Source: Acidobacteriota bacterium (GTDB taxonomy: Bacteria > Acidobacteriota > Thermoanaerobaculia > Gp7-AA8). Taken from it: a DNA stretch of 64,000 nucleotides. A program made the translations under genes and the position numbers. The stretch lies in assembly GCA_019244185.1 (NCBI GenBank), contig JAFATB010000025.1, forward strand, positions 96,001 through 160,000. The letters are read 5' to 3'. Shown here one piece after another: positions 1 to 64,000 of the stretch (positions are counted from its first letter, which is position 1; each line of letters starts with the position of its first letter). The notes under the pieces were generated by a model that saw only the letters and a program-made list of their open reading frames with translations, did not search any database and was not told the origin of the DNA.

Positions 1-776
1 TCGTACGCGCCGCGCGCGATGCCGACGGCGAGCGCGCCGATCGAGATGCGGCCGCCGTCGAGGACTTTCATCGAGTCGATGAAGCCGTAGCCGAGCTTGC
101 CGAGCACGTTCGCGTCGGGAACGCGGCAGTCTTCGAGCACGAGCTCCGCGGTGTCGGAGACGCGCATGCCGAGCTTGTTCTCTTTCTTGCCGGGACGGAT
201 GCCGTCGCGGTCCATCTCCACCGCGAACGCGGTGATGCCGTGCTTCTTGTCCTCGCGATCGGTGACCGCGAGCACGACCGCGATGTTCGCGTACGTCGCG
301 TTGGTGATGAAGTTCTTCGTGCCGTTGATCACCCACTCGTCGCCGTCTTTCACGGCAACCGTTCGCATGCCCGAGGCGTCGCTGCCGGAGCCGGGCTCGG
401 TGAGTCCCCACGCGCCGATCCATTCGCCGGACGTGAGCTTCGGCAGCCACTGCTTCTTCTGCTCTTCATTGCCGGCGAGGTAGATATGACCGGTGCACAG
501 GGAATTGTGCGCCGCCACGCTGAGCGCGAACCCGCTGTCGACGACGCCGAGCTCCTCGATGACGTTCACGTAGTCGACGTACGAGAGCCCCGCGCCGCCG
601 TATTGTTCCGGAATCGTGACACCGAGCATTCCGAGCTCGCCGGCGCGCTTGAACGTGTCGACGGGGAAATGCTGCGCCTCGTCCCACTCCGCGAGGTTCG
701 GTTTGATCTCGCTTTCCGCGAAATCACGCACCATTTGCTGGATCTGTAGCTGTTCCTCGGTGAGACGGAAATCCAT
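1..776 (-). CDS. Acyl-CoA dehydrogenase (5' part; runs off the left edge)
   Basis: Not in the ORF track; my translation from ATG 776 reads MDFRLTEEQLQIQQMVRDFA...GAWGLTEPGSGSDA...INGTKNFITN...KLGMRVSDTAEL...GRISIGA, canonical ACAD motifs; AGGAG RBS upstream. Confidence 0.95.
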   Translation of the reverse strand, partial: MDFRLTEEQLQIQQMVRDFAESEIKPNLAEWDEAQHFPVDTFKRAGELGMLGVTIPEQYGGAGLSYVDYVNVIEELGVVDSGFALSVAAHNSLCTGHIYLAGNEEQKKQWLPKLTSGEWIGAWGLTEPGSGSDASGMRTVAVKDGDEWVINGTKNFITNATYANIAVVLAVTDREDKKHGITAFAVEMDRDGIRPGKKENKLGMRVSDTAELVLEDCRVPDANVLGKLGYGFIDSMKVLDGGRISIGALAVGIARGAY

Positions 777-866
777 GTGCAGGCACTCCTCAGGGGTTTT
801 TGTTGCGATGCGACTTCGGTAAGCGGCGGCGGATTCTACACCGCCCGCGCATGGCAGAATGGTTTC

Positions 867-1400
867 GTGAGACCGCGCACGTTCCTGCTGTTCCTCCTCC
901 TCCCCACGCTGGCCTTCGCGCGCACGCGCACCGTCGTGCCTCCCCGACCGACGGCGCCGTTCCGCGCCGACTTCCTCGCCAACCTCGACGACGTGCAGTC
1001 GAAGATCGTCGAGCTCGCCGCGGCGATGCCGGAGGAGAAGTACAACTGGCGCCCCGGCCCCGGCGTGCGCTCCGTCAGCGAGGTGTTCATGCACATCGCA
1101 GGCGCGAATTACCTGCTCTCCACGTTCCTCGGCGTCGAGCCGCCCGCCGGACTCGACACCGATCTCGAGAAGCACGTCACGCGCAAAGCGGACGTGCTCG
1201 CACAACTCAAGAAATCGTTCGAGCACCTGCGCAATGCGACGGGCACCGTGACCGATCTCGAGACGCGCGTGAAGATGTTCGGCGAAACGACCACGCAGCG
1301 CGGCGTGATGATGACGATGCTCAGCCATCTCCACGAGCACCTCGGGCAGTCGATCGCCTACGCGCGCATGAACGGCGTCACGCCCCCCTGGAGTCGGTAG
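867..1400 (+). CDS. DinB-family protein with signal peptide
   Basis: RSVSEVFMHIA and HLHEHLGQSIAYARMNGVTPPW His motifs; GTG 867 followed by a hydrophobic signal peptide. Confidence 0.85.
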   Translation: MRPRTFLLFLLLPTLAFARTRTVVPPRPTAPFRADFLANLDDVQSKIVELAAAMPEEKYNWRPGPGVRSVSEVFMHIAGANYLLSTFLGVEPPAGLDTDLEKHVTRKADVLAQLKKSFEHLRNATGTVTDLETRVKMFGETTTQRGVMMTMLSHLHEHLGQSIAYARMNGVTPPWSR

Positions 1401-2010
1401 CCGCGCCGGTCGTCTCGTCTTTGATCGGCGTGCCCTTCGTCAGCGTCAGCGGCACCACGCCCGCCCACACCGGCAGCGCGTAGTCCTCGGCATCGTCGAT
1501 CGGTCCGCCGGTGCGGATCTTCGCCGATGCTTCCGCGATCGGCAGCGCGAGCACGAGCGTCTGCCGCAGCTCGCTCTCGTTCGGCCCGCGCACGAGCGCC
1601 GAGCGCCCCGGCACGACATGCTCGACGAGCCGGTCGAGCGCGCGCAGCTTCTCCTCGCGCTCGTCGACGAGACGCGCGCGTCCGAAGACGACGACCGAGC
1701 GGTAGTTCATCGAGTGATGAAACGCCGAGCGCGCGAGCACGAGGCCGTCGAGCAGCGTGACGGTGACGCACGCTTCGACGCCGTCGCGCAGCGTCCGCAA
1801 CATGCGGCTGGCGGCCGAGCCGTGGAAATAGAGCTCGTCGCCGTCGCGCCAGTGAATCGTGGGAATCACGACGGGCGCGCCGTCGACGACGAAGCCGACG
1901 TGGCAGATGAGCGCCTCGTCGAGGATCGCGTCGATGGTGGCGCGGTCGTACGCGCCGCGCTTCGGCAGGCGCTTCACGCGCGTGCGTTCGTTGACGAGCA
2001 GGTCGCTCAT
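1378..2010 (-). CDS. Pyridoxamine 5'-phosphate oxidase-like flavin-binding protein
   Basis: RGAYDRATIDAILDE, YFHGSAASRM, LARSAFHHSMNYRSVV, WAGVVP motifs. Confidence 0.9.
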   Translation of the reverse strand: MSDLLVNERTRVKRLPKRGAYDRATIDAILDEALICHVGFVVDGAPVVIPTIHWRDGDELYFHGSAASRMLRTLRDGVEACVTVTLLDGLVLARSAFHHSMNYRSVVVFGRARLVDEREEKLRALDRLVEHVVPGRSALVRGPNESELRQTLVLALPIAEASAKIRTGGPIDDAEDYALPVWAGVVPLTLTKGTPIKDETTGAATDSRGA

Positions 2011-2417
2011 TCGGTGATCCTTTCGTTCGGCGCGAGCGCCCAGGCGTTCGTCTTCTGCGTGAAGCCGACGTGCCCGTAGTAGTCCGCGGCGGCCGGCGCG
2101 GCCAGGAGCAGCACCGTGGCCTGCGGCGCCGCGGCCTGCGTGCGGCGCATCAGCTCCTTGCCGATGCCCTGCTTCTGATGCGAGACGCGCACGGCGAGGT
2201 CAGAGAGATACGTGTACCAGACCCAATCCGTGACCGAGCGCGAGATGCCGACGAGGAGGTCGCCATCCCACGCGGTGATGATGAGGTCCGCCTCGCGCAG
2301 CATGGTGGCGAAGCGCTCGTGGTCGTCGATGGGCCGCCGCTCGCCGAGGGTCGAGGCGACGTAGAGCTCGTGGGCGAGATCGTGGTCGAGGTCGGGCGTG
2401 ACTTTGTATTCGATCAT
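2007..2417 (-). CDS. GNAT N-acetyltransferase
   Basis: YLSDLAV..HQKQGIGKELM acetyl-CoA binding motif A; YYGHVGF; ATGA overlap with the downstream gene. Confidence 0.9.
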   Translation of the reverse strand: MIEYKVTPDLDHDLAHELYVASTLGERRPIDDHERFATMLREADLIITAWDGDLLVGISRSVTDWVWYTYLSDLAVRVSHQKQGIGKELMRRTQAAAPQATVLLLAAPAAADYYGHVGFTQKTNAWALAPNERITE

Positions 2418-2433
2418 TTTGTTCTAGTACAAT
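2404..2433 (+). promoter_or_regulatory. Putative sigma70 promoter with overlapping palindromic operator for the MocR regulator
   Basis: TTGTAT (2404-2409), 18 bp, TACAAT (2428-2433); imperfect palindrome TTGTtctagtACAA 2419-2432 in a 25-bp divergent gap. Confidence 0.55.
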
Positions 2434-2442
2434 CAGCGTCCT

Positions 2443-3753
2443 ATGCTGATACAAACCTACATCAGCGGCACGAGCACCGTCAACATCGCCGCGTCCGTCG
2501 AATCGGCGGTGGCGGCCGGACGCGCTCCGTCCGGCGCACAGCTCCCGCCGGTGCGCACCCTCGCCGCGCACCTCGGCGTCGCCCCGGCGACGGTCGCCGC
2601 GGCGTATCGCCTGCTGCAGGATCGCGGCGTCGTCGTCGCGGACGGACGCCGCGGCACGCGCGTCCGTCCTGCGCCGCCGATCTCGCTGCCGGCCGAAGCC
2701 CCGCTGCCGCCGGGCGTGCGCGACCTCGCGGAAGGGAATCCCGATCTCACGCTCCTCCCCGACCTCGCCGCGGCCATGCGCCGCGTGAAGGTGGAGCAGC
2801 GGCTGTACAGCGACGCCGATCTCAATGACCCCGATCTCCTCGCGCTGGCGCGCGAGCAGTTCCGCGCCGACCGCGTGCCGAACGAGCACGTGAGCGTGGT
2901 CTCCGGCGCGCTCGACGGCATCGAACGCGTCGCGCGCGAGCACCTCCGCCCCGGCGACCGCGTCGCCGTCGAGGATCCGTGCTTCACGGGCGTCCTCGAT
3001 CTGCTGCACGCGCAGTCGCTCGTCGCGGTCCCGGTTCCCGTCGACGACGAAGGGATGATCCCCGGCGAGCTGCGCCGCGCGCTCCGCTCCGCAAGCGCCG
3101 TGATCGTGACGCCGCGCGCGCAGAATCCCACCGGCGCCGCGCACTCCCCTCGCCGCGCGCGCGAGCTCCGCACGGTCCTCGCCGCGCGTCGCGACGTGCT
3201 CGTCATCGAAGACGACCACGCCGGCCCCGTCGCCGGCGCCAACTACATCACGCTCATCGACCGCCAACGCGAACGGTGGGCGGTCGTGCGCTCCGTCTCG
3301 AAGTCGCTCGGCCCCGACCTCCGCGTCGCGCTCCTCGCCTCCGACGCCCAAACACACGCGCGCGTCGAAGGCCGCCAGACCCTCGGCATCCGCTGGGTCA
3401 GCCACCTCCTGCAACGTCTCGTCGTCGCCGCCTCCCGCGACCGTACCCCGTCCCGCGCGAGCCGCGTCTACGCCGAGCGCCGCCACGCACTCCTCCGCGC
3501 ACTCGCTGCACACGGCATCGCCGCCCACGGCCGCTCCGGCCTCAATGTCTGGATCCCCGTCCCGGAAGAGCATACGGTCGTCCAAGCTCTCCTGCACGCC
3601 GGCTGGGGCGTCAAAGCCGGCGAACGCTATCGCCTGACCTCGCCCCCCGCCATCCGCGTCACGACCGCCACGCTCACCCCGCGCGACGCCCAACGCTTCG
3701 CCGACGACCTCGCGCGCGTTCTCGCGCCGAAACGTCGCACGACGGGGGTCTGA
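2443..3753 (+). CDS. MocR/GabR-family regulator (GntR wHTH + PLP aminotransferase-like domain)
   Basis: LPPVRTLAAHLGVAPATVAAAY HTH; AQNPTG, IEDDH, SVSKSLGPDLR (PLP lysine). Confidence 0.92.
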   Translation: MLIQTYISGTSTVNIAASVESAVAAGRAPSGAQLPPVRTLAAHLGVAPATVAAAYRLLQDRGVVVADGRRGTRVRPAPPISLPAEAPLPPGVRDLAEGNPDLTLLPDLAAAMRRVKVEQRLYSDADLNDPDLLALAREQFRADRVPNEHVSVVSGALDGIERVAREHLRPGDRVAVEDPCFTGVLDLLHAQSLVAVPVPVDDEGMIPGELRRALRSASAVIVTPRAQNPTGAAHSPRRARELRTVLAARRDVLVIEDDHAGPVAGANYITLIDRQRERWAVVRSVSKSLGPDLRVALLASDAQTHARVEGRQTLGIRWVSHLLQRLVVAASRDRTPSRASRVYAERRHALLRALAAHGIAAHGRSGLNVWIPVPEEHTVVQALLHAGWGVKAGERYRLTSPPAIRVTTATLTPRDAQRFADDLARVLAPKRRTTGV

Positions 3754-3756
3754 CGA

Positions 3757-3899
3757 GGAGCGCCTCCGGCGGGCCGGCGCGGCCGGCAGCGCTGAGGGCC
3801 TAGCCAGACGCACGTGCGGCTGCCCTGAATGGGGTTGATCGCGAACCTAAGCGCTGCCGGCCGTGCCGGCCCGCCGGAGGCGCTCCCGGTCGGTTCCCT
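3757..3899. repeat. Long palindromic repeat element, copy 1 (REP/MITE-like)
   Basis: 37-bp inverted arms 3757-3793 and 3850-3886 with one mismatch; closely matches the element at 5925-6102. Confidence 0.85.
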
Positions 3900-5883
3900 G
3901 TCGCGTGAACATGCCCGGCGTGTACGACGTGATCGTGCCGGTGAATGCGGAGGCGGCGACGGTGAGGGGCGAGGCGAGCCAGAGTTTGCCGGGGCCGCTG
4001 CGGCCTTTGTAGTTGCGGTTGATCGCGCTCACGGTCACCTGGTCGCCGGTCTCCGAGACGCCGGGGCCGCAGCCGATGCAGGCGCCGCAGCCGGGGTTGA
4101 GCACCTTCGCGCCGGCGCGTTCGAACGTGTCGACGAGGCCGTTGTCGCGCGCGAACGCTTCGACGGCGGCGGAGCCGAACTGGATGAAGAACTGCACGCC
4201 GTCGGCGACGCGCAGCCCCGCGTCGACCGCTTCCTTCGCGACCTGATGGTAGAAGAGGAAGTCGTCGATCTTGCCGGCGGTGCACGAGCCGGCGTAGGCG
4301 ATGTCGATGCGCACCTCGCCGATGTCGTCGATGCGCGCGCCGTTCGTCGGATCGCTCGGAATGCCCTCGTCGGGATCGCCGGGATGCGCGACCATCGGCT
4401 CGATCGTCGAGAGATCAATCACGTGCACGCCGCCCGCGTACTGCGCGTCGGGATCGGGCTGCACGGCGCGGGCGCGGAGCGCGTTGAGATCGACGCCGGG
4501 ACGCATCGCCGCGATCCACGCGAACGTCTGCTCGTCGGCTTCGACGATGGCCGTGCGCGCGGAGCATTCGGTGGCCATGTTCGCGAGCGTGGCGCGCTCG
4601 TCGAGGGAGAGACTGCGCAGGCCAGGACCGGTGAACTCCATGATGCGGTCGAGCGTCAGCTGCGGCTTCGCGTACTCGAGGAGGATGTGCAGCATCACGT
4701 CCTTCGCGGTGACGTTCGGCTGCAGCGCGCCGGTGAGCTCGAAGCGGATCGACTCGGAGACCTCGACGGTCGTGAAGCCGCCGTGCGCGAGGTTCGCGTA
4801 CTCCGTCGCGCCGACGCCCCACGCCAGCGCGTTGTTCACGCCGCCCATGCAGGTATGGCTGTCGGTGGCCTGGATGAAATCGCCCGGATCGATGAACGCC
4901 TCGCGCGCGACCTCGTGGCAAATGCCGGGCGAGATGTTGTTCGTCGCGGAGAAATCGCGGCAGCCGGTGTGGCGCTGGTAGTCGCGCTGCATGTCGCGCA
5001 GCGTCTGGATCTTGTCCATGAACGGCCGCATGCGCGGCACGTCGTCGGTGTAGATGAGGTGATCCTCGAAGACCGCGAACTTCTGCGGATTCACGATCGC
5101 GTAGTCGTCGCCGTATTCATCGCCGAGGAAGTAGTGGACCTGCGCGGTGGTGAACTCGTGCGTGTAGCCGCCGTCGACATCGACCACCACCGCATCGCCC
5201 GGCTTCACGTAGCGCTCATGCTCTTCGACGCCACGCATGTGCCGCGCGAGGATCTTCTCGCCCATGGTCATCGGACGCGCCTCGTTGTGCGGCACCGGCA
5301 ACGCGACTTCGCCTCGCGCCACCGCCTTCGAGAACGGGAACAGACCGCCCCATTCGATGATGAGCTTGGTGATCGGATCGTAGCCTTCGCAGAATTCCGC
5401 GAGCGCCACGCCCTCCCCCGCCTGCAGCCGCACGAGCATGTCGTGGTCGGCCATCAGCAGTCCCTGGTTGATGTTGTTCCCCGCGTGGATCGGCGCGAAC
5501 GACGCCGCCACGGCGATGCGAATGCCGCTGAACACTTCGCACTGCGTCGCGGTCTCGCGCGAACTGCCCACCCCTTTCCGATATCCCGAGACGATCACTT
5601 CAAAGTTGCCGTTGCGCAACGCGTCCGCCGGAACCAGCCGCTCGCCCTTGACGATGAGCCCCGCGTACGCGTTCCGCGCGATGTCTTCCGGTTTGTAGTC
5701 GAAGCAAACCCACGCCGGAGTCATGGCGTCCGTGTTGATGTCGTCGAGCAGGTCCTCGACGCGCAGGTCTTTCATCTGCAAGTCGAGCTCGCCGGCCAAT
5801 TGCCTGCGGATGAGCTCCGGGTCTTTCGTGAGGAACAACACGCGTTTGCCAGGCGTGAGCGTGACCATCTGAGGAGGTTTCAT
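3847..5883 (-). CDS. Aconitase-family dehydratase/isomerase; N-terminal swivel (LeuD-like) domain fused to C-terminal [4Fe-4S] (LeuC-like) domain
   Basis: INTDAMTP and GVGSSRE swivel motifs first; then FEDH, GICH, TDSHT, NMATE, AGSCTAG, PGCGAC, NRNYKGRSG, LASP. Confidence 0.9.
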   Translation of the reverse strand: MKPPQMVTLTPGKRVLFLTKDPELIRRQLAGELDLQMKDLRVEDLLDDINTDAMTPAWVCFDYKPEDIARNAYAGLIVKGERLVPADALRNGNFEVIVSGYRKGVGSSRETATQCEVFSGIRIAVAASFAPIHAGNNINQGLLMADHDMLVRLQAGEGVALAEFCEGYDPITKLIIEWGGLFPFSKAVARGEVALPVPHNEARPMTMGEKILARHMRGVEEHERYVKPGDAVVVDVDGGYTHEFTTAQVHYFLGDEYGDDYAIVNPQKFAVFEDHLIYTDDVPRMRPFMDKIQTLRDMQRDYQRHTGCRDFSATNNISPGICHEVAREAFIDPGDFIQATDSHTCMGGVNNALAWGVGATEYANLAHGGFTTVEVSESIRFELTGALQPNVTAKDVMLHILLEYAKPQLTLDRIMEFTGPGLRSLSLDERATLANMATECSARTAIVEADEQTFAWIAAMRPGVDLNALRARAVQPDPDAQYAGGVHVIDLSTIEPMVAHPGDPDEGIPSDPTNGARIDDIGEVRIDIAYAGSCTAGKIDDFLFYHQVAKEAVDAGLRVADGVQFFIQFGSAAVEAFARDNGLVDTFERAGAKVLNPGCGACIGCGPGVSETGDQVTVSAINRNYKGRSGPGKLWLASPLTVAASAFTGTITSYTPGMFTRQGTDRERLRRAGTAGSA

Positions 5884-5924
5884 CGCGCTCCTTTTAACAG
5901 ATTCGGCGCTCCGGCGATTGCACG

Positions 5925-6102
5925 AGGGAACCGACGAGAGCGCCTCCGGCGGGCCGGCGCGGCCGGCGGCGCTAAGGGCCTAGCCGCGACGCACGTGCGG
6001 TCGCGGTGAACGTCGTTGACTGCAGCCGCACGTGCGTACTGGCTAAGCCCTTAGCGCTGCCGGCCGCGCCGGCCCGCCGGAGGCGCTCCCGGTCGTCCCC
6101 CT
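5925..6102. repeat. Long palindromic repeat element, copy 2
   Basis: About 75-bp imperfect inverted arms (5925-6000 vs 6026-6102) with core GAGCGCCTCCGGCGGGCCGGCGCGGCCGGC. Confidence 0.85.
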
Positions 6103-6139
6103 TGCATCGTCAGAACGTCGATGCTAATGTATTAGCATC
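6102..6139 (+). promoter_or_regulatory. Sigma70 promoter plus palindromic BlaI-type operator
   Basis: TTGCAT (6102-6107), 17 bp, TAATGT (6125-6130) with extended TG; perfect palindrome GATGCTAAT-GT-ATTAGCATC 6120-6139 abuts ATG 6140. Confidence 0.8.
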
Positions 6140-6544
6140 ATGTCAATGAGCAAGCAGCAGGACTTGGGGCAGCTGGGGCGGCGGGAGCGGCAGATCATGG
6201 ACGTCATTCTCCGGCGCGGGCGGGCGACGGCGGCGGAGGTGCGGGAGGATCTGGACGATCCGCCGACGTACTCGTCGGTGCGCGGCATGTTGCGGCTGCT
6301 CGAGGAGAAAGGCTTCGTGCGGCATGAATGGGACGGACCGCGGTACGTCTATCTGCCGACGGCCGATCCGGAGCATGTGCGCAACTCCGCCGTGCGCCAT
6401 CTGCTCAACACCTTTTTCAGCAACTCCATCGAATCGGCGGTGGCGGCGATGCTCGGCGTGGCCGAGAAGCCGCCCTCGGAAGAAGAGTTGAAGCGGCTCG
6501 GCAAGTTGATCGAGCAGGCCGGCCGCAGGAGAACCCGCAAATGA
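6140..6544 (+). CDS. BlaI/MecI/CopY-family repressor
   Basis: LGRRERQIMDVI..ATAAEV..YSSVRGMLRLLEEKG..RYVY; adjacent M56 gene. Confidence 0.93.
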   Translation: MSMSKQQDLGQLGRRERQIMDVILRRGRATAAEVREDLDDPPTYSSVRGMLRLLEEKGFVRHEWDGPRYVYLPTADPEHVRNSAVRHLLNTFFSNSIESAVAAMLGVAEKPPSEEELKRLGKLIEQAGRRRTRK

Positions 6545-8925
6545 CGCTCTTTCTTGGCAAGCTCACGGTGCTCTTTCTGATCGGGATCGCGTGCGCGGCG
6601 CTGTTGCGCCGGCGTTCGGCGGCGGCACGCCACCTCGTGTGGGCGCTGACCCTCGGCGGCGCGGTCGTGCTGGCGATCGTCACGGCGACGGCGCCGGCGT
6701 TGCCAGTCGCGTTGCCGGACTGGCGTGCGGCGCGTGTCGAGGCGCCGATGGTCGTCACGACGCGGGCGGCGGTACCGGAGATCGTCGTACGTAACGAGAC
6801 AGCGCGCGAGGCCGCGCCGTTGCCGGCGGCGTCGCATTGGCCGTCGCCAGCGATGTGGCTCGTCGCGATCTGGCTCGCGGGTGCCGCGGCGATCGCGGTG
6901 TGGCTGCTCGCGGGACATCGCGCGGTTGGGCGCATCGCGCGTGAGGCCATCGTGGCGGACGATGAGGAATGGAACGCGCTCGTGAGTGACGCGCGCGCGC
7001 ACATCGGCGTCGCGCGGAACGTGCGCGTGCTCTTGAGCGCGGCGGTGGCGGCGCCGTTTACGTCCGGCTGGCGCGTGCCGCTCGTGTTCCTGCCGGCGGA
7101 TGCGGCGACGTGGCCGGCGGACCGGCGGCGCGCGGCGCTGTTGCACGAGCTCGCGCACATCGCGCGGAACGACTATCCGATTCTGCTCGCGGCGCGGCTC
7201 GCGTGCGCGCTGTACTGGTTCCATCCCGCGGCGTGGTTTGCGCTGCGCCGCTTGCGGCGCGAGTGTGAGCATGCGACGGACGACCGCGCGATCGCGCGCG
7301 GCATGTTCGCGAACGATTACGCGACGCATCTGCTCGACGTCGCGCGGGCCACGCGCACGCGCGGCTTCGCCAGCGTCGCCGCGGTCGGCATGGCCTGTCC
7401 GTCGCACCTCGAGACGCGGCTGCGCGCGCTGCTCGACGAAACGCGCCTGCGCGGCGGCGTCTCACGCGGACGCGTGACGGCGAGCATGGCCGCGGCCGTG
7501 CTGCTGCTCGTGCCGCTCGCCGCGGCGAAGCCCGAGCTGCGCGCGAGCGAGCGCGATGCATCGACGCCGACGAACATCGCGACGCCGACGCCGACCCACA
7601 CGAACACGCCGACGAACACCACCATCACCATCGCCAGCAATCGCGAATCGTCGCAATCGTCGCGCACCCGCACGAGCGCGCCGGCCGACTTCGAGCGTGT
7701 GCTCGACACCGCGCCGGGCGGCACGCTGATCCTCGAGCTCGAGACCGGCGGCAGCATCGACATCGTCGGCGACGACGACGCGCACGTCGACGTCCGCGCG
7801 CAGCTGCGCGGGCACGACGCGAACAATACCGTCGTCGATGCGGTGAAGGACGGCAACGACGTTCGCGTCACCGCCAAGTTCGCGGAGCAGCGCGGCCGCA
7901 TGTCCACCTCGCACGAGTTCGAGCTGCGCGTGCCGCGGCGCTACAACGTGCACATCTCGTCGAGCGGCGGCGAGATCCACATCGTCGACGTCGACGGCAC
8001 GTTCGAAGGCTCGACCGGCGGCGGCGACATCCGCCTCGAGCGGCTGCACGGACGCGCGCAACTGAGCACCGGCGGCGGCGACATCCACGTCGTCGACTCC
8101 GACCTCGCTGGCCGCACCTCCACCGGCGGCGGCGCCGTGCGCTTCCGCAACGTCACCGGCGGCCTGCGCGGCGCATCCGGCAGCGGCCAGGTGGACACCG
8201 GCAACGTCAGCGTCAACGGCAACTACACGACCGACGACAATGACAATGACACCGATCAGGACGACGACAGCGATGACGTCACCGTGACACCGGCCGTGCC
8301 GCCGGTGCCGCCCGTGCCGCCCGTCGCCGCGATCGCGGAGGTACGCGACACGCGGGAGCTCGTCAACCTCCGCTCGCCGCGCACCGAGTCGCGGGCGCGC
8401 CGCGCGAGAACGCCCGGCATGCTGCAGATCACAAAATCCGGCGGCGAGGTCGTCATCGACGAGGCGCCGCACGGCGCGGTCATCTCCACCGGCGGCGGAC
8501 GCATTCACGTCGGACGCGCCGCGGGCGACGTCGACGTCTCGACCGGCGGCGGGCGCATCGACGTCGGTCCCGTCGCGGGCTCGGTCGCGGCGTCGACCGG
8601 CGCCGGCAGCGTCGAGATCACGCTCGCCGATGCGAACGGCCAGACGCAGAGCGTCGACGTCGTGAGCGGTCACGGCCACATCGTGGTCGAGCTGCCCGCG
8701 GACTTCGACGGCCGCTTCGAGCTCGAGACCGCGTACACGGACGACGACGATCCCGCGCACATCGAAAGCGCGTGGCCGCTCGAGCGCGCGCCGGTGACCG
8801 CGTTCGACGCGCACGAGGGCACGCCGCGCCGCTACGTGCGCGCACGCGGCGTGGCGGGCAGCGGCCGCGGACTCGTGCGCATCCGCACGGTCAACGGCAA
8901 CGTCACGGTGCATCGCGCCCGGTAA
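6541..8925 (+). CDS. BlaR1-like M56 metallopeptidase with C-terminal DUF4097-like beta-repeat domains
   Basis: ATGA overlap with blaI-like gene; TM segments; LLHELAHIARND, YWFHP, ECEHATDD; repeated STGGGxI units. Confidence 0.9.
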   Translation: MTLFLGKLTVLFLIGIACAALLRRRSAAARHLVWALTLGGAVVLAIVTATAPALPVALPDWRAARVEAPMVVTTRAAVPEIVVRNETAREAAPLPAASHWPSPAMWLVAIWLAGAAAIAVWLLAGHRAVGRIAREAIVADDEEWNALVSDARAHIGVARNVRVLLSAAVAAPFTSGWRVPLVFLPADAATWPADRRRAALLHELAHIARNDYPILLAARLACALYWFHPAAWFALRRLRRECEHATDDRAIARGMFANDYATHLLDVARATRTRGFASVAAVGMACPSHLETRLRALLDETRLRGGVSRGRVTASMAAAVLLLVPLAAAKPELRASERDASTPTNIATPTPTHTNTPTNTTITIASNRESSQSSRTRTSAPADFERVLDTAPGGTLILELETGGSIDIVGDDDAHVDVRAQLRGHDANNTVVDAVKDGNDVRVTAKFAEQRGRMSTSHEFELRVPRRYNVHISSSGGEIHIVDVDGTFEGSTGGGDIRLERLHGRAQLSTGGGDIHVVDSDLAGRTSTGGGAVRFRNVTGGLRGASGSGQVDTGNVSVNGNYTTDDNDNDTDQDDDSDDVTVTPAVPPVPPVPPVAAIAEVRDTRELVNLRSPRTESRARRARTPGMLQITKSGGEVVIDEAPHGAVISTGGGRIHVGRAAGDVDVSTGGGRIDVGPVAGSVAASTGAGSVEITLADANGQTQSVDVVSGHGHIVVELPADFDGRFELETAYTDDDDPAHIESAWPLERAPVTAFDAHEGTPRRYVRARGVAGSGRGLVRIRTVNGNVTVHRAR

Positions 8926-9041
8926 TTGATCGTTCGCGGGACGCGAAAATCCCACAAGCGGACACTTTCCCGATCTTCCGAACGGTGCCGCGCGCGCACA
9001 ACGACAAGCGCGCGCGGCACTTACGTCAAACTGGCGCGTCG

Positions 9042-9057
9042 CGGCAGAGCGCTTGCG
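9042..9057 (+). promoter_or_regulatory. Sigma54 (-24/-12) promoter of the transporter operon
   Basis: cGGcagagcgcttGC: GG 9043-9044, exactly 10 nt, GC 9055-9056 in TTGC context; a sigma54 activator is encoded in the same cluster. Confidence 0.65.
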
Positions 9058-9073
9058 GAAGAGCGCGGCCACG

Positions 9074-10324
9074 ATGGACATCGTCCGGCCCGCAGCACCT
9101 CGCAGAAAACTCGTTCGCCGCGGCGTCATCGGCGGCGCGATCCTCGCCGTCGCGCTGACGACCCTCGGCCTCGCGCGGCTCAAGCCCGCGGCGCCCGAAG
9201 TCGACCGCAACACGCTCGTCCTCGACACGGTGAAGCGCGGTCCGTTGACGCGCGAGGTGCGCGGCACGGGCGTGCTCACGCCGGAAGACGTGCGCTGGAT
9301 CTCGACGGCGACCGACGCGCGCGTCGAGCGCGTCGTCGTGCAGCCGGGCGCCGTCGTGCGCGCCGACACCGTCGTCGTCGAGCTGTCGAACGATCAGCAG
9401 CAGCAGGCCTCGAGCGACGCCGAATGGCAGCTGCGCGCCGCGCAGGCGGACTACGAGACGATGCGTGCGCAGCTCGAGAACGAGCGGCTCGACCGCGAGG
9501 CGGGTCTCGCGCGCCTGCGTGCCGAGGCGAAGCAGGCGGCGCTGCATGCCGACGCGGACGCCGAGCTCGAACGGCAGGGACTGGCCGCGCACATCACGCG
9601 CGAGATCTCGCGCACGTCGGCGGACGAAACGCAGAACCGCATGAAGATCGAAGAGACGCGGCTGCGCGTCTCGGCCGCGGCGCAGGAGTCGCGGCTCGCG
9701 GCGGCGAAAGCGCTCGTCGAACAGCGGCGCGCGTTCCGCGATCTGCAGCGCGAGCGCGTCGACGCGCTGCGCGTACGCGCGGGCATCGACGGCGTGTTGC
9801 AGCAGGTCAGCGTGCAGGCCGGGCAGCGCGTCGCGGCCGGCACCGCGATCGCGCGCATCGCGCGGCCGGAGCGGCTCAAGGCGGAGATCCGCATCGCGGA
9901 GACGCAGGCGAAAGACATTGTCGTCGGCCAGCGCGCGATGCTCGACACGCGCAACGGACTCGCGGCCGCGCATGTCGCGCGCATCGATCCGTCGGTGCGC
10001 GAAGGCACGGTGACGATCGATCTCGCCATCGACGGCGCGCTGCCGCCGGGCGCACGTCCCGATCTCTCCGTCGACGCGACCATCGAACTCGAACGGATCG
10101 CGGACACGCTGAGCGTCGCGCGTCCGTCGAGCGCGCCGGAGAACGGCACCGGCGCGCTCTTCAAACTCTCCGCCGACGGCACGACCGCCACCCGCACGCC
10201 GGTGACGTTCGGCCGCGCGTCGGCGTCTTCCATTGAAATCCGCCGCGGCCTCGCGCCGGGAGACTCGGTGATCGTCTCCGACGCGACCGCGCTGTACCAG
10301 TACGACCGCATCCGCATCCGCTGA
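9074..10324 (+). CDS. Periplasmic adaptor subunit (HlyD/MacA-like)
   Basis: N-terminal TM, long coiled coil, VRAGIDGVLQ..GQRV, ARPDLSVDATIE. Confidence 0.9.
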   Translation: MDIVRPAAPRRKLVRRGVIGGAILAVALTTLGLARLKPAAPEVDRNTLVLDTVKRGPLTREVRGTGVLTPEDVRWISTATDARVERVVVQPGAVVRADTVVVELSNDQQQQASSDAEWQLRAAQADYETMRAQLENERLDREAGLARLRAEAKQAALHADADAELERQGLAAHITREISRTSADETQNRMKIEETRLRVSAAAQESRLAAAKALVEQRRAFRDLQRERVDALRVRAGIDGVLQQVSVQAGQRVAAGTAIARIARPERLKAEIRIAETQAKDIVVGQRAMLDTRNGLAAAHVARIDPSVREGTVTIDLAIDGALPPGARPDLSVDATIELERIADTLSVARPSSAPENGTGALFKLSADGTTATRTPVTFGRASASSIEIRRGLAPGDSVIVSDATALYQYDRIRIR

Positions 10325-10335
10325 GAGGACGAACG

Positions 10336-11067
10336 ATGAACGAAGCGCTGATCCATCTACAGGACGTCAACAAAGTCTTCATCACCGAGGAGCTCGAGAC
10401 GCACGCGCTGACGAGCGTGCACCTCACCATTACGAAGGGCGAGTACGTCTCGATCGCCGGCCCTTCCGGCTGCGGCAAGTCGACGCTGCTCTCGATCCTC
10501 GGTTTGCTCGACGCGCCGAGCTCCGGCCGCTACACGCTCGCCGGACACGAGGTCGCGTCGCTCGCGCCCGCCGAGCGCGCGCGCATCCGCAACCGCGAGG
10601 TCGGCTTCATCTTCCAGGCGTTCAATCTCATCGGCGATCTCACGGTGTACGAGAACGTCGAGCTGCCGCTCACCTATCGCGGCATTCCGCCGGCGGAGCG
10701 GAAGCGTCGCGCCGTCGATGCGCTCGAGCGCGTCGGCATGGCCCATCGCACGAAGCACTATCCGGCGCAGCTCTCCGGCGGACAACAGCAGCGCGTCGCG
10801 GTCGCGCGCGCTCTTGCCGGCGAGCCGGCGATCCTGCTGGCGGACGAGCCGACCGGCAACCTCGACTCGAAGAACGGCGAGGCGGTGATGGACCTCCTGC
10901 GCGAGCTGCACCGCGGCGGCGCGACCATCTGCATGGTCACGCACGACCCGCGCTTCACGCGTTACGCCGACCGCACGCTGCATCTCTTCGACGGCCGCAT
11001 CGTCGAAGAGACGCGGCAGCGCGATGCCGAGGAAAAGCTGAGCGAGAGCGGATTCGCGATCGCGTGA
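10336..11067 (+). CDS. ABC transporter ATP-binding protein (MacB/LolD type)
   Basis: Walker A GPSGCGKST, LSGGQQQRVA, LLADEPTGNLD, VTHD. Confidence 0.96.
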   Translation: MNEALIHLQDVNKVFITEELETHALTSVHLTITKGEYVSIAGPSGCGKSTLLSILGLLDAPSSGRYTLAGHEVASLAPAERARIRNREVGFIFQAFNLIGDLTVYENVELPLTYRGIPPAERKRRAVDALERVGMAHRTKHYPAQLSGGQQQRVAVARALAGEPAILLADEPTGNLDSKNGEAVMDLLRELHRGGATICMVTHDPRFTRYADRTLHLFDGRIVEETRQRDAEEKLSESGFAIA

Positions 11068-11077
11068 GGAGGCTTCG

Positions 11078-13504
11078 ATGCACGATCTTCTGTTCGACTT
11101 CCGTTTCGGCCTGCGCGCGCTGCTGCGCAACCGCGGCTTCGCGCTGATCTCGATCGCCACGCTGGCCCTCGCCCTCGGCGCGAACAGCGCGATCTTCAGC
11201 GTCGTCAACGCGATTCTGCTGCGGCCGCTGCCGTTCTCGACGTCCGACCGGCTCGTCACGATCGCGGGCTACAACGCCGCGCGCGGCAGCCGCGCCGAGG
11301 CGGAGATCAACTCTTGGCCGAACCTCGCGGACGTGCACAAACAGTCGCGCAAGATCAGCCGCATCGCCGCGTGGTCGCGCAGCGCGGCGTTTCTCTATCC
11401 GGGCGGCGAGCCGGTGCGCCTCAACGGCGCGTCGGTCGGCCGCGAGCTCTTCGAGATTCTCGACGTGAAGCCGGAGCTCGGGCGTCCGTTCACGGCCGCG
11501 GAAGACTCGCCGGGCGCGGCGCCGGTGATCGCGCTGTCGCATGCGACGTGGACGCGCGACTTCGGCGCGGATCCCGGCATCATCGGACGCTCGATCCGTT
11601 TCGGAACCGCGGGCAAGTCGCGCGTCGTCGTCGCGGTGCTGCCGCCGGGCGTGCGCTTTCCGATCGACGCCGACCCGGTCGACTTCTGGATTCCGGTCGA
11701 GCCGCTGCTGGAGGCCAACTACACCGAACGCGGGGCGTGGTACCTCGACGCGATCGGACTGCTCGCGCCGGGAGCGACGGTCGATCAGGCGCAGGCGGAC
11801 GCGACGCTCATCGCGAAGCGGCTGGAGAAGGCGTATCCCGAGAACGACACCAACTTCCGGCTCGCCATCGACTCGCTGCAGGACCGGCTGACGCAGAACG
11901 TGCGGCCGTCGCTGCTGCTGCTCATGACCGCGGTGGGCGTGGTGCTGCTCATCGGCTGTGCGAACGTGGCCAATCTGTCGCTCGCACGCGGCGCGGCGCG
12001 GCATCGCGAGATCGCCATCCGCGCCGCCCTCGGCGCGACGCGTGCGCGCATCGTGCGGCAGCTGCTCGCGGAGAGCCTGCTGCTCGCGCTCGGGGCGGGC
12101 GTCGTCGGCTTGCTCTTCGCGTCGTGGGGTCTGCAGCTCCTTGTCTCGCTCGCGCCTCCGGGTGTGCCGCGGCTCGATGCGGTGACGCTCGACGCGCGCG
12201 TGCTCGCATTCGCGCTCGCGCTGTCCGTCGCCACCGGACTGCTCTTCGGTCTCGCGCCGGCGCTGGCGGCGTCGAAGACGAATCTCACCGAGACGCTGAA
12301 CGACGCCACGCGCGGCTCGACGGAAGGTCGCAAGCGCAATCGCGTGCGCAACGCGATCGTCGTCGCGGAGATCGCGTTGTCGCTGGTCATGCTCGTGGGC
12401 GCGGGACTGCTGCTGCGCAGCTTCGTGCAGTTGCTGCACACGAATCCCGGCTTCGAGCCGCGCGGCGTCGCGGTGCTGGAGGTCAGTCCGCGCGTGAATC
12501 TCTACGCGGAAGACCCGCAGGTGCTGGCGATGCAGAACCGCATCCTCGACGAGCTCGCGCGTACGCCGGGCGTGCAGTCGGCGGGCCTCATCGACGCGCT
12601 GCCGCTCGCCGGCGACCAGCAGATCAACACGTTCACGATCGTCGGCCACGCGCCCTTCCCGCCGGGCGAAGGACCGGCGGCGACCGTGCTCTCGGTGACG
12701 CCGACGCTGTTCGAAACGATGCAGATCACGCTGCAGCGCGGCCGCCCGTTCACGGCGCACGACGACGCCAACGCGCAGCCGGTGGTGATCGTCGACGAGA
12801 CGTTCGCGAACCGCTTCTTCCCGAGCGTCGATCCGATCGGGCGCCAGATCGCGTTTCACAGCGGGAAGCCGAAGACGATCGTCGGCGTCGTGCGCGGCAT
12901 CCGCTTCGCGACGCTCACCGAGGCGCCGACGATGACGTTCTATCTGCCGCAGGCGCAGCGCACCGTGCGGCGCGTGAGCATCGTCGCGCGCACGGCGGAT
13001 CCCGACGCGTTGCTGCCGGCCATGCGCGCCATCGTGCGGCGCATCGATCCGCAGCAGCCGGTGCTCGGCGTGCGCACGCTCGAAGCCGTGCGGGCCGACA
13101 CGCTCGCGGGACGGCGCTTCACGCTCACGCTCCTCGGCGTCCTCGCCGCGCTCGCGCTGCTGCTCGCCGCGGTCGGCATCTACAGCATCATGAGCTACTC
13201 CGTCGCGCAGCGGACGTCCGAGATCGGCATCCGCATGGCCCTCGGTGCGCGCGCGGAAGACGTCTTCCGCCTCATCGTCGGACAGGCCGCGCGCGTGACG
13301 GCCGTCGGGGTCGGGCTCGGCATGATCGCGGCGCTGATCGTCACGCGGATGATGCGCAGCCTGCTCTACGGCGTCGCACCGGGCGATCCGCTGACGATCG
13401 TCGCGATCTGTCTGCTCCTCGGCGGCGTGGCGCTCGTCGCGAGCTGGGTCCCCGCGCGGCGCGCGGCGCGCGTCGATCCCCTGCTGGCGATCTACAACAG
13501 CTGA
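11078..13504 (+). CDS. Duplicated MacB/FtsX ABC permease (ADOP-type)
   Basis: LALGANSAIFSVVNAILLRPLP; LLIGCANVANL..REIAIRAALGA; SVAQRTSEIGIRMALGA; PARRAARVDP. Confidence 0.93.
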   Translation: MHDLLFDFRFGLRALLRNRGFALISIATLALALGANSAIFSVVNAILLRPLPFSTSDRLVTIAGYNAARGSRAEAEINSWPNLADVHKQSRKISRIAAWSRSAAFLYPGGEPVRLNGASVGRELFEILDVKPELGRPFTAAEDSPGAAPVIALSHATWTRDFGADPGIIGRSIRFGTAGKSRVVVAVLPPGVRFPIDADPVDFWIPVEPLLEANYTERGAWYLDAIGLLAPGATVDQAQADATLIAKRLEKAYPENDTNFRLAIDSLQDRLTQNVRPSLLLLMTAVGVVLLIGCANVANLSLARGAARHREIAIRAALGATRARIVRQLLAESLLLALGAGVVGLLFASWGLQLLVSLAPPGVPRLDAVTLDARVLAFALALSVATGLLFGLAPALAASKTNLTETLNDATRGSTEGRKRNRVRNAIVVAEIALSLVMLVGAGLLLRSFVQLLHTNPGFEPRGVAVLEVSPRVNLYAEDPQVLAMQNRILDELARTPGVQSAGLIDALPLAGDQQINTFTIVGHAPFPPGEGPAATVLSVTPTLFETMQITLQRGRPFTAHDDANAQPVVIVDETFANRFFPSVDPIGRQIAFHSGKPKTIVGVVRGIRFATLTEAPTMTFYLPQAQRTVRRVSIVARTADPDALLPAMRAIVRRIDPQQPVLGVRTLEAVRADTLAGRRFTLTLLGVLAALALLLAAVGIYSIMSYSVAQRTSEIGIRMALGARAEDVFRLIVGQAARVTAVGVGLGMIAALIVTRMMRSLLYGVAPGDPLTIVAICLLLGGVALVASWVPARRAARVDPLLAIYNS

Positions 13505-13523
13505 CTGAGATGATGCGCAGCGA

Positions 13524-14864
13524 ATGAACGCGCCTCGCATTCTCATCGCGGACGACAGCGCCGACGTGGTCGAGGCGCTGCGTCTCGCGCTGAAGCAGGA
13601 AGGCTACGAGATCGAAGCCGTGTCGTCGCCCGGCGCGGTGATCCGCGCCGCCGGCGCGCACGACTTCGATCTCGCGATCATCGATCTCAACTACACGCGC
13701 GACACGACCTCGGGTGCCGAAGGTCTCGATCTCCTCGAACAGCTGCACGCGTACGACAGCGCGCTGCCGGTCGTGGTGATGACGGCGTGGGCGACGGTCG
13801 AGATCGCGGTCGAGGCGATGCGGCGCGGCGCGCGCGACTTTCTGCAGAAGCCGTGGGACAACGCGCGCCTGCTGGCGATCGTGCGCAATCAGACCGAGCT
13901 CTCGCGCGCGCTGCGGCGCAACGAGCGGCTCGAGAAAAATCTCTCCACGCCCGAGCTCGAGATGGTCGCGGCCTCGCCGGCGATGAAGCCGGTGCTGGAG
14001 CTGATCCGGCGCATCGGACCGTCGGACGCGAACGTGTTGATCCGTGGCGAGAACGGCACGGGGAAAGGCGTCGTTGCGCGCGCGCTGCACGCGGCGTCGA
14101 AACGCGCCGCGCGGCCGCTCGTCTCCGTCAACGCGGGCGGATTGTCCGAGGGTGTCTTTGAGAGCGAGTTGTTCGGACACGCGAAGGGCGCGTTCACGGA
14201 CGCGAAGAGCGAACGCATCGGACGCTTCGAGCTCGCGGACGGCGGCACGCTGTTTCTCGACGAGATCGCGAACGTGCCGCTGGCGCAACAGGCGAAACTG
14301 CTGCGCGTCGTCGAGAGCGGCGAGTTCGAACGCGTCGGCTCGTCGAAGACGCTGCGCGTCGACGTGCGGCTGATCTCCGCGACGAATGCCGCGCTCGAAG
14401 ACGACGTCGAAGCGGGACGCTTCCGCCGCGATCTGCTCTTCCGCCTCAACACGGTCGAGATCCGCCTGCCGCCGCTGCGCGACCGGCGCGACGACATTCC
14501 GGCGCTCGCGGCGCACTTTCTCCGCGCGACCGCGCGACGCTATCGCAAGCAGATCGCCGGCTTCGACGCGCCCGCGCTCAAGGCGCTGCTCGATCACGCG
14601 TGGCCGGGCAACGTGCGCGAACTGGAGCACGTCGTCGAACGCGCGGTGCTGATGACCGGCGGCGCGCAGATCGCGCGCAGCGACCTCGGGCTCGCGCCCG
14701 CGGCGAACGAAGGACGCCTCGACGATCTCTCGCTCGAAGAGGTCGAGGCGCTGCTGATCCGCAAGGCGCTGGTGCGATTCGACGGCAACGTCAGCAAGGC
14801 CGCCGACGCGCTCGGCTTGAGTCGCAGCGCGCTGTATCGCAGGATTCAGCGATACGGTCTCTGA
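13524..14864 (+). CDS. Sigma54-dependent response regulator (NtrC family)
   Basis: Receiver domain; GENGTGK, ESELFGHAKGAFTDA, LFLDEI, WPGNVREL; Fis-type HTH. Confidence 0.95.
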   Translation: MNAPRILIADDSADVVEALRLALKQEGYEIEAVSSPGAVIRAAGAHDFDLAIIDLNYTRDTTSGAEGLDLLEQLHAYDSALPVVVMTAWATVEIAVEAMRRGARDFLQKPWDNARLLAIVRNQTELSRALRRNERLEKNLSTPELEMVAASPAMKPVLELIRRIGPSDANVLIRGENGTGKGVVARALHAASKRAARPLVSVNAGGLSEGVFESELFGHAKGAFTDAKSERIGRFELADGGTLFLDEIANVPLAQQAKLLRVVESGEFERVGSSKTLRVDVRLISATNAALEDDVEAGRFRRDLLFRLNTVEIRLPPLRDRRDDIPALAAHFLRATARRYRKQIAGFDAPALKALLDHAWPGNVRELEHVVERAVLMTGGAQIARSDLGLAPAANEGRLDDLSLEEVEALLIRKALVRFDGNVSKAADALGLSRSALYRRIQRYGL

Positions 14865-16216
14865 TGCGCCGGCCGCTCGCGTACGAAACCCGGATCGTCG
14901 TCACTGCCGCGCTGGCGCTCGCGCCGGTGGCGATCGCCGCAGTGCTGTTCGCGTTCGGCGACGGCGTGTCGGCGCGCGCGCGGTGGACCACGCTCTTCCT
15001 CATCGCAGTCGCGGCGTTCGTCATAGGCGTCATCGTGCGCGAGCAGATCACCTATCCGCTGCGCACCGTCGCGAACCTGCTGACGGCGCTGCGCGAGGAG
15101 AACTACTCGCTGCGCGCGCGACACCGGACGGACGACTCGATCGGCGAGCTGCTCGTCGAGATCAACGCGCTCGCGTCGATGCTGCAGTCGCGCAAACTCG
15201 AAGCGGTGGAAGCCGCGGCGCTGCTGCGCGCGGTGATGGCGGAGATCGACGCGGCGATCTTCACGTTCGATGCGAATGGCCGCCTGCAGCTCGTGAATCG
15301 CGCGGCGGAAACGCTGCTCGCGTTGCCGCGCGCGCGCCTCCTCGGCCGTTCCGCGGAAGAGCTCGGGCTCGCGGAGCTCGTCGCCGACGATGCGCCGCCG
15401 GCCATCGACCGCACGTTTCCCGGCGGCGCGGGACGCTGGAGCATCCGCCGCTCGACCTTTCGCGAACAAGGGTTGCCACATCGGTTGCTCGTCATCGCCG
15501 ACATCACCCGCGCTCTGCGCGCCGAGGAGACGCGCGCGTGGCAGCGCATCGTCCGCGTCCTCGGCCACGAGCTGAACAACTCGCTCGCGCCGATCAAGTC
15601 GATCGGCACGAGCATCGAGTCGCTGGTGACGCGCGAGCCGCTGCCGCGCGACTGGCGCGACGACGTCGTGCGCGGCGCGCGCGTGATCGCCGCGCGCGCG
15701 GAGTCGCTGACGCGTTTCACCAGCGCGTACACGCAGCTCGCGCGCTTGCCGCCGCCGGCACACGATCCGATCGCGACCGCGGAGCTCGTGGCGCGCGTCG
15801 TGGCCATCGAACCGCGCATGCACATCGAGATCGCGCCGGGCAGCGACGTCGCCATCGCCGGCGACGGCGCGCAGATCGAACAGATGCTCATCAACCTGCT
15901 GCGCAACGCCGTCGATGCGTCGCTCGAGACCGGCGGCAGCGTGCGCATCGAATGGAGCGACACGCGTGACGCGGTCGTCGTGCGCATCCTCGACGAAGGC
16001 ATCGGCGTCAGCAGCACGGCGAACCTCTTCGTGCCGTTCTTCACGACGAAGGCGAACGGCACCGGCATCGGCCTGGTGCTCAGCCGCCAGATCGCCGAGG
16101 CGCATGGCGGCAGCGTGACGCTGGAGAACCGGCGCGAGCGCCGCGGCAGCGTGGCCACGGTGACGCTACCGCGCGTCAGCGCTGCTCGCGCTTCATCCCC
16201 TTCCGCGCGCGAATGA
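14864..16216 (+). CDS. Sensor histidine kinase (2 TM, HAMP, PAS-like, HisKA, HATPase)
   Basis: TGATG coupling; H-box HELNNSLAPI, N-box NLLRNA, DEGIG, FFTTK..GTGIGL. Confidence 0.93.
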   Translation: MRRPLAYETRIVVTAALALAPVAIAAVLFAFGDGVSARARWTTLFLIAVAAFVIGVIVREQITYPLRTVANLLTALREENYSLRARHRTDDSIGELLVEINALASMLQSRKLEAVEAAALLRAVMAEIDAAIFTFDANGRLQLVNRAAETLLALPRARLLGRSAEELGLAELVADDAPPAIDRTFPGGAGRWSIRRSTFREQGLPHRLLVIADITRALRAEETRAWQRIVRVLGHELNNSLAPIKSIGTSIESLVTREPLPRDWRDDVVRGARVIAARAESLTRFTSAYTQLARLPPPAHDPIATAELVARVVAIEPRMHIEIAPGSDVAIAGDGAQIEQMLINLLRNAVDASLETGGSVRIEWSDTRDAVVVRILDEGIGVSSTANLFVPFFTTKANGTGIGLVLSRQIAEAHGGSVTLENRRERRGSVATVTLPRVSAARASSPSARE

Positions 16217-17531
16217 CGAAGTGGATCGGGCAACCCGGCAACACGAGCGCCTCGCGGAACTGGTTCTCGAGGTAGCGCCGATACGAAAAGTGCAGCGGCT
16301 CGTCGACGTTCGAGAACAACGCGAACGTCGGCGGCCCCGACTTCAGTTGCGTGACGTAGTAGAAGCGGCGCGGCTTGCCGCGCACCGACGGCGGATTGTG
16401 CGCGGTCACGGCGCGCTCGAGGATGCCGTTGAGGTCCGACGTGCGGAACTTGCGGCGGTACCCGTCGATGATCGCGTCGATCTTCGGGAAGATCTTTTCG
16501 ACGCGCCGGCCGGTCTTCGCGGAGATGAACTCGAGCGGCGCGTACGAGAGGAACTTGAGGCGGAAGCGCGTCTGGTCCTCGAACTTCTTGTAGTCGTCCT
16601 GCGCGTGCTCGCCGACGTCCCACTTGTTGACGAGCAGCATCGCCGCCTTTCCCGCGTCTTCCGCGTAGCCGGCGACCGTCGCGTCCTGCCCCGTCACGCC
16701 CTCGGTCGCGTCGATCATCACCAGCGCGATCTCGCAGCGCTCGATCGCCTTGCGCGCCGAGATCACGGCGAGCTTCTCCGCTTCGTCCGTCGTCTTGCCT
16801 TTGCGGCGGATGCCGGCGGTGTCGATGATGAGATACGGCCGTCCGTTGCGCGTGATCTCCATGTCGATGGCGTCGCGCGTGGTGCCGGAGATCGGCGAGA
16901 CCACCGCCCGCTCCTGCTGCGTGAGGCGGTTGAGCAGCGACGACTTGCCGACGTTCGGGCGGCCGATGATGGCGACGCGGATCGGACCGTTCGCGTCGTC
17001 TTCGTCGTCCTGCGCCGATTCGGCGGGGACGATCTCCGCGATCGCGTCGACGAGATCGTCGACGCCGTCGCCGTGCTCCGCCGACATCGACAGCACGCGC
17101 TCCAAACCGAGCTCCCAGAACTCCGGCACGCTTTCTTCGGCGTCCTTGCGATCGGTCTTGTTGACGACGAGCACGGTCTTCGCCGCCTCGCTGCGCAACT
17201 CCTGCGCGATGTCGCGATCTTCCGCGAGCAATCCCGCCGCGCCGTCGACGACGAAGATGATGAAATCGGCGTCGGCGAGCGCGCGCTGCGCCTGCTCGCG
17301 GATCTCGCCCGCGAACGCCGACATCGGCGTGTCGCCGTATTCGAGTCCGCCCGTGTCGGTGAGCTCGTAGCGGCGGCCGTCATCGAGCTCGACGACGTCG
17401 GTGAGACGGTCGCGGGTCATGCCCGGCAGATCGTGAATCAGCGCGCGGCGCTTGCCCGCGAGGCGGTTGAAGAGCGTCGACTTGCCGACGTTCGGCCGCC
17501 CCACGATCACCACTTTCTTCAGCGACGCCAT
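16176..17531 (-). CDS. der: Ribosome biogenesis GTPase Der (EngA)
   Basis: Two G domains (GRPNVGKS twice, DTGG/DTAG, NKTD/NKWD) and KH-like YRRYLENQFRE; start ATG 17531. Confidence 0.97.
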   Translation of the reverse strand: MASLKKVVIVGRPNVGKSTLFNRLAGKRRALIHDLPGMTRDRLTDVVELDDGRRYELTDTGGLEYGDTPMSAFAGEIREQAQRALADADFIIFVVDGAAGLLAEDRDIAQELRSEAAKTVLVVNKTDRKDAEESVPEFWELGLERVLSMSAEHGDGVDDLVDAIAEIVPAESAQDDEDDANGPIRVAIIGRPNVGKSSLLNRLTQQERAVVSPISGTTRDAIDMEITRNGRPYLIIDTAGIRRKGKTTDEAEKLAVISARKAIERCEIALVMIDATEGVTGQDATVAGYAEDAGKAAMLLVNKWDVGEHAQDDYKKFEDQTRFRLKFLSYAPLEFISAKTGRRVEKIFPKIDAIIDGYRRKFRTSDLNGILERAVTAHNPPSVRGKPRRFYYVTQLKSGPPTFALFSNVDEPLHFSYRRYLENQFREALVLPGCPIHFVIRARKGMKREQR

Positions 17532-18922
17532 CACGACCCTCCCATCGGTCTCTGCAAATACGCGTGCCAGTCGAAGAGACCGAAGGCGAGTTGCGCGTAA
17601 TAGAACAGCACCGCGCCGGCCACGGTGTTGAAGAAGTTCAGCACGCCGTTCGGCATCGGCTCGCCGTGGCGGCGGTTCCAGCTGCCGGCGAGACTCTCGA
17701 GATACGAGCCGCTGAACGCGCAGAGCGCGAGCGCACCGACGAGGCTCCACGAAAAGATCGCGCCGAAGAACTGCCGGTCGACCGCCCACGTCGAAACGAG
17801 CGCGACGATGAAGCCGCCGATCGCGCCGGCGAGCGTGCCTTCGACGGAGATCGCGCCCTCGGTGCCGGTCGGCACGCGCCGCAGCGTGAGCGGCAGGAAG
17901 GCGCGCTTGCCGAGGAGCTGGCCGATCTCGGAGGCAGTCGTGTCGGCGGCGGCGGTGGCGAGCGAGGCGATGCCCATGAAGAGCGGCAGCAGCTCGTACT
18001 CCATCTGTCCCGCTGCCGCGCGCGCGAGGCGCGAGACCGCGATCGCGCAGATGGCCGCGGTGCCGACGTTCGCAAACGCGTGGCTGATGCCGCGACGGCC
18101 GCCGTGTCCTTCCGCGAGTCCGCGCTTCGCTTTCCGTTGATATCCAAGTTTCGTCGCACCGGTGCCGATGATGAAGAACGCCAGCAGCGCGACGTAGAGC
18201 GGCCAGCCGGCGCCGAGGATGATGATCGTGCCGAGGAGAAAGCCGCCGAGCGCGCCGGAGAAGCTCACGCTGCGCGCGAAATAGCCGAGGAGCGCGAGCG
18301 CGCCGTTGACGAGCAGCCACGCCGGCGTGTGCGGCCACGTGCTGTACGGCAGCGTCGGATGAATGCCGGCCACCAGCAGGGCCACGCTCGCCGCGAACGG
18401 CACGGCGAGGTTGTCGTCGACGCCGAGCGGCATCGACTCGACCAGCGCCGCCGCGAGCGTCGCGATGAGCACCACCAGCGGCTCTCGGTAGTTCATCCAG
18501 TACGCCACCGCCAGCGCGCCGGCGCCGCCGAGGACAACGAACGCGATCAGGCCGCCGAGACTTTTGTCGCGATTCCACGGCAGCGGCGCGAGGCGGAACG
18601 CTTTCCCCGCCAGCGTGGCGATGCCGTCGCCGAACGCGAGCAGCATCCAGCCGATGGCGGCGAAGTGCAGCGCGTCGTGGAAGACGAGAATCAGCAGCAG
18701 CACCGCGACGGGATAGAGCACGATGCCCGCGTCGTAGCCGCGCTCGTGGCGCGCGACGGCGCGTCCGACGAGGCGATGCAGCACGAGCCAGTTCGAGACG
18801 ATGGCCACCACGCAGACCGCCGCGGCCATCGGCCACGACAGCCATTTCAGCGCGAAAGCGACCAGGCCGAAGGCGATGTGCAGCGACTTTCGCAGCGTTT
18901 CGTTGGTGACGTGAGCCGGCAT
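17531..18922 (-). CDS. Membrane protein: phytol/dolichol-kinase-like domain fused to DUF92 domain
   Basis: RKSLH, FGDGIATLAG..KSLGG, VES..DDNLAVP; then ADTTASEIG, VPTGTEGAISVEGTLAG, ESLAG, NGVLNFFNT. Confidence 0.85.
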   Translation of the reverse strand: MPAHVTNETLRKSLHIAFGLVAFALKWLSWPMAAAVCVVAIVSNWLVLHRLVGRAVARHERGYDAGIVLYPVAVLLLILVFHDALHFAAIGWMLLAFGDGIATLAGKAFRLAPLPWNRDKSLGGLIAFVVLGGAGALAVAYWMNYREPLVVLIATLAAALVESMPLGVDDNLAVPFAASVALLVAGIHPTLPYSTWPHTPAWLLVNGALALLGYFARSVSFSGALGGFLLGTIIILGAGWPLYVALLAFFIIGTGATKLGYQRKAKRGLAEGHGGRRGISHAFANVGTAAICAIAVSRLARAAAGQMEYELLPLFMGIASLATAAADTTASEIGQLLGKRAFLPLTLRRVPTGTEGAISVEGTLAGAIGGFIVALVSTWAVDRQFFGAIFSWSLVGALALCAFSGSYLESLAGSWNRRHGEPMPNGVLNFFNTVAGAVLFYYAQLAFGLFDWHAYLQRPMGGS

Positions 18923-18952
18923 CTGCGCGGCGAATGATATATACGCCCGCCG

Positions 18953-20347
18953 ATGGACGCTCCGCTGTTATCGGTCATCGTCCCCTGCTACAACGAACGC
19001 GCGACGGTCGCGGAGCTGCTGCGCCGCGTGCGCGAGGTTCCCGTCGACAAGGAGATCGTCGTCATCGACGATCAGTCCACCGATGGCTCGCGCGACGTCG
19101 TCGCCTCCCTCGGCTGGCCCGAGCTCCGCCACATCCTGCAGCCGGTGAACATGGGCAAAGGCGCCGCCATCCGCCGCGGCATCGCGGAAGCGCGTGGCGA
19201 GATCGTGCTCATTCAGGACGCCGATCTCGAGTACGACCCGGAGGAGTATCCGAAGCTCATTCAGCCGATCGTCGACGGCCACGCCGACGTCGTCTTCGGC
19301 TCGCGCTTCGAAGGCTACCCGCGCCGCGTGATGCTCTTCTGGCATCGCATGGGGAACACGTTCCTCACGTTTTTGTCGAACATGACCACGAACCTCGATC
19401 TCACGGATATGGAGACCTGCTACAAGGTCTTCCGCCGCGACGTGATCCAGTCGATCACGCTGCGCTCGAACCGCTTCGGCATCGAGCCGGAGATCACGGC
19501 GAAGGTCGCGCGCCGCGGCTATCGCATCTTCGAAGTGCCGATCTCGTACTACGGCCGCGAGTACTGGGAAGGGAAGAAGATCAACTGGAAGGACGGCTTC
19601 AGCGCGATCTGGACGATCCTGCGCTACGGCCTCTTCGAAGACCGCGCGAGCGAGCCGCGCACGTATCTGCAGCTGCGGCGCCGCGCGCGGCTGCACAAAT
19701 ACAACGCGTGGGTGTGGGAGCGGCTGCAGCCGTGGGTCGGGCAGCGCGTGCTCGAGGCGGGCGCGGGCAGCGGCACGATGACGCGCTTCTTCTACGGACG
19801 CGAGTTGATCGTCGCCGCGGACAAAGAGCAGCCGTATTACGACCGCCTGCGCAACGCGTTCCGCCGCCGTCCCGGCATTTTCGTCGAGCGTCTCGATCTC
19901 GAATCCGACAGCGCGCTCGCGCTCGCGCACTATCGCTTCGACACCGTGACGTGCATCAACGTCCTCGAACATACGGCCGACGACGTCGGCGCGCTGCGCC
20001 GCGCGCACGAGCTGCTCGTGCCGGGCGGGCGCGTGCTCGTGTTCGTGCCCGCCGATCCGGCGCTCTTCGGCTCGATGGACCGCGGCATCGGACACCTGCG
20101 TCGCTACACGAAAGAGGAATTGGTCGCGAAACTGCAGCAGGCGGGCTTCGAGGTGGAGCACGTGAGCTTTCAGAATCGCGTCGGCCGTCTGGCCTGGCGC
20201 CTCAACACGACGTTCTTCGCGCGCCGCGCGCTGCCGTCGGGACAGTCGCGCGTGTTCGACGCGCTCGTGCCGCTGCTGCGCAGACTCGAAGGGGACACTC
20301 CGCCGAACGGCCTCAGTCTCATCGCGGTCGGGAGAAAGTCCGCGTGA
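18953..20347 (+). CDS. GT2 glycosyltransferase (DPM1-like) fused to class I SAM methyltransferase
   Basis: [36 protein letters not shown]; then [13 protein letters not shown]. Confidence 0.92.
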
Positions 20348-21198
20348 CGCGCGCCGCGGTGATCCTCGCCGGCGGCGCCGGCACGCGTCTGCGTCCGCTG
20401 AGCTCCGACGAGAATCCGAAGCAATTCCTGAAGCTCTTCGACGGCCGCTCGCTGCTGCAACTGACGTGGTCGCGCGTCGCGCGGCTGCTGCCGCCGGAAG
20501 CGATCTTCGTCTCGACGAACGTCCAGTACGCGGACAAGTGCCGCGCGCATCTGCCGGAGCTGCCGCGCGAGAACGTGCTCGCCGAGCCCGCGCGCCGCAA
20601 CACCGCACCCGCGATCGCGCTCTGCACCTTCGCCATCGAATCGCGCCTCGGTCCGAGCACGGTCGCGTTCCTCGCGTCGGATCACTTCATCGCCGACGAG
20701 CCGGAGTTCGTGCGCGTGCTCGATCGCGCGTACGCATTCGCGGAAACGCACGACACGCTGATGACCATCGGCATCGAACCGACGGAGCCGAACACCGGCT
20801 ACGGCTATCTCGAGCTCGCGGAGCGCATCGAGGACGAGGTCTTCCGCGTGGCCGCGTTCACGGAGAAGCCGGACGAGGCGCGCGCGCGCGAGTTCCTGCG
20901 CGCCGGCAACTACGCCTGGAACGCGAGCATGTTCGTCTGGCGCACGGACGTGTTTCGCCGCGAGCTCACCGCGGCCGCGCCGGAGATCGCGCGCGTGACG
21001 AACGAGAACTACGAGTCGATGCCGTCGATCTCGATCGACTACGCGATGATGGAGAAGAGCCGCGACGTGGCCACGATTCGCGGAGATTTCGGCTGGTCGG
21101 ACGTGGGGTCGTTCGAGGCGCTGCGGAAAGTGGGAGTGGTGTTGCCGGAGGGGATTGAGAAGATGAATGAAGAACGCAGAACGCAGAACGCAGAATGA
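20344..21198 (+). CDS. manC: Mannose-1-phosphate guanylyltransferase (no PMI domain)
   Basis: [58 protein letters not shown]; GTGA overlap. Confidence 0.9.
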
Positions 21199-21273
21199 AG
21201 AAAGGAGCACGTGCGCGCGCAGCGCGCCACCACCGTTCTCAATTCTTCATTCTGCGTTCTGCGTTCTTCATTC
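21165..21273. repeat. Inverted array of heptamers (GAATGAA/GAACGCA) between convergent genes
   Basis: Five heptamers 21165-21199 mirrored by four reverse-complement heptamers 21246-21273. Confidence 0.85.
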
Positions 21274-22110
21274 GTCTTTGAACAGCGCCGCCGCGTTCTC
21301 CCACAGGATCTTCCGCTCGACGGCTTCGCCGAGTCCGAGCGCGAGAAAATCCTCGACGTTCTTCTTCATCGACACGACGCCCGGCGACGGCCAGTCGGTG
21401 CCCCACAAGACTTTGTCGGCGAGATCGGCGACGCGCGGGACGTAGCGCAGCAGCGCTTTCGGCGGAATGCCGGAGATGTCGAGGCGCACGTTCGCGTGCC
21501 GCCGCGCGAGGAAGAACGCGGTCTCGCCGTAGAGGGGGCGTCCCGCGTGCGCGAGGATGATCGGCAGGCGCGGGAAGTCGATGGCCACGTCGTCGATCGG
21601 CATCGGATCGGCGAAGACGTTGCGCGCGCGCGGAAACACGGACGTCCCCGTGTGGAACATCACCGGCACGCCGCGCTCCTCGCATTCGCGGTAGATCTCC
21701 GCGAGCTGCCACAGCTCGCCGCGGTAACCGTTCGGCGCGAAGAGCTGGTGCGGCGGATGGATCTTGATCATGCCGATGCCGAGGTCGAGGACGCGGCGGA
21801 TCTCGCCGCGCACGTCCATCTCGTGCAGCGGATTGACCGAGCCGACGGCGACGAGGCGATCGCGATGCCCGCGCGTGAAGTTCGCGATCCAGTCGTTCAC
21901 CTCGCGCGTGAAGCCCATGACGTCCGGCGAGACGTAGTTGATGCAGCCGATGCGCTCGACGCCTTCGGCATCCATGTGCCGCAGCAGCGCCTCCGGCGTC
22001 GCGAGGATGTCCTTCGCGTTCGCATGCGAGGCGTCGTCGATCAGCGCGAGCGCCTCGGGCTTCACCATCTCCCACGGCTGGACGTGGACGTGGATGTCGA
22101 AGACTCTCAC
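21268..22110 (-). CDS. Amidohydrolase-family protein (amidohydro_2 type)
   Basis: DIHVH, IKIHP, MFHTG, ILAHAG, LWGTDWP; GTG 22110 overlaps the upstream stop. Confidence 0.9.
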   Translation of the reverse strand: MRVFDIHVHVQPWEMVKPEALALIDDASHANAKDILATPEALLRHMDAEGVERIGCINYVSPDVMGFTREVNDWIANFTRGHRDRLVAVGSVNPLHEMDVRGEIRRVLDLGIGMIKIHPPHQLFAPNGYRGELWQLAEIYRECEERGVPVMFHTGTSVFPRARNVFADPMPIDDVAIDFPRLPIILAHAGRPLYGETAFFLARRHANVRLDISGIPPKALLRYVPRVADLADKVLWGTDWPSPGVVSMKKNVEDFLALGLGEAVERKILWENAAALFKDE

Positions 22111-22556
22111 GCCAGCATCACCAGCCGCATGCAGACCGCGCTGTCGCAAACGCCGTCCTGAAATTCAGTGGAGCCGAGCAGCTGCGGATGCACTTCGTCG
22201 CGATCGATCGGCTTGAAGCCGCGCTTGCGGAAGTACTCCTCGGCGCTCGTCGTCAGCAGGTAGAACTCGCGCAGGCCTCGCGACGCGAGACGGTCAAGGA
22301 GTTGACGAACGACGCGGCGGCCGAGGCCCTGGCTGCGATACGCGGGCGTCACGGCGATCGAGCGGATCAGTGCCGCGAACTGGTACGCCTCGGCGCCGCC
22401 GCACGCCACGAGCTCGCCGAGGTGGCGCGCGACCAGGAACGTCTTCCAGTGCTCGTCGACGCCGGAGGTGGGAAGTCCGGCATTCGTGAGGAGTGCCTTG
22501 ATGGCGTCGACGTCGTTCGCCGTCGCCGGCGCGATCGTGATTTCAGTGGTCGACAT
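22107..22556 (-). CDS. GNAT acetyltransferase, ArsN2-like
   Basis: LIRSIAV..YRSQGLG, YLLTTSAEEYF, C-terminal STEF...CDSAVCM. Confidence 0.75.
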   Translation of the reverse strand: MSTTEITIAPATANDVDAIKALLTNAGLPTSGVDEHWKTFLVARHLGELVACGGAEAYQFAALIRSIAVTPAYRSQGLGRRVVRQLLDRLASRGLREFYLLTTSAEEYFRKRGFKPIDRDEVHPQLLGSTEFQDGVCDSAVCMRLVMLA

Positions 22557-22576
22557 GAACGCGGCCGATGATAACG

Positions 22577-22604
22577 AAAAAGGCCGCGCCTGGCGGCGCG
22601 GCCT
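22577..22604 (-). terminator. Rho-independent terminator
   Basis: On minus strand AGGCCGCGCC-GCCA-GGCGCGGCCT followed by a T tract, downstream of 22629-23021. Confidence 0.85.
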
Positions 22605-22628
22605 CGCGTGACTGCGTTGGTCGAAGCG

Positions 22629-23021
22629 TTAGTGGCGGCCGGAGGACGAGCTGCCGAGGTCGCCCGTGCTGCCGATTTCGCCCTTGTTGCTGCTGCCGGA
22701 GCCGCGCGACGTGCCGCTGCTCGGGTTGTTCTCCATGTTGCTTCCGGTCGAGCCGCTGTTGCGACCGCTCGACGAACCGTAGCCGCCGCTGCCGGAGTTG
22801 CGCGACGATTCGTTGCTCACGTTCTCGTTGTTCAGGTTGTCTTCATTCCGGTTGTGCATGTTGTCTCCTTCGAGTTGTTCGGCGCGTCCGATGTGTTCAC
22901 CGAACTCCACGCCGTTACCGCTCTGCTCGCGCCCCTTCCGCTCCTCGGTCCGGCGATTCAGATCACCGGCGTCGGTCGGTGTGGTGCGCTTGCTGACGCC
23001 ATCGCGTTCGCGATTTTCCAT
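22629..23021 (-). CDS. Low-complexity hydrophilic (S/G/N/E/R-rich) hypothetical protein
   Basis: GGAGG RBS before ATG 23021; own promoter and terminator; second in-frame ATG at 22859 with AAGGAG RBS. Confidence 0.75.
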   Translation of the reverse strand: MENRERDGVSKRTTPTDAGDLNRRTEERKGREQSGNGVEFGEHIGRAEQLEGDNMHNRNEDNLNNENVSNESSRNSGSGGYGSSSGRNSGSTGSNMENNPSSGTSRGSGSSNKGEIGSTGDLGSSSSGRH

Positions 23022-23043
23022 GTCACCTCCTGCCTTCCGGAAG

Positions 23044-23073
23044 TGCAACACGGATGCCGATAACTCATTGACT
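23044..23073 (-). promoter_or_regulatory. Sigma54 promoter with adjacent IHF-like site
   Basis: Minus strand cGGcatccgtgttGCa (GG-N10-GC, 23058-23045); AGTCAATGAGTTA (23073-23061) has one mismatch to WATCAAN4TTR. Confidence 0.7.
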
Positions 23074-23088
23074 CGTAAAGGAATAAAG

Positions 23089-23823
23089 TCAGCGCAACTC
23101 GAAGACGACGGACACCGTGTAGCCGTTCTCCTGCGTCCCCGCCTCGACCGGAACGTCGACCTGCGCGGCCTGCGCTTTCATCGCCATCGCGCGCACTGGA
23201 TACGGCGGCGGCGGCGCTGCCTGCGAGCCTTCGCTGATCGAGAGCGCGCGGCCGAGCGTGCGGCCCGCGGCCTGTGCAAGCGCGTTCGCGCGGGCGCGCG
23301 CATCGTCGAACGCGGCGCGCAGTCCCTGCTCGCGGCCGCGCGCCGGGTCGGAGACTTCGAACTGCAGGCCGGACGACGTGTTCACGCCGGCGGCGATGGC
23401 GATGCCGAGAAGCCGGCCGGCGTCGGCGACCTTCTCGCTGCGCACGGTCACGCTGTTCGTCGCCTGATAGCCGACGATGCGCGGCATCTGGTTCTGCTGA
23501 TAGTCCTGCTGCGGATAGAGATTGAATCCCGAGGTCTGGATGTCTTCATCGCGAGCGCCCGCTTTCTTCAGCGCGGCGATGACGGCGGCGACGCGGCGGT
23601 TGTTCTCGGCGACGGCGTCGTCGACGGTTGCGGACATCGTCTGCACTCCGACGTTGAAGGTGAAGCGATCGGGCGTGAGCGCGACGCGCCCGGTGCCGGT
23701 CACGCTGACCGTCTCCGGCGGATGCATCATCGGCATCATCTGCGGGTTCGGATTCGGCGGCGCCTGCTGGGCGAAGACCGCGGTGCTCGCGGCGAGGAAC
23801 AACGTGGCGAGAAATGTTTTCAT
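23089..23823 (-). CDS. SIMPL (DUF541) domain periplasmic protein
   Basis: Signal peptide; VSVTGTG..PD, DIQTS..LYPQ, GYQATNSVTV, AFDDARARANALA; GGAGG RBS. Confidence 0.92.
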   Translation of the reverse strand: MKTFLATLFLAASTAVFAQQAPPNPNPQMMPMMHPPETVSVTGTGRVALTPDRFTFNVGVQTMSATVDDAVAENNRRVAAVIAALKKAGARDEDIQTSGFNLYPQQDYQQNQMPRIVGYQATNSVTVRSEKVADAGRLLGIAIAAGVNTSSGLQFEVSDPARGREQGLRAAFDDARARANALAQAAGRTLGRALSISEGSQAAPPPPYPVRAMAMKAQAAQVDVPVEAGTQENGYTVSVVFELR

Positions 23824-23851
23824 GCAACCTCCTGGTTTCGGGAGCACCATC

Positions 23852-24082
23852 ATGGCAGACCCCCACGACAAAGTTCCGGGACAGCCCACGGGACGCTACT
23901 ACGTCGATTCGCAGTGCATCGACTGCGATCTCTGCCGCGAGACCTCGCCCGCGAACTTCGTGCGGAATGACGAGCAGTGCTTCTCCTTCGTCTACAAACA
24001 GCCCGAGACGCCGGAAGAAGAACTGCTCTGCAAGGACGCGATGGACAACTGTCCCGTGGAAGCGATCGGCAACGACGGTTAG
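23852..24082 (+). CDS. Ferredoxin (single cluster)
   Basis: YYVDSQCIDCDLC...CPVEAIG; GGAG RBS. Confidence 0.93.
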   Translation: MADPHDKVPGQPTGRYYVDSQCIDCDLCRETSPANFVRNDEQCFSFVYKQPETPEEELLCKDAMDNCPVEAIGNDG

Positions 24083-24114
24083 AGGCCGCGAGGGCGCGGC
24101 GCGAAACCGCGCGC

Positions 24115-24543
24115 TCAGTGCAGCTTCTTGTCGACGCTCACCTGCTCGTGCCAGTCGTCGGCGAGCAACACCTCGATGAGCTCCTGCAACTCTTCCATGT
24201 GGAAGGGCTTCGTGAGCGCCGCGGTCATGCTGTTGCCCTTGGTGATCGTGAGGATGTCGCCTTTGCCCGACGCGACGACGACCGGCGTCCGCCGGCCTTG
24301 CTCGGCGTACCAGCTGATCCACTCCTCGCCGCTCATGCCGGGAAGGTTGAGGTCGAGCAGAATCAGGCGGGTGTCGGGGTTCGCGTTGAGGAGGCTGATC
24401 CCCTCCAGCGCGCCGCTGGCGGAGAGCACCTCATAGCCGCGCTTCTGCAGGTACGACTTGTAGAGCGCCAGCACTTCGGGATCGTCCTCGATGGCGAGGA
24501 TTTTGTTGTTCACTTTGCTGCTGTTCGTGTGTTGCTCCAGCAT
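24115..24543 (-). CDS. Single-domain response regulator
   Basis: ILAIEDD, ILLDLNLPGMSG, VASG, KPF; AGGAG RBS. Confidence 0.9.
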   Translation of the reverse strand: MLEQHTNSSKVNNKILAIEDDPEVLALYKSYLQKRGYEVLSASGALEGISLLNANPDTRLILLDLNLPGMSGEEWISWYAEQGRRTPVVVASGKGDILTITKGNSMTAALTKPFHMEELQELIEVLLADDWHEQVSVDKKLH

Positions 24544-24615
24544 CGTGTTCTCCTGCACCGGCCGCTCTTGCGAGTTTCATGCTAACTGCTGAGCCGGTCC
24601 GTCGATAATGCCGGC

Positions 24616-24873
24616 GTGGGTGCGGCTCTCTGGCTCGGATGCGGCGTTCTGGCGTTTCTCGTTGCGAGGATCGTTCCGTTCTCGCGCCGTCCGGTCTGGC
24701 TGCCGGAGCTCGCGGTCTCTCTCGTGATCTCCGTGCTCCTCGGCCTCGTCGCGACCGCGCTCGACCTCGGCGGCTGGCGCGAGCCCGACTGGCGCGCCGC
24801 CGCGTTCGCGGGTTTCGGCGCGCTCGCGGCGATCGGGCTCCTGCGCCTCGCTACGCGCCCCACGCCTCACTGA
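24616..24873 (+). CDS. Small membrane protein (3 predicted TM)
   Basis: Three hydrophobic segments; GATAAT 6 nt before GTG; fills the gap between neighbours. Confidence 0.6.
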   Translation: MGAALWLGCGVLAFLVARIVPFSRRPVWLPELAVSLVISVLLGLVATALDLGGWREPDWRAAAFAGFGALAAIGLLRLATRPTPH

Positions 24874-25942
24874 GCGCGCGGCGGAAGTTCGTGCCGAGGA
24901 TCTTCTCGATGACGCGCGACGCAACGCCGCGCTTCGCAAGACCATCGGCGATCTGCGCGAGCTTGCGCGGAACGTTCGCATCCGCGAGATACGTCGGACG
25001 ATCTTCTTCCGGGGCGGACACGCCGGCCTTCTTGCGCTCGTCGAGCTGCCGCTGGAACGCGGCCATGTTCGCGGCCGACGTGTCGAACGGCTCCATGCCG
25101 ACGTCGGTGCCGATGCCGACGTGGTCCTCCCCCATCACCGCGAGCGCGTGCGTCATGTGCGCGAGGTAATCGTCGGTCGCCGGCTGCTTCGGCGACGCCG
25201 CGATGTACGGCAGCATGTAGATGCCGAGCACCGCGCCCTTCGCCGCCGCGGCTTTCAGCAGCGCGTCGCTCTTGTTGCGCGGATGCGCATGCACCGCCGC
25301 GCAGCCGCCGTGCGAGAGGATCGGCGTCTTCGTCGTCGCCGCCAGCGCGGCGAGGCTGGTCTCCTCGTTCGCGTGACTCAGATCGAGCGCGACGCCGGTC
25401 TCGTTCATCCTCGTGATCGCCGCGCGACCGAGCTCCGTGAGGCCGCCTTTCGCGAGCACGCCGGAGCCGAACGGGCTGGGAATGTTGTACGACAGCTGCA
25501 TGACGCGCACGCCGAGGTTGCGGAAGAGGGTGATGCGGTCGAGCTGCCCGTCGAGCATGGCGATGCCTTCGAACGAGAAGATCATTCCGCTCTTGCGCTC
25601 GCGCTGCGCGCGGTCGATGTCGGCGACGGTGCGCACCTGCAGCAGTGCGTCGGGATGCTCCTCGATGACGCGGCTCCAGAACGCGAGCTCGTCGACGGTG
25701 TCGGTGAACGACGAGCCGAAGCCGCCGATGGTGGTCTTGCAGATGCGCACGCCGGAGTCGCGCAGCATCGCGAGGTCGTCTTTGCTCATGCCCGCGGCCG
25801 AGCTGACCGGCGGCGCGGTGTTCATGTCGATGACGAGCGCGCGATCGTAGAGGCTCGGGTCCGCGGCGGCCGCGCGGCGCGGCACCGCGAGCGAGACGGA
25901 GGCGGCGACGGCGGCAGCAGCGAACTCGCGCCGGTTGAGCAT
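24851..25942 (-). CDS. Membrane dipeptidase (M19 family) with Tat signal
   Basis: NRREF twin-arginine motif; FEG, GVRVMQLSYN, LDLSH, SHGGC..HPRN, HVGIGTD. Confidence 0.9.
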   Translation of the reverse strand: MLNRREFAAAAVAASVSLAVPRRAAAADPSLYDRALVIDMNTAPPVSSAAGMSKDDLAMLRDSGVRICKTTIGGFGSSFTDTVDELAFWSRVIEEHPDALLQVRTVADIDRAQRERKSGMIFSFEGIAMLDGQLDRITLFRNLGVRVMQLSYNIPSPFGSGVLAKGGLTELGRAAITRMNETGVALDLSHANEETSLAALAATTKTPILSHGGCAAVHAHPRNKSDALLKAAAAKGAVLGIYMLPYIAASPKQPATDDYLAHMTHALAVMGEDHVGIGTDVGMEPFDTSAANMAAFQRQLDERKKAGVSAPEEDRPTYLADANVPRKLAQIADGLAKRGVASRVIEKILGTNFRRALSEAWGA

Positions 25943-25951
25943 GCGCCGATG

Positions 25952-26278
25952 TTAGCAACGAAGGCGCGCGATGGCGGCACGGGCCTGCGCGCGCAACGCC
26001 TCGAGATCGACGCCGCGCGCGTTCGTGACGTCGGCCATCGCGCGGATCCCTTCCTCGAGCCGCTCCACGGCCGCGCGGCGCTGCCCGCGCGAGACATGAT
26101 GCATGCCGGTGCTGAGCTGCAGGAGCACGCGCACGAGCGGCACTTCATCGCGCACGGCCTCGAAGAAGAGCTCCTCGAAGAGATCCGAGGCTTCGAGCCA
26201 GTCGCCGGATGCGACGTGCGCGAGCGCGGCGGCGAAGCGCGGATCGTCTTCCAGCGGCGGCAGCGCGGCGTGCGACAA
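25952..26278 (-). CDS. DUF309-like protein
   Basis: GDWLEASDLFEELF..LLQLSTGMHH..G..A pattern; start uncertain (TTG). Confidence 0.6.
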   Translation of the reverse strand: MSHAALPPLEDDPRFAAALAHVASGDWLEASDLFEELFFEAVRDEVPLVRVLLQLSTGMHHVSRGQRRAAVERLEEGIRAMADVTNARGVDLEALRAQARAAIARLRC

Positions 26279-26296
26279 GCGCGGTCGATTGTAAAC

Positions 26297-27190
26297 TTGC
26301 GCCGCTTGCTGCGCGGTCTGCCGCTCATCCCGCTGCTCCTCGCGAACCTCATGCTCTGGGGCACGCTGGTGTTCCTCGGCGGGTTCGTCAAGTTGTTGAC
26401 CTTCGGCGCCGCGCGCCGCCGCGTGATCCTCGGCATGGCCTGGCTGGCCGAGCGCTGGGTCATCACCAACGACTTTCTCTTCGATACCTTTCTCTCGACG
26501 CGGTGGGACGTCGACGGCTTCGAGACGCTGCGCCACGACGGCCACTACCTCGTCATCAGCAATCACCTCTCGTGGATCGACATCTTCGCGCTCTGCCGCG
26601 TGCTGCACGGCCACGCGCCGTTCATCCGCTTCTTTCTCAAGCACGCGCTGATCTGGTTCCCGATCGTGGGACAGGCGTGCTGGAGCCTCGAGTTCCCGTT
26701 CATGCGCCGCTACTCGCCCGAGTACCTCGCCGCGCATCCGGAGAAACGCGGGCGCGATCTCGAGACGACGCGCATCGCCTGCCGCCGCTATCGCGACATC
26801 CCGGTGACGATCGCGAACTTCGTCGAGGGGACGCGCTTCACGCGCGCGAAGCACGCCGAGCAGCAGTCGCCGTATCGATACCTGCTGCGGCCGCGCGTGG
26901 GCGGCGTCGGCTTCGTGCTCGCGTCGATGGCCGAGCAGCTCGACGCGGTGTACGACGTCACCATCGTCTATCCCGCGCATGAAGACGCCACGATCCTGTC
27001 GTTCGTCCTCAACCGCGTGCCGCGCGTCATCGTGCGCGGGCGCAGGCTCGACGTGCCGCGCGAGTTCTACGACGACGCGATCACGCAACCGGGTCCGGAG
27101 CGCGAGCGGTTCAAAGGGTGGATCGAGGCGATCTGGCGCGAGAAGGACGCACAGATCGCCTCGCTCGTCGAATCGTCTACTTCTGCTTGA
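26297..27190 (+). CDS. PlsC-family acyltransferase (YihG-like)
   Basis: NHLSWID, FFLK..LIWFP, FPFMRRYS, FVEGTRF, WREKD. Confidence 0.9.
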   Translation: MRRLLRGLPLIPLLLANLMLWGTLVFLGGFVKLLTFGAARRRVILGMAWLAERWVITNDFLFDTFLSTRWDVDGFETLRHDGHYLVISNHLSWIDIFALCRVLHGHAPFIRFFLKHALIWFPIVGQACWSLEFPFMRRYSPEYLAAHPEKRGRDLETTRIACRRYRDIPVTIANFVEGTRFTRAKHAEQQSPYRYLLRPRVGGVGFVLASMAEQLDAVYDVTIVYPAHEDATILSFVLNRVPRVIVRGRRLDVPREFYDDAITQPGPERERFKGWIEAIWREKDAQIASLVESSTSA

Positions 27191-28148
27191 AGTCCGCCGG
27201 CAGCGCGACGTCGGACGCGGACGTCGACGCGCGCAGGACGTCGGTCGTCGACTCGAACAGCTTGCTGTGACCCGGCGCGGATGCCGCGTCGCCGCTGCCG
27301 CTGTTGCGCTTCTTCATCGCGCGCGAGAGCAGGCCGCCGACCACGCCGCCGCCACCCGAGTCCTCATCCTTCGCTTCCTGTCCCGGCGCGGCCACGCTCT
27401 CGAACGTGAGCGTCGTGCGCACGGCGTCGCCTTCGAACGACGAGCGCTTTGCGGCGAACGCCTTCATCGCCTTCGCGAACGTCGGCGTCGACGCCATCAG
27501 CACCGCCATCTGCTGCATCTCCGCGCTCGGGTCGCCGTAGAGCTGGCGGAAGTACTTCTCGTTGAACGCGAGCACCTCGCGCAGCGCGGGAATGCGCGGT
27601 CCCATCCAGAGATCGGCGGTGAGGACGGCGCCGCCCGACTGCGCGAGCTTCTTGCCTTTCTCGTGCACCGTCGCGGTGACGAGCACCTCGTGCGTGTCGT
27701 AGTCGCCGATCTTCTCCTTCTTGCCCGTTTCACGGACGTCGAAGTCGACCTCGTACTCGGGACCTTCTTTCTTTTTCGCCTTGTCGTCGTCCGCGTCGTC
27801 GGCCTGCTCCGCGGCGCGCTTCTTCGCGTCCTCGAGCTGCTTGCGCAGCTCGTCGAACGTCACGACCTTGTACGTCTTGCGGCCGTAGTCGAGGCGATAG
27901 ATTTTCTCGGCGGAGAGGTCGACGAGCTCGCCGGTCTCGCCGGTGACGGTGAGTCGGCGCGGGCCTTTGACGGACGTGGTGCTGTCGACGCCTTCGCGCG
28001 CGGCGCGGCCGCCGAAGACGTTGACGATGCCGCCGACCACGCCGCCGAAGTGCACGGTGGTGTGCTGTTCGACGGTGGCGTCGGCGAGGCAAACGGACGC
28101 CGCGAGCGAGAGCGCGGCGGTGATGCAAAGAGAGCGGATCGGGACCAT
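27177..28148 (-). CDS. Exported hypothetical protein
   Basis: Signal peptide, AGGAG RBS, coherent 323-aa ORF ending LPADFKQK. Confidence 0.75.
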
Positions 28149-28185
28149 GCGGATGAATCTCCTATCGTTCTGGTACTTTGTCGTC

Positions 28186-28548
28186 ATGTACCAGCCGGTT
28201 TCGTTCGCGGAAAAGTTCGCACGTTTTGCCGAGACATTCCAGCCGAAAGTGGTGGCGCAGATGAATGACGTGCAATTCAAGCTCGTGCGCGTCGAAGGCG
28301 ACTTCGTCTGGCACAGCCATCCCGAGACCGACGAGGCGTTCCTCGTCATCGAAGGAATGCTGGCCATCGACTTCCGCGACGGACGCGTCGAACTGCAGCC
28401 GGGCGAGCTGTTCGTCGTGCCGCGCGGCAAGGAGCACAAGCCGTTCGCCGCGGGCGAGACGAAGATCCTCCTCATCGAGCCGGCAGGCACGCAGAACACC
28501 GGCGATGCGGGCGGCGCGATGACGGCACCGATGGACGTGTGGATCTGA
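28186..28548 (+). CDS. Cupin-domain protein
   Basis: [30 protein letters not shown]. Confidence 0.92.
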
Positions 28549-29111
28549 TGATGCGCAACTGGACGTTGTTCGCCTTATCTCTCTTCCTCGGCTGCTCGGC
28601 CGCCGTGCAGCAGCCGCAAACGCCGCGCTTCGAAGTCACGAGCGCGACGTTCGCGGCCGGCGCGACGCTGCCCGATCGCACGATGCTGAACGGCCTCGAT
28701 TGCACGGGACCGAACGTCTCCCCCGCCCTCGCCTGGCGTAACGCGCCGGCGGCGACGCGGAGCTTCGCGTTCGTCTTCGACGACTACGAGGCGCGCGGCG
28801 GCGACGGCTTCGTGCATTGGGCCGCATACAACATCCCCGCGACCGTGAGCGCGATCGCGGAGAACGCGGGCGCGGCCGAGGGCGAGCTCGCGGGCGGCGG
28901 ACGCCAGGCGTACAACGACTTTCTGCGCCGCAGCTACGGCGGTCCGTGCCCGCCGGAAGGTCCGCCGCACAAGTACCGCTTCACCGTTTACGCGACGGAC
29001 CTGCCGTCGATCGACGACGCCGGCACGCCGATGACGTGGCGGAAGCTGCGCTTCATCCTGCGCGGCCACGTGCTCGCCGAGGCGTCGCTCACCGGCTTGC
29101 GCGGGCACTGA
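28548..29111 (+). CDS. YbhB/YbcL (PEBP) family protein, likely lipoprotein
   Basis: Lipobox FLGC; NVSPALAW, FVHW, YGGPCPP..HKYRFTVYA. Confidence 0.9.
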   Translation: MMRNWTLFALSLFLGCSAAVQQPQTPRFEVTSATFAAGATLPDRTMLNGLDCTGPNVSPALAWRNAPAATRSFAFVFDDYEARGGDGFVHWAAYNIPATVSAIAENAGAAEGELAGGGRQAYNDFLRRSYGGPCPPEGPPHKYRFTVYATDLPSIDDAGTPMTWRKLRFILRGHVLAEASLTGLRGH

Positions 29112-29113
29112 GC

Positions 29114-29467
29114 ATGGGCGCGCGAGTGCTTGCCCACCTCGTTCGCGGGACGCGCGAGTACGGCGTGCCGCTCGTCTTCGCCGCGAGCGTCCTCGTCAGC
29201 GGCGCTCCCGCCGTACCGATCCTCGGCATCCGCGGCGCGGTGGCGTTCGGGATCCTGCTGAGCGCGTGGCTGCTCTTCGCGCGCGTGCTCGTCGCGGCCG
29301 TCGTCGGTCATCCCGTCACGCAAATGGTGTCGTTGCGCGTCGGGACGATCGCCTGCAGCGTCGTCTCCGGTGGCGCGGCGATCGTCGCGGCGGCCGCGCT
29401 CGACGTGCGGCTCGTGTGGGGCGCGCTCTGCGCGGTCGCATTCAGCGAGTGGTTCTATTGGCGCTGA
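29114..29467 (+). CDS. Hypothetical membrane protein
   Basis: About 4 hydrophobic segments; starts 2 nt after the upstream stop. Confidence 0.55.
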   Translation: MGARVLAHLVRGTREYGVPLVFAASVLVSGAPAVPILGIRGAVAFGILLSAWLLFARVLVAAVVGHPVTQMVSLRVGTIACSVVSGGAAIVAAAALDVRLVWGALCAVAFSEWFYWR

Positions 29468-29477
29468 CGCCGCGACC

Positions 29478-30206
29478 TCAGCGCGCCGGCGCGCCGCCGC
29501 GCCACGCCGGCAGCGGTCGGGCGCCGATCGCGACCTCGAACGCGGCGCGGGCGAGCAGCCGCGTGGAGTCGAGCGTCGGCAGCGGCGACACGTCCGGCGT
29601 CACCAGCAGCGGGATCTCCGTGCACACGAGCGCGACCGCGTCGCATCCTCGCGATGCGAGCGACTCGATGATGCGCACGTACTCGGCGCGCGATGCCTCC
29701 GTGAAGATGCCGTTGACGAGCTCTTCGAAGATCACGCGGTTGATCCGCGCGCGGTCCTCCGGGCCGGGGACTTCCACGTCGATGCCGCGCGCGGCGAACG
29801 CCTGCGGGTAAATCCAGCTTTCCATCAGGTAGCGCGTGCCGAGGATCCCGACGCGGCGATGCTGCACCCGCGCGGCGTGATCGGCGACGACGTCCGCGAG
29901 GTGCAGGCCGGGCAGCGCCAGCGCCTCGCCCTCCTGCTCGAGGGCCATGTGCGCGGTGTTGTCGGGACAGACGAAAAAGTCCGCGCCGGCAGCGGCGAGG
30001 CGTTTCACGCTGACCGCGAGAATGTCGCGGATCTCCGGATAGCGGCCCTCGTCCCACAGCGGCATGCTGCGGCTCATCGAGATGCAGTCGAGGGTGACGT
30101 CGGGATGGTCGTGCGCGCCGAGGCGGGCGAAGCCTTCCTGACAGAACGTGCGGAAACAGAGGGCCGCGCCCTCGGTGCTGTGCGCGAGAATGCCGAGATG
30201 CCTCAT
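29478..30206 (-). CDS. Aspartate/glutamate racemase-family protein
   Basis: CPDNTAH and LVCTEIP catalytic-Cys motifs; GILGT; LDST. Confidence 0.9.
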   Translation of the reverse strand: MRHLGILAHSTEGAALCFRTFCQEGFARLGAHDHPDVTLDCISMSRSMPLWDEGRYPEIRDILAVSVKRLAAAGADFFVCPDNTAHMALEQEGEALALPGLHLADVVADHAARVQHRRVGILGTRYLMESWIYPQAFAARGIDVEVPGPEDRARINRVIFEELVNGIFTEASRAEYVRIIESLASRGCDAVALVCTEIPLLVTPDVSPLPTLDSTRLLARAAFEVAIGARPLPAWRGGAPAR

Positions 30207-30245
30207 GCGCGACAGTATAGCCTACCGCAGTACGAATGTACCGTA

Positions 30246-30265
30246 CTACCGTGGTACCATGGTAG
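30246..30265. promoter_or_regulatory. Palindromic operator candidate
   Basis: CTACCGTGGTACCATGGTAG near-perfect palindrome, with further GTAC copies just upstream, in the divergent gap. Confidence 0.5.
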
Positions 30266-30267
30266 CC

Positions 30268-30552
30268 ATGAGCGAAACCGACGACCGCATCGCCGTCGAA
30301 CGGATCCAGACCGGCGTGCGCATGGAGAAGCGCCTGGTGAAGGTGCTCAAGGGCCTGGCCGAGTATCACGACATGTCGCTGGGCGACCTCCTCGAAGGCA
30401 TCGTGCTCCACGCCTTCGACAACAAGACGCCGTTCGGCCGCGAGTCGCTGCGGAAGATCGAGGAACTGAAAAAGGTGTATCACCTCGACCTCGACTCCGC
30501 TGCCAGCCACCGCCTCACCGAGACGAGGAAGGCGCGCCGTGGACAATCGTGA
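30268..30552 (+). CDS. Small putative ribbon-helix-helix DNA-binding protein
   Basis: Alternating strand IQTGVRM followed by two helices (KRLVKVLKGLAE / SLGDLLEGIV); alternative start 30259. Confidence 0.65.
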   Translation: MSETDDRIAVERIQTGVRMEKRLVKVLKGLAEYHDMSLGDLLEGIVLHAFDNKTPFGRESLRKIEELKKVYHLDLDSAASHRLTETRKARRGQS

Positions 30553-30922
30553 GTTCGCCGCCGCCTTCGAGGCGTGCACGCTCGCGCCGTTTCATCACGC
30601 CGATCACGTGCGCCTCGCGTGGATCTACCTGCGCGAGGCGCCGCTGCTCGACGCGCTGCACCGCTTCGTCACCGGCCTGCAGCGCTACGCCGCCAGCCGC
30701 GGCGCGTCGGGGCTCTATCACGAGACGATCACCTGGGCGTTCCTCTTCCTGATTCACGAGCGGATGCAGCGCTCCTCCGCGAGCGACTTCGCGGAGTTCG
30801 CCGAAGCGAATCCCGACCTTCTGCGGTGGAAGCCGTCCGTGCTCGACCGCTACTACCGCGCCGAAACGCTGCAGTCCGACCTCGCCCGCCGCACCTTCGT
30901 CCTGCCTGACCTAGGCGCGTAA
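30539..30922 (+). CDS. Conserved hypothetical protein
   Basis: FHHADHVRLAW, YHETITW, YY...L.SDLARRTFVLPD; overlaps the upstream gene. Confidence 0.8.
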   Translation: MDNREFAAAFEACTLAPFHHADHVRLAWIYLREAPLLDALHRFVTGLQRYAASRGASGLYHETITWAFLFLIHERMQRSSASDFAEFAEANPDLLRWKPSVLDRYYRAETLQSDLARRTFVLPDLGA

Positions 30923-30985
30923 AGCGTGTAACCCGCCGCGGGCCGCTCAGCCGCTCGCCGGCTGGAGCGCCCCGCAAGATCGCAG

Positions 30986-31003
30986 CGGCGCGAAGCGCCG
31001 TTT
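30986..31003 (+). terminator. Possible weak terminator
   Basis: CGGCGC-GAA-GCGCCG followed by TTT. Confidence 0.35.
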
Positions 31004-31010
31004 GCCGATC

Positions 31011-31053
31011 TACGAAGAAGTTCGTTGACCTTACGAAACCTTTCGTATAGTCT
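31011..31053 (+). promoter_or_regulatory. Sigma70 promoter with tandem BlaI-type operators
   Basis: TTGACC 31025-31030, 17 bp, TAGTCT 31048-31053; perfect palindrome TACGAAA-CC-TTTCGTA 31032-31047 and second site TACGAA-GAAG-TTCGTT 31011-31026. Confidence 0.8.
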
Positions 31054-31081
31054 GCCGTACATGACAGCGGAGGCACTCGCG

Positions 31082-31471
31082 ATGGGCGACATCACAACCC
31101 CCAGACCTACCGATGCGGAGCTCGCGATTCTTCGCGTGCTCTGGGAACGCGGCTCGAGCACGGTCCGCGAAGTCCACGACGCGCTCAGCCGCTCGCAGGA
31201 CACCGGCTACACCACGGTGCTCAAGCTCCTGCAGATCATGACCGAGAAAGGGCTCGTCGTCCGCGACGAGTCGCAGCGCGCGCACGTCTACTCGTCCAAA
31301 CTCGGAGAGCAGCGGACGCAGCGCCAGCTGATCGGCGATCTGATGGACCGTGCCTTCGGCGGCTCGCCGACGAAGCTGGTTCTGCAGGCACTCTCGACGA
31401 CGAAAGCGAGCGCGGAAGAGCTCCGCGCCATCCGCCGCATGCTCGACGAATTGGAAGGAGACGCGCGATGA
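31082..31471 (+). CDS. BlaI/MecI/CopY-family repressor
   Basis: PTDAELAILRVLW..STVREV..YTTVLKLLQIMTEKGLV..AHVY; GGAGG RBS (alternative leaderless ATG 31061). Confidence 0.94.
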   Translation: MGDITTPRPTDAELAILRVLWERGSSTVREVHDALSRSQDTGYTTVLKLLQIMTEKGLVVRDESQRAHVYSSKLGEQRTQRQLIGDLMDRAFGGSPTKLVLQALSTTKASAEELRAIRRMLDELEGDAR

Positions 31472-33612
31472 ACGCGATGGAGCTGTTGACCGGACCGCTG
31501 GCCCAGGCAATCGGGTGGGCTCTCCTGCATCTACTCTGGCAGGCCACGATCGTGGCGGCCATTCTCGGCGCCGTGCTCGCGCTGCTCTCGAACCAGAGCG
31601 CCGGCGCGCGTTACGTCGCCTCGTGCGCCGCCCTCGCCGTCGTCTTCACGATGTTCCTCGGCACCGCGTGGCGCGCGTACGATCCGGCCGTCGCGCCGAT
31701 CGCCGTCGCGCCGCACGCATCGGCGGTGCAGACCTCGATCTCGCTCGCGAAAGTGCCGCTCGTCATCGCCGTCGACGCCGCGCGCACGTGGCGCGAGCGC
31801 GCCACCGATCTCGCCGCCGCCGCACGCCAGTCGCTCCCCGGCGTCGTCGCGCTCTGGCTCGTCGGCGTCGCGCTGCTCTCGCTGCGCCTGCTCGTCAGCT
31901 GGAGCCGCGCGCGGAACCTCGTGCGCCGCGACGCGACGGAAGCCTCGCCGCAGTGGCTCGCCGTCGCCGCGCGCCTCTCGAACGCGCTCGGCCTGCGCCG
32001 CGGCGTGCGGCTCCTCGAGTCCGCCGCGATCGAAGTGCCGTCCGTCATCGGCTCGCTGCGTCCGGTGATCCTCCTGCCGGCGAGCACGCTCACCGGCCTC
32101 ACGCCCGAACAGCTCGAGATGGTGCTCGCGCACGAGCTCGCGCACATCCGCCGTCACGACTTCCTCGTGAACCTCCTCCAGGCGTTCGTCGAGACGCTGA
32201 TGTTCTATCACCCGGCGGTGTGGTGGATGTCGCGCCGCGTGCGCATCGAGCGCGAGCACTGCTGCGACGATCTCGCCGTCTCGGTGTGCGGCAATCCGCT
32301 GCAGTACGCCCGTGCGCTGACCCGCCTCGAAGAACTGCGCGCGGCCGCGCTGCCGGTCGTCGTCGCCGCGAACGGAGGCTCGCTCCTCGAGCGCATCCGC
32401 CGCATCGCCACGCGCCGCACCGAGCTCACCGCCTCCAGCCCGCGCTGGACCGCCGCCGTGGCCATGCTGGTCATCGTCGGCGCGGCGCTGGCCGTGCCGT
32501 CGCTCCCGGCGCTCGCACAGCGCGACACGAGCAAGACCGCGAAACACGCCGACGCGAAGAAGAGCGACGCGAAGAAGTCGTCGTCGCGCGTCGAAGTCGT
32601 CGCGCCCGAGAGCAACAACGAGCACGAGGACGACATCACCATCGACAACTCGATGGACGATGACGCCGACAACGACACGAACAACGACAACGACGACGAT
32701 TACGCGATGCCGGCCATCCCGCCGACGCCGGGCATGCCCGCCGCGCCGCCGGTGCCCATGGTCGCACCGTCGATGCCTTCCGCTCCGGCGATGCCGGGCA
32801 CTCCCGCCCTCCCCGCGCCGCCCGCGATTCCTGCCGCTCCGATGATCGCGGGCATGCCGCATCCGATGGTCGCGCCGCGCGCCCCGGTCGCCATGGCCGC
32901 GCTGAATGACCCCGACGTCGATGTGGACGTCGACGCCGACGTCGACGTGGACACCGACTCCGATGAGCGCGATCCGCACGACCGCAAGCTCTCCGACGGC
33001 AAGCTGACGGTCGACGAGCTGATCGCGATGCGCGCCGTCGGCGTGACGCCGCAGTACGTCAACGAGATGCGCGCGCTGTTCCCCGACGTCACCGTGCACG
33101 AGCTGGTCGGCGCGCGCGCGGTCGGCGTGTCCACCGAGTACGTGCGCAAACTGCGCGACGCCGGCATCGAAGTGAAGTCGGCGCGCGCGGCGCAGAACCT
33201 CGCCGCCGTCGGCGTCAAGCCGGAGTTCATCCGCGCCATGCGCGACACCGGTCTGGCGGTCAACAACGCGCACGACGCGCAAGGCCTCGCCGCCGTCGGC
33301 GTCACCGCGGAGTTCATCCGCTCGATGCGCGACGCCGGCATGAGCATCACCACCGCCCGCGAGGCGCAGGGTCTCGCCGCCGTCGGCGTCACGGCGCAGT
33401 ACATCCGCGACATGCGCGCGGCCGGCGTGCAGATCCACGACGCCCGCGAGGCGCAGAGCCTGCGCTCGATGGGCGTCACGCCGAAGTTCGTGCACCAGCT
33501 GGCCGACGCCGGCTACGCGAACCTCACCGTGCGCGAGCTGGTGCGCATGGCCGCGAACGGCGTCGACGGCGATTTCATCCGCGAGATGGAGCAGTACCGC
33601 AGCAAGCAGTAA
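31468..33612 (+). CDS. BlaR1-like M56 metallopeptidase with Pro/acidic linker and seven ~29-aa C-terminal repeats
   Basis: GWALLHLLWQ, LAHELAHIRRHD, FYHPAVWW, EREHCCDD; repeats of the form LxAVGVTxEFIRxMRDAG. Confidence 0.92.
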   Translation: MNAMELLTGPLAQAIGWALLHLLWQATIVAAILGAVLALLSNQSAGARYVASCAALAVVFTMFLGTAWRAYDPAVAPIAVAPHASAVQTSISLAKVPLVIAVDAARTWRERATDLAAAARQSLPGVVALWLVGVALLSLRLLVSWSRARNLVRRDATEASPQWLAVAARLSNALGLRRGVRLLESAAIEVPSVIGSLRPVILLPASTLTGLTPEQLEMVLAHELAHIRRHDFLVNLLQAFVETLMFYHPAVWWMSRRVRIEREHCCDDLAVSVCGNPLQYARALTRLEELRAAALPVVVAANGGSLLERIRRIATRRTELTASSPRWTAAVAMLVIVGAALAVPSLPALAQRDTSKTAKHADAKKSDAKKSSSRVEVVAPESNNEHEDDITIDNSMDDDADNDTNNDNDDDYAMPAIPPTPGMPAAPPVPMVAPSMPSAPAMPGTPALPAPPAIPAAPMIAGMPHPMVAPRAPVAMAALNDPDVDVDVDADVDVDTDSDERDPHDRKLSDGKLTVDELIAMRAVGVTPQYVNEMRALFPDVTVHELVGARAVGVSTEYVRKLRDAGIEVKSARAAQNLAAVGVKPEFIRAMRDTGLAVNNAHDAQGLAAVGVTAEFIRSMRDAGMSITTAREAQGLAAVGVTAQYIRDMRAAGVQIHDAREAQSLRSMGVTPKFVHQLADAGYANLTVRELVRMAANGVDGDFIREMEQYRSKQ

Positions 33613-33638
33613 AGACGTTGACCAACAGGAGAACGATC

Positions 33639-34643
33639 ATGAAGCGTATTGCGACGCTCGCGCTCGTCGTGTCTTTGCTCGCCGCCGCCTCCGCGTTCGC
33701 CTCGTTCGAGGGCTCGTGGACCGCGAGTCCGGACGAGAAGCACCCGGAGCGGCTCTACTTCAGCCTCAGCCACCGCCATCAGTTCAACAACGGCTCGACG
33801 ATGAACATCGCCGAGTTCACGGGCCTCAGCGACGCGGCGATTCACGCCGCGACGTCGACGCCGGTGCGCTTCGAGCTGCGCCGCGAGGCGGGGCTCGTCG
33901 CGTTCGACGGCTCGTTCCGCAACGGCCACGGCGCCGGGCAGTTCACCTTCACCGGTAACCCCGATTACGTGAACAAGCTGCGCGCGATGGGCATCGACGT
34001 CGACCTGCGCAAGCACCACCGCCACGATGACGACGACGAGGCCATCACCGAGGAGGAAACGCTCTTCACGATGGCGCTGCTCGACGTCTCCACCGACTAC
34101 ATCAAGTCGATGCGCGCGGTCGGCTACGACGTCTCGCTCGATCAGTACCTCTCCATGCGCATCTTCCGCGTGACGCCCGAGCTCGTGCGCGAGCTCGGCT
34201 CCCTCGGCTTTCGCAACATCGAGGCGGACGATCTCATCACCACGCGCATTCACGGCGTCACGCCCGACTACATCCGCCAGATGCGCGCCGCCGGCTGGAA
34301 CCTCACGCTCGACGAGCTCGTGACCAGCCGCATTCACGGCGCGACCCCGGAGTTCGCCGCGGAAATGAAGAGGCTCGGCTACGGCGATCTCAGTCACGAC
34401 CGCCTCGTCGAGTTCCGCATCCACGGCGTCTCGCCGAAGTTCATCAGCGACCTCCGCGACCTCGGCTACGACCACGTCCCCGCGGAGAAGCTCGTCGAGA
34501 TGCGCATCTTCCGCGTGACGCCGGAGTTCATCCGCGAGCTCGCGAAGGCCGGCTACAAGCGCGTGCCGGTGGAGAAGCTCGTGGAGATGCGCATGCACGG
34601 CATCGACGCGAAGTTCCTCGACAAGATGAGCAAAGTGCAATAG
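33639..34643 (+). CDS. Secreted protein with seven ~29-aa repeats
   Basis: AGGAGA RBS, signal peptide, repeats of the form LVEMRIHGVTPEFIRELxxLGY. Confidence 0.85.
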   Translation: MKRIATLALVVSLLAAASAFASFEGSWTASPDEKHPERLYFSLSHRHQFNNGSTMNIAEFTGLSDAAIHAATSTPVRFELRREAGLVAFDGSFRNGHGAGQFTFTGNPDYVNKLRAMGIDVDLRKHHRHDDDDEAITEEETLFTMALLDVSTDYIKSMRAVGYDVSLDQYLSMRIFRVTPELVRELGSLGFRNIEADDLITTRIHGVTPDYIRQMRAAGWNLTLDELVTSRIHGATPEFAAEMKRLGYGDLSHDRLVEFRIHGVSPKFISDLRDLGYDHVPAEKLVEMRIFRVTPEFIRELAKAGYKRVPVEKLVEMRMHGIDAKFLDKMSKVQ

Positions 34644-34665
34644 CCGGCACCGCCGGCTATTGCAC
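34635..34665. terminator. Hairpin joining convergent gene ends
   Basis: Perfect 14-bp stem GTGCAATAGCCGGC-ACC-GCCGGCTATTGCAC containing both TAG stops; no U tract. Confidence 0.6.
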
Positions 34666-37600
34666 CTTCACCGCCGCGACGTAGCGAATCTCTCCGCCGC
34701 CCTCGGCCAGCCGGAACGGCTCGATGTCCACCTTGTCGTCGCCGCGCTGGATGATCACGATGCCGCGGCTGATGCCCATCGGCCCCGCCGCGAAGTAGCG
34801 CACGCCGACGTGATAGACGCCGTGCTGCACACGGCTCGTGCGGATGACTTCCGGGCCGAGCCCCTGCGTGATGTCTTCGTAGAGCTCGAGTCCCGCCGCG
34901 CTGCGCGGATTCGAGTAGTACACCTCGGTACCGGCCGGCTCGACGACGTGCAGGTCGACGTCGTTCGCGTCGGTCTCCCACGCCAGCGTGATGCGCAGCG
35001 CGTCGCGGCGCGCGAGGTCGACGTCGTGCTCGCGCGCGCGGTCTGCGATCTCGTCGCGGCGCGACGGGTCCTTCGCCTGCCACGCGCGGTACACGTAGCC
35101 GAGCTCCTCGCGCAGCACGCGGTGCACGTTGCCGTACCAGTTCGGGAACTCCTTCGTCGTCGCCGACTCGAGCAGGCGCGCGGCTTCTTCGATCCGGTTG
35201 TCCTGCCATAGCAGCAGCGCGAGACTGCGATAGCCGTTCGCGCGATCGGGGCGCAGTTCGAGCGCGCGGCGCAGCGGCGCCTCGGCGATCGACGCGCGGC
35301 CGACGCGCACGAGCAGCAGACCGGCGCGCTGCAGCAGTTCCGGTTTCGCGGGCGCGAGCTCGATCAGCGACGCGTACGCGCGCGCCGCTTCGTTTGCGTT
35401 GCCGTCGTGCTCGTCGGCCATGCCGAGGAGCTCGTAGACCTGCGGGTTCTCCGGGTCGTACGGCTGCCAGCGCAGTGCGAGGCGGCGCAGCGACGGCCAT
35501 TCGCGGAGCGCGGCGAGCGTCTCACCGAGCTGGTTGTACAGCTCGCGGTTGCGCGGATCGTTCTTCAGCTGCGCTTCGAGCTCGTCGATGCGCGAACGCG
35601 GCGGCGCGGCGTCTTTCGTCCAATCCGAACCATCGCGCGATGCGCCGGGATCCCTGTCGCGCCGTTGGCGTTCCGCCACGCGAGGAGGAGGCGGCGGCGC
35701 CGGCGGCTCCGGCACGGGATGCGGGACGTCGACCGCCGCGCGCTCGCGCGGCGCTTCCGCGGGCTGCAGCACCGGCGCGGCGGCCTGCACCGCCACCGCA
35801 TCGCGCGCCTCGTTGCGCGCGTCGATCACACCGCCCACCACGCCGCCCGCGACGCCACCCACGACACCGCCTTCCACGCCACCTTCGACACCGCCTTCGA
35901 CACCGCCCGGCACGCCTTCGGTGACGGCGATGCTCTCCGACTGGACGTTCGGCGGCGGGGCGTTTTCCACGGACACCGCGGATTGCGGCACGACGCGCGA
36001 GGCCGCCGTCGTCTTCGCCACCGGCATCGGACGTCCCGGCGGCAGCGGATCGCGATGGTCGATGCGCCCGATCCCGCCCGCGTCGATCGCGAGGATCGCG
36101 GCGAGCGCGCGGCGGTCGAGACCGAAGCGCTGGTAATCCCATTCGCTTTCGAGCACGAGCATCGTCGTGCGCGGAATGACCACGCGCTGTTCGGTGCTGA
36201 TGCGCACTTGCTCGGTCGCGAGCGCGCGGCGCACCGCGTCGGACGGCTCCGACGCCTCGCGCGCGGCGAGATAGTCGAGGTACGCGCGGTATGCCTCGCG
36301 TTCGAGCAGCGGACCGAACGTCGCATCGAGCCGCTGCGCTCCGTTCGCCCGCTCGGAGGCGACGGAGACCTGCGGCTCGGAGCCGACGCGCGACTTGCCG
36401 AGGACGAGAATCTCGTCGCCGTCGGCGACGTCGTCAAAGTGCGTCGGGTAGAGCCATTCCGCCGCGGGATCGGACGCATCGAACGACGCGCCGAGCGGCG
36501 CCTGCAGCAGACGCGCGGCTTCGCGAGCGTTCGTATCGAGCGTGGCGGTGAACGGCACGCGCACGATGCGGCCGCGTCCCGCGGTGAGCGTGCGCGCGAG
36601 TGAGGCTTCCTCGCGCGCGCCGAGGATGAGCGCGTGGACGCGGGCGTCGCGAGGCAGCGCGGCGATCGCGGAAGTCAGCTGATGCGACTCCGTTTCGCCG
36701 AGCGTGGCCACGAGATCGCTGGCGACGACGATGTTGCGCGACGCGCTCGCGTTGCGCGCGAGGTCGCGGAAGAGCGCGGAGAGATCGGTGCCGCCGAGGA
36801 AGAGGCGATTGCGAAGGAGGTCGCCGACGCGCGGCGCGAGGTCGGCGGCGGTGCCGTTCGCGAGCGGCGCGAGCTCCTGATCGAAGGCCACGAGACGCAC
36901 GCTGTCGTTCGGCGGCAATGCGCCGAGGAGCTGTTCGAGCGCGCGGATGCGATGCGGCGCGGATTCGGCGGAGGAAGCGGAGGTGTCGACGTAGAAGAGC
37001 CACGCGTGCGGCGCTGCGACTTTCGACTGCGCGACCGGCGGACGAAACGCCGCGACGTAGAAGTCGCCGGCGCGCAGGATGCGCGCGCGCGGCGCGTCGG
37101 CGGTGGCCTGCCAGGTCATGACGAGATCGCGGTCGGGCGTCCAGTCGCGTTCATCGAAGCGCGTGACTTCGGCGGTGGTCGTGGTCAGCTTGCCCGCCGT
37201 CTCCTCGCCGGGCACGGGCGTGACGAAGCCGCGGAAAGTCAACTTGTTGATCTTCGGCAGGCCGCGCAGCGGCAGCGCGTACGTGCGGACGCCGCCGCGC
37301 ATCGGCAGCAGTTGCGTGTACGAGACGAGCAGCCGCACCGGCGCGTTCGGATCGATCGGGAAGATGCGCGCGGAGAACCGGTTCCCCTGGTCCTGCTCGA
37401 GCAGCGCCGGGTCGCGCATCTGGTGGAGGAACTGCTCGTACACCTGATTCGCGCGCAGCCGTTCAACGACCTCGCCTTCCATCAGCGCGCCGTTGATCTC
37501 CTTCGCGAAGCGGCTGATCGCCGCGTCGGGCGGGAGCGTGCACGTGAAGCGCCCTTCGATGCGCCGTGCCTGCGGATTCCGGAAGCGCAGCTCGAGCTCC

Positions 37601-37860
37601 GTCAGCGACAGCATGCCGTGAATGGCCGTGCGCGCGGAGAGCTCTTCGAGCACGAGCTCCTGCCCGTCGGGATCGGCGAACGTGATCAGCGGCGCGGCCG
37701 CGACAGGCGGCGCCGGCTTCGCCGCGAGTGCCACCGGCGCCGCCCGCTCCCCGCCCTTCGGCGCGCTCGCGGCACCGCGCGGTTGCACCGCGGAATGCGG
37801 CATGGTGGTACGAATCGAGAGAAGAAGCGCGGCAGCGGCGAGAACGAACTTCGTGTTCAT
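34657..37860 (-). CDS. Exported VIT + vWA + TPR + DUF2135-like protein
   Basis: FRNP..RRIEG.F..LP, DPALLE..GNRFSARIFPI (VIT); VDTSAS, GGTD, SD (MIDAS-like); TPR helices; LAWETDANDVDLHVVEP..DITQGLGPE. Confidence 0.88.
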   Translation of the reverse strand: MNTKFVLAAAALLLSIRTTMPHSAVQPRGAASAPKGGERAAPVALAAKPAPPVAAAPLITFADPDGQELVLEELSARTAIHGMLSLTELELRFRNPQARRIEGRFTCTLPPDAAISRFAKEINGALMEGEVVERLRANQVYEQFLHQMRDPALLEQDQGNRFSARIFPIDPNAPVRLLVSYTQLLPMRGGVRTYALPLRGLPKINKLTFRGFVTPVPGEETAGKLTTTTAEVTRFDERDWTPDRDLVMTWQATADAPRARILRAGDFYVAAFRPPVAQSKVAAPHAWLFYVDTSASSAESAPHRIRALEQLLGALPPNDSVRLVAFDQELAPLANGTAADLAPRVGDLLRNRLFLGGTDLSALFRDLARNASASRNIVVASDLVATLGETESHQLTSAIAALPRDARVHALILGAREEASLARTLTAGRGRIVRVPFTATLDTNAREAARLLQAPLGASFDASDPAAEWLYPTHFDDVADGDEILVLGKSRVGSEPQVSVASERANGAQRLDATFGPLLEREAYRAYLDYLAAREASEPSDAVRRALATEQVRISTEQRVVIPRTTMLVLESEWDYQRFGLDRRALAAILAIDAGGIGRIDHRDPLPPGRPMPVAKTTAASRVVPQSAVSVENAPPPNVQSESIAVTEGVPGGVEGGVEGGVEGGVVGGVAGGVVGGVIDARNEARDAVAVQAAAPVLQPAEAPRERAAVDVPHPVPEPPAPPPPPRVAERQRRDRDPGASRDGSDWTKDAAPPRSRIDELEAQLKNDPRNRELYNQLGETLAALREWPSLRRLALRWQPYDPENPQVYELLGMADEHDGNANEAARAYASLIELAPAKPELLQRAGLLLVRVGRASIAEAPLRRALELRPDRANGYRSLALLLWQDNRIEEAARLLESATTKEFPNWYGNVHRVLREELGYVYRAWQAKDPSRRDEIADRAREHDVDLARRDALRITLAWETDANDVDLHVVEPAGTEVYYSNPRSAAGLELYEDITQGLGPEVIRTSRVQHGVYHVGVRYFAAGPMGISRGIVIIQRGDDKVDIEPFRLAEGGGEIRYVAAVKVQ

Positions 37861-37901
37861 GCGTGCTTAGAGCACGCGGTGCGGGGAAAGAAAACCGCGA
37901 G

Positions 37902-38168
37902 TTAATGAGACTCCGGTTGTGGAGCGCGTATCCCGCGAAGAATTCCGGCGATGCTTAGATCCTCGTCGATCTGAGGCCAGTGAATGCCTTCGCCATCACC
38001 GATGAGTTCCCAATCGTCGCGCTGCTCCTGGGTTGCATGCAGCAGGCGTGGATACCACACGAGAGGCGCAGAAATCCGCCGGCCATCGATGAGGTGCACG
38101 GTGAGCTCGTCTCCAGAGACGGCGACGTTCATCGCGCGAGGTTCGGATTCAAATGGCAAAGTGCTCAT
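37902..38168 (-). CDS. DUF2442-family protein (putative antitoxin)
   Basis: LTVHLIDGRRISAPLVWYPRLLHAT..GIHWPQIDEDLS. Confidence 0.9.
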   Translation of the reverse strand: MSTLPFESEPRAMNVAVSGDELTVHLIDGRRISAPLVWYPRLLHATQEQRDDWELIGDGEGIHWPQIDEDLSIAGILRGIRAPQPESH

Positions 38169-38247
38169 TCCAAGCCGCGAGCCGGCTCGTTGCCTCGTTG
38201 CTATAAAAGAAGAAGCGATACGGCCCAACATCGGCGAGCTTCGGCAC
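38149..38247 (-). pseudogene. Internally deleted DUF4160-family gene (32 aa)
   Basis: My translation: MPKLADVGPYRFFFYSNEATSRLAAWNEHFAI*; family-like N- and C-termini with the core missing; overlaps the DUF2442 start. Confidence 0.75.
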
Positions 38248-38297
38248 CTCTCGATTCTCCCACGCTCAAACGCGTTGCCGCGACCACGCTGCGCACG

Positions 38298-39374
38298 TCA
38301 GTGCCGCACCGACCGCCGCCGCTGCTGCGGATCGGGCGGTGGTGGCGGTGGCGGAGGCGGAGGTGGTGGCGGGGGCGGCGGATGCGTCGACGGTTGCCAC
38401 CCGAGCTGGATGACCTCGAAGTCGCTCCCTTTGATCGCGGCGAACGCGGGGTTGAGCGTGTCGTTGTCCCAGCGGATGTCGTACGTGCCGGTGACGTAGA
38501 GGTCCGTGCCATTGTCTGCGACGATGAGGCCGTAGGTCTTCATCGCCTGGAAGATCTTGCGGGCGGCGGGCGGGAAGCGCGTGAGATCGACGCTCGCCTT
38601 GAGGCGCAGCCGCGCGCCCATCGGCAGCGCGCCGGCGGTGCTGCCCGCGCGGTGCGACGCGGGATAGACGTAGCCGTTCGAATGGCGCACGGTCACGCGG
38701 AACGCGTGGCGGATCGGATCGGGTCCCGCGACTTCGTCGTAGCGCACGAGTCCCGGCAGGATCGCGAGTCCCGCGGCATCCGCGCTCGTCCACCCTTCGG
38801 GGCGCCGCGCGTTCGAGTCGAGCGCCCACGTCGCGCCGGAACCCGCTTCCCACCGCGAGCCGGTCCAGTGCAGCGCGTAGAGCTCGAAGAGCAACCGGTG
38901 ATCGCGGTCGACGATCAGCATGTGCCGGTCGCCGTCCGCGCGCGGATCGCTGCCGGCGAGGCCGCCTTCGATCCACTTCTGCTGCGTCTTCGCCTCTTCC
39001 GGGATCGGATAGCCGGGCGGGCGGCCGGGGGCGGCGAAGTCGCTCTCGTCGTCGTACTCAAACGTCACGGGGACGAGAGGCTGACTGCCGGAGACGACAA
39101 TGTACGGCATGCCGTAGATCGGCGCTTCCGCATCGCCGCTGTCGCCGCCGAAATCGGGATGCATGCCGCGCGTCGTGCCGATGTCGGCGATGAAGGCGTT
39201 GCTGTGCGCGTCGACCGGCGCCGACGTGACGTCGGTGTTCCACCAGTTCGACAGCGGAAAGAGCGGCAGCGGCGGCGGGAGGGTGCCGCCGCGATCGGGT
39301 GCCTGCGCGGCGGCCGGAAACGCGAGCGCCGCGGCGAGCACGATCGCGGCGAGGACAGCGGCGGCGGTTCGCAT
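38298..39374 (-). CDS. Secreted hypothetical protein with poly-Pro linker and C-terminal RRRSVRH
   Basis: Signal peptide; WWNTDV..APVD, GDRH, SADAAGL.ILPGLVRYDE, IRHA, YGLIVADNG. Confidence 0.85.
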   Translation of the reverse strand: MRTAAAVLAAIVLAAALAFPAAAQAPDRGGTLPPPLPLFPLSNWWNTDVTSAPVDAHSNAFIADIGTTRGMHPDFGGDSGDAEAPIYGMPYIVVSGSQPLVPVTFEYDDESDFAAPGRPPGYPIPEEAKTQQKWIEGGLAGSDPRADGDRHMLIVDRDHRLLFELYALHWTGSRWEAGSGATWALDSNARRPEGWTSADAAGLAILPGLVRYDEVAGPDPIRHAFRVTVRHSNGYVYPASHRAGSTAGALPMGARLRLKASVDLTRFPPAARKIFQAMKTYGLIVADNGTDLYVTGTYDIRWDNDTLNPAFAAIKGSDFEVIQLGWQPSTHPPPPPPPPPPPPPPPPDPQQRRRSVRH

Positions 39375-39530
39375 GCCGCGATTCTGGGACGACGACGCTT
39401 CTCTACGCGTGACGCCACTCACGTCCACGGCGCCGGGAAGGACGTAGATTGCTCGTGGGTTCTGAGGATTCCATAACTTATTTCGAGTAGAATTCGGACC
39501 GCTTCAGCATCCAGGTCCGAGGAGAGCTTC

Positions 39531-42500
39531 ATGAATCGACGGTGGTCGGTCGTTGTTGCCGTGGCGGCGCTGTGCCTCGCTCCCGCGTTGTACGGGACGA
39601 CGAACTACCAGAGTAACGGCGCGGGCGGCGGCGACTGGCTCCTGCCCACCACGTGGTCTCCCCTCGGCATCCCCGGCGCGGGCGACACCGTCACCATCGT
39701 CGGCACCGACACCGTCATCGTCACCGGCATCGTCAGCGCGGACAGCATCACCGTGCAGGGCGGCCAGCTCGAGCTCGATCTCGCCGGCTTTCTCACCGCG
39801 AATACCGTCACCGTCAACGCGGCCTTCGCGAACGCGGCCGTGGTGCTCAACGGCGGCGCGCTGACGACCACGGGCAACATCGACATCGACGGCGGCTCGT
39901 CGACGAGCGCGCAACTGCAGTTCGGCGCGCTCGGCGGCACGCTCAACGACGGCGGCAGCCTGAATTTCGCGGGACTGCTCAAGCAGCTCACGTTCTCCGG
40001 CGCCGGCACGCTCAACATCGCCGGCGACCTCGGCGCGGGCGCCTCGTTCCTCGCGGGCGGCTCGACCATCAACTTCAATGGCAGCGGCCCGCAGACGATC
40101 AACGCCTACACGTTTCACGACTTCAGCGTCAGCAAGGCGACCGGCACGGCGACGTTGAATGGACCGATCACCGTCAACGGCAGCTTCGCCGTGACGAGCG
40201 GCGTGCTCGACGACGGCGGCAACCAGATCTCGCTCAACGCCGGCAGCTCCTCGAGCATCACCATCGGCACCAACGGCGTGCTGAAGCTCGGCAGCGCGGG
40301 AAGCGCGACCTCGTTCCCGACGCCGTACGCGAGCATCTTCTTCTCGCCCGGCAGCACGGTCGTCTATCACGCCGGCGTCGCGCAGTCGGTCAACGACGCG
40401 TTGACGTACCAGAACCTGTGGATCACGACGGCCGGCGGCTCGGTGACGCACACCTCCGCGGGACCGACGCTCAACGTGAACGGCACGCTCACCATCCTCA
40501 ACAACGGCGCGAACACCGCGACGCTCTCGATCGGCAGCAGCGCGCTCGATCTCAACGGCAACCTCGCCGGCGACGGCACGCTCAGCGCCACCAGCGGCGC
40601 GATCAACATCAGCGGCGACTGGGCGGCCACCACGAACCTCAGCGCCGGCACCGGCAGCACCGTCACGTACGACGGCGCGTTCGGCTCGCAGAACGTCGGC
40701 GGCGTCACGTACAACAACCTCACGATCAACAAGCTGCTCGGCACCGCGACGCTCGCCGGCGCGGCGACGGTCAACGGCAATCTCAACATCACCGCCGGCT
40801 CGTTCGACACGGGCGGACAGTCGCTCACCGTCGGCGGCACGCTGACGAACGGCAGCACGCTCGTCGCCGGCGCGAGCAACGTCATTCTCGGCGGCAACTT
40901 CACGAACAACGGCGCTCTCTCCGGCGCCTCCGCGACGTTCAAGCTGAACGGCACCGCCGCGCAGACATGGACCAACAACGTCGGCGTCACCGTCGGCACG
41001 CTGGAGATGAACAACCCGGTCGGCGCGACGCTGAGCGGCGCCGGCGGCATCAGCGTCAGCACGCTCCTCAAGCTCAACGGCGCAAACGTCACCGTCGGCG
41101 GCGGCGGTCTCTTCGTCGACGTGCTCGCGCTCATCAGCCGCACGAGCGGCTGGATCATCGGTCCGCTGACGCTCGGCATGAACCCGAGTCCCGCGCGCAC
41201 GTTCCCGATCGGGACCGCGTTCGCGTATCTGCCGGTCGATGCCGACTCCGGCAGCGCGGGCCAGCTCACCATCGAAGCGGTCGAAGGGAAGCATCCGTCG
41301 CGCACCGGCAACAACGTGCTCGATCGCTACTGGCGCATCGAGTCGCCGTCGTCGGTCACGCCGATCGACGCGCTCACGTTCCACTACAACGCCGGCGACG
41401 TCACCACCGGCACCGAGTCGCAGTACGGACTCGCGCAATATTCGGCCGGCATCTGGACGCGGAAAGGCGACGTCGTGGACGAGGTCAATCACAACGCCGG
41501 CCTCACGAACGTCACCGGCTACTTCAGCGACTGGATCATCGGGCAGCCCGGCAGCACCGGCGGCGCGTCGAAGCTCGCCATCACCGGCGTCAACGGCGGC
41601 TCCGATCCGGGCGTCGGCGCACCGTTCGCGGTCAACATCGAGTCGCAGAACGACTCCGGCACGCCGACCTCTGTCAGCAGCGGCACCGTCGTCGCGCTGT
41701 CCGTCCTCGCCGGCGCGGGACCGCTCGGCGGCACGACCAGCGGCACCATCTTCACGAACAACAGCACGCTCACGATCAACAACGTCACGTACGGCACCGC
41801 GGAGAACGGCGTCGTGCTGCGCGCGACCGCGACGAGCGGCGATACGCTGGCCTTCGGCGACAGCACGCTCTTCAACGTCACCGCGGCCACGACGCTGACG
41901 GTGACGAGTCTCGCCGACTCCGGCGCCGGCACGCTGCGCGATGCGATCGCGACCGCGAACGGCGGCGGCTGCACCTCGCCGTGCACGATCAACTTCAGCG
42001 TCAGCGGCACGATCAATCTCACCTCCGCGCTCCCGACGATCACCGCGTCGAATCTCACCATCGACGGCTTCACGGCCCCGGCGTCGCTCGCGAATACGAA
42101 CGCGTTCGGCCTCGCCTTCAACGCGTTCCTCGGCATCACGCTCGACGGCGGCAGCTCGACCGCCGCCGCGCTCGACGTGCAGGCCATCGGCGCGAAGATC
42201 CGCGGCTTGGTCATCCGGCACTTCACGAGCTACGGCGTCCGCTTCAGCGGCACGAACACCGGCTCGATCCTCTCCGGCTGCTCGATCGGCACCGACGGCG
42301 GCATCGCCGCGGCGAACGGCATCGGCGTGTATGTCGACGGCGCGAACGGCGTCACGATCGGCGGTACCGCGCCCGCGGACCGCAACCTGATCAGCGGCAA
42401 CACAAACGCAGGCGTCTCCATCATCAACGCCTCGAGCAACATCACCGTCGAAGGGAACTACATCGGCACGAGCGCGACCGTCACCAACGTGACCCCGAAC

Positions 42501-45500
42501 ACCACCGGCGTCACGGTCGGCAACGGCTGCACGGCGATCTCGGTCGGCGTCGCCGGCACCGGCAACATCATCAGCGGCAACAACGGCAACGGCGTGGAGC
42601 TCTACGCCAGCGGCACGGTCGTCCGCGCGAACATCATCGGCGGCGACGGCCTCGGGCTCGGCTTCCTCGCGAACGGCCACGGCATCTACATCGCCCCCGG
42701 CGCCGGCGCGAACACGATCGGCGGCGCGTCGCCGGCGGACGCGAACACGATCGTCGGCAACAGCGGCGACGGCATCCGCAGCGAAGGCACCGGCGATTCG
42801 ATCCAGAACAACCGCATCGGCGTCGCCGTCGACGGCACCACCGCGCACGGCAACAGCGGCAGCGGCATTCGCCTGCAAGGCAACGCCAGCGGCAACGGCA
42901 TCGGCTGGATGATGGCGAACACGATCGCGTACAACACCGGCGACGGTGTGTCCGTCATCGACACCGCGATCGGCAACGCCATCCGCACGAACGCCATCTA
43001 CGGCAACGGCGGCAACGCCATCGACCTCGGCGACGACGGCCCGACCGCGAACGACGCCACCGACTCCGACACCGGTCCGAACGGCAAGCAGAACTACCCG
43101 AGCGTCTCCAGCGCGCACCTCAACGGCGCGAATCTCGACGTCACCTTCTCGCTCGACTCGAGCGGCGGCACCAACGCGAACTACTTCCTCGTCGACGTCT
43201 ACAAAGCCGATGGAACGGGACAGGCGGCCGCATACGTCGGCAGCAGCACCTGCCTCGCCGGCCCGACGCTGGCGACGACCTACACCTTCCCCGCCGGCTC
43301 GCTCACGACCGGCGACAAAGTCGTCCTCGGCGTGAGCGCGTACAGCGACGCCGGCTGCGCGACGAACAGCGAAGGCACCTCCGAGCTCTCGCCGTCCGCC
43401 ACCGTCAGCGGCGACGTGCACTGGACCGGCCTCACCGGCGCGTGGGAGCTCGCCTCGAACTGGCTGCCCGCGCACGTGCCGACGACGAACGACAACGTCT
43501 ACATCGACGCGAGCGGCACCTACACCGTCACGCTCTCATCGCCCGCGAGCTTCAACGCGCTGCACGTCGGCGCGGCGAGCGGCACGCAGACGCTCGGCGT
43601 CAACGGCTCGCTCTCGATCGGCGCGCCGAGCAGCGTCGACGCGAACGGCGTCTTCACGCTCAACTCGAATCTCAGCGGCAACGGCTCGCTCGACGTCAAC
43701 TCCGGCGGCACGCTGAACTGGATCACCGGCACGATCGGCGGCAGCGCCGCGCTCAACATCAACTCCGGCGCGACCGCGACGCTCAGCAGCGCGAACACGA
43801 AGGTGCTCTCCGCGCGCCTCCTCACCGTCGCCACCGGCGGAAACCTCACGTGGAGCGGCGGAACGTTCTTTTTGCAGACCGGCGCCGCGATCGCGAACCA
43901 CGGCACGTTCGCGATCCAGAGCGACGCCACCCTCGCCGACAACGGCGGCGCCGGCGCGTTCGACAACTACGCGAGCGTCACGAAGAGCGTCACCACCGGC
44001 GTCACGACGTTCGGCAACGTCGCGTTCAACCATCACTCCGGCACGCTCGACATCCAGACCGGCAGCATCAATCCAGCGAACGGCACCGCGACCGCGGCGA
44101 TCAGCATCGGCAGCAGTTCCGAACTCACGATCGACTCCGACACCTTCACCCTCGGCACCGGCACGTCCTTCAGCGGTACCGGCGCGCTGCATGTCACGGG
44201 CGGGACGCTGACCGCCGACGGCACGTTCTCCGTTCCCAACTTCAAGATGGACGGCGGCACGCTGAACGGCAGCGGCACGATCTCGCTCGCCGGCGGCTCG
44301 TGGACCACCGGCACGATGTCCGGCAGCGGCACGTCGACCATTCCGAACGCCGCGAACATCTCGTTCTCGACCGCGAACACGAAGACCCTCGCACGCGCGC
44401 TGACGATCGCCACCGGCGGCACCGCCACGTGGAGCGGCGGCACGTTCTTCCTGCAGAGCGGCGGCACGATCACGAACAACGGCACCTTCGACGCCGCGTC
44501 CGACGCCACGATGGCGGACAACGGCGGCGCCGGCGCGTTCACGAACAACAATCTCTTCCGCAAGTCCGCTGGCAGCGCCACGGCGACGCTCCTCAGCGGG
44601 ATCACGCTGAACAACAACGGCAACATCCAGGTGCTCACCGGCACGCTGAATCCCGCCACGATCAACAACGTTGGCGCGCTGTCGCTCACGGGCGAGCTCC
44701 TCGTCGACTCCGACACCGTCACGCTCAGCGCCGGCACGACCGTGAGCGGCAGCGGAACGTTGAAGGTGACCGGCGGCACGCTGACCATCGACGGCTCGCC
44801 GTCGATCCCGCTCCTCCGCGTCGATGCCGGGACCGTGAACGGCAGCGGCAACTTCACGAGCGCCAACCTGCAGTGGAACAGCGGCACGTTCTCCGGCAGC
44901 GGCACGACGACGATTCCGAACCTCGGCGTCCTGACGCTCGGCACCGGCAACACGAAAGTGCTCGCGCGTTCGCTCGTCATCAGCAGCGGCGGCGTGGCCA
45001 CGGTCACCGGCACCGGTACGCTGTTCCTGCAAAGCGGCGGCAACATCACCAACAACGGCCTCTTCGGCCTCGAGGCTGATTCGACGATCGCCGACAACGG
45101 CGCCGCCGGCGCGTTCACGAACAACGCTACGCTGCGCAAGTCGGTCACCACCGGCTCGACGATCCTCGGCGGCATCACGCTCAACAGCACGGGCACGCTC
45201 GATCTGCAAACCGGCACGCTCGATCTCGCCGGCGGCACCGCGAGCGGCACGCTGTCGCTCACGAGCGGCGCGGTCTTCGCCGTCAACTCCGACAGCTACA
45301 CGCTTTCCGGCACGACCGTCACGGGCAGCGGCCTCGTGCAGCTCAGCGGCGGCGCGTTGCTCATCAACGGCAGCGTCACCATTCCGAAGTTCCAGCAGAA
45401 CGGCGGCACGCTCGACGGCACCGGCACGTTCACCGTCGGCAGCCTCGCCGACTGGTCCACCGGCACCCAGCAGGGCAGCGGCACGACGTCCGTCGCGAAC

Positions 45501-48500
45501 GGCGCGAAGCTGACGCTCAGCAGCGCGAACACGAAAGTGCTCATGCGCGCGCTGCAGACCGTCGCCGGCGGCACGCTCGAGGTGAACGGCAGCGGCACGA
45601 TGTTCCTGCAGTCCGGCGGCTCGATCGCGAACAACGGCGCGCTCGACCTCAAAGCAGACAACACGTTGACCAACGGCGGCGCCGCCGGAACCATCGTCAA
45701 CAACGGGACCATCACGAAGTCGACGACGTTCGGCACGACGGCGATTTCGTCGATCGCGTTCACGAACAACGGCACGCTCGATCTGCAGAGCGGCATCGTC
45801 AACGTCGCCGGCGCGTACACGCAGAGCGGCACCGGCACGCTCCATCTCTGGCTCGGCGGCACGACGCCCGGCACGCAGTACTCGCAGCTCGTCACCGCGT
45901 CGAACCCGTCGCTCGCCGGCACGCTGACCGTCAGTCTCAACGGTCCGTATCAGCCGAACGGCGGCGACTCGTTCCGCGCGCTGAGCATCCCCGGCGGCAC
46001 GCATGCGGGCGACTTCAATCATCCGTACGGCTACCCCGCGCTCGCCCTCGGCCGCACGTTCAGCGACGCCTTCGACACGAACGGATTGCTGCTCACCGTC
46101 AGCGGCAACGCCGATCTCTCCATCGCCAAGACGGCGCCGTCGAACGTGCTCGCCGGCAATCCGATCAACTACACGCTGACCGTCAGCAACGCCGGTCCCG
46201 ATGCCGCGAGCGGCGTCACCGTCACCGACCTCCTTCCCGCCGGCCACAGCGGCATCACCGCGAGCGGCACCGGCTGGAACTGCAACGTCGTGACGCTCAC
46301 CGTGACGTGCACCGCGACGTCGATGCTCGCCACCGGCGCGGCGCCCGCGATCACGATCAGCGCGACCACGCCGTCGGTCCCGAGCACGATCCTCAACACC
46401 GCCACGGTCGCCTCCGCGAACGACACGAACGCCGGGAACGACAGCGGCAGCGCAACCGTCACGCTCGACGCGCCGCAGGCCGACGTCGAGCTGACGTCGC
46501 AGACGCCGGCCGGCAGCGTCGCCACCAGCACGCCGGTGTCGATCACGTTCGTCCTCACGAACCACGGACCGCAGTCCGCGACCGGCGTCACCCTCACCGC
46601 GACGATCCCGTCGTCCCTCGCGTTCAACGGCGCCACGCCCGCCAGCGGCTCGTGCGGCTTCGCGGCCGGCACGCTCACCTGCAACGTCGGCACGATCGCG
46701 CCGCTCGGCTCGGTCAACGTCGTCGTGAATCTCACCACCGGGACGACCACCGGCACGCAGACGCCGAACGGCAGCGTCACCGCGATCGAGACCGATCCGA
46801 ACCCCGGCAACAACAGCATCCCCGCGCCGATCTCCGTCGGCGGCAGCAGCGTCACCGTGACGAACGTCAACGACTCCGGCGACGGCTCGCTGCGTCAGGC
46901 GCTGCTCGACGCGCAGAGCAACGTCTGCGCGAGCCCGTGCACGATCGCGTTCAACATCGGCTCCGGCGTGATGATCCAGCCCACGAGCGATCTCCCCGCG
47001 CTCGTCACCGGCACGATCCTCGACGCGACGACGCAGCCCGGCTACAGCGGCGCGCCGGTCCTCCAGCTCGACCTGTCGCTCGACCCCGGCAACACCGCGG
47101 GGCTGCACGTCAGCGGCAACAACGTCACCATTCGCGGCCTCGCCATCACCAAGGCCACGAGCGGCATCGAGATCGACGGCAACAACGCGAAGATCGAATC
47201 GAACTTCATCGGCATCGATCTCACGGACGTCACCGCGGCGAATGGCATCGGCATGCTGATTCGAGGAAACAACAACACGATCGGCGGCGGCACGGCCGCG
47301 AAGCGGAACGTGATCTCCGGCAACACGACGGCCGGCGTGCAGGTCGAATCGAGCGCCACCGGCAACGTCGTCGCCGGCAACTTCATCGGCGTCGACGCGA
47401 GCGGCAACCTCGCGCGCGCGAACGGCACCGGCGTGAAGTTCGTCGCGCAGGCGAGCTCGAACACCATCGGCGGCTCCGCGGCGGAAGCCAACGTCATCTC
47501 CGGCAACACGAGCTACGGCGTCTTCATCGAAGGCGGCGCCACCAACGCCACCGCCGACGCGAACGTTGTCTCGTACAACTCCATCGGACCTTCCGCCTCC
47601 GGCACGATCGCGTTCGGCGCCTCGCTCGCCGGCGTCGCCGTCAACGACAACGCCGGCGCGACGCAGATCCACCACAACACGATCTCCGGCAACGGCAACG
47701 GCGTCGAGCTCTCCGGCAGCGGCACGACCGGCGCCGTCGTGCATTCGAATCTCATCGGCCTCGCGTCCGACGGCGTGACGCTCATGGGCAACGTGCAGGC
47801 CGGTCTCGTGATCAACGGCGCGAGCGACTCCGTGATCGGCGGCACCGCCAACGGCGGCAACACGATCAGCGGCAACGCCACGAACGGCATCAACGTCGTC
47901 GCCGGCTCCGGCAACGAGATCACCGGCAACACGATCCTCGCGCCCTCCGGACTCCCGATCGACCTCGGCGCTGACGGCGCGACGCCGAACGACATCGGCG
48001 ACGGCGACACCGGCCCGAACGGCCGCCAGAACTCGCCCACGCTCACCGGCGCGTTCCTCGACGGCGGCGGGAACCTGCACTTGAGCTACAACATCGACTC
48101 GAGCGCGACGAGCAACGGCTCGATCCTCGTCGAGTTCTTCAAAGCCAGCAGCGGTCAGCCGCAGACGTTCCTCACGCGCGTCTGCACCGCGGCGAACGCG
48201 TTCGGCAACGGGACGTCGCTCCTGCCGTCCGGCATCGCGCTCGGCAACACGATTGTCGCGACGGCGACGAGCTACGCGGACAATGCCTGCAACACCATCG
48301 GCGACGGCACGTCGGAAGTCTCGAACGCCGTCGTCGTCACCGCGTGCACGCCGCCGCCGGTCTCGATCAGCGGTCCGAGCGCGTCGTGCGCGGGCAACAG
48401 CGTCACGCTCAACGCGGGCAGCGGCTACGCGTCGTATCTCTGGTCGACCGGCGCGGCGACGCAGTCGATCACCGTTTCGCCGACGAGCACGACGACGTTC

Positions 48501-51500
48501 ACCGTCACCGTCACCGACGCGAACGGCTGCAGCAACAGCGCGTCGAAGACCGTGAACGTCACCGCGGCTCCGGTCGCGGCGATCGCCGGTCCGTCCGCGA
48601 CGTGCGCCGGCACGCCGGTCACGCTCGACGCGGGCGCGGGCTTCGCGTCGTATCTCTGGTCCAACGGCGCGACGACGCAGCAGATCACCGTCACGCCGTC
48701 GTCGACGACGAGCTACAGCGTCACCGTCGGCAACGGCACGTGCACGACGACGAGCGCGCCGCACACCGTCACCGTGTCGTCGACGCCGGTCGCGACAATC
48801 ACCGCGCCCGCCACCGTCTGCGCGGGCTCGACGGGCCACGTCGCCTCGGCACCGACGCAGGCCGGCGCGACGTACAACTGGATCGTGACCAACGGCACGC
48901 TCACCGCGGGCCAGGGCACGAACAGCATCACCTTCACCGCCGGCGCCACCGGCAACGTCGCCCTCAGTGTCACCGCGACGCAGGGCACGTGCACGAGCAA
49001 CGGCTCGACCAGCGTGCCGATCGTGCAGCCGCCGGTCGTGACCATCACCGGTCCGACGACCGCGTGCCCGAGCACGCAGTTCACCCTCGACGCCGGCAGC
49101 GGCTACGCGAGCTATCAGTGGTCGAACGGCGCGACGACGCCCACGATCACGCTCGCGCAGCTCGCGCCGTCCGCGGTTTACAGCGTTACCGTCACCACGG
49201 CCGCCGGCTGCTCCGCCACCGCGTCGCACACCGTGACGCTGAGCGCCGCGCCGAGCGCCGTCATCACGGCGCCGTCATCCGTCACCGCATCGTCCTCCGG
49301 CAACGCCGCCAGCGTGGCCGCGACCGCGGGCGCGACGTACGCGTGGTCGGTGACGAACGGCCATCTCGACGCCGGCCAGGGCACGAGTGCGATCGCGTTC
49401 ACCGCCGGCGCGTCGGGCAACACCGTGCTGCACGTCACCGTCACCGCCGGCGGCTGCTCGTCGAGCAGCACGAAGTCGGTCGTCAACAGCGGCGGCAACA
49501 ACAACAACGGCGCGGACCTCGCGATCACGAAGACCGCGCCCTCGTCCGTCAACACCGGCGCGACGCTCGTCTACACGATCAATGTCGTCAACCACGGACC
49601 GTCGGCGGCAGCCGGCGTTTCCATCACGGACGACCTCCCCGCCGGCACCACGCTCCTCTCGATCGACGACGGACCGTGGACGTGCGGCGCCGCCGGCAGC
49701 TCGATCTTCTGCAGCGGCAACGCCGCCGCGGGCGCGAGCAGCACGATTCTCCTCACCGTCACCGCGCCGCAGCAGCCGGGCACGATCGTGAACCATGTCG
49801 CCATCGACGCGGCCACGCCCGATCCCGACGCGACGAACAACAGCGCCAGCGCCGCGACGAACGTCGTCTCGCCGGCGCCGAACTGCACGAGCGTGCCGCC
49901 GTCGCTCGTCGCACCGGCGGACGGCGCGACGAACCTCACCTCGCCCGTCACGTTCACGTGGTCGCCGGTCAGCGGCGCCGCGGAGTACGAGCTGTGGCTC
50001 GACGACCAGCTCGCCGGCAGCACCACGTCGGCGACGCTGACGCACGTCGCACCGAGCGGGACGAATCACTGGTTCGTCGTCGCGCGCTTCACCAGCGGCT
50101 GCGACGCGCTCACCTCCGCGACGCGCACGTTCGACGTCACGCCGAATGCGAACTGCGACGCGCACACGAAAACGCAGATCACCGCGCCCGCGCTCAACTC
50201 GACGATCAACGCGCCGGTGACCTTCTCGTGGATGCCCGTGCCGCAGGCGATCGGCTATCGCGTCTGGGTCGACGTCGACGGCGGCGGCTTGCAGGACGTC
50301 GGCACGACCGACGGCGCGATCTTCCTCACTGCCAACGTGCCGCCGGGCGCCGTGGTCGCGTATGTCGACGCGCTCTTCAGCGGCTGCCCGCCGGTGCGCA
50401 GCGACGGCCTCGCGTTCAACGTCGCGCGTCCCGATCCGTGCGCCTCGCGCGCGACCGCCGCGCCCATCGCCCCCGCGAACAACGCTGTCGTCGCGAGCTC
50501 GTCGATCGACTTCCAGTGGACCGCCGCGAGCGGCGCGAGCGAGTACCGCGTGTGGGCCGAGGTCGACGACGCGCCCGCCGCGCTCCTCGGCACCACGTCC
50601 GACACGATTCTGCACGCCACGATCGCGCACGGCAGCATCCGCTGGTGGATCGAAGCGCTGTACGACGGCTGCGCGTCGACGACGTCCGCGACCTCACGCT
50701 TCACGGTGCCCGCCGCGCAGAGCTGCGGCACCGCCGTGCCGTCGCTCGTCTCTCCCGCGAACGGCGCGAACGTCGCCGCGGGCAACGTCACGTTCAGCTG
50801 GTCGTCCGTCGACGGCGCGCTCGGCTACGAGCTCTGGCTCTCGCACAACCACGGCACGCCGGCGCTCGCCGGCACCACCGCCACGACCTCGCTCGCGCAC
50901 GTCGTGCCGGCCGGCACGCTGACGTGGTTCGTGCGCGTGCTCGTCGACCGCTGCCCCGCGCGCGACTCGCAGCGCGCGACCTTCACCGCCACGCTCGCCG
51001 ACGCATGCGCCGCGCACAAGCGCGCCGTTCTCGTCGCGCCGCTTCGCAATGCGGAGGTCACCTCCCCCGCGGCGTTTGCATGGAACGGCGTCGCCGGCGC
51101 CACCGGCTACGAAGTCTTCGTCGTCCGCGGCCACGACGCGCCGCAGCGCATCGCCTCGACCACCGCCACGGCCGTCAACGGCATCGCGCTGACGCCGGGA
51201 CGTCTGCGCTGGTTCGTGCGCGCGAGCTTCGGCGGCACGTGCCCCGCGCTCGACTCCGACGACCGCCGCGTGACGATCGTCGCAACGCCGGCCGCGTGCG
51301 CGCCGCTGGAACCGCCTTCCATCACGGCACCCGGACAGATTTCCGCCAATCTGCCGTTCCTGCTGCAATGGACGCCGTCCGCCGGCGCCACCGCGTATCA
51401 ACTGCAGGTCGCCTCCAGCGCGAACTTCAGCGACGCGCAGCTCATCACCACCACCGGCACGCAGCAGCCGCTCGTGCGTCCGAACGACGGCCACGCGCCG

Positions 51501-53384
51501 GTCGCGCTGTACGCGCGCGTTCGCGCGATCGACACGCGCTGCCAGCCGTCGCCGACCGTCAGCGCGTACGGTTCCACCTCCGCGATCTTCATCCTGCCGA
51601 ACGCCGGCGAAGCGTCCGCGCCCTTCGGCCAGAGCGGCACGACGTCGTTCTCCATTCCGCTCGGCAGCGAGTTCGCCGGACAAGGCTTCACCGCGACGCC
51701 GAATCAGCCGTGGCTCACGGTTACTCCGGCCTCCGGCGTCGTGCCTCCGAGCGGCATCACGCTGCACGTCGTCGCCGACGCCGCCTCACTCCCGGTCGGC
51801 ACGAGCCTCGGCGGCGTGCGCGTCGCGCTCACCGGCGCGTCGTCGTCGAACGCCGCGCGTAAGGCGTCGAGCGTCTTCACCTCGACGATGACGATGAACC
51901 TCGTCACGCCGGTGTCGCCGGTACCGCACGACACGCCGCCGCCCGACGCGCTCATCATCCCCGCCGTCGCCCACGCGACCGGCATCAACTCGCAGTTCGA
52001 GTCCGACGTACGCGTGACGAACGCGTCGCCCGAGGTCGTGCAGTACCAGCTCACGTTCACGCCGAGCGGCGAGGACGGGATCAGCGACGGACGGCAGACC
52101 ACGTTCTCGATCGAGCCGGGGAACACCATCGCGCTCGACGACATCCTGCGCACGTGGTTCGGCACCGGCTCGGGCAGCATCGCCGGCGTGCTCGAAGTGC
52201 GCCCGCTCACGCAGACGGCGCCGTTCACGTCGAGCGCCGCGTTCTCCGGTCTTGCCGACCTCACCTCGTTCGCGTCGTCGCGCACGTTCAACGTCACGCC
52301 CAACGGCACGTTCGGCCAGTACATCCCGGCCATTCCGTTCGCGAACTTCGTCGGCGGCCTCGTGAACGGCAGCCGGTCCGTCATCTCGCTGCAGCAGGTC
52401 GCACAGTCCGACCGCTATCGCACGAACCTCGGCATCGTCGAAGGTTCCGGCGAGCCGGCGTCGCTCACGCTCACCGTCTTCGGCAGCAACGGCCAGCAGC
52501 TCGGCGCGTTCCCGATCGAGCTCGCCGGCGGCGAGCATCGCCAGCTCAACCTCGGCCAGCTCGGCGTGCCGTCGCTCGATGACGGTCGCGTCGAAGTCGC
52601 CGTCACCTCGCCCGGCGGCAAGATCACGGCGTACGCGTCGGTGCTCGACAACCAGACCAACGATCCGCTGCTCGTCTCGCCTGTCACGCTGAACGATCAG
52701 GGCGCGACGAAGTGGGTCATCCCCGGCGTCGCGGACCTCGACAACGGCACCGCGAACTGGCAGACCGACATGCGTCTCTTCAACGCCAGCACGACCGACG
52801 TCGACGCGTTGCTGTCGTTCTACTCGCAGAACGGCGGCACGCCGCGCACGCAGAGCATCACCATTCCCGCGGGCCAGGTACGCGAGCTCGATCGCACGCT
52901 GTCGAGCGTGTTCGGCGCGTCGAACGACGGCGGCGCGGTGCACGTCGAGACCGCGTCACCGGCGCGCCTCATCGCCACCGCGCGCACGTACAACCAGACC
53001 ACGCACGGCACGTACGGCCAGTTCATCTCCGGCGTCACGCCGGCGGAAGCGGCGGGCATCGAGAACCGTCCGCTGCAGCTGCTGCAGGTCGAGGAGAGCG
53101 ATCGTTTCCGCTCGAACATCGGCCTCGCCGAAGTCACCGGCAACCCCGTCACCATCGAGCTCTCCGTGCTGCCGCCGGACGCGAAAGTCACCGCGGTCAC
53201 GGAGCTCACGCTCGGCCCGAACGAGTTCCGTCAGCTGAACTCGCTCCTGCAGAGCGTGGGACTGGCGAACACGTACAACGCTCGCGTGACCGTGCGCGTG
53301 ATCGGCGGCACCGGCCGCGTCACCGCGTACGCGAGCGTGATCGACATGCAGACGAACGATCCGACCTACGTTCCGGCGCAGTGA
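39531..53384 (+). CDS. Giant (4617 aa) secreted surface protein: beta-solenoid repeats, parallel beta-helix modules, DUF11, Ig/PKD-like, Fn3-like, BACON-like and duplicated C-terminal module
   Basis: GAGGAG RBS, signal peptide, T/G/N/S-rich composition, uniform C/G third-position codon usage over 13.8 kb. Confidence 0.93.
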   Translation: MNRRWSVVVAVAALCLAPALYGTTNYQSNGAGGGDWLLPTTWSPLGIPGAGDTVTIVGTDTVIVTGIVSADSITVQGGQLELDLAGFLTANTVTVNAAFANAAVVLNGGALTTTGNIDIDGGSSTSAQLQFGALGGTLNDGGSLNFAGLLKQLTFSGAGTLNIAGDLGAGASFLAGGSTINFNGSGPQTINAYTFHDFSVSKATGTATLNGPITVNGSFAVTSGVLDDGGNQISLNAGSSSSITIGTNGVLKLGSAGSATSFPTPYASIFFSPGSTVVYHAGVAQSVNDALTYQNLWITTAGGSVTHTSAGPTLNVNGTLTILNNGANTATLSIGSSALDLNGNLAGDGTLSATSGAINISGDWAATTNLSAGTGSTVTYDGAFGSQNVGGVTYNNLTINKLLGTATLAGAATVNGNLNITAGSFDTGGQSLTVGGTLTNGSTLVAGASNVILGGNFTNNGALSGASATFKLNGTAAQTWTNNVGVTVGTLEMNNPVGATLSGAGGISVSTLLKLNGANVTVGGGGLFVDVLALISRTSGWIIGPLTLGMNPSPARTFPIGTAFAYLPVDADSGSAGQLTIEAVEGKHPSRTGNNVLDRYWRIESPSSVTPIDALTFHYNAGDVTTGTESQYGLAQYSAGIWTRKGDVVDEVNHNAGLTNVTGYFSDWIIGQPGSTGGASKLAITGVNGGSDPGVGAPFAVNIESQNDSGTPTSVSSGTVVALSVLAGAGPLGGTTSGTIFTNNSTLTINNVTYGTAENGVVLRATATSGDTLAFGDSTLFNVTAATTLTVTSLADSGAGTLRDAIATANGGGCTSPCTINFSVSGTINLTSALPTITASNLTIDGFTAPASLANTNAFGLAFNAFLGITLDGGSSTAAALDVQAIGAKIRGLVIRHFTSYGVRFSGTNTGSILSGCSIGTDGGIAAANGIGVYVDGANGVTIGGTAPADRNLISGNTNAGVSIINASSNITVEGNYIGTSATVTNVTPNTTGVTVGNGCTAISVGVAGTGNIISGNNGNGVELYASGTVVRANIIGGDGLGLGFLANGHGIYIAPGAGANTIGGASPADANTIVGNSGDGIRSEGTGDSIQNNRIGVAVDGTTAHGNSGSGIRLQGNASGNGIGWMMANTIAYNTGDGVSVIDTAIGNAIRTNAIYGNGGNAIDLGDDGPTANDATDSDTGPNGKQNYPSVSSAHLNGANLDVTFSLDSSGGTNANYFLVDVYKADGTGQAAAYVGSSTCLAGPTLATTYTFPAGSLTTGDKVVLGVSAYSDAGCATNSEGTSELSPSATVSGDVHWTGLTGAWELASNWLPAHVPTTNDNVYIDASGTYTVTLSSPASFNALHVGAASGTQTLGVNGSLSIGAPSSVDANGVFTLNSNLSGNGSLDVNSGGTLNWITGTIGGSAALNINSGATATLSSANTKVLSARLLTVATGGNLTWSGGTFFLQTGAAIANHGTFAIQSDATLADNGGAGAFDNYASVTKSVTTGVTTFGNVAFNHHSGTLDIQTGSINPANGTATAAISIGSSSELTIDSDTFTLGTGTSFSGTGALHVTGGTLTADGTFSVPNFKMDGGTLNGSGTISLAGGSWTTGTMSGSGTSTIPNAANISFSTANTKTLARALTIATGGTATWSGGTFFLQSGGTITNNGTFDAASDATMADNGGAGAFTNNNLFRKSAGSATATLLSGITLNNNGNIQVLTGTLNPATINNVGALSLTGELLVDSDTVTLSAGTTVSGSGTLKVTGGTLTIDGSPSIPLLRVDAGTVNGSGNFTSANLQWNSGTFSGSGTTTIPNLGVLTLGTGNTKVLARSLVISSGGVATVTGTGTLFLQSGGNITNNGLFGLEADSTIADNGAAGAFTNNATLRKSVTTGSTILGGITLNSTGTLDLQTGTLDLAGGTASGTLSLTSGAVFAVNSDSYTLSGTTVTGSGLVQLSGGALLINGSVTIPKFQQNGGTLDGTGTFTVGSLADWSTGTQQGSGTTSVANGAKLTLSSANTKVLMRALQTVAGGTLEVNGSGTMFLQSGGSIANNGALDLKADNTLTNGGAAGTIVNNGTITKSTTFGTTAISSIAFTNNGTLDLQSGIVNVAGAYTQSGTGTLHLWLGGTTPGTQYSQLVTASNPSLAGTLTVSLNGPYQPNGGDSFRALSIPGGTHAGDFNHPYGYPALALGRTFSDAFDTNGLLLTVSGNADLSIAKTAPSNVLAGNPINYTLTVSNAGPDAASGVTVTDLLPAGHSGITASGTGWNCNVVTLTVTCTATSMLATGAAPAITISATTPSVPSTILNTATVASANDTNAGNDSGSATVTLDAPQADVELTSQTPAGSVATSTPVSITFVLTNHGPQSATGVTLTATIPSSLAFNGATPASGSCGFAAGTLTCNVGTIAPLGSVNVVVNLTTGTTTGTQTPNGSVTAIETDPNPGNNSIPAPISVGGSSVTVTNVNDSGDGSLRQALLDAQSNVCASPCTIAFNIGSGVMIQPTSDLPALVTGTILDATTQPGYSGAPVLQLDLSLDPGNTAGLHVSGNNVTIRGLAITKATSGIEIDGNNAKIESNFIGIDLTDVTAANGIGMLIRGNNNTIGGGTAAKRNVISGNTTAGVQVESSATGNVVAGNFIGVDASGNLARANGTGVKFVAQASSNTIGGSAAEANVISGNTSYGVFIEGGATNATADANVVSYNSIGPSASGTIAFGASLAGVAVNDNAGATQIHHNTISGNGNGVELSGSGTTGAVVHSNLIGLASDGVTLMGNVQAGLVINGASDSVIGGTANGGNTISGNATNGINVVAGSGNEITGNTILAPSGLPIDLGADGATPNDIGDGDTGPNGRQNSPTLTGAFLDGGGNLHLSYNIDSSATSNGSILVEFFKASSGQPQTFLTRVCTAANAFGNGTSLLPSGIALGNTIVATATSYADNACNTIGDGTSEVSNAVVVTACTPPPVSISGPSASCAGNSVTLNAGSGYASYLWSTGAATQSITVSPTSTTTFTVTVTDANGCSNSASKTVNVTAAPVAAIAGPSATCAGTPVTLDAGAGFASYLWSNGATTQQITVTPSSTTSYSVTVGNGTCTTTSAPHTVTVSSTPVATITAPATVCAGSTGHVASAPTQAGATYNWIVTNGTLTAGQGTNSITFTAGATGNVALSVTATQGTCTSNGSTSVPIVQPPVVTITGPTTACPSTQFTLDAGSGYASYQWSNGATTPTITLAQLAPSAVYSVTVTTAAGCSATASHTVTLSAAPSAVITAPSSVTASSSGNAASVAATAGATYAWSVTNGHLDAGQGTSAIAFTAGASGNTVLHVTVTAGGCSSSSTKSVVNSGGNNNNGADLAITKTAPSSVNTGATLVYTINVVNHGPSAAAGVSITDDLPAGTTLLSIDDGPWTCGAAGSSIFCSGNAAAGASSTILLTVTAPQQPGTIVNHVAIDAATPDPDATNNSASAATNVVSPAPNCTSVPPSLVAPADGATNLTSPVTFTWSPVSGAAEYELWLDDQLAGSTTSATLTHVAPSGTNHWFVVARFTSGCDALTSATRTFDVTPNANCDAHTKTQITAPALNSTINAPVTFSWMPVPQAIGYRVWVDVDGGGLQDVGTTDGAIFLTANVPPGAVVAYVDALFSGCPPVRSDGLAFNVARPDPCASRATAAPIAPANNAVVASSSIDFQWTAASGASEYRVWAEVDDAPAALLGTTSDTILHATIAHGSIRWWIEALYDGCASTTSATSRFTVPAAQSCGTAVPSLVSPANGANVAAGNVTFSWSSVDGALGYELWLSHNHGTPALAGTTATTSLAHVVPAGTLTWFVRVLVDRCPARDSQRATFTATLADACAAHKRAVLVAPLRNAEVTSPAAFAWNGVAGATGYEVFVVRGHDAPQRIASTTATAVNGIALTPGRLRWFVRASFGGTCPALDSDDRRVTIVATPAACAPLEPPSITAPGQISANLPFLLQWTPSAGATAYQLQVASSANFSDAQLITTTGTQQPLVRPNDGHAPVALYARVRAIDTRCQPSPTVSAYGSTSAIFILPNAGEASAPFGQSGTTSFSIPLGSEFAGQGFTATPNQPWLTVTPASGVVPPSGITLHVVADAASLPVGTSLGGVRVALTGASSSNAARKASSVFTSTMTMNLVTPVSPVPHDTPPPDALIIPAVAHATGINSQFESDVRVTNASPEVVQYQLTFTPSGEDGISDGRQTTFSIEPGNTIALDDILRTWFGTGSGSIAGVLEVRPLTQTAPFTSSAAFSGLADLTSFASSRTFNVTPNGTFGQYIPAIPFANFVGGLVNGSRSVISLQQVAQSDRYRTNLGIVEGSGEPASLTLTVFGSNGQQLGAFPIELAGGEHRQLNLGQLGVPSLDDGRVEVAVTSPGGKITAYASVLDNQTNDPLLVSPVTLNDQGATKWVIPGVADLDNGTANWQTDMRLFNASTTDVDALLSFYSQNGGTPRTQSITIPAGQVRELDRTLSSVFGASNDGGAVHVETASPARLIATARTYNQTTHGTYGQFISGVTPAEAAGIENRPLQLLQVEESDRFRSNIGLAEVTGNPVTIELSVLPPDAKVTAVTELTLGPNEFRQLNSLLQSVGLANTYNARVTVRVIGGTGRVTAYASVIDMQTNDPTYVPAQ

Positions 53385-53411
53385 GGCGGGCGCGAACGCG
53401 TCCGCCTCACT
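53380..53411. terminator. Hairpin between convergent genes
   Basis: AGTGAGGCGGGCGC-GAAC-GCGTCCGCCTCACT containing both TGA stops. Confidence 0.55.
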
Positions 53412-53751
53412 CGCCGCGCGTGGCGCGGATGAGAGCTTCCATGTGCCCGAGGTACTTCTCGAGCGCGCGCTTGCCGGCGGCGGTGAGCGCGTACTCGGTC
53501 CTCGGCATGCGGCCTTCGAAGGACTTGCGGCAGATGAGATATCCGGCTTCCTCGAGCTTGCGGGCGTGGACGCTGACGTTGCCGTCGGTGGTCTTGAGAA
53601 TCGCCTTCAGCTCGTTGAACGAAAGCGTGGGATTGACGGCCAGCGCGCTCACGATCGCGAGACGCGTCTTCTCGTGGATGAGACGGTCGAAGTCGGGGAT
53701 GGCCGGCTCGACGACCGGCTGTGCTTTGCGCGCTGCTGCTGATTTAGCCAC
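53407..53751 (-). CDS. Winged-helix transcriptional regulator (MarR/ArsR-like)
   Basis: DRLIHEKTRLAIVSAL..FNELK..TDGNVSVHARKLEEAGY..PRTEYALT..G. Confidence 0.9.
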   Translation of the reverse strand: MAKSAAARKAQPVVEPAIPDFDRLIHEKTRLAIVSALAVNPTLSFNELKAILKTTDGNVSVHARKLEEAGYLICRKSFEGRMPRTEYALTAAGKRALEKYLGHMEALIRATRGE

Positions 53752-54328
53752 CGTAGCTCCTTGCGATGATCCAGCCGAACACGAGATGCAGTCCGCCGAA
53801 GCCCGCGCCGAGGAGCGCGTTGCCGGCGGACGGCGGAACGAAGCACGCGGCGATGCCGAGGAGCATGAAGCACACGCCCATCACCGGCACCACGCGGATC
53901 GAGTACGCGCCGCTGCCGACGAACGATGCGCCGTACAGCAGCAGCCACGCCGCGGCGAGCGGCGTGTAAACGTGCGCACTGCCGAGGACGTACGTCAGCG
54001 CCGCGCCCGCGACGATCGGCGCGAGGTAACTGCTGAAGAAGCGGCGCGCGGGCCCGCTGGTGAACGACACGTGCGCGCGGCGCGCCTTGCGGAGCATGGT
54101 CACGCCCGCGATCGCCGCCGCGACGACCGCTTCCGCGAGCCACGTCAGCAGCCAGCGGCGCGTGCCCGCGAACGGCTGCGCGACCACCGCGGCCGCGACG
54201 GCGGTCACGCCGACCGCGACGCCGCCCCACCCCGGAATCGACGTGAACGCGCTGGCGCGCTCCATCGCGTCGCGGATGTAACGGAGATTACTGATCGCAT
54301 GTTCATGCAGCGGCGCGGGTTCCTGCAT
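53744..54328 (-). CDS. Membrane protein paired with the wHTH regulator
   Basis: NLRYIRDAMER N-terminus, about 6 TM, FGGLHLVFG; TATCAT 7 nt before ATG 54328 (alternative start 54337). Confidence 0.8.
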   Translation of the reverse strand: MQEPAPLHEHAISNLRYIRDAMERASAFTSIPGWGGVAVGVTAVAAAVVAQPFAGTRRWLLTWLAEAVVAAAIAGVTMLRKARRAHVSFTSGPARRFFSSYLAPIVAGAALTYVLGSAHVYTPLAAAWLLLYGASFVGSGAYSIRVVPVMGVCFMLLGIAACFVPPSAGNALLGAGFGGLHLVFGWIIARSYGG

Positions 54329-54414
54329 CGGCCGCATGATAGCGCAAAGTTCTTTTCACCTCGGAGTTGTCTTACAATAACGCGCGGTTCCAATCCCGCA
54401 AGAGGAGTGTCTCG

Positions 54415-57400
54415 ATGCGCCGTTTGTCTGTCGTTCTGATCGTTCTGCTGCTCGCGGTCTCCGCGCTGCACGCCGCCACCATGCGCGTGCCCGCCGACGC
54501 CGAGCTCCTCGGCCGCGCCGACCTCGTCGTCGTCGCCACCGTCGACCACGTCGCCACGCGCGAGCTGCCCGACCACATGATCGTCACGGATCACCGCCTG
54601 CACGTCGTCGACGTGGTCAAAGGCGCCGCGCCCATGACGATCGTCGTGACCGAGGAAGGCGGCATGGCCAACGGCCACGGCGTCGCCATTCCCGGTTCCG
54701 CGAGCTACGCGAAAGGCACGCGCGTCCTAGCGTTCCTCCGCGACCGCGGCGACGGCACGTACTACACCGCGAACATGGCCCTCGGCGTCTTCCGCTTCGC
54801 CGGCGATCGCCTGACGCGCGAGACCGAAGGCATCGAGTCCGCCGACGGCACGGACGTGCCGCAGGGCGCGCTTCCCGCGCGCGAGTTCGTCGACTACGTG
54901 CGCGCGCTCGCGGACGGCCAGCCGGCCACGCGTCCGAACGTCATCGCGGAGAAAGCGTTCACGCCGGAGACGAATGCGGCGCTCAGCACGTACGTGCTGA
55001 AGGCGAGCGACAACACGCCGCTGCGCTGGAACTGCACGCCGCCGGCGCAGTGCAATGTCTGCACGGAACCGGTTAACCCGAGTCACACTCCCAGCATGTG
55101 CGGCTTTCGAATCAGCGGAACGCAAACTCCGACGAGCTCGCTGAATCAAATCGAAGCGTTGAACGACGCCATGAGCGCGTGGAACAACGACGCAAACTCG
55201 TACATCAATCTGACGCCGAACGGCACCGAGTCGAAGACCGGCCGCACAAATGACGACGTCAATGACATCGTTTTCGATTGGGACGGCTCGAACCCACATC
55301 CGAGCTGTGATGCTGCGATTGGCTGCGGCATCGTCTACTTCAACGGCTCTTCGAACGAGCACACGTTTCGCGGCACCACGTTCTACAACATCACTTCCTC
55401 AGACGTGCTCGTAAAGCACAGCGCGAGCCTCGGGCAAAACCTCTTTGAGGCCATTCTTGCGCACGAGCTTGGTCACAGCGTTGGCTTCACGCACGCGCCC
55501 ACCTCGGGCAACCTGATGAGTTCCTCGCTTCCTTCGAGTGCTATGGCTAAGCTCGGAAGTTGGGACAAGGAAGCGGCGGCCGAGATCTACGGCAACGGCC
55601 TCCCCTGCACGCCGGTCAGCGTGCAGTCGACCAGCGGCGGCGGCACCGTCACGAACGGCACGCCCGCGCACCTCTCCGTCACCGTCAACTCCGACAGCTC
55701 CGCGCCGATCACGTATCAGTGGTATGAAGGCACGAGCGGCAACACGTCCACGCCGGTCGGCACGAACAGCGCGAGCTACACGACCTCGCCGATCACCACC
55801 ACGCGCAACTTCTGGGTGCGCGTCACGAACTCCTGCGGCACCGCCGACAGCGCGACCATCACCGTCAACCCGAGCGTGTGCACCGGGCCGGTCATCAACG
55901 GCACGACCGGCGGCGGTTCGGTGACGTTCAACACGTCGGCGCATCTCGCCGTGCAGGTCGACGCGAGCAGCACCTCGCCGCTCAGCTATCAGTGGTACGA
56001 AGGCCCGACCGGCAACACGTCGAACCCCGTGGGCACGAACAGCTCGTACACGACGCCGCCGATCACGAGCTCGCACACGTACTGGGTGAAGGTCTCCAAC
56101 GCGTGCGGCAGCGCGAACAGCGCGAGCATCGAAGTGCACCCCGGCGCCTGCGACGCTCCGTCGATCACGACGCAGCCCGCGAGCCAGCACGTCGCGGCGG
56201 GCGGCACCGCCACGCTCCACGTCGCCGCGACCGGCACCGGCACGCTGACGTTCACGTGGTACACCGGCCCGGTCGGCAACACGTCGACGCCGGTCGGCAA
56301 CGGCCCCGACTTCACGACTCCCGCGCTGAACAGCACCGCCACGTACTGGGCGCGCGTCAGCAGCAACTGCGGCAGCGCCGACAGCGCGCTGGCCACGATC
56401 ACCGTCGGCACGCAGTGCGTTCCCGTCACGATCACCAGCCAGCCCGGCAGCGTGCAGACCACCGTCGGCGAGACCGTGCAGCTGCACGTCGTCGCGTCGG
56501 GCGATCCGACGATCACGTATCAGTGGTACGCCGGCGACACCGGCGACACGTCGCATCCGGTGCAGAGCGCGACGCCTCCGGGACCTCCCGTTCCCGCCGG
56601 CACGCTGATCATCGGACCCATCCCGACTGCAGGCACCACGAAGTACTGGGTGCGCGTGTCGAACGGCTGCGCCACCGTCGACAGCGTCACCGTCGCCGTC
56701 ACCGCGCTCTGCCCCGAGCTCACGAAGCCGAAGATCCACACCGCGCCGACCGTGCCGTACAACGTCAGCTACTTCGTCGGCTGGACGGGCGATCTCGTGA
56801 AGTCGCCGACGTTCGAGCTGCAGGAGTCGCGCACCGAGGACTTCTCGGGACCGGTCACGACGATGGTGGTGAACGCGCTGCAGAAGCAGCTCTCGCACGG
56901 TGAAGTCACGACCGACACGCGTTTCTACTATCGCGTGCGCGCGATCAACGGCTGCACGCAGCAGCCGAGCGACTACTCGAACACGACCTCGACCGCGGTC
57001 ACGCAGCCGCAGTCGCCGAACAGCACCGAGTTCCACATCAGCGTGCCCGCGACGACCTCGCAGTCGCTGACGCAGAACTACATCGTCCCCGGCTTCGGCA
57101 CGCACGCGACGGCCGGCGACACGTTCAGCATCACCACCGACGTGCCGTGGCTCTCGTTCTCCCCGGCAGCGGGCCCGCTTCCGTCGACCGGCGCGAACGT
57201 CGTCATCTCCGCCGACACCTCCGCGCTCGCCATCGGCACGACCACCGGCACCGTGCACGTGACGCGCACGCAGCCGTCGGGCGCGACGGCGCACGGCGCG
57301 GTGACGAATGCGACGAGCGTCTCGTCGACCGTGCCGTTCTCGATGAGCCTCGTCACGCCGATCACGCCGCAGCCGCGCGACACGAACCCGCCGGCTGGCA

Positions 57401-58830
57401 CGATGGTCATCCCCGCCACCGCCCACGCCGACGGCATCGGTACGCGCTTCCAGTCCGACCTGCGCATCGTCAACGCGCACGATGAGACGGTGACGTACGA
57501 GCTGAACTTCACCCCGTCCGGCAACGACGGCACGCAGACCGGCAAGTCGACGACGCTCGACATCGGCCCGAACGACTCGATCTCGCTCGACGACGCCGTG
57601 CGCGCGTGGTACGGCGCGGGCGTGGCCGGCGAGCCGGGACTCGGCACCATCGAGATCCGCCCCATCGCCACCATCAGCGGCGGCGCGCCGAACCCGCTGC
57701 TCACGTACGCATCGAGCCGCACCTACAGCGTCACGCCGCAGGGCACGCTCGGCCAGTACATTCCGGCCATTCCGCTGACCGCGTTCATCCCCAACTTCAG
57801 CAACGGCATCGTGCCGCAGCTGAGCCTCCAGCAGGTCGCGCAGAGCGCCACGTATCGCACGAACCTCGGCTTCGTCGAAGGCGCCGGCGCGCCCGCGGAG
57901 CTCGTCGCACGCGCGCTCGACGCGAACAACCACGTGCTCGCCGAGACGCCGCTGCACCTCGACCCGTACCAGCACATGCCGACCTCGTTCAGCAACGTCT
58001 TCCCCGGCCTGTCGCTCGACGACGGCCGCGTCGAAGTCGAAGTGACGTCGTCGACCGGCAAGGTCACCGCGTACGCGTCGGTGCTCGACAACCAGACCAA
58101 CGATCCGCTGCTCGTCTTCCCCGTGCAGACCGGCGCCGTCTCGCAGTCGCGTTACGTCGTGCCGGGCGTGGCCGAGCTCAACGCGGGCTCGAACTTCCAC
58201 ACCGACATGCGCATCTACAACTCCGCGTCGACGCCGGTGTCGATCACGCTCAACTATCACCCGCAGGCCGGCGACAGCACGCCGCCGCCCGCGCCCGTGC
58301 AGCTCGACCTCAATCCGCACGAGATCCGCGCCATCGACAGCGTCCTGCCGACGCTGTGGCAGCTCAACGCCACCGGCGGCTCGGTCACGCTCGACGCGCC
58401 GAACGACACGCCGCTCGTCGTCACCGCGCGCACGTTCAGCCGCGACGCGCAGGGCGGCACGTACGGCCAGTTCATCCCCGGCGTCACCGCGCTCGACGCG
58501 GTCGGCAACGGCGAGCGCTCACTCGAGATCCTGCAGCTCGAGGAGTCGCCGAGCTACCGCGCGAACCTCGGCCTCGTGGAAGTCACCGGCGCGCCCGTCG
58601 ACATCGAGATCCTCGGCTACACCGGCACGAAGCTCACCTCCGCGACGCAGGCGCATCTCGACGGCAACGAGTTCATTCAGTTCGGCCACATCATGTCGCA
58701 GCTCGGCTTCGACAACGTGTATGGCGGCCGCGTCACCGTGCGCGTCCTCGGCGGCTCCGGCCGCATCGCCGCGTACGGCTCCGTCGTCGACAACCGCACG
58801 CTCGATCCGACCTACGTTCCCGCCCAATGA
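54415..58830 (+). CDS. Secreted metzincin (M10/matrixin-like) zinc protease with prodomain, 4 Ig-like domains, Fn3-like, BACON-like and duplicated C-terminal module
   Basis: GAGGAG RBS, signal peptide, HELGHSVGFTH zinc motif plus Met-turn NLMS; four (Y/F)xWYxG..YW(V/A)xV..C repeats. Confidence 0.9.
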   Translation: MRRLSVVLIVLLLAVSALHAATMRVPADAELLGRADLVVVATVDHVATRELPDHMIVTDHRLHVVDVVKGAAPMTIVVTEEGGMANGHGVAIPGSASYAKGTRVLAFLRDRGDGTYYTANMALGVFRFAGDRLTRETEGIESADGTDVPQGALPAREFVDYVRALADGQPATRPNVIAEKAFTPETNAALSTYVLKASDNTPLRWNCTPPAQCNVCTEPVNPSHTPSMCGFRISGTQTPTSSLNQIEALNDAMSAWNNDANSYINLTPNGTESKTGRTNDDVNDIVFDWDGSNPHPSCDAAIGCGIVYFNGSSNEHTFRGTTFYNITSSDVLVKHSASLGQNLFEAILAHELGHSVGFTHAPTSGNLMSSSLPSSAMAKLGSWDKEAAAEIYGNGLPCTPVSVQSTSGGGTVTNGTPAHLSVTVNSDSSAPITYQWYEGTSGNTSTPVGTNSASYTTSPITTTRNFWVRVTNSCGTADSATITVNPSVCTGPVINGTTGGGSVTFNTSAHLAVQVDASSTSPLSYQWYEGPTGNTSNPVGTNSSYTTPPITSSHTYWVKVSNACGSANSASIEVHPGACDAPSITTQPASQHVAAGGTATLHVAATGTGTLTFTWYTGPVGNTSTPVGNGPDFTTPALNSTATYWARVSSNCGSADSALATITVGTQCVPVTITSQPGSVQTTVGETVQLHVVASGDPTITYQWYAGDTGDTSHPVQSATPPGPPVPAGTLIIGPIPTAGTTKYWVRVSNGCATVDSVTVAVTALCPELTKPKIHTAPTVPYNVSYFVGWTGDLVKSPTFELQESRTEDFSGPVTTMVVNALQKQLSHGEVTTDTRFYYRVRAINGCTQQPSDYSNTTSTAVTQPQSPNSTEFHISVPATTSQSLTQNYIVPGFGTHATAGDTFSITTDVPWLSFSPAAGPLPSTGANVVISADTSALAIGTTTGTVHVTRTQPSGATAHGAVTNATSVSSTVPFSMSLVTPITPQPRDTNPPAGTMVIPATAHADGIGTRFQSDLRIVNAHDETVTYELNFTPSGNDGTQTGKSTTLDIGPNDSISLDDAVRAWYGAGVAGEPGLGTIEIRPIATISGGAPNPLLTYASSRTYSVTPQGTLGQYIPAIPLTAFIPNFSNGIVPQLSLQQVAQSATYRTNLGFVEGAGAPAELVARALDANNHVLAETPLHLDPYQHMPTSFSNVFPGLSLDDGRVEVEVTSSTGKVTAYASVLDNQTNDPLLVFPVQTGAVSQSRYVVPGVAELNAGSNFHTDMRIYNSASTPVSITLNYHPQAGDSTPPPAPVQLDLNPHEIRAIDSVLPTLWQLNATGGSVTLDAPNDTPLVVTARTFSRDAQGGTYGQFIPGVTALDAVGNGERSLEILQLEESPSYRANLGLVEVTGAPVDIEILGYTGTKLTSATQAHLDGNEFIQFGHIMSQLGFDNVYGGRVTVRVLGGSGRIAAYGSVVDNRTLDPTYVPAQ

Positions 58831-58868
58831 CCGCGTGAATCCGGCGCGTTTGTGCTGCACAATGGTGC

Positions 58869-60908
58869 ATGCACAAACGCGCCGCGGTTCTCGCGCTGAC
58901 GTTCTTCGCGCTGCCGCTGTTCGGGCAGCGCGTTTTGTTTGAGATCGGTTCCCGCGATCTGCAGCCCGCCCGCGGCACGCACGTCACCGCCGCGCGCGCA
59001 TCGCAGGGCGCACTCGTGCTCTGGTCCGCCGACGACGGCTTGCGCGCGCGGCGACTCGATGACGCCGGCGCCGCGCTCGACGACGCACCGCTCGCACTCG
59101 ACGACGCGTACGGCATCGTGGGCTCGGACGGCCGCGACTACTACGTCGTCTCCACGCCGGCATTCAGCAACGCGATGCACCTCACGCGCATCGATGCGAT
59201 CACCGGCGCGGCCACGCACATCGACGCCGCGCTGCCCGCCGGAACGCCGGCCGCACTCGTCTGGAACGGCAGCGCGTTTCTCTTCGCTTATGCCGATTAC
59301 GACGGCACCTATGCGGTGCTCGTCGACGCGCTCGGCCACGTCACGAGCGGCGTGCGGCAACTCGGCTACGGCGTGCCGCAAGTCGTGACGAACCACGGCC
59401 ACTGGCTCCTCGCATTCAACGAAACCATCCATCAGGAACCCGTGCCGCTCGCGGGCGCCGCTCACAAAAGCGCCGCCTCACAACGCGACGGAAAACTGAC
59501 GCTGCTCCATCCGGACGACTTTCCGCCCGTCGGCACCTCCGCCGCGCCGCACTGGCGGAGCTACGGCGATGGGGCCGAGGTGCGCGCCGCGGTGGACGAG
59601 GACGGCTACGCCGCGGCGTACGCGCGCGACGGCGCGATCGTCGTCGAGCACCTCGACGCGGACGCGGAGCCGCGCGGCCCGAACGAAACGATCGCAGACG
59701 CCGCGAAACCGGTCGCGCTGGCGCAACTCGCCTCCGCGTTCCTCGTGCTGACGGACGCCGGCGACGCGCTCGCCTTCCCGCGCACGGGAGCGCCGTTCCG
59801 CGTCGCGACGCCGGCGTGGCTCGGCGGCACGGACGCGCTGCTGCTCGCGTTGGAGAACGGCGTCCTCGCCGCCGCGAGCGACGGCGATCGCGTCGCGCAC
59901 GTGGCCACGCGCGACCCGCTCGGCTGGCAGCACGAGCAGATCCTCTCCCGCGCCCGTGCGACGCACTCCGCGCCGCGGCTCATCGCCGCCGCCGGCAGCG
60001 TCGTCGCGGTGTGGTCGGAAACGAACGCCGTCGAGACCTCTCTCTGGATCGCGCCGCTCGGCGCCGACGGCGATCCGCTGACGCACGGCACGCGACTCGC
60101 GGCCGCGCGCTTTCTCGGCGCGCCCGCCGTCACGTTCGACGGCGAGAACCTCTTCGTCGTCTGGACGCACAACGACCCGACTTCCTACATCGCCACCGCG
60201 TACGGCCTTCACGTGTCGTCCGCCGGCGTGCCGCTCGACGCGCCGCTCGTCCTCGCGAGCGACCTGCGCGCGTTCACGCCCGCCGCGGTGACCTGGAACG
60301 GCCGCGAATACGTGGTCGCGTTCGACGAGCCGGTCTATCGCTTCGCGCGCGACGGCCGCAGGAACTCGGTCGAGCATCTCACGCGTTTCGCCAGCGTCGC
60401 GCTCGCGTCGCGCAACGGCCGCACGCTCGGCGTCGGCTCGCGCGAGCAGGCGTGGGAAGGCGCCAGCCCGTTCTTCGTCGTCTCGTTCGCCGACCACCAG
60501 GGCTGCTGCTTCGAAAGCGAATACGTCGCGAGCGACACATTCGGCTTCGCGACCGTCGCCGCATCGCCGAACCTCACCGTCTCCGTGCTCCCCGACACGA
60601 CCGGCGCAAACTGGATCGCCCGCGACTTCGACACGCACCGCGAGCTCGCCCGCGTCCCCGCCGCCCTCCACCCGCCACACCTCGCGGCGACCGCATCGAA
60701 TGCGTTCCTCGTCGCCGGCGCCGGCACGCTCACGCGCTTCACCGACATGGGAGTGCAACGCGTCATCCCCATCCCGGATGCGAACGGCGAGATCGCCGTC
60801 GCCGAAGCGCCCGACGGCGCCGCGCTCGTGTTGTATGACGGTGGATCGGGAATGGTGGTGGAGCGCATCGAGACACGGACGCCGCGGCGGCCCAGCGTGC
60901 GGCACTGA
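58869..60908 (+). CDS. Secreted hypothetical beta-rich protein with C-terminal RRPSVRH
   Basis: Signal peptide; repeated WNG/FDG..(Y/F)xVxW blade-like motifs. Confidence 0.8.
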   Translation: MHKRAAVLALTFFALPLFGQRVLFEIGSRDLQPARGTHVTAARASQGALVLWSADDGLRARRLDDAGAALDDAPLALDDAYGIVGSDGRDYYVVSTPAFSNAMHLTRIDAITGAATHIDAALPAGTPAALVWNGSAFLFAYADYDGTYAVLVDALGHVTSGVRQLGYGVPQVVTNHGHWLLAFNETIHQEPVPLAGAAHKSAASQRDGKLTLLHPDDFPPVGTSAAPHWRSYGDGAEVRAAVDEDGYAAAYARDGAIVVEHLDADAEPRGPNETIADAAKPVALAQLASAFLVLTDAGDALAFPRTGAPFRVATPAWLGGTDALLLALENGVLAAASDGDRVAHVATRDPLGWQHEQILSRARATHSAPRLIAAAGSVVAVWSETNAVETSLWIAPLGADGDPLTHGTRLAAARFLGAPAVTFDGENLFVVWTHNDPTSYIATAYGLHVSSAGVPLDAPLVLASDLRAFTPAAVTWNGREYVVAFDEPVYRFARDGRRNSVEHLTRFASVALASRNGRTLGVGSREQAWEGASPFFVVSFADHQGCCFESEYVASDTFGFATVAASPNLTVSVLPDTTGANWIARDFDTHRELARVPAALHPPHLAATASNAFLVAGAGTLTRFTDMGVQRVIPIPDANGEIAVAEAPDGAALVLYDGGSGMVVERIETRTPRRPSVRH

Positions 60909-60947
60909 GGGGGAGCGCGTTACGCGCGGGGCACGGGCGACGCGCGT

Positions 60948-61652
60948 TCAAGCTGTCGCCGCCCCCGTCCCTTTCCCCGCCGCCGCCCGATCCACGAGCC
61001 ACCACGTCTCGAGCTCGTCGCCCGCCGTCGCGAGCGCGACGGGATGCGGTGCACCCTCGCGCACCTCGCGAACGATCTTCGCCTTCGATGCACCCGCGGC
61101 GAGCACGAGGCGCAGCTTCGCGGCGCGCAGCACCGGCTTCGTGAGCGTCACGCGCCACTGCGTGAGCTTCTCGACGTACACCTCACTGGCGATGCGGTCC
61201 TCCACGTCGAGCACCGGCGTGCCCGGAAACAGCGACGCCGTATGGCCGTCGTCGCCGCAGCCGAGGAGCACGACGTCGAGCGTGTCCAGTCCGAGCTCCC
61301 GCCATTCGCGCTCGAACTCACGCGCGGTCGCGGCGGGATCGCCGAGCTCCGTGCGGAAGCGCAGAAAGCGGTGCGACGGCGGCAGGCCGCGCGCGAAGAG
61401 CGTCCGCTCGATCATCGCCGCGTTCGACTGCGGGTCGCTCATCGGCACGTAGCGCTCGTCCACGACCACCCACGTGATCGCGTGTTGCGCCAATTCGTCA
61501 GCATGTTGACTACTAAGGAAATCGTAGAGCGGACGCGGGGTCGAGCCGCCGGAGAGCGCGATCGAGCGCGCTCCCGACTCCACGCGCTGCAGGATCGTCC
61601 GCGCCGCGGCGCGCGTCAGCTCCTCCGCCGAGTCGAAGACGCGCAGATTCAT
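60948..61652 (-). CDS. pgl: 6-phosphogluconolactonase
   Basis: ALSGGSTP, DERYVP..SN, LLGCGDDGHTASLFP, RVTLT. Confidence 0.96.
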   Translation of the reverse strand: MNLRVFDSAEELTRAAARTILQRVESGARSIALSGGSTPRPLYDFLSSQHADELAQHAITWVVVDERYVPMSDPQSNAAMIERTLFARGLPPSHRFLRFRTELGDPAATAREFEREWRELGLDTLDVVLLGCGDDGHTASLFPGTPVLDVEDRIASEVYVEKLTQWRVTLTKPVLRAAKLRLVLAAGASKAKIVREVREGAPHPVALATAGDELETWWLVDRAAAGKGTGAATA

Positions 61653-62674
61653 GCGGCGTGGCTGGCGGCGACGCGGGCGGCCACGTCGCGCGCGATGCGC
61701 AGCGCCTCGAGGTACACGCGGTCGCTCTCCGGCTGCTTGAGCAGGCGCACGATGAGATCGGACAGCCCGCGTCCGCGTTTGCGCGTGATGCAGTCGAGCT
61801 CCGTCTCCGCGTGCGCGGCGCTGCACTTCACGACGCCGCGTCCGCGGTCGCCGCGGATGAGTGCCGTGGTGTTGTCGCGGAAGCGGATGTCCACCGCGCT
61901 GATCCCTTCTTCCTCACTCTGCGTCGCCAGCTCGAACGGGATCTCGTAGCCGAGCTGCGCCATGAGCCACGAGACGTACAGCACCGCCTCCGAGGTCGCG
62001 CCGAGCGTGCCGCCCGCGGTCGTCACGCGCACGTGTGCGATCGACTGCAGCCGCGCGCGCATGGCCGGCGGATCGAACACCGCGGCGCTCGCCGCGCGCC
62101 ACTCCTCGACGCGCGCCCAGTTCACATCGGCCGGCGCGGTCGTGGTCTGCTCCGCGATGCGCGCCACCAGCGCGAAATCCGCCGCGCTGTCGAACTGCGA
62201 CGAGTCGACGATCAGCCGGTCCGCCGGCTCGAGCAGCGACTCGACGTACGCGTGGTCGTTCGGCAGATCGCCGAGCCACCACACCGCCACCGGCATGTCC
62301 GGCAGCAGCAGCGCGTTGACCAGCGGCGCGACGTGATCGACGCGCTCGCCGCCGGCGACGATCGACACCTCTTCCGAGCACACCTGCCGCGAGTCGCCGA
62401 GAAGGTGGCAGTTCGCGGAGATCCAGGCCTGCATGTCGTGCGGCGCGTTCGGATCGGCGCGGACGACGATCGTCCGCTGCGGCACGGACGCGCTCGCGCT
62501 CGCCAGCACTTCCGTCGCGTGCGCGTGCTGTTTCGAGTTCCACGTGTGCGCGACGACGTTCCACAGCGCCGCGCGCGTCACCGCGTCGTCGTGCGCCTGC
62601 TTCTCATTCCGCCAGAGCTCCGCGAGCTGCTTCTCGATGCTGCCCGCGTGCACGCGAACGTCTGCGTCGATCAT
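61649..62674 (-). CDS. opcA: Glucose-6-phosphate dehydrogenase assembly protein OpcA
   Basis: LLLPDMPVAVWW, DRLIVDS, DVNWAR; lies between zwf and pgl. Confidence 0.92.
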   Translation of the reverse strand: MIDADVRVHAGSIEKQLAELWRNEKQAHDDAVTRAALWNVVAHTWNSKQHAHATEVLASASASVPQRTIVVRADPNAPHDMQAWISANCHLLGDSRQVCSEEVSIVAGGERVDHVAPLVNALLLPDMPVAVWWLGDLPNDHAYVESLLEPADRLIVDSSQFDSAADFALVARIAEQTTTAPADVNWARVEEWRAASAAVFDPPAMRARLQSIAHVRVTTAGGTLGATSEAVLYVSWLMAQLGYEIPFELATQSEEEGISAVDIRFRDNTTALIRGDRGRGVVKCSAAHAETELDCITRKRGRGLSDLIVRLLKQPESDRVYLEALRIARDVAARVAASHAA

Positions 62675-62684
62675 CGGATGCTCC

Positions 62685-64000
62685 TCACGGCCTTCGCCAC
62701 TTCCGCCCGTCCTTCTCGATGAGCACGTTCGCCTCCTCCGGCCCCCACGTGCCCGCCTCGTAGAACGGCGGCGGCGCCGGGTCGTTCGCCCAACGATGCA
62801 GCAACGGGTCCAGCCACGACCACGCCGTCTCGATCTCGTCGCGCCGCGCGAACAGCGTCGCGTCGCCGAGCATCGTTTCGAGCAGCAGCCTTTCGTACGC
62901 CTCGGGCGGCTCCGCGCCGAACGACGTCGCGTAGCGGAACTCCATCGTCACCGGCGCGGTGCGCACGGTCGGCCCCGGCAGCTTCGAGTCGAAGCGCAGC
63001 GAGATCCCCTCGTCCGGCTGGATGCGGATGGCCAGCACGTTCGGCTGCATGCGCAGGCCGAGGCGGCTGAAGAGCGGATGCGGCGCGGGGCGGAAATGGA
63101 TGGAGATGTCCGTGACGCGCTTCGGCAGCCGCTTGCCCGCGCGGACGTAGAACGGCACGCCGGCCCAGCGCCAGTTGTCGAGGAACACCTTGATCGCGGC
63201 GTACGTCTCGACGCGCGAATTCGGATCGACGTTCGCTTCCTCGCGATACGCCGCCGCGCGCTCGCCCATCACCGAGCCTTCCGCGTACTGGCCGCGCACC
63301 GCTTCCTCGATCGGCCGCAGCGCGCGCAGCACCTTCACCTTCTCGTCGCGCACCGCGTTCGCCTCGAAAGCGACCGGCGGCTCCATGGCCACGAGCGACA
63401 CCAACTGCAGCATGTGGTTCTGGATGATGTCGCGGGCGATGCCAGCCGTCTCGAAGTAGTTGCCGCGCTTCTCGACGCCGATCGATTCGGCGACGGTGAA
63501 CTGCACGTGGTCAATGTATTGACGATTCCAGAACGGCTCGAAGATGCCGTTGGCGAAGCGGAGCACGAGCAGGTTCTGCACGGTCTCCTTGCCGAGGTAG
63601 TGGTCGATGCGGAAGACCTGCCGCTCGCGGAACGTCGAGACCGCGACCTGATTGAGCTCACGCGCGCTGGCGAGATCGTGGCCGAACGGCTTCTCGATGA
63701 TGACGCGCGTGTACGGTCCGCCTTTCTCGGGATCGCAGACCATGTTCTCTTTGCCGAGGAGCTCCGCGATTTTCTCGAAGAACTGCGGCGGCACCGCGAG
63801 GTAGTAGATGCGGCGGCCGGCGGTGCCGCGCGTGCGGTCGAACTCTTCGAGGCGAGCCTTGAGTCGCGTGTACGCCGCGGGATCGGTGAACTCGCCCGAC
63901 ACGTAAAACAGACCGCGCGCGAAACTCTCCCAGATCGCATCGTCGACGGGACGCGTGCGCGCGTGCTCGTCGCATGCGGCGCGCATGCTCGCGCGGAACT
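62685..64000 (-). CDS. zwf: Glucose-6-phosphate 1-dehydrogenase (5' end beyond the window)
   Basis: EKPFGHD, RIDHYLGKETVQN, DIIQNH, RWAGVPFYVRAGK, EAYERL. Confidence 0.97.
   Translation of the reverse strand, partial: FRASMRAACDEHARTRPVDDAIWESFARGLFYVSGEFTDPAAYTRLKARLEEFDRTRGTAGRRIYYLAVPPQFFEKIAELLGKENMVCDPEKGGPYTRVIIEKPFGHDLASARELNQVAVSTFRERQVFRIDHYLGKETVQNLLVLRFANGIFEPFWNRQYIDHVQFTVAESIGVEKRGNYFETAGIARDIIQNHMLQLVSLVAMEPPVAFEANAVRDEKVKVLRALRPIEEAVRGQYAEGSVMGERAAAYREEANVDPNSRVETYAAIKVFLDNWRWAGVPFYVRAGKRLPKRVTDISIHFRPAPHPLFSRLGLRMQPNVLAIRIQPDEGISLRFDSKLPGPTVRTAPVTMEFRYATSFGAEPPEAYERLLLETMLGDATLFARRDEIETAWSWLDPLLHRWANDPAPPPFYEAGTWGPEEANVLIEKDGRKWRRP

Follow-up and report, generated by a model that had tools for sequence, protein, structure and literature searches.

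A C-terminal tetrad of probable ASRAH-fold domains shared by unrelated exported proteins of a soil acidobacterium

Two exported proteins encoded close together in a soil acidobacterium end alike, in what are probably domains of a known, uncharacterised superfamily. Their genes lie on the forward strand of the window analysed here, a 64,000-nucleotide stretch of contig JAFATB010000025.1 (positions 96,001 to 160,000; coordinates below count from its first nucleotide). The first gene (39531–53384, + strand; ORF list and Pfam scan) encodes a giant exported protein of 4617 aa, in which a signal-peptide-like N-terminus is followed by a long repeat region, three DUF11 stretches (Pfam E 7.7e-50), Fn3/GH85_C-like repeats (GH85_C, E 2.7e-5) and a chassis shared with the second protein. 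The latter is an exported metzincin of 1471 aa counted from its ATG (54415–58830, + strand), composed of a signal peptide, a matrixin-like catalytic domain, four Ig_7 domains and the same chassis. Its open reading frame spans 54367–58830; the true start is likely the ATG at 54415, which is also where P0003, a database record of the same sequence (1471 aa), starts. A zinc-binding motif, HELGHSVGFTH (consensus HExxHxxGxxH), is encoded at 55462–55494 (+ strand). Peptidase_M10 (PF00413) scores 23.7 bits on the metzincin against a cut-off of 24, PF00413 is recorded for many of its orthologues, and NCBI names two of these as matrixin family; judged from sequence, the zinc site and the orthologue profile matches together argue for a metzincin of the matrixin (M10) type. 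Between the two genes, on the – strand (53747–54337) and transcribed divergently from the metzincin gene, lies a conserved gene for a small membrane protein of 197 aa that belongs to no family; what ties it to the shared module here is its position.

The C-termini of the giant (677 residues) and the metzincin (676 residues) align with 42% identity (286/687; E 3e-154), which bears out the initial annotation of a shared C-terminal module. The alignment starts 5' of the ~477-aa module proper, within the Fn3-like and BACON-like parts. In the giant this leading portion covers 51396–51950 (+ strand), with PWLTVTPASG at 51708 and a Pro-rich LVTP linker at 51900–51950; in the metzincin it covers 56812–57402 (+ strand), with PWLSFSPAAG at 57145 and the LVTP linker at 57349. 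The BACON-like label given to this part is clear in two paralogues, where BACON_2 exceeds the Pfam cut-off at the aligned position (E 1.8e-7 and 7.9e-6), and weak in the giant, where BACON (E 0.021) and BACON_2 (E 0.032) both stay below it; the metzincin has no Pfam match to either. As had been proposed, the final ~477 residues consist of two ~235-aa units in tandem, A and B, which in the giant share 33% identity (78/240; E 8e-29). The motifs IPxxA..(S/T)DxRxxN, SRT(F/Y)..GTxGQ(F/Y)I, (Y/F)RxN(L/I)G, AY(A/G)SVxDxxTxDP and DPTYVPAQ are found in both proteins as described, and the 49-nucleotide identity between 52629–52677 and 58069–58117 is real. This run comprises 16 identical codons within 17 identical residues. 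Nucleotide identity overall is 63%, the same codon is used at 166 of the 224 identical residues, and an identical run of such length arises in 0.9% of simulations. The simulation frequency and the codon use thus indicate that the run mostly reflects the best-conserved peptide combined with strong codon bias, and it hints, at most, at gene conversion.

Each ~235-aa unit is itself duplicated: its two halves align as homologues (hhalign, 95% probability; E 4.1e-8 over 73 columns), so that the module consists of four ~115-aa β-sandwiches in the order A1-A2-B1-B2. In the giant, all on the + strand, domain A1 with the strand-2 motif FESDVRVTN occupies 51951–52304, and a GTFGQYIP connector together with A2 (YRTNLG at 52416) occupies 52305–52688, both delimited with the AF2 model and hhalign; B1 follows at 52716–53030, and a connector together with B2 (FRSNIG at 53106, ending in DPTYVPAQ) at 53031–53381. 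In the metzincin, unit A (A1 and A2) lies at 57403–58128 and unit B (B1 and B2), with the same DPTYVPAQ end, at 58156–58827, both on the + strand. The AF2 model of the 477-aa giant module (residues 4141–4617) has a pLDDT of 91.0 and a pTM of 0.90. When this model is compared with 48161 chains by VIA-align, TM1070 (1nc7_A) ranks first, matching B1 at model residues 248–365 with Z 13.2, rmsd 3.0 and 113 of 116 residues aligned, followed by ASRT (2ii7_A) at Z 9.5; the next match reaches 7.3. B2, folded separately (pLDDT 89.5), again finds 1nc7_A first among the 48161 chains (Z 12.7, rmsd 2.2, 104/116 aligned) and 2ii7_A second (Z 8.8, next match 7.2). These structure matches cover B1 and B2; the assignment of A1 and A2 follows from homology. 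The AF2 model contains the expected β-sandwiches. A Foldseek search returns generic multi-Ig matches only (TM ≤0.14). The internal A1-A2-B1-B2 duplication and the modelled β-sandwich fold are new in the present analysis, and the module is very probably a single-chain tetrad of ASRAH-fold domains, that is, of the TM1070/ASRT fold.

The ASRAH superfamily was defined in 2009 by De Souza, Iyer and Aravind (PMC2739507). There the domains are predicted to be sugar-binding, with strand 2 lining the cleft, and the extracellular versions are dyads or tetrads; some are fused to a muramoyl-alanine amidase, and another is a surface lipoprotein of actinobacteria with links to a glycosyltransferase and a zincin-like peptidase (PMC2739507). 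Several of the hallmarks are found in the module. An eight-stranded β-sandwich superposes on TM1070 over the whole domain in B1 and B2, the domains come in fours as in TM1070 and ASRT, and strand 2, which bears conserved polar residues, ends in a conserved Asn or Glu. Asn ends this strand in 87% of the 30 first half-units of the genome and is near-invariant in A2 and A3, and the second half-unit mostly has Glu there, the register being taken from aligned ranges rather than from residue-level superposition. Other features set the module apart. The family's signature SHEshChhN is not kept; nor is the Trp opening strand 1, which reads (L/V)IP(A/G)VA, the conserved W/F/Y of the module being at the start of strand 2. 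The H and C ligand residues of the ASRT family are missing from both half-units. PF07100 (ASRT) has no sequence match in the module: its best hit in the genome (E 0.83, 11.7 bits) lies outside it, and the profile is absent among the families listed (25 of 27) for 45 modules at E ≤1. TM1070 and ASRT are moreover cytosolic, whereas the module is exported, carries its four domains in one chain and is appended to large payloads. The best-kept site, RxNxG (R 97%, N 100%, G 90% in 30 genome units), belongs to the second of two strand-2 motifs, W-x-S/T-D-x-R-x-x-N and Y/F-R-x-N-x-G. Next in conservation comes the Asn with which strand 2 of the first half-unit closes. In the model, mapped by aligned ranges, the RxNxG and strand-2 residues would fall on the strand that bears the ligand-contacting residues of TM1070.

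The initial annotation could not assign the module to a named family. Scanned alone, the giant module matches Pfam DUF5719 (PF18986) with 34.6 bits and E 1.5e-8, above the cut-off of 26.2, so the module does have one, and DUF5719 matches 18 of 45 modules at E ≤1. The match covers profile positions 68–218 of 319 and module residues 160–314, starting in A2 and straddling A2 and B1; the 319-position profile is not matched over its full length. In a six-frame search of the genome DUF5719 scores 31.7 bits on the giant and only 16.3 bits on the metzincin module, and all four matches lie within unit-bearing ORFs. Scans of the whole proteins do not show the match, and DUF5719 is missing from all of the long relatives listed; of 94 short database relatives, 13 have PF18986 on record and one is named 'DUF5719 family protein'. 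DUF5719 and ASRT are the nearest named Atlas clusters of the module; DUF5719-bearing clusters are mostly from Actinomycetota. By sequence the module is a distant relative of DUF5719, differing in that it forms the C-terminal tetrad of multidomain proteins without a lipobox. We know of no ASRAH or DUF5719 protein with a demonstrated ligand. DUF5719 itself may be the two-ASRAH actinobacterial surface lipoprotein described in 2009 (PMC2739507).

A database search finds 8825 clusters of the family, which excludes the possibility that it amounts to two recent paralogues. The genome itself encodes the unit on ~22 ORFs, most of them with signal-peptide-like N-termini, and the claim of one chassis on unrelated payloads holds: M10 and M36 metalloproteases, DUF11 adhesin-like proteins, and PKD and Ig repeat proteins carry it in this genome, with He_PIG, VCBS and IPT domains added beyond it. 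All 376 fetched proteins have exactly two units, hence four domains per module, and in 374 of them the last unit ends within two residues of the C-terminus, the constant position that had been anticipated; 85 of 150 representatives share an identical DPTYVPAQ tail. The proposed lineage specificity applies to the subfamily, which is concentrated in Thermoanaerobaculia, and not to the superfamily. Related units also occur N-terminally, internally or as small stand-alone proteins, and in 6 of the 22 genome ORFs they lie off the C-terminus; in one of these, PKD-like repeats follow an N-terminal dyad. The payloads listed include no Pfam glycoside-hydrolase catalytic domain, the sole GH-named match being the non-catalytic GH85_C, and NCBIfam and Pfam scans name no other anchor in the proteins scanned whole.

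What might such a tetrad do? The fold, the motif and the many payloads without a glycoside-hydrolase catalytic domain or another anchor favour, tentatively and at somewhat less than even probability, a glycan-binding tether that keeps exoproteins attached to the envelope or matrix of the cell that makes them. The tetrad would pack as one compact body (pTM 0.90), its ligand clefts would be lined by the two strand-2 motifs, and it would bind a carbohydrate. Sec-exported proteases, adhesin-like and repeat proteins would thereby be held non-covalently on a polysaccharide, which would most likely be a glycan of the producer's own envelope or matrix, by analogy with the SLH or cell-wall-binding repeats of other bacteria. 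A close parallel, compared by description, is the ASRAH tetrads of Chloroflexi N-acetylmuramoyl-L-alanine amidases (PMC2739507), which are likewise extracellular, four per chain, on an enzyme and predicted to bind envelope glycans; they differ in phylum, in payload (here proteases, adhesin-like and repeat proteins) and in the alternation of two domain types (ABAB) seen here.

The fold and the motif would serve equally well a CBM-like binder of polysaccharide from outside the producer (plant, fungal or microbial) or of prey cell walls, which would bring proteases and adhesins onto a substrate instead of holding them on the producer, and the evidence at hand bears on own and external glycan alike. 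We consider this version possible but rather unlikely. Both the organism and its relatives are MAGs from soil, stand-alone exported proteins with a single unit occur, and the quarter-domains resemble CBMs, collagen-binding domains and protease P-domains, albeit with Z 5.5–7, a range that the alignment tool calls common. Such CBM logic is usual where a glycoside-hydrolase catalytic domain is present, as in none of the payloads listed, and the giant adhesin-like protein needs a cell-proximal end that no other anchor provides.

The initial annotation also suggested S-layer integration or secretion targeting, for neither of which we find a pointer. In Bacteroidota the T9SS C-terminal domain is a sorting ticket, and a comparable role here, with the module addressed to outer-membrane machinery and perhaps either cut off or coupled covalently, would suit the C-terminal position, the recurrent tail, the diverse Sec-exported payloads and the LVTP/Pro-rich linker conserved before the module. 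Like the T9SS CTD (Por_Secre_tail) or SLH, it is one terminal β-rich module on many unrelated exported proteins, a likeness by analogy, with no sequence match and with differences in size, fold family and internal architecture. Known sorting domains have a fifth of the ~475 aa of the module, whose fold falls in a ligand-binding superfamily. Unit A ends internally in the same DP..V motif, which makes the tail a feature of the fold, and units in N-terminal, internal and stand-alone positions argue against a pure C-terminal sorting signal. No conserved machinery gene adjoins the module genes, and the genome has two secretins that could export folded proteins. Por_Secre_tail (PF18962) is not found at E ≤1 on the giant module, the 1127-aa C-terminal piece or the whole metzincin; six-frame genome searches with it and with SprA_N (T9SS SprA) give no match, in either case with the controls equally silent. 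Sorting is improbable. Least probable of all is a ligand-free role in structure or self-assembly, in which the module would, for instance, form an S-layer-like lattice, serve as a platform for oligomerisation or aid folding and stability. Both TM1070 and ASRT form tetramers (PMC2739507), the four domains appear rigidly packed in the model, and the protease-stabilising C-terminal jelly-rolls 3afg and 9ues are among the weak structure matches; but the four domains of a tetramer are already in one chain, the strongest conservation falls on polar R, N and G of one strand, as in a binding site more than a core, and the unit sits on many different proteins with no dominant gene of S-layer type.

Several points run against the glycan tether. 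Sugar binding by ASRAH domains is a prediction of 2009, the ASRT ligand residues H and C are missing from both half-units, PF07100 has no match in the genome, and Foldseek gives generic multi-Ig matches only. Nor does any glycan-synthesis or envelope context recur among the 10 flanking genes scanned around seven stand-alone unit genes at six loci. The flanks of these stand-alone units encode, among others, FtsK, an amine oxidase, a SpoIIE phosphatase, a porin with a TPR protein, Lnt, an E2 acyltransferase, a uridine kinase and PilZ.

Two exported proteins encoded on the plus strand of the window (G+C 66-72%) share their C-terminal part. The first, hereafter the giant, is a 4617-aa adhesin-like protein (39531-53384); the second, the metzincin, is a matrixin-like metalloprotease with an open frame of 1487 aa (54367-58830), its first Met being placed at 54415 by the identical database record P0003. 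In pairwise alignment the last 677 residues of the giant and the last 676 of the metzincin are 42% identical (E 3e-154), so the common region extends beyond the ~475-aa module first noted. Its start lies in an Fn3-like domain (at 51396 in the giant and 56812 in the metzincin), after which come a BACON-like domain, a Pro-rich linker with LVTP and the module itself (51951-53381 and 57403-58827, respectively); we refer to the whole as the chassis. The module was described in the initial annotation as a tandem pair of ~235-aa units, and this holds: unit A and unit B of the giant are 33% identical (E 8e-29), and all the quoted motifs are found. The 49-nt stretch reported as identical between the two genes exists as well. 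It falls on the best-conserved peptide; codon sharing at identical residues is 74% in this genome, and a run of 16 identical codons was seen in 0.9% of simulations. We reject a mobile or recombined element as its source: the identity mostly reflects a conserved peptide and codon bias, and is a minor feature.

The module consists of four domains of the ASRAH fold, A1-A2-B1-B2 from N- to C-terminus, with A1 and B1 of one type and A2 and B2 of another. With an alignment of 45 sequences as input, AF2 models the 477-aa module as all-beta (pLDDT 91.0, pTM 0.90). Foldseek against the PDB returned generic multi-Ig matches only, with a TM of at most 0.14. Exhaustive structural alignment against 48161 PDB representatives ranked Thermotoga TM1070 (1nc7_A) first, with a Z of 13.2 and an rmsd of 3.0 over 113 of 116 residues, the match lying on residues 248-365 of the model; ASRT, the Anabaena sensory rhodopsin transducer (2ii7_A), was second (Z 9.5), and every other structure scored 7.3 or less. 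The last quarter folded alone (pLDDT 89.5) gave the same two at the top, 1nc7_A (Z 12.7, rmsd 2.2, 104 residues aligned) and 2ii7_A (Z 8.8), followed by 7.2. The first and second halves of a unit match each other in hhalign (probability 95%, E 4.1e-8), so each unit is itself a duplication. Searching the unit profile against PDB sequences gave nothing at E<=10.

ASRAH was defined from ASRT and TM1070 by De Souza, Iyer and Aravind in 2009 (PMC2739507). According to that paper, a predicted sugar site lies in a cleft lined by strand 2, which carries the signature SHEshChhN and is closed by an almost invariant Asn, with H25 and C29 touching a diol; non-ASRT families are described there as always forming dyads or tetrads, and sugar binding and functional roles are predictions throughout (PMC2739507). 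In the present family the equivalent strands have the motifs W-x-(S/T)-D-x-R-x-x-N and (Y/F)-R-x-N-x-G-x-x-E. When 30 units of the genome are compared, divergent ones included, the (Y/F)-R-x-N-x-G motif keeps R in 97%, N in 100% and G in 90%, and the closing Asn of the first motif is kept in 87%. Judging by the register of the aligned ranges, these conserved residues probably sit on the TM1070 ligand strand.

The closest named clusters in the protein Atlas were DUF5719 (PF18986) and ASRT (PF07100). PF18986, searched against the genome in six frames, gave four matches, all within ORFs that bear the unit, the best (31.7 bits) at 52428-52901. Scanned on its own, the module of the giant matches DUF5719 at 34.6 bits (E 1.5e-8, cut-off 26.2), with module residues 160-314 aligned to positions 68-218 of the 319 in the profile; DUF5719 appears at E<=1 in 18 of 45 modules. 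When the input is a C-terminal piece of 1127 aa or the full 4617-aa giant, Pfam leaves the module unmatched, DUF5719 included; NCBIfam gave nothing on the module of either protein, and PF07100 did not match. The module is a member of a known superfamily of predicted function and marginally passes an existing Pfam DUF. The long database relatives listed are without the PF18986 label, whereas among short ones it is found on 13 of 94, and one is named 'DUF5719 family protein'. The loss of the match in full-length scans is probably why long relatives are called 'hypothetical' and fragments DUF5719, and for this reason annotators would need domain-wise scanning or a dedicated model to catch it.

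In the source genome (5.3 Mb, 26 contigs, 98.9% complete), a six-frame hmmsearch with the profile of the unit detected 22 unit-bearing ORFs at E<=5e-14, nine with two units and 13 with one, plus three weak ones, which excludes the possibility that the module occurs only in two recent paralogues. The carriers include the largest protein of the genome and several proteases. Among the payloads that Pfam finds on the larger ORFs are DUF11 adhesin-like regions and arrays of PKD or Ig_7; two further ORFs carry proteases, one a second matrixin combined with PKD and the other an M36 fungalysin that also has a P-domain. A signal-peptide-like N-terminus was flagged in 17 of the 22 by a crude pattern that under-calls, at least one of the five unflagged ORFs having an evident signal peptide. 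In 16 of the 22 the last unit stops no more than 17 residues short of the ORF end, and in the other six it lies farther away. On six ORFs at divergent unit loci of this genome Pfam gave nothing at E<=1, the one at the C3 locus having been read on the strand opposite to the unit-bearing ORF. One of the six proteins whose last unit is away from the end (G000:C4:685076-687859, minus strand) has the inverse order, with a signal peptide, a unit dyad at residues 53-482 and PKD-like repeats to the C-terminus. Two neighbouring paralogues of ~353 and ~363 aa (L026 and L100; G000:C17:70639-72927, minus strand) each consist of an Fn3-like N-terminal part and one unit, and are flanked by genes for apolipoprotein N-acyltransferase and a 2-oxoacid dehydrogenase E2.

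A search of 1.84 billion representative proteins with the unit profile gave 8825 matches at E<=1e-3, of which 6692 reach E<=1e-10 and 2515 reach E<=1e-30. Among the best 150 of the 8825, which are 512-5870 aa long, 148 have two matching stretches and two have three, all at the extreme C-terminus; the DPTYVPAQ tail is identical in 85 of these 150 representatives. All 376 proteins collected from database searches have exactly two units, and in 374 the last unit ends within two residues of the C-terminus, the constant C-terminal position that the initial annotation had suggested checking; the shortest of them have no signal peptide and look like fragments. Public data hold thousands of relatives, nearly all labelled 'hypothetical', other record names being 'matrixin family metalloprotease', 'DUF11/Ig-like domain-containing' and similar.

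The 63 related loci, sought with a single protein query in species-representative genomes, are labelled Thermoanaerobaculia or Acidobacteriota, save two Holophagae and one contig of a Betaproteobacteria MAG. The module matched in 26 of 201 sampled genomes of the phylum, a tally that takes in two unpublished genomes, G024 (positive, from the same class) and G049 (a weak match from outside it), and is 24 of 199 without them. Within the class 12 of 17 genomes matched, the source genome counted; outside it 14 of 184 did, all weakly (best E 2.5e-9 to 5.9e-4). The alignment of related-locus proteins left out L066, L070 and L082, the last of which has two in-frame stops. This locus (L082:3001-4421, on contig CAVTGG010000010.1 of a related MAG) holds a giant-type module and is either a pseudogene or an assembly error. 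In a family-level relative, a 199-aa open frame (G070:C21:192141-192698) covers only unit positions 35-227; a gene with a complete module ends ~300 bp upstream of it, and the frame looks like a duplication remnant.

Shared terminal binding modules on exoproteins are a well-known principle, and Thermoanaerobaculia are abundant soil bacteria that are almost entirely uncultured. In the literature on DUF5719 and ASRAH we found no experimental ligand, and there and in that on secreted C-terminal domains of Thermoanaerobaculia nothing in print on the acidobacterial module; of the ASRAH papers listed, that of 2009 alone was relevant. Absent from the literature searched is the acidobacterial subfamily, with the ABAB tetrad, the fixed Fn3/BACON/linker chassis, the scale and the fusion to zincin proteases. 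The 2009 paper describes ASRAH tetrads fused to secreted muramoyl-alanine amidases in Chloroflexi, and dyads in a surface lipoprotein of actinobacteria that is linked to a glycosyltransferase and to a zincin-like peptidase, the latter inactive (PMC2739507); our zincin-protease fusions echo this zincin neighbour. The family is the first large extracellular ASRAH set on which the 2009 sugar-binding prediction can be tested, and its ASRAH-tetrad identity gives the carriers a testable function, glycan tethering.

The four domains may pack as one body that mimics the TM1070 tetramer, with clefts that would bind carbohydrate, and the module would thereby tether whatever payload sits in front. We tentatively favour, at somewhat under even chances, tethering of exoproteins to a glycan that the producer itself has in its envelope or matrix, because the module carries proteases, adhesin-like giants and Ig/PKD arrays and not enzymes that degrade glycans, because ~22 exoproteins share the module, because no other anchor turned up in the proteins that were scanned whole, and because both extracellular ASRAH precedents are envelope-associated. 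Binding to external polymers, compatible with all of these data, is a somewhat less likely alternative. A purely structural or lattice-forming role appears highly improbable, fitting poorly with conservation centred on polar strand residues.

A C-terminal sorting ticket would account for why the module sits so strictly at the C-terminus and why its tail does not vary; we consider it decidedly unlikely, since it sits poorly with the size of the module, with its ligand-binding fold and with the N-terminal, internal and stand-alone units. We also regard as quite unlikely a lineage-wide display handle, by which the ASRAH tetrad would sort and fix ~20 exoproteins per cell to one envelope receptor (a glycan or outer-membrane machinery), with the invariant free ...DPTYVPAQ end co-recognised. 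If true, the handle would be to these acidobacteria what the T9SS C-terminal domain or SLH anchoring is to other bacteria. The T9SS markers SprA_N and Por_Secre_tail gave no match in the genome, in a search whose controls were equally silent.

Around the two window genes, and around seven stand-alone unit genes at six loci, the flanking genes include no recurring partner. In the window, a BlaR1-type M56 peptidase with a hint of a C-terminal winged helix (31468-33612, plus strand), a 1067-aa VIT and TPR protein (34657-37860, minus strand) and 6-phosphogluconolactonase (pgl) with OpcA (opcA; 60948-62674, minus strand) are unrelated neighbours. The plus-strand ORFs 58869-60908 and 61044-61949 match no family, and the latter is probably spurious because it overlaps the real minus-strand pgl and OpcA genes.

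The ~1-kb gap between giant and metzincin holds a minus-strand gene for a 197-aa multi-pass membrane protein (53747-54337, GC3 0.89), divergent from the metzincin start with 78 bp between them; a promoter and terminator scan of the gap gave nothing above shuffles. The protein matches no Pfam or NCBIfam family. Of the 63 related loci, 19 have it at the same place (60-74% identity), and 29 of 61 genomes of the class, the unpublished G024 among them, carry a single copy. It is present in G119 and G131, both without a module match, and was not found in G143, G165 and G095, all with many modules. We reject it as a general module partner for want of co-variation with the module family; its distribution does not track the family, and it is therefore a local synteny partner only.

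A matrixin homologue, sought with the N-terminal 584 residues of the metzincin, follows a giant-type module in 10 of the 63 loci (37-49% identity), the giant-then-matrixin order being kept in L029, L030, L031, L034, L038, L045, L046, L048, L053 and L070. The metzincin might process the giant or act together with it. An eleventh match, in L089, is the metzincin's own orthologue and falls outside this count.
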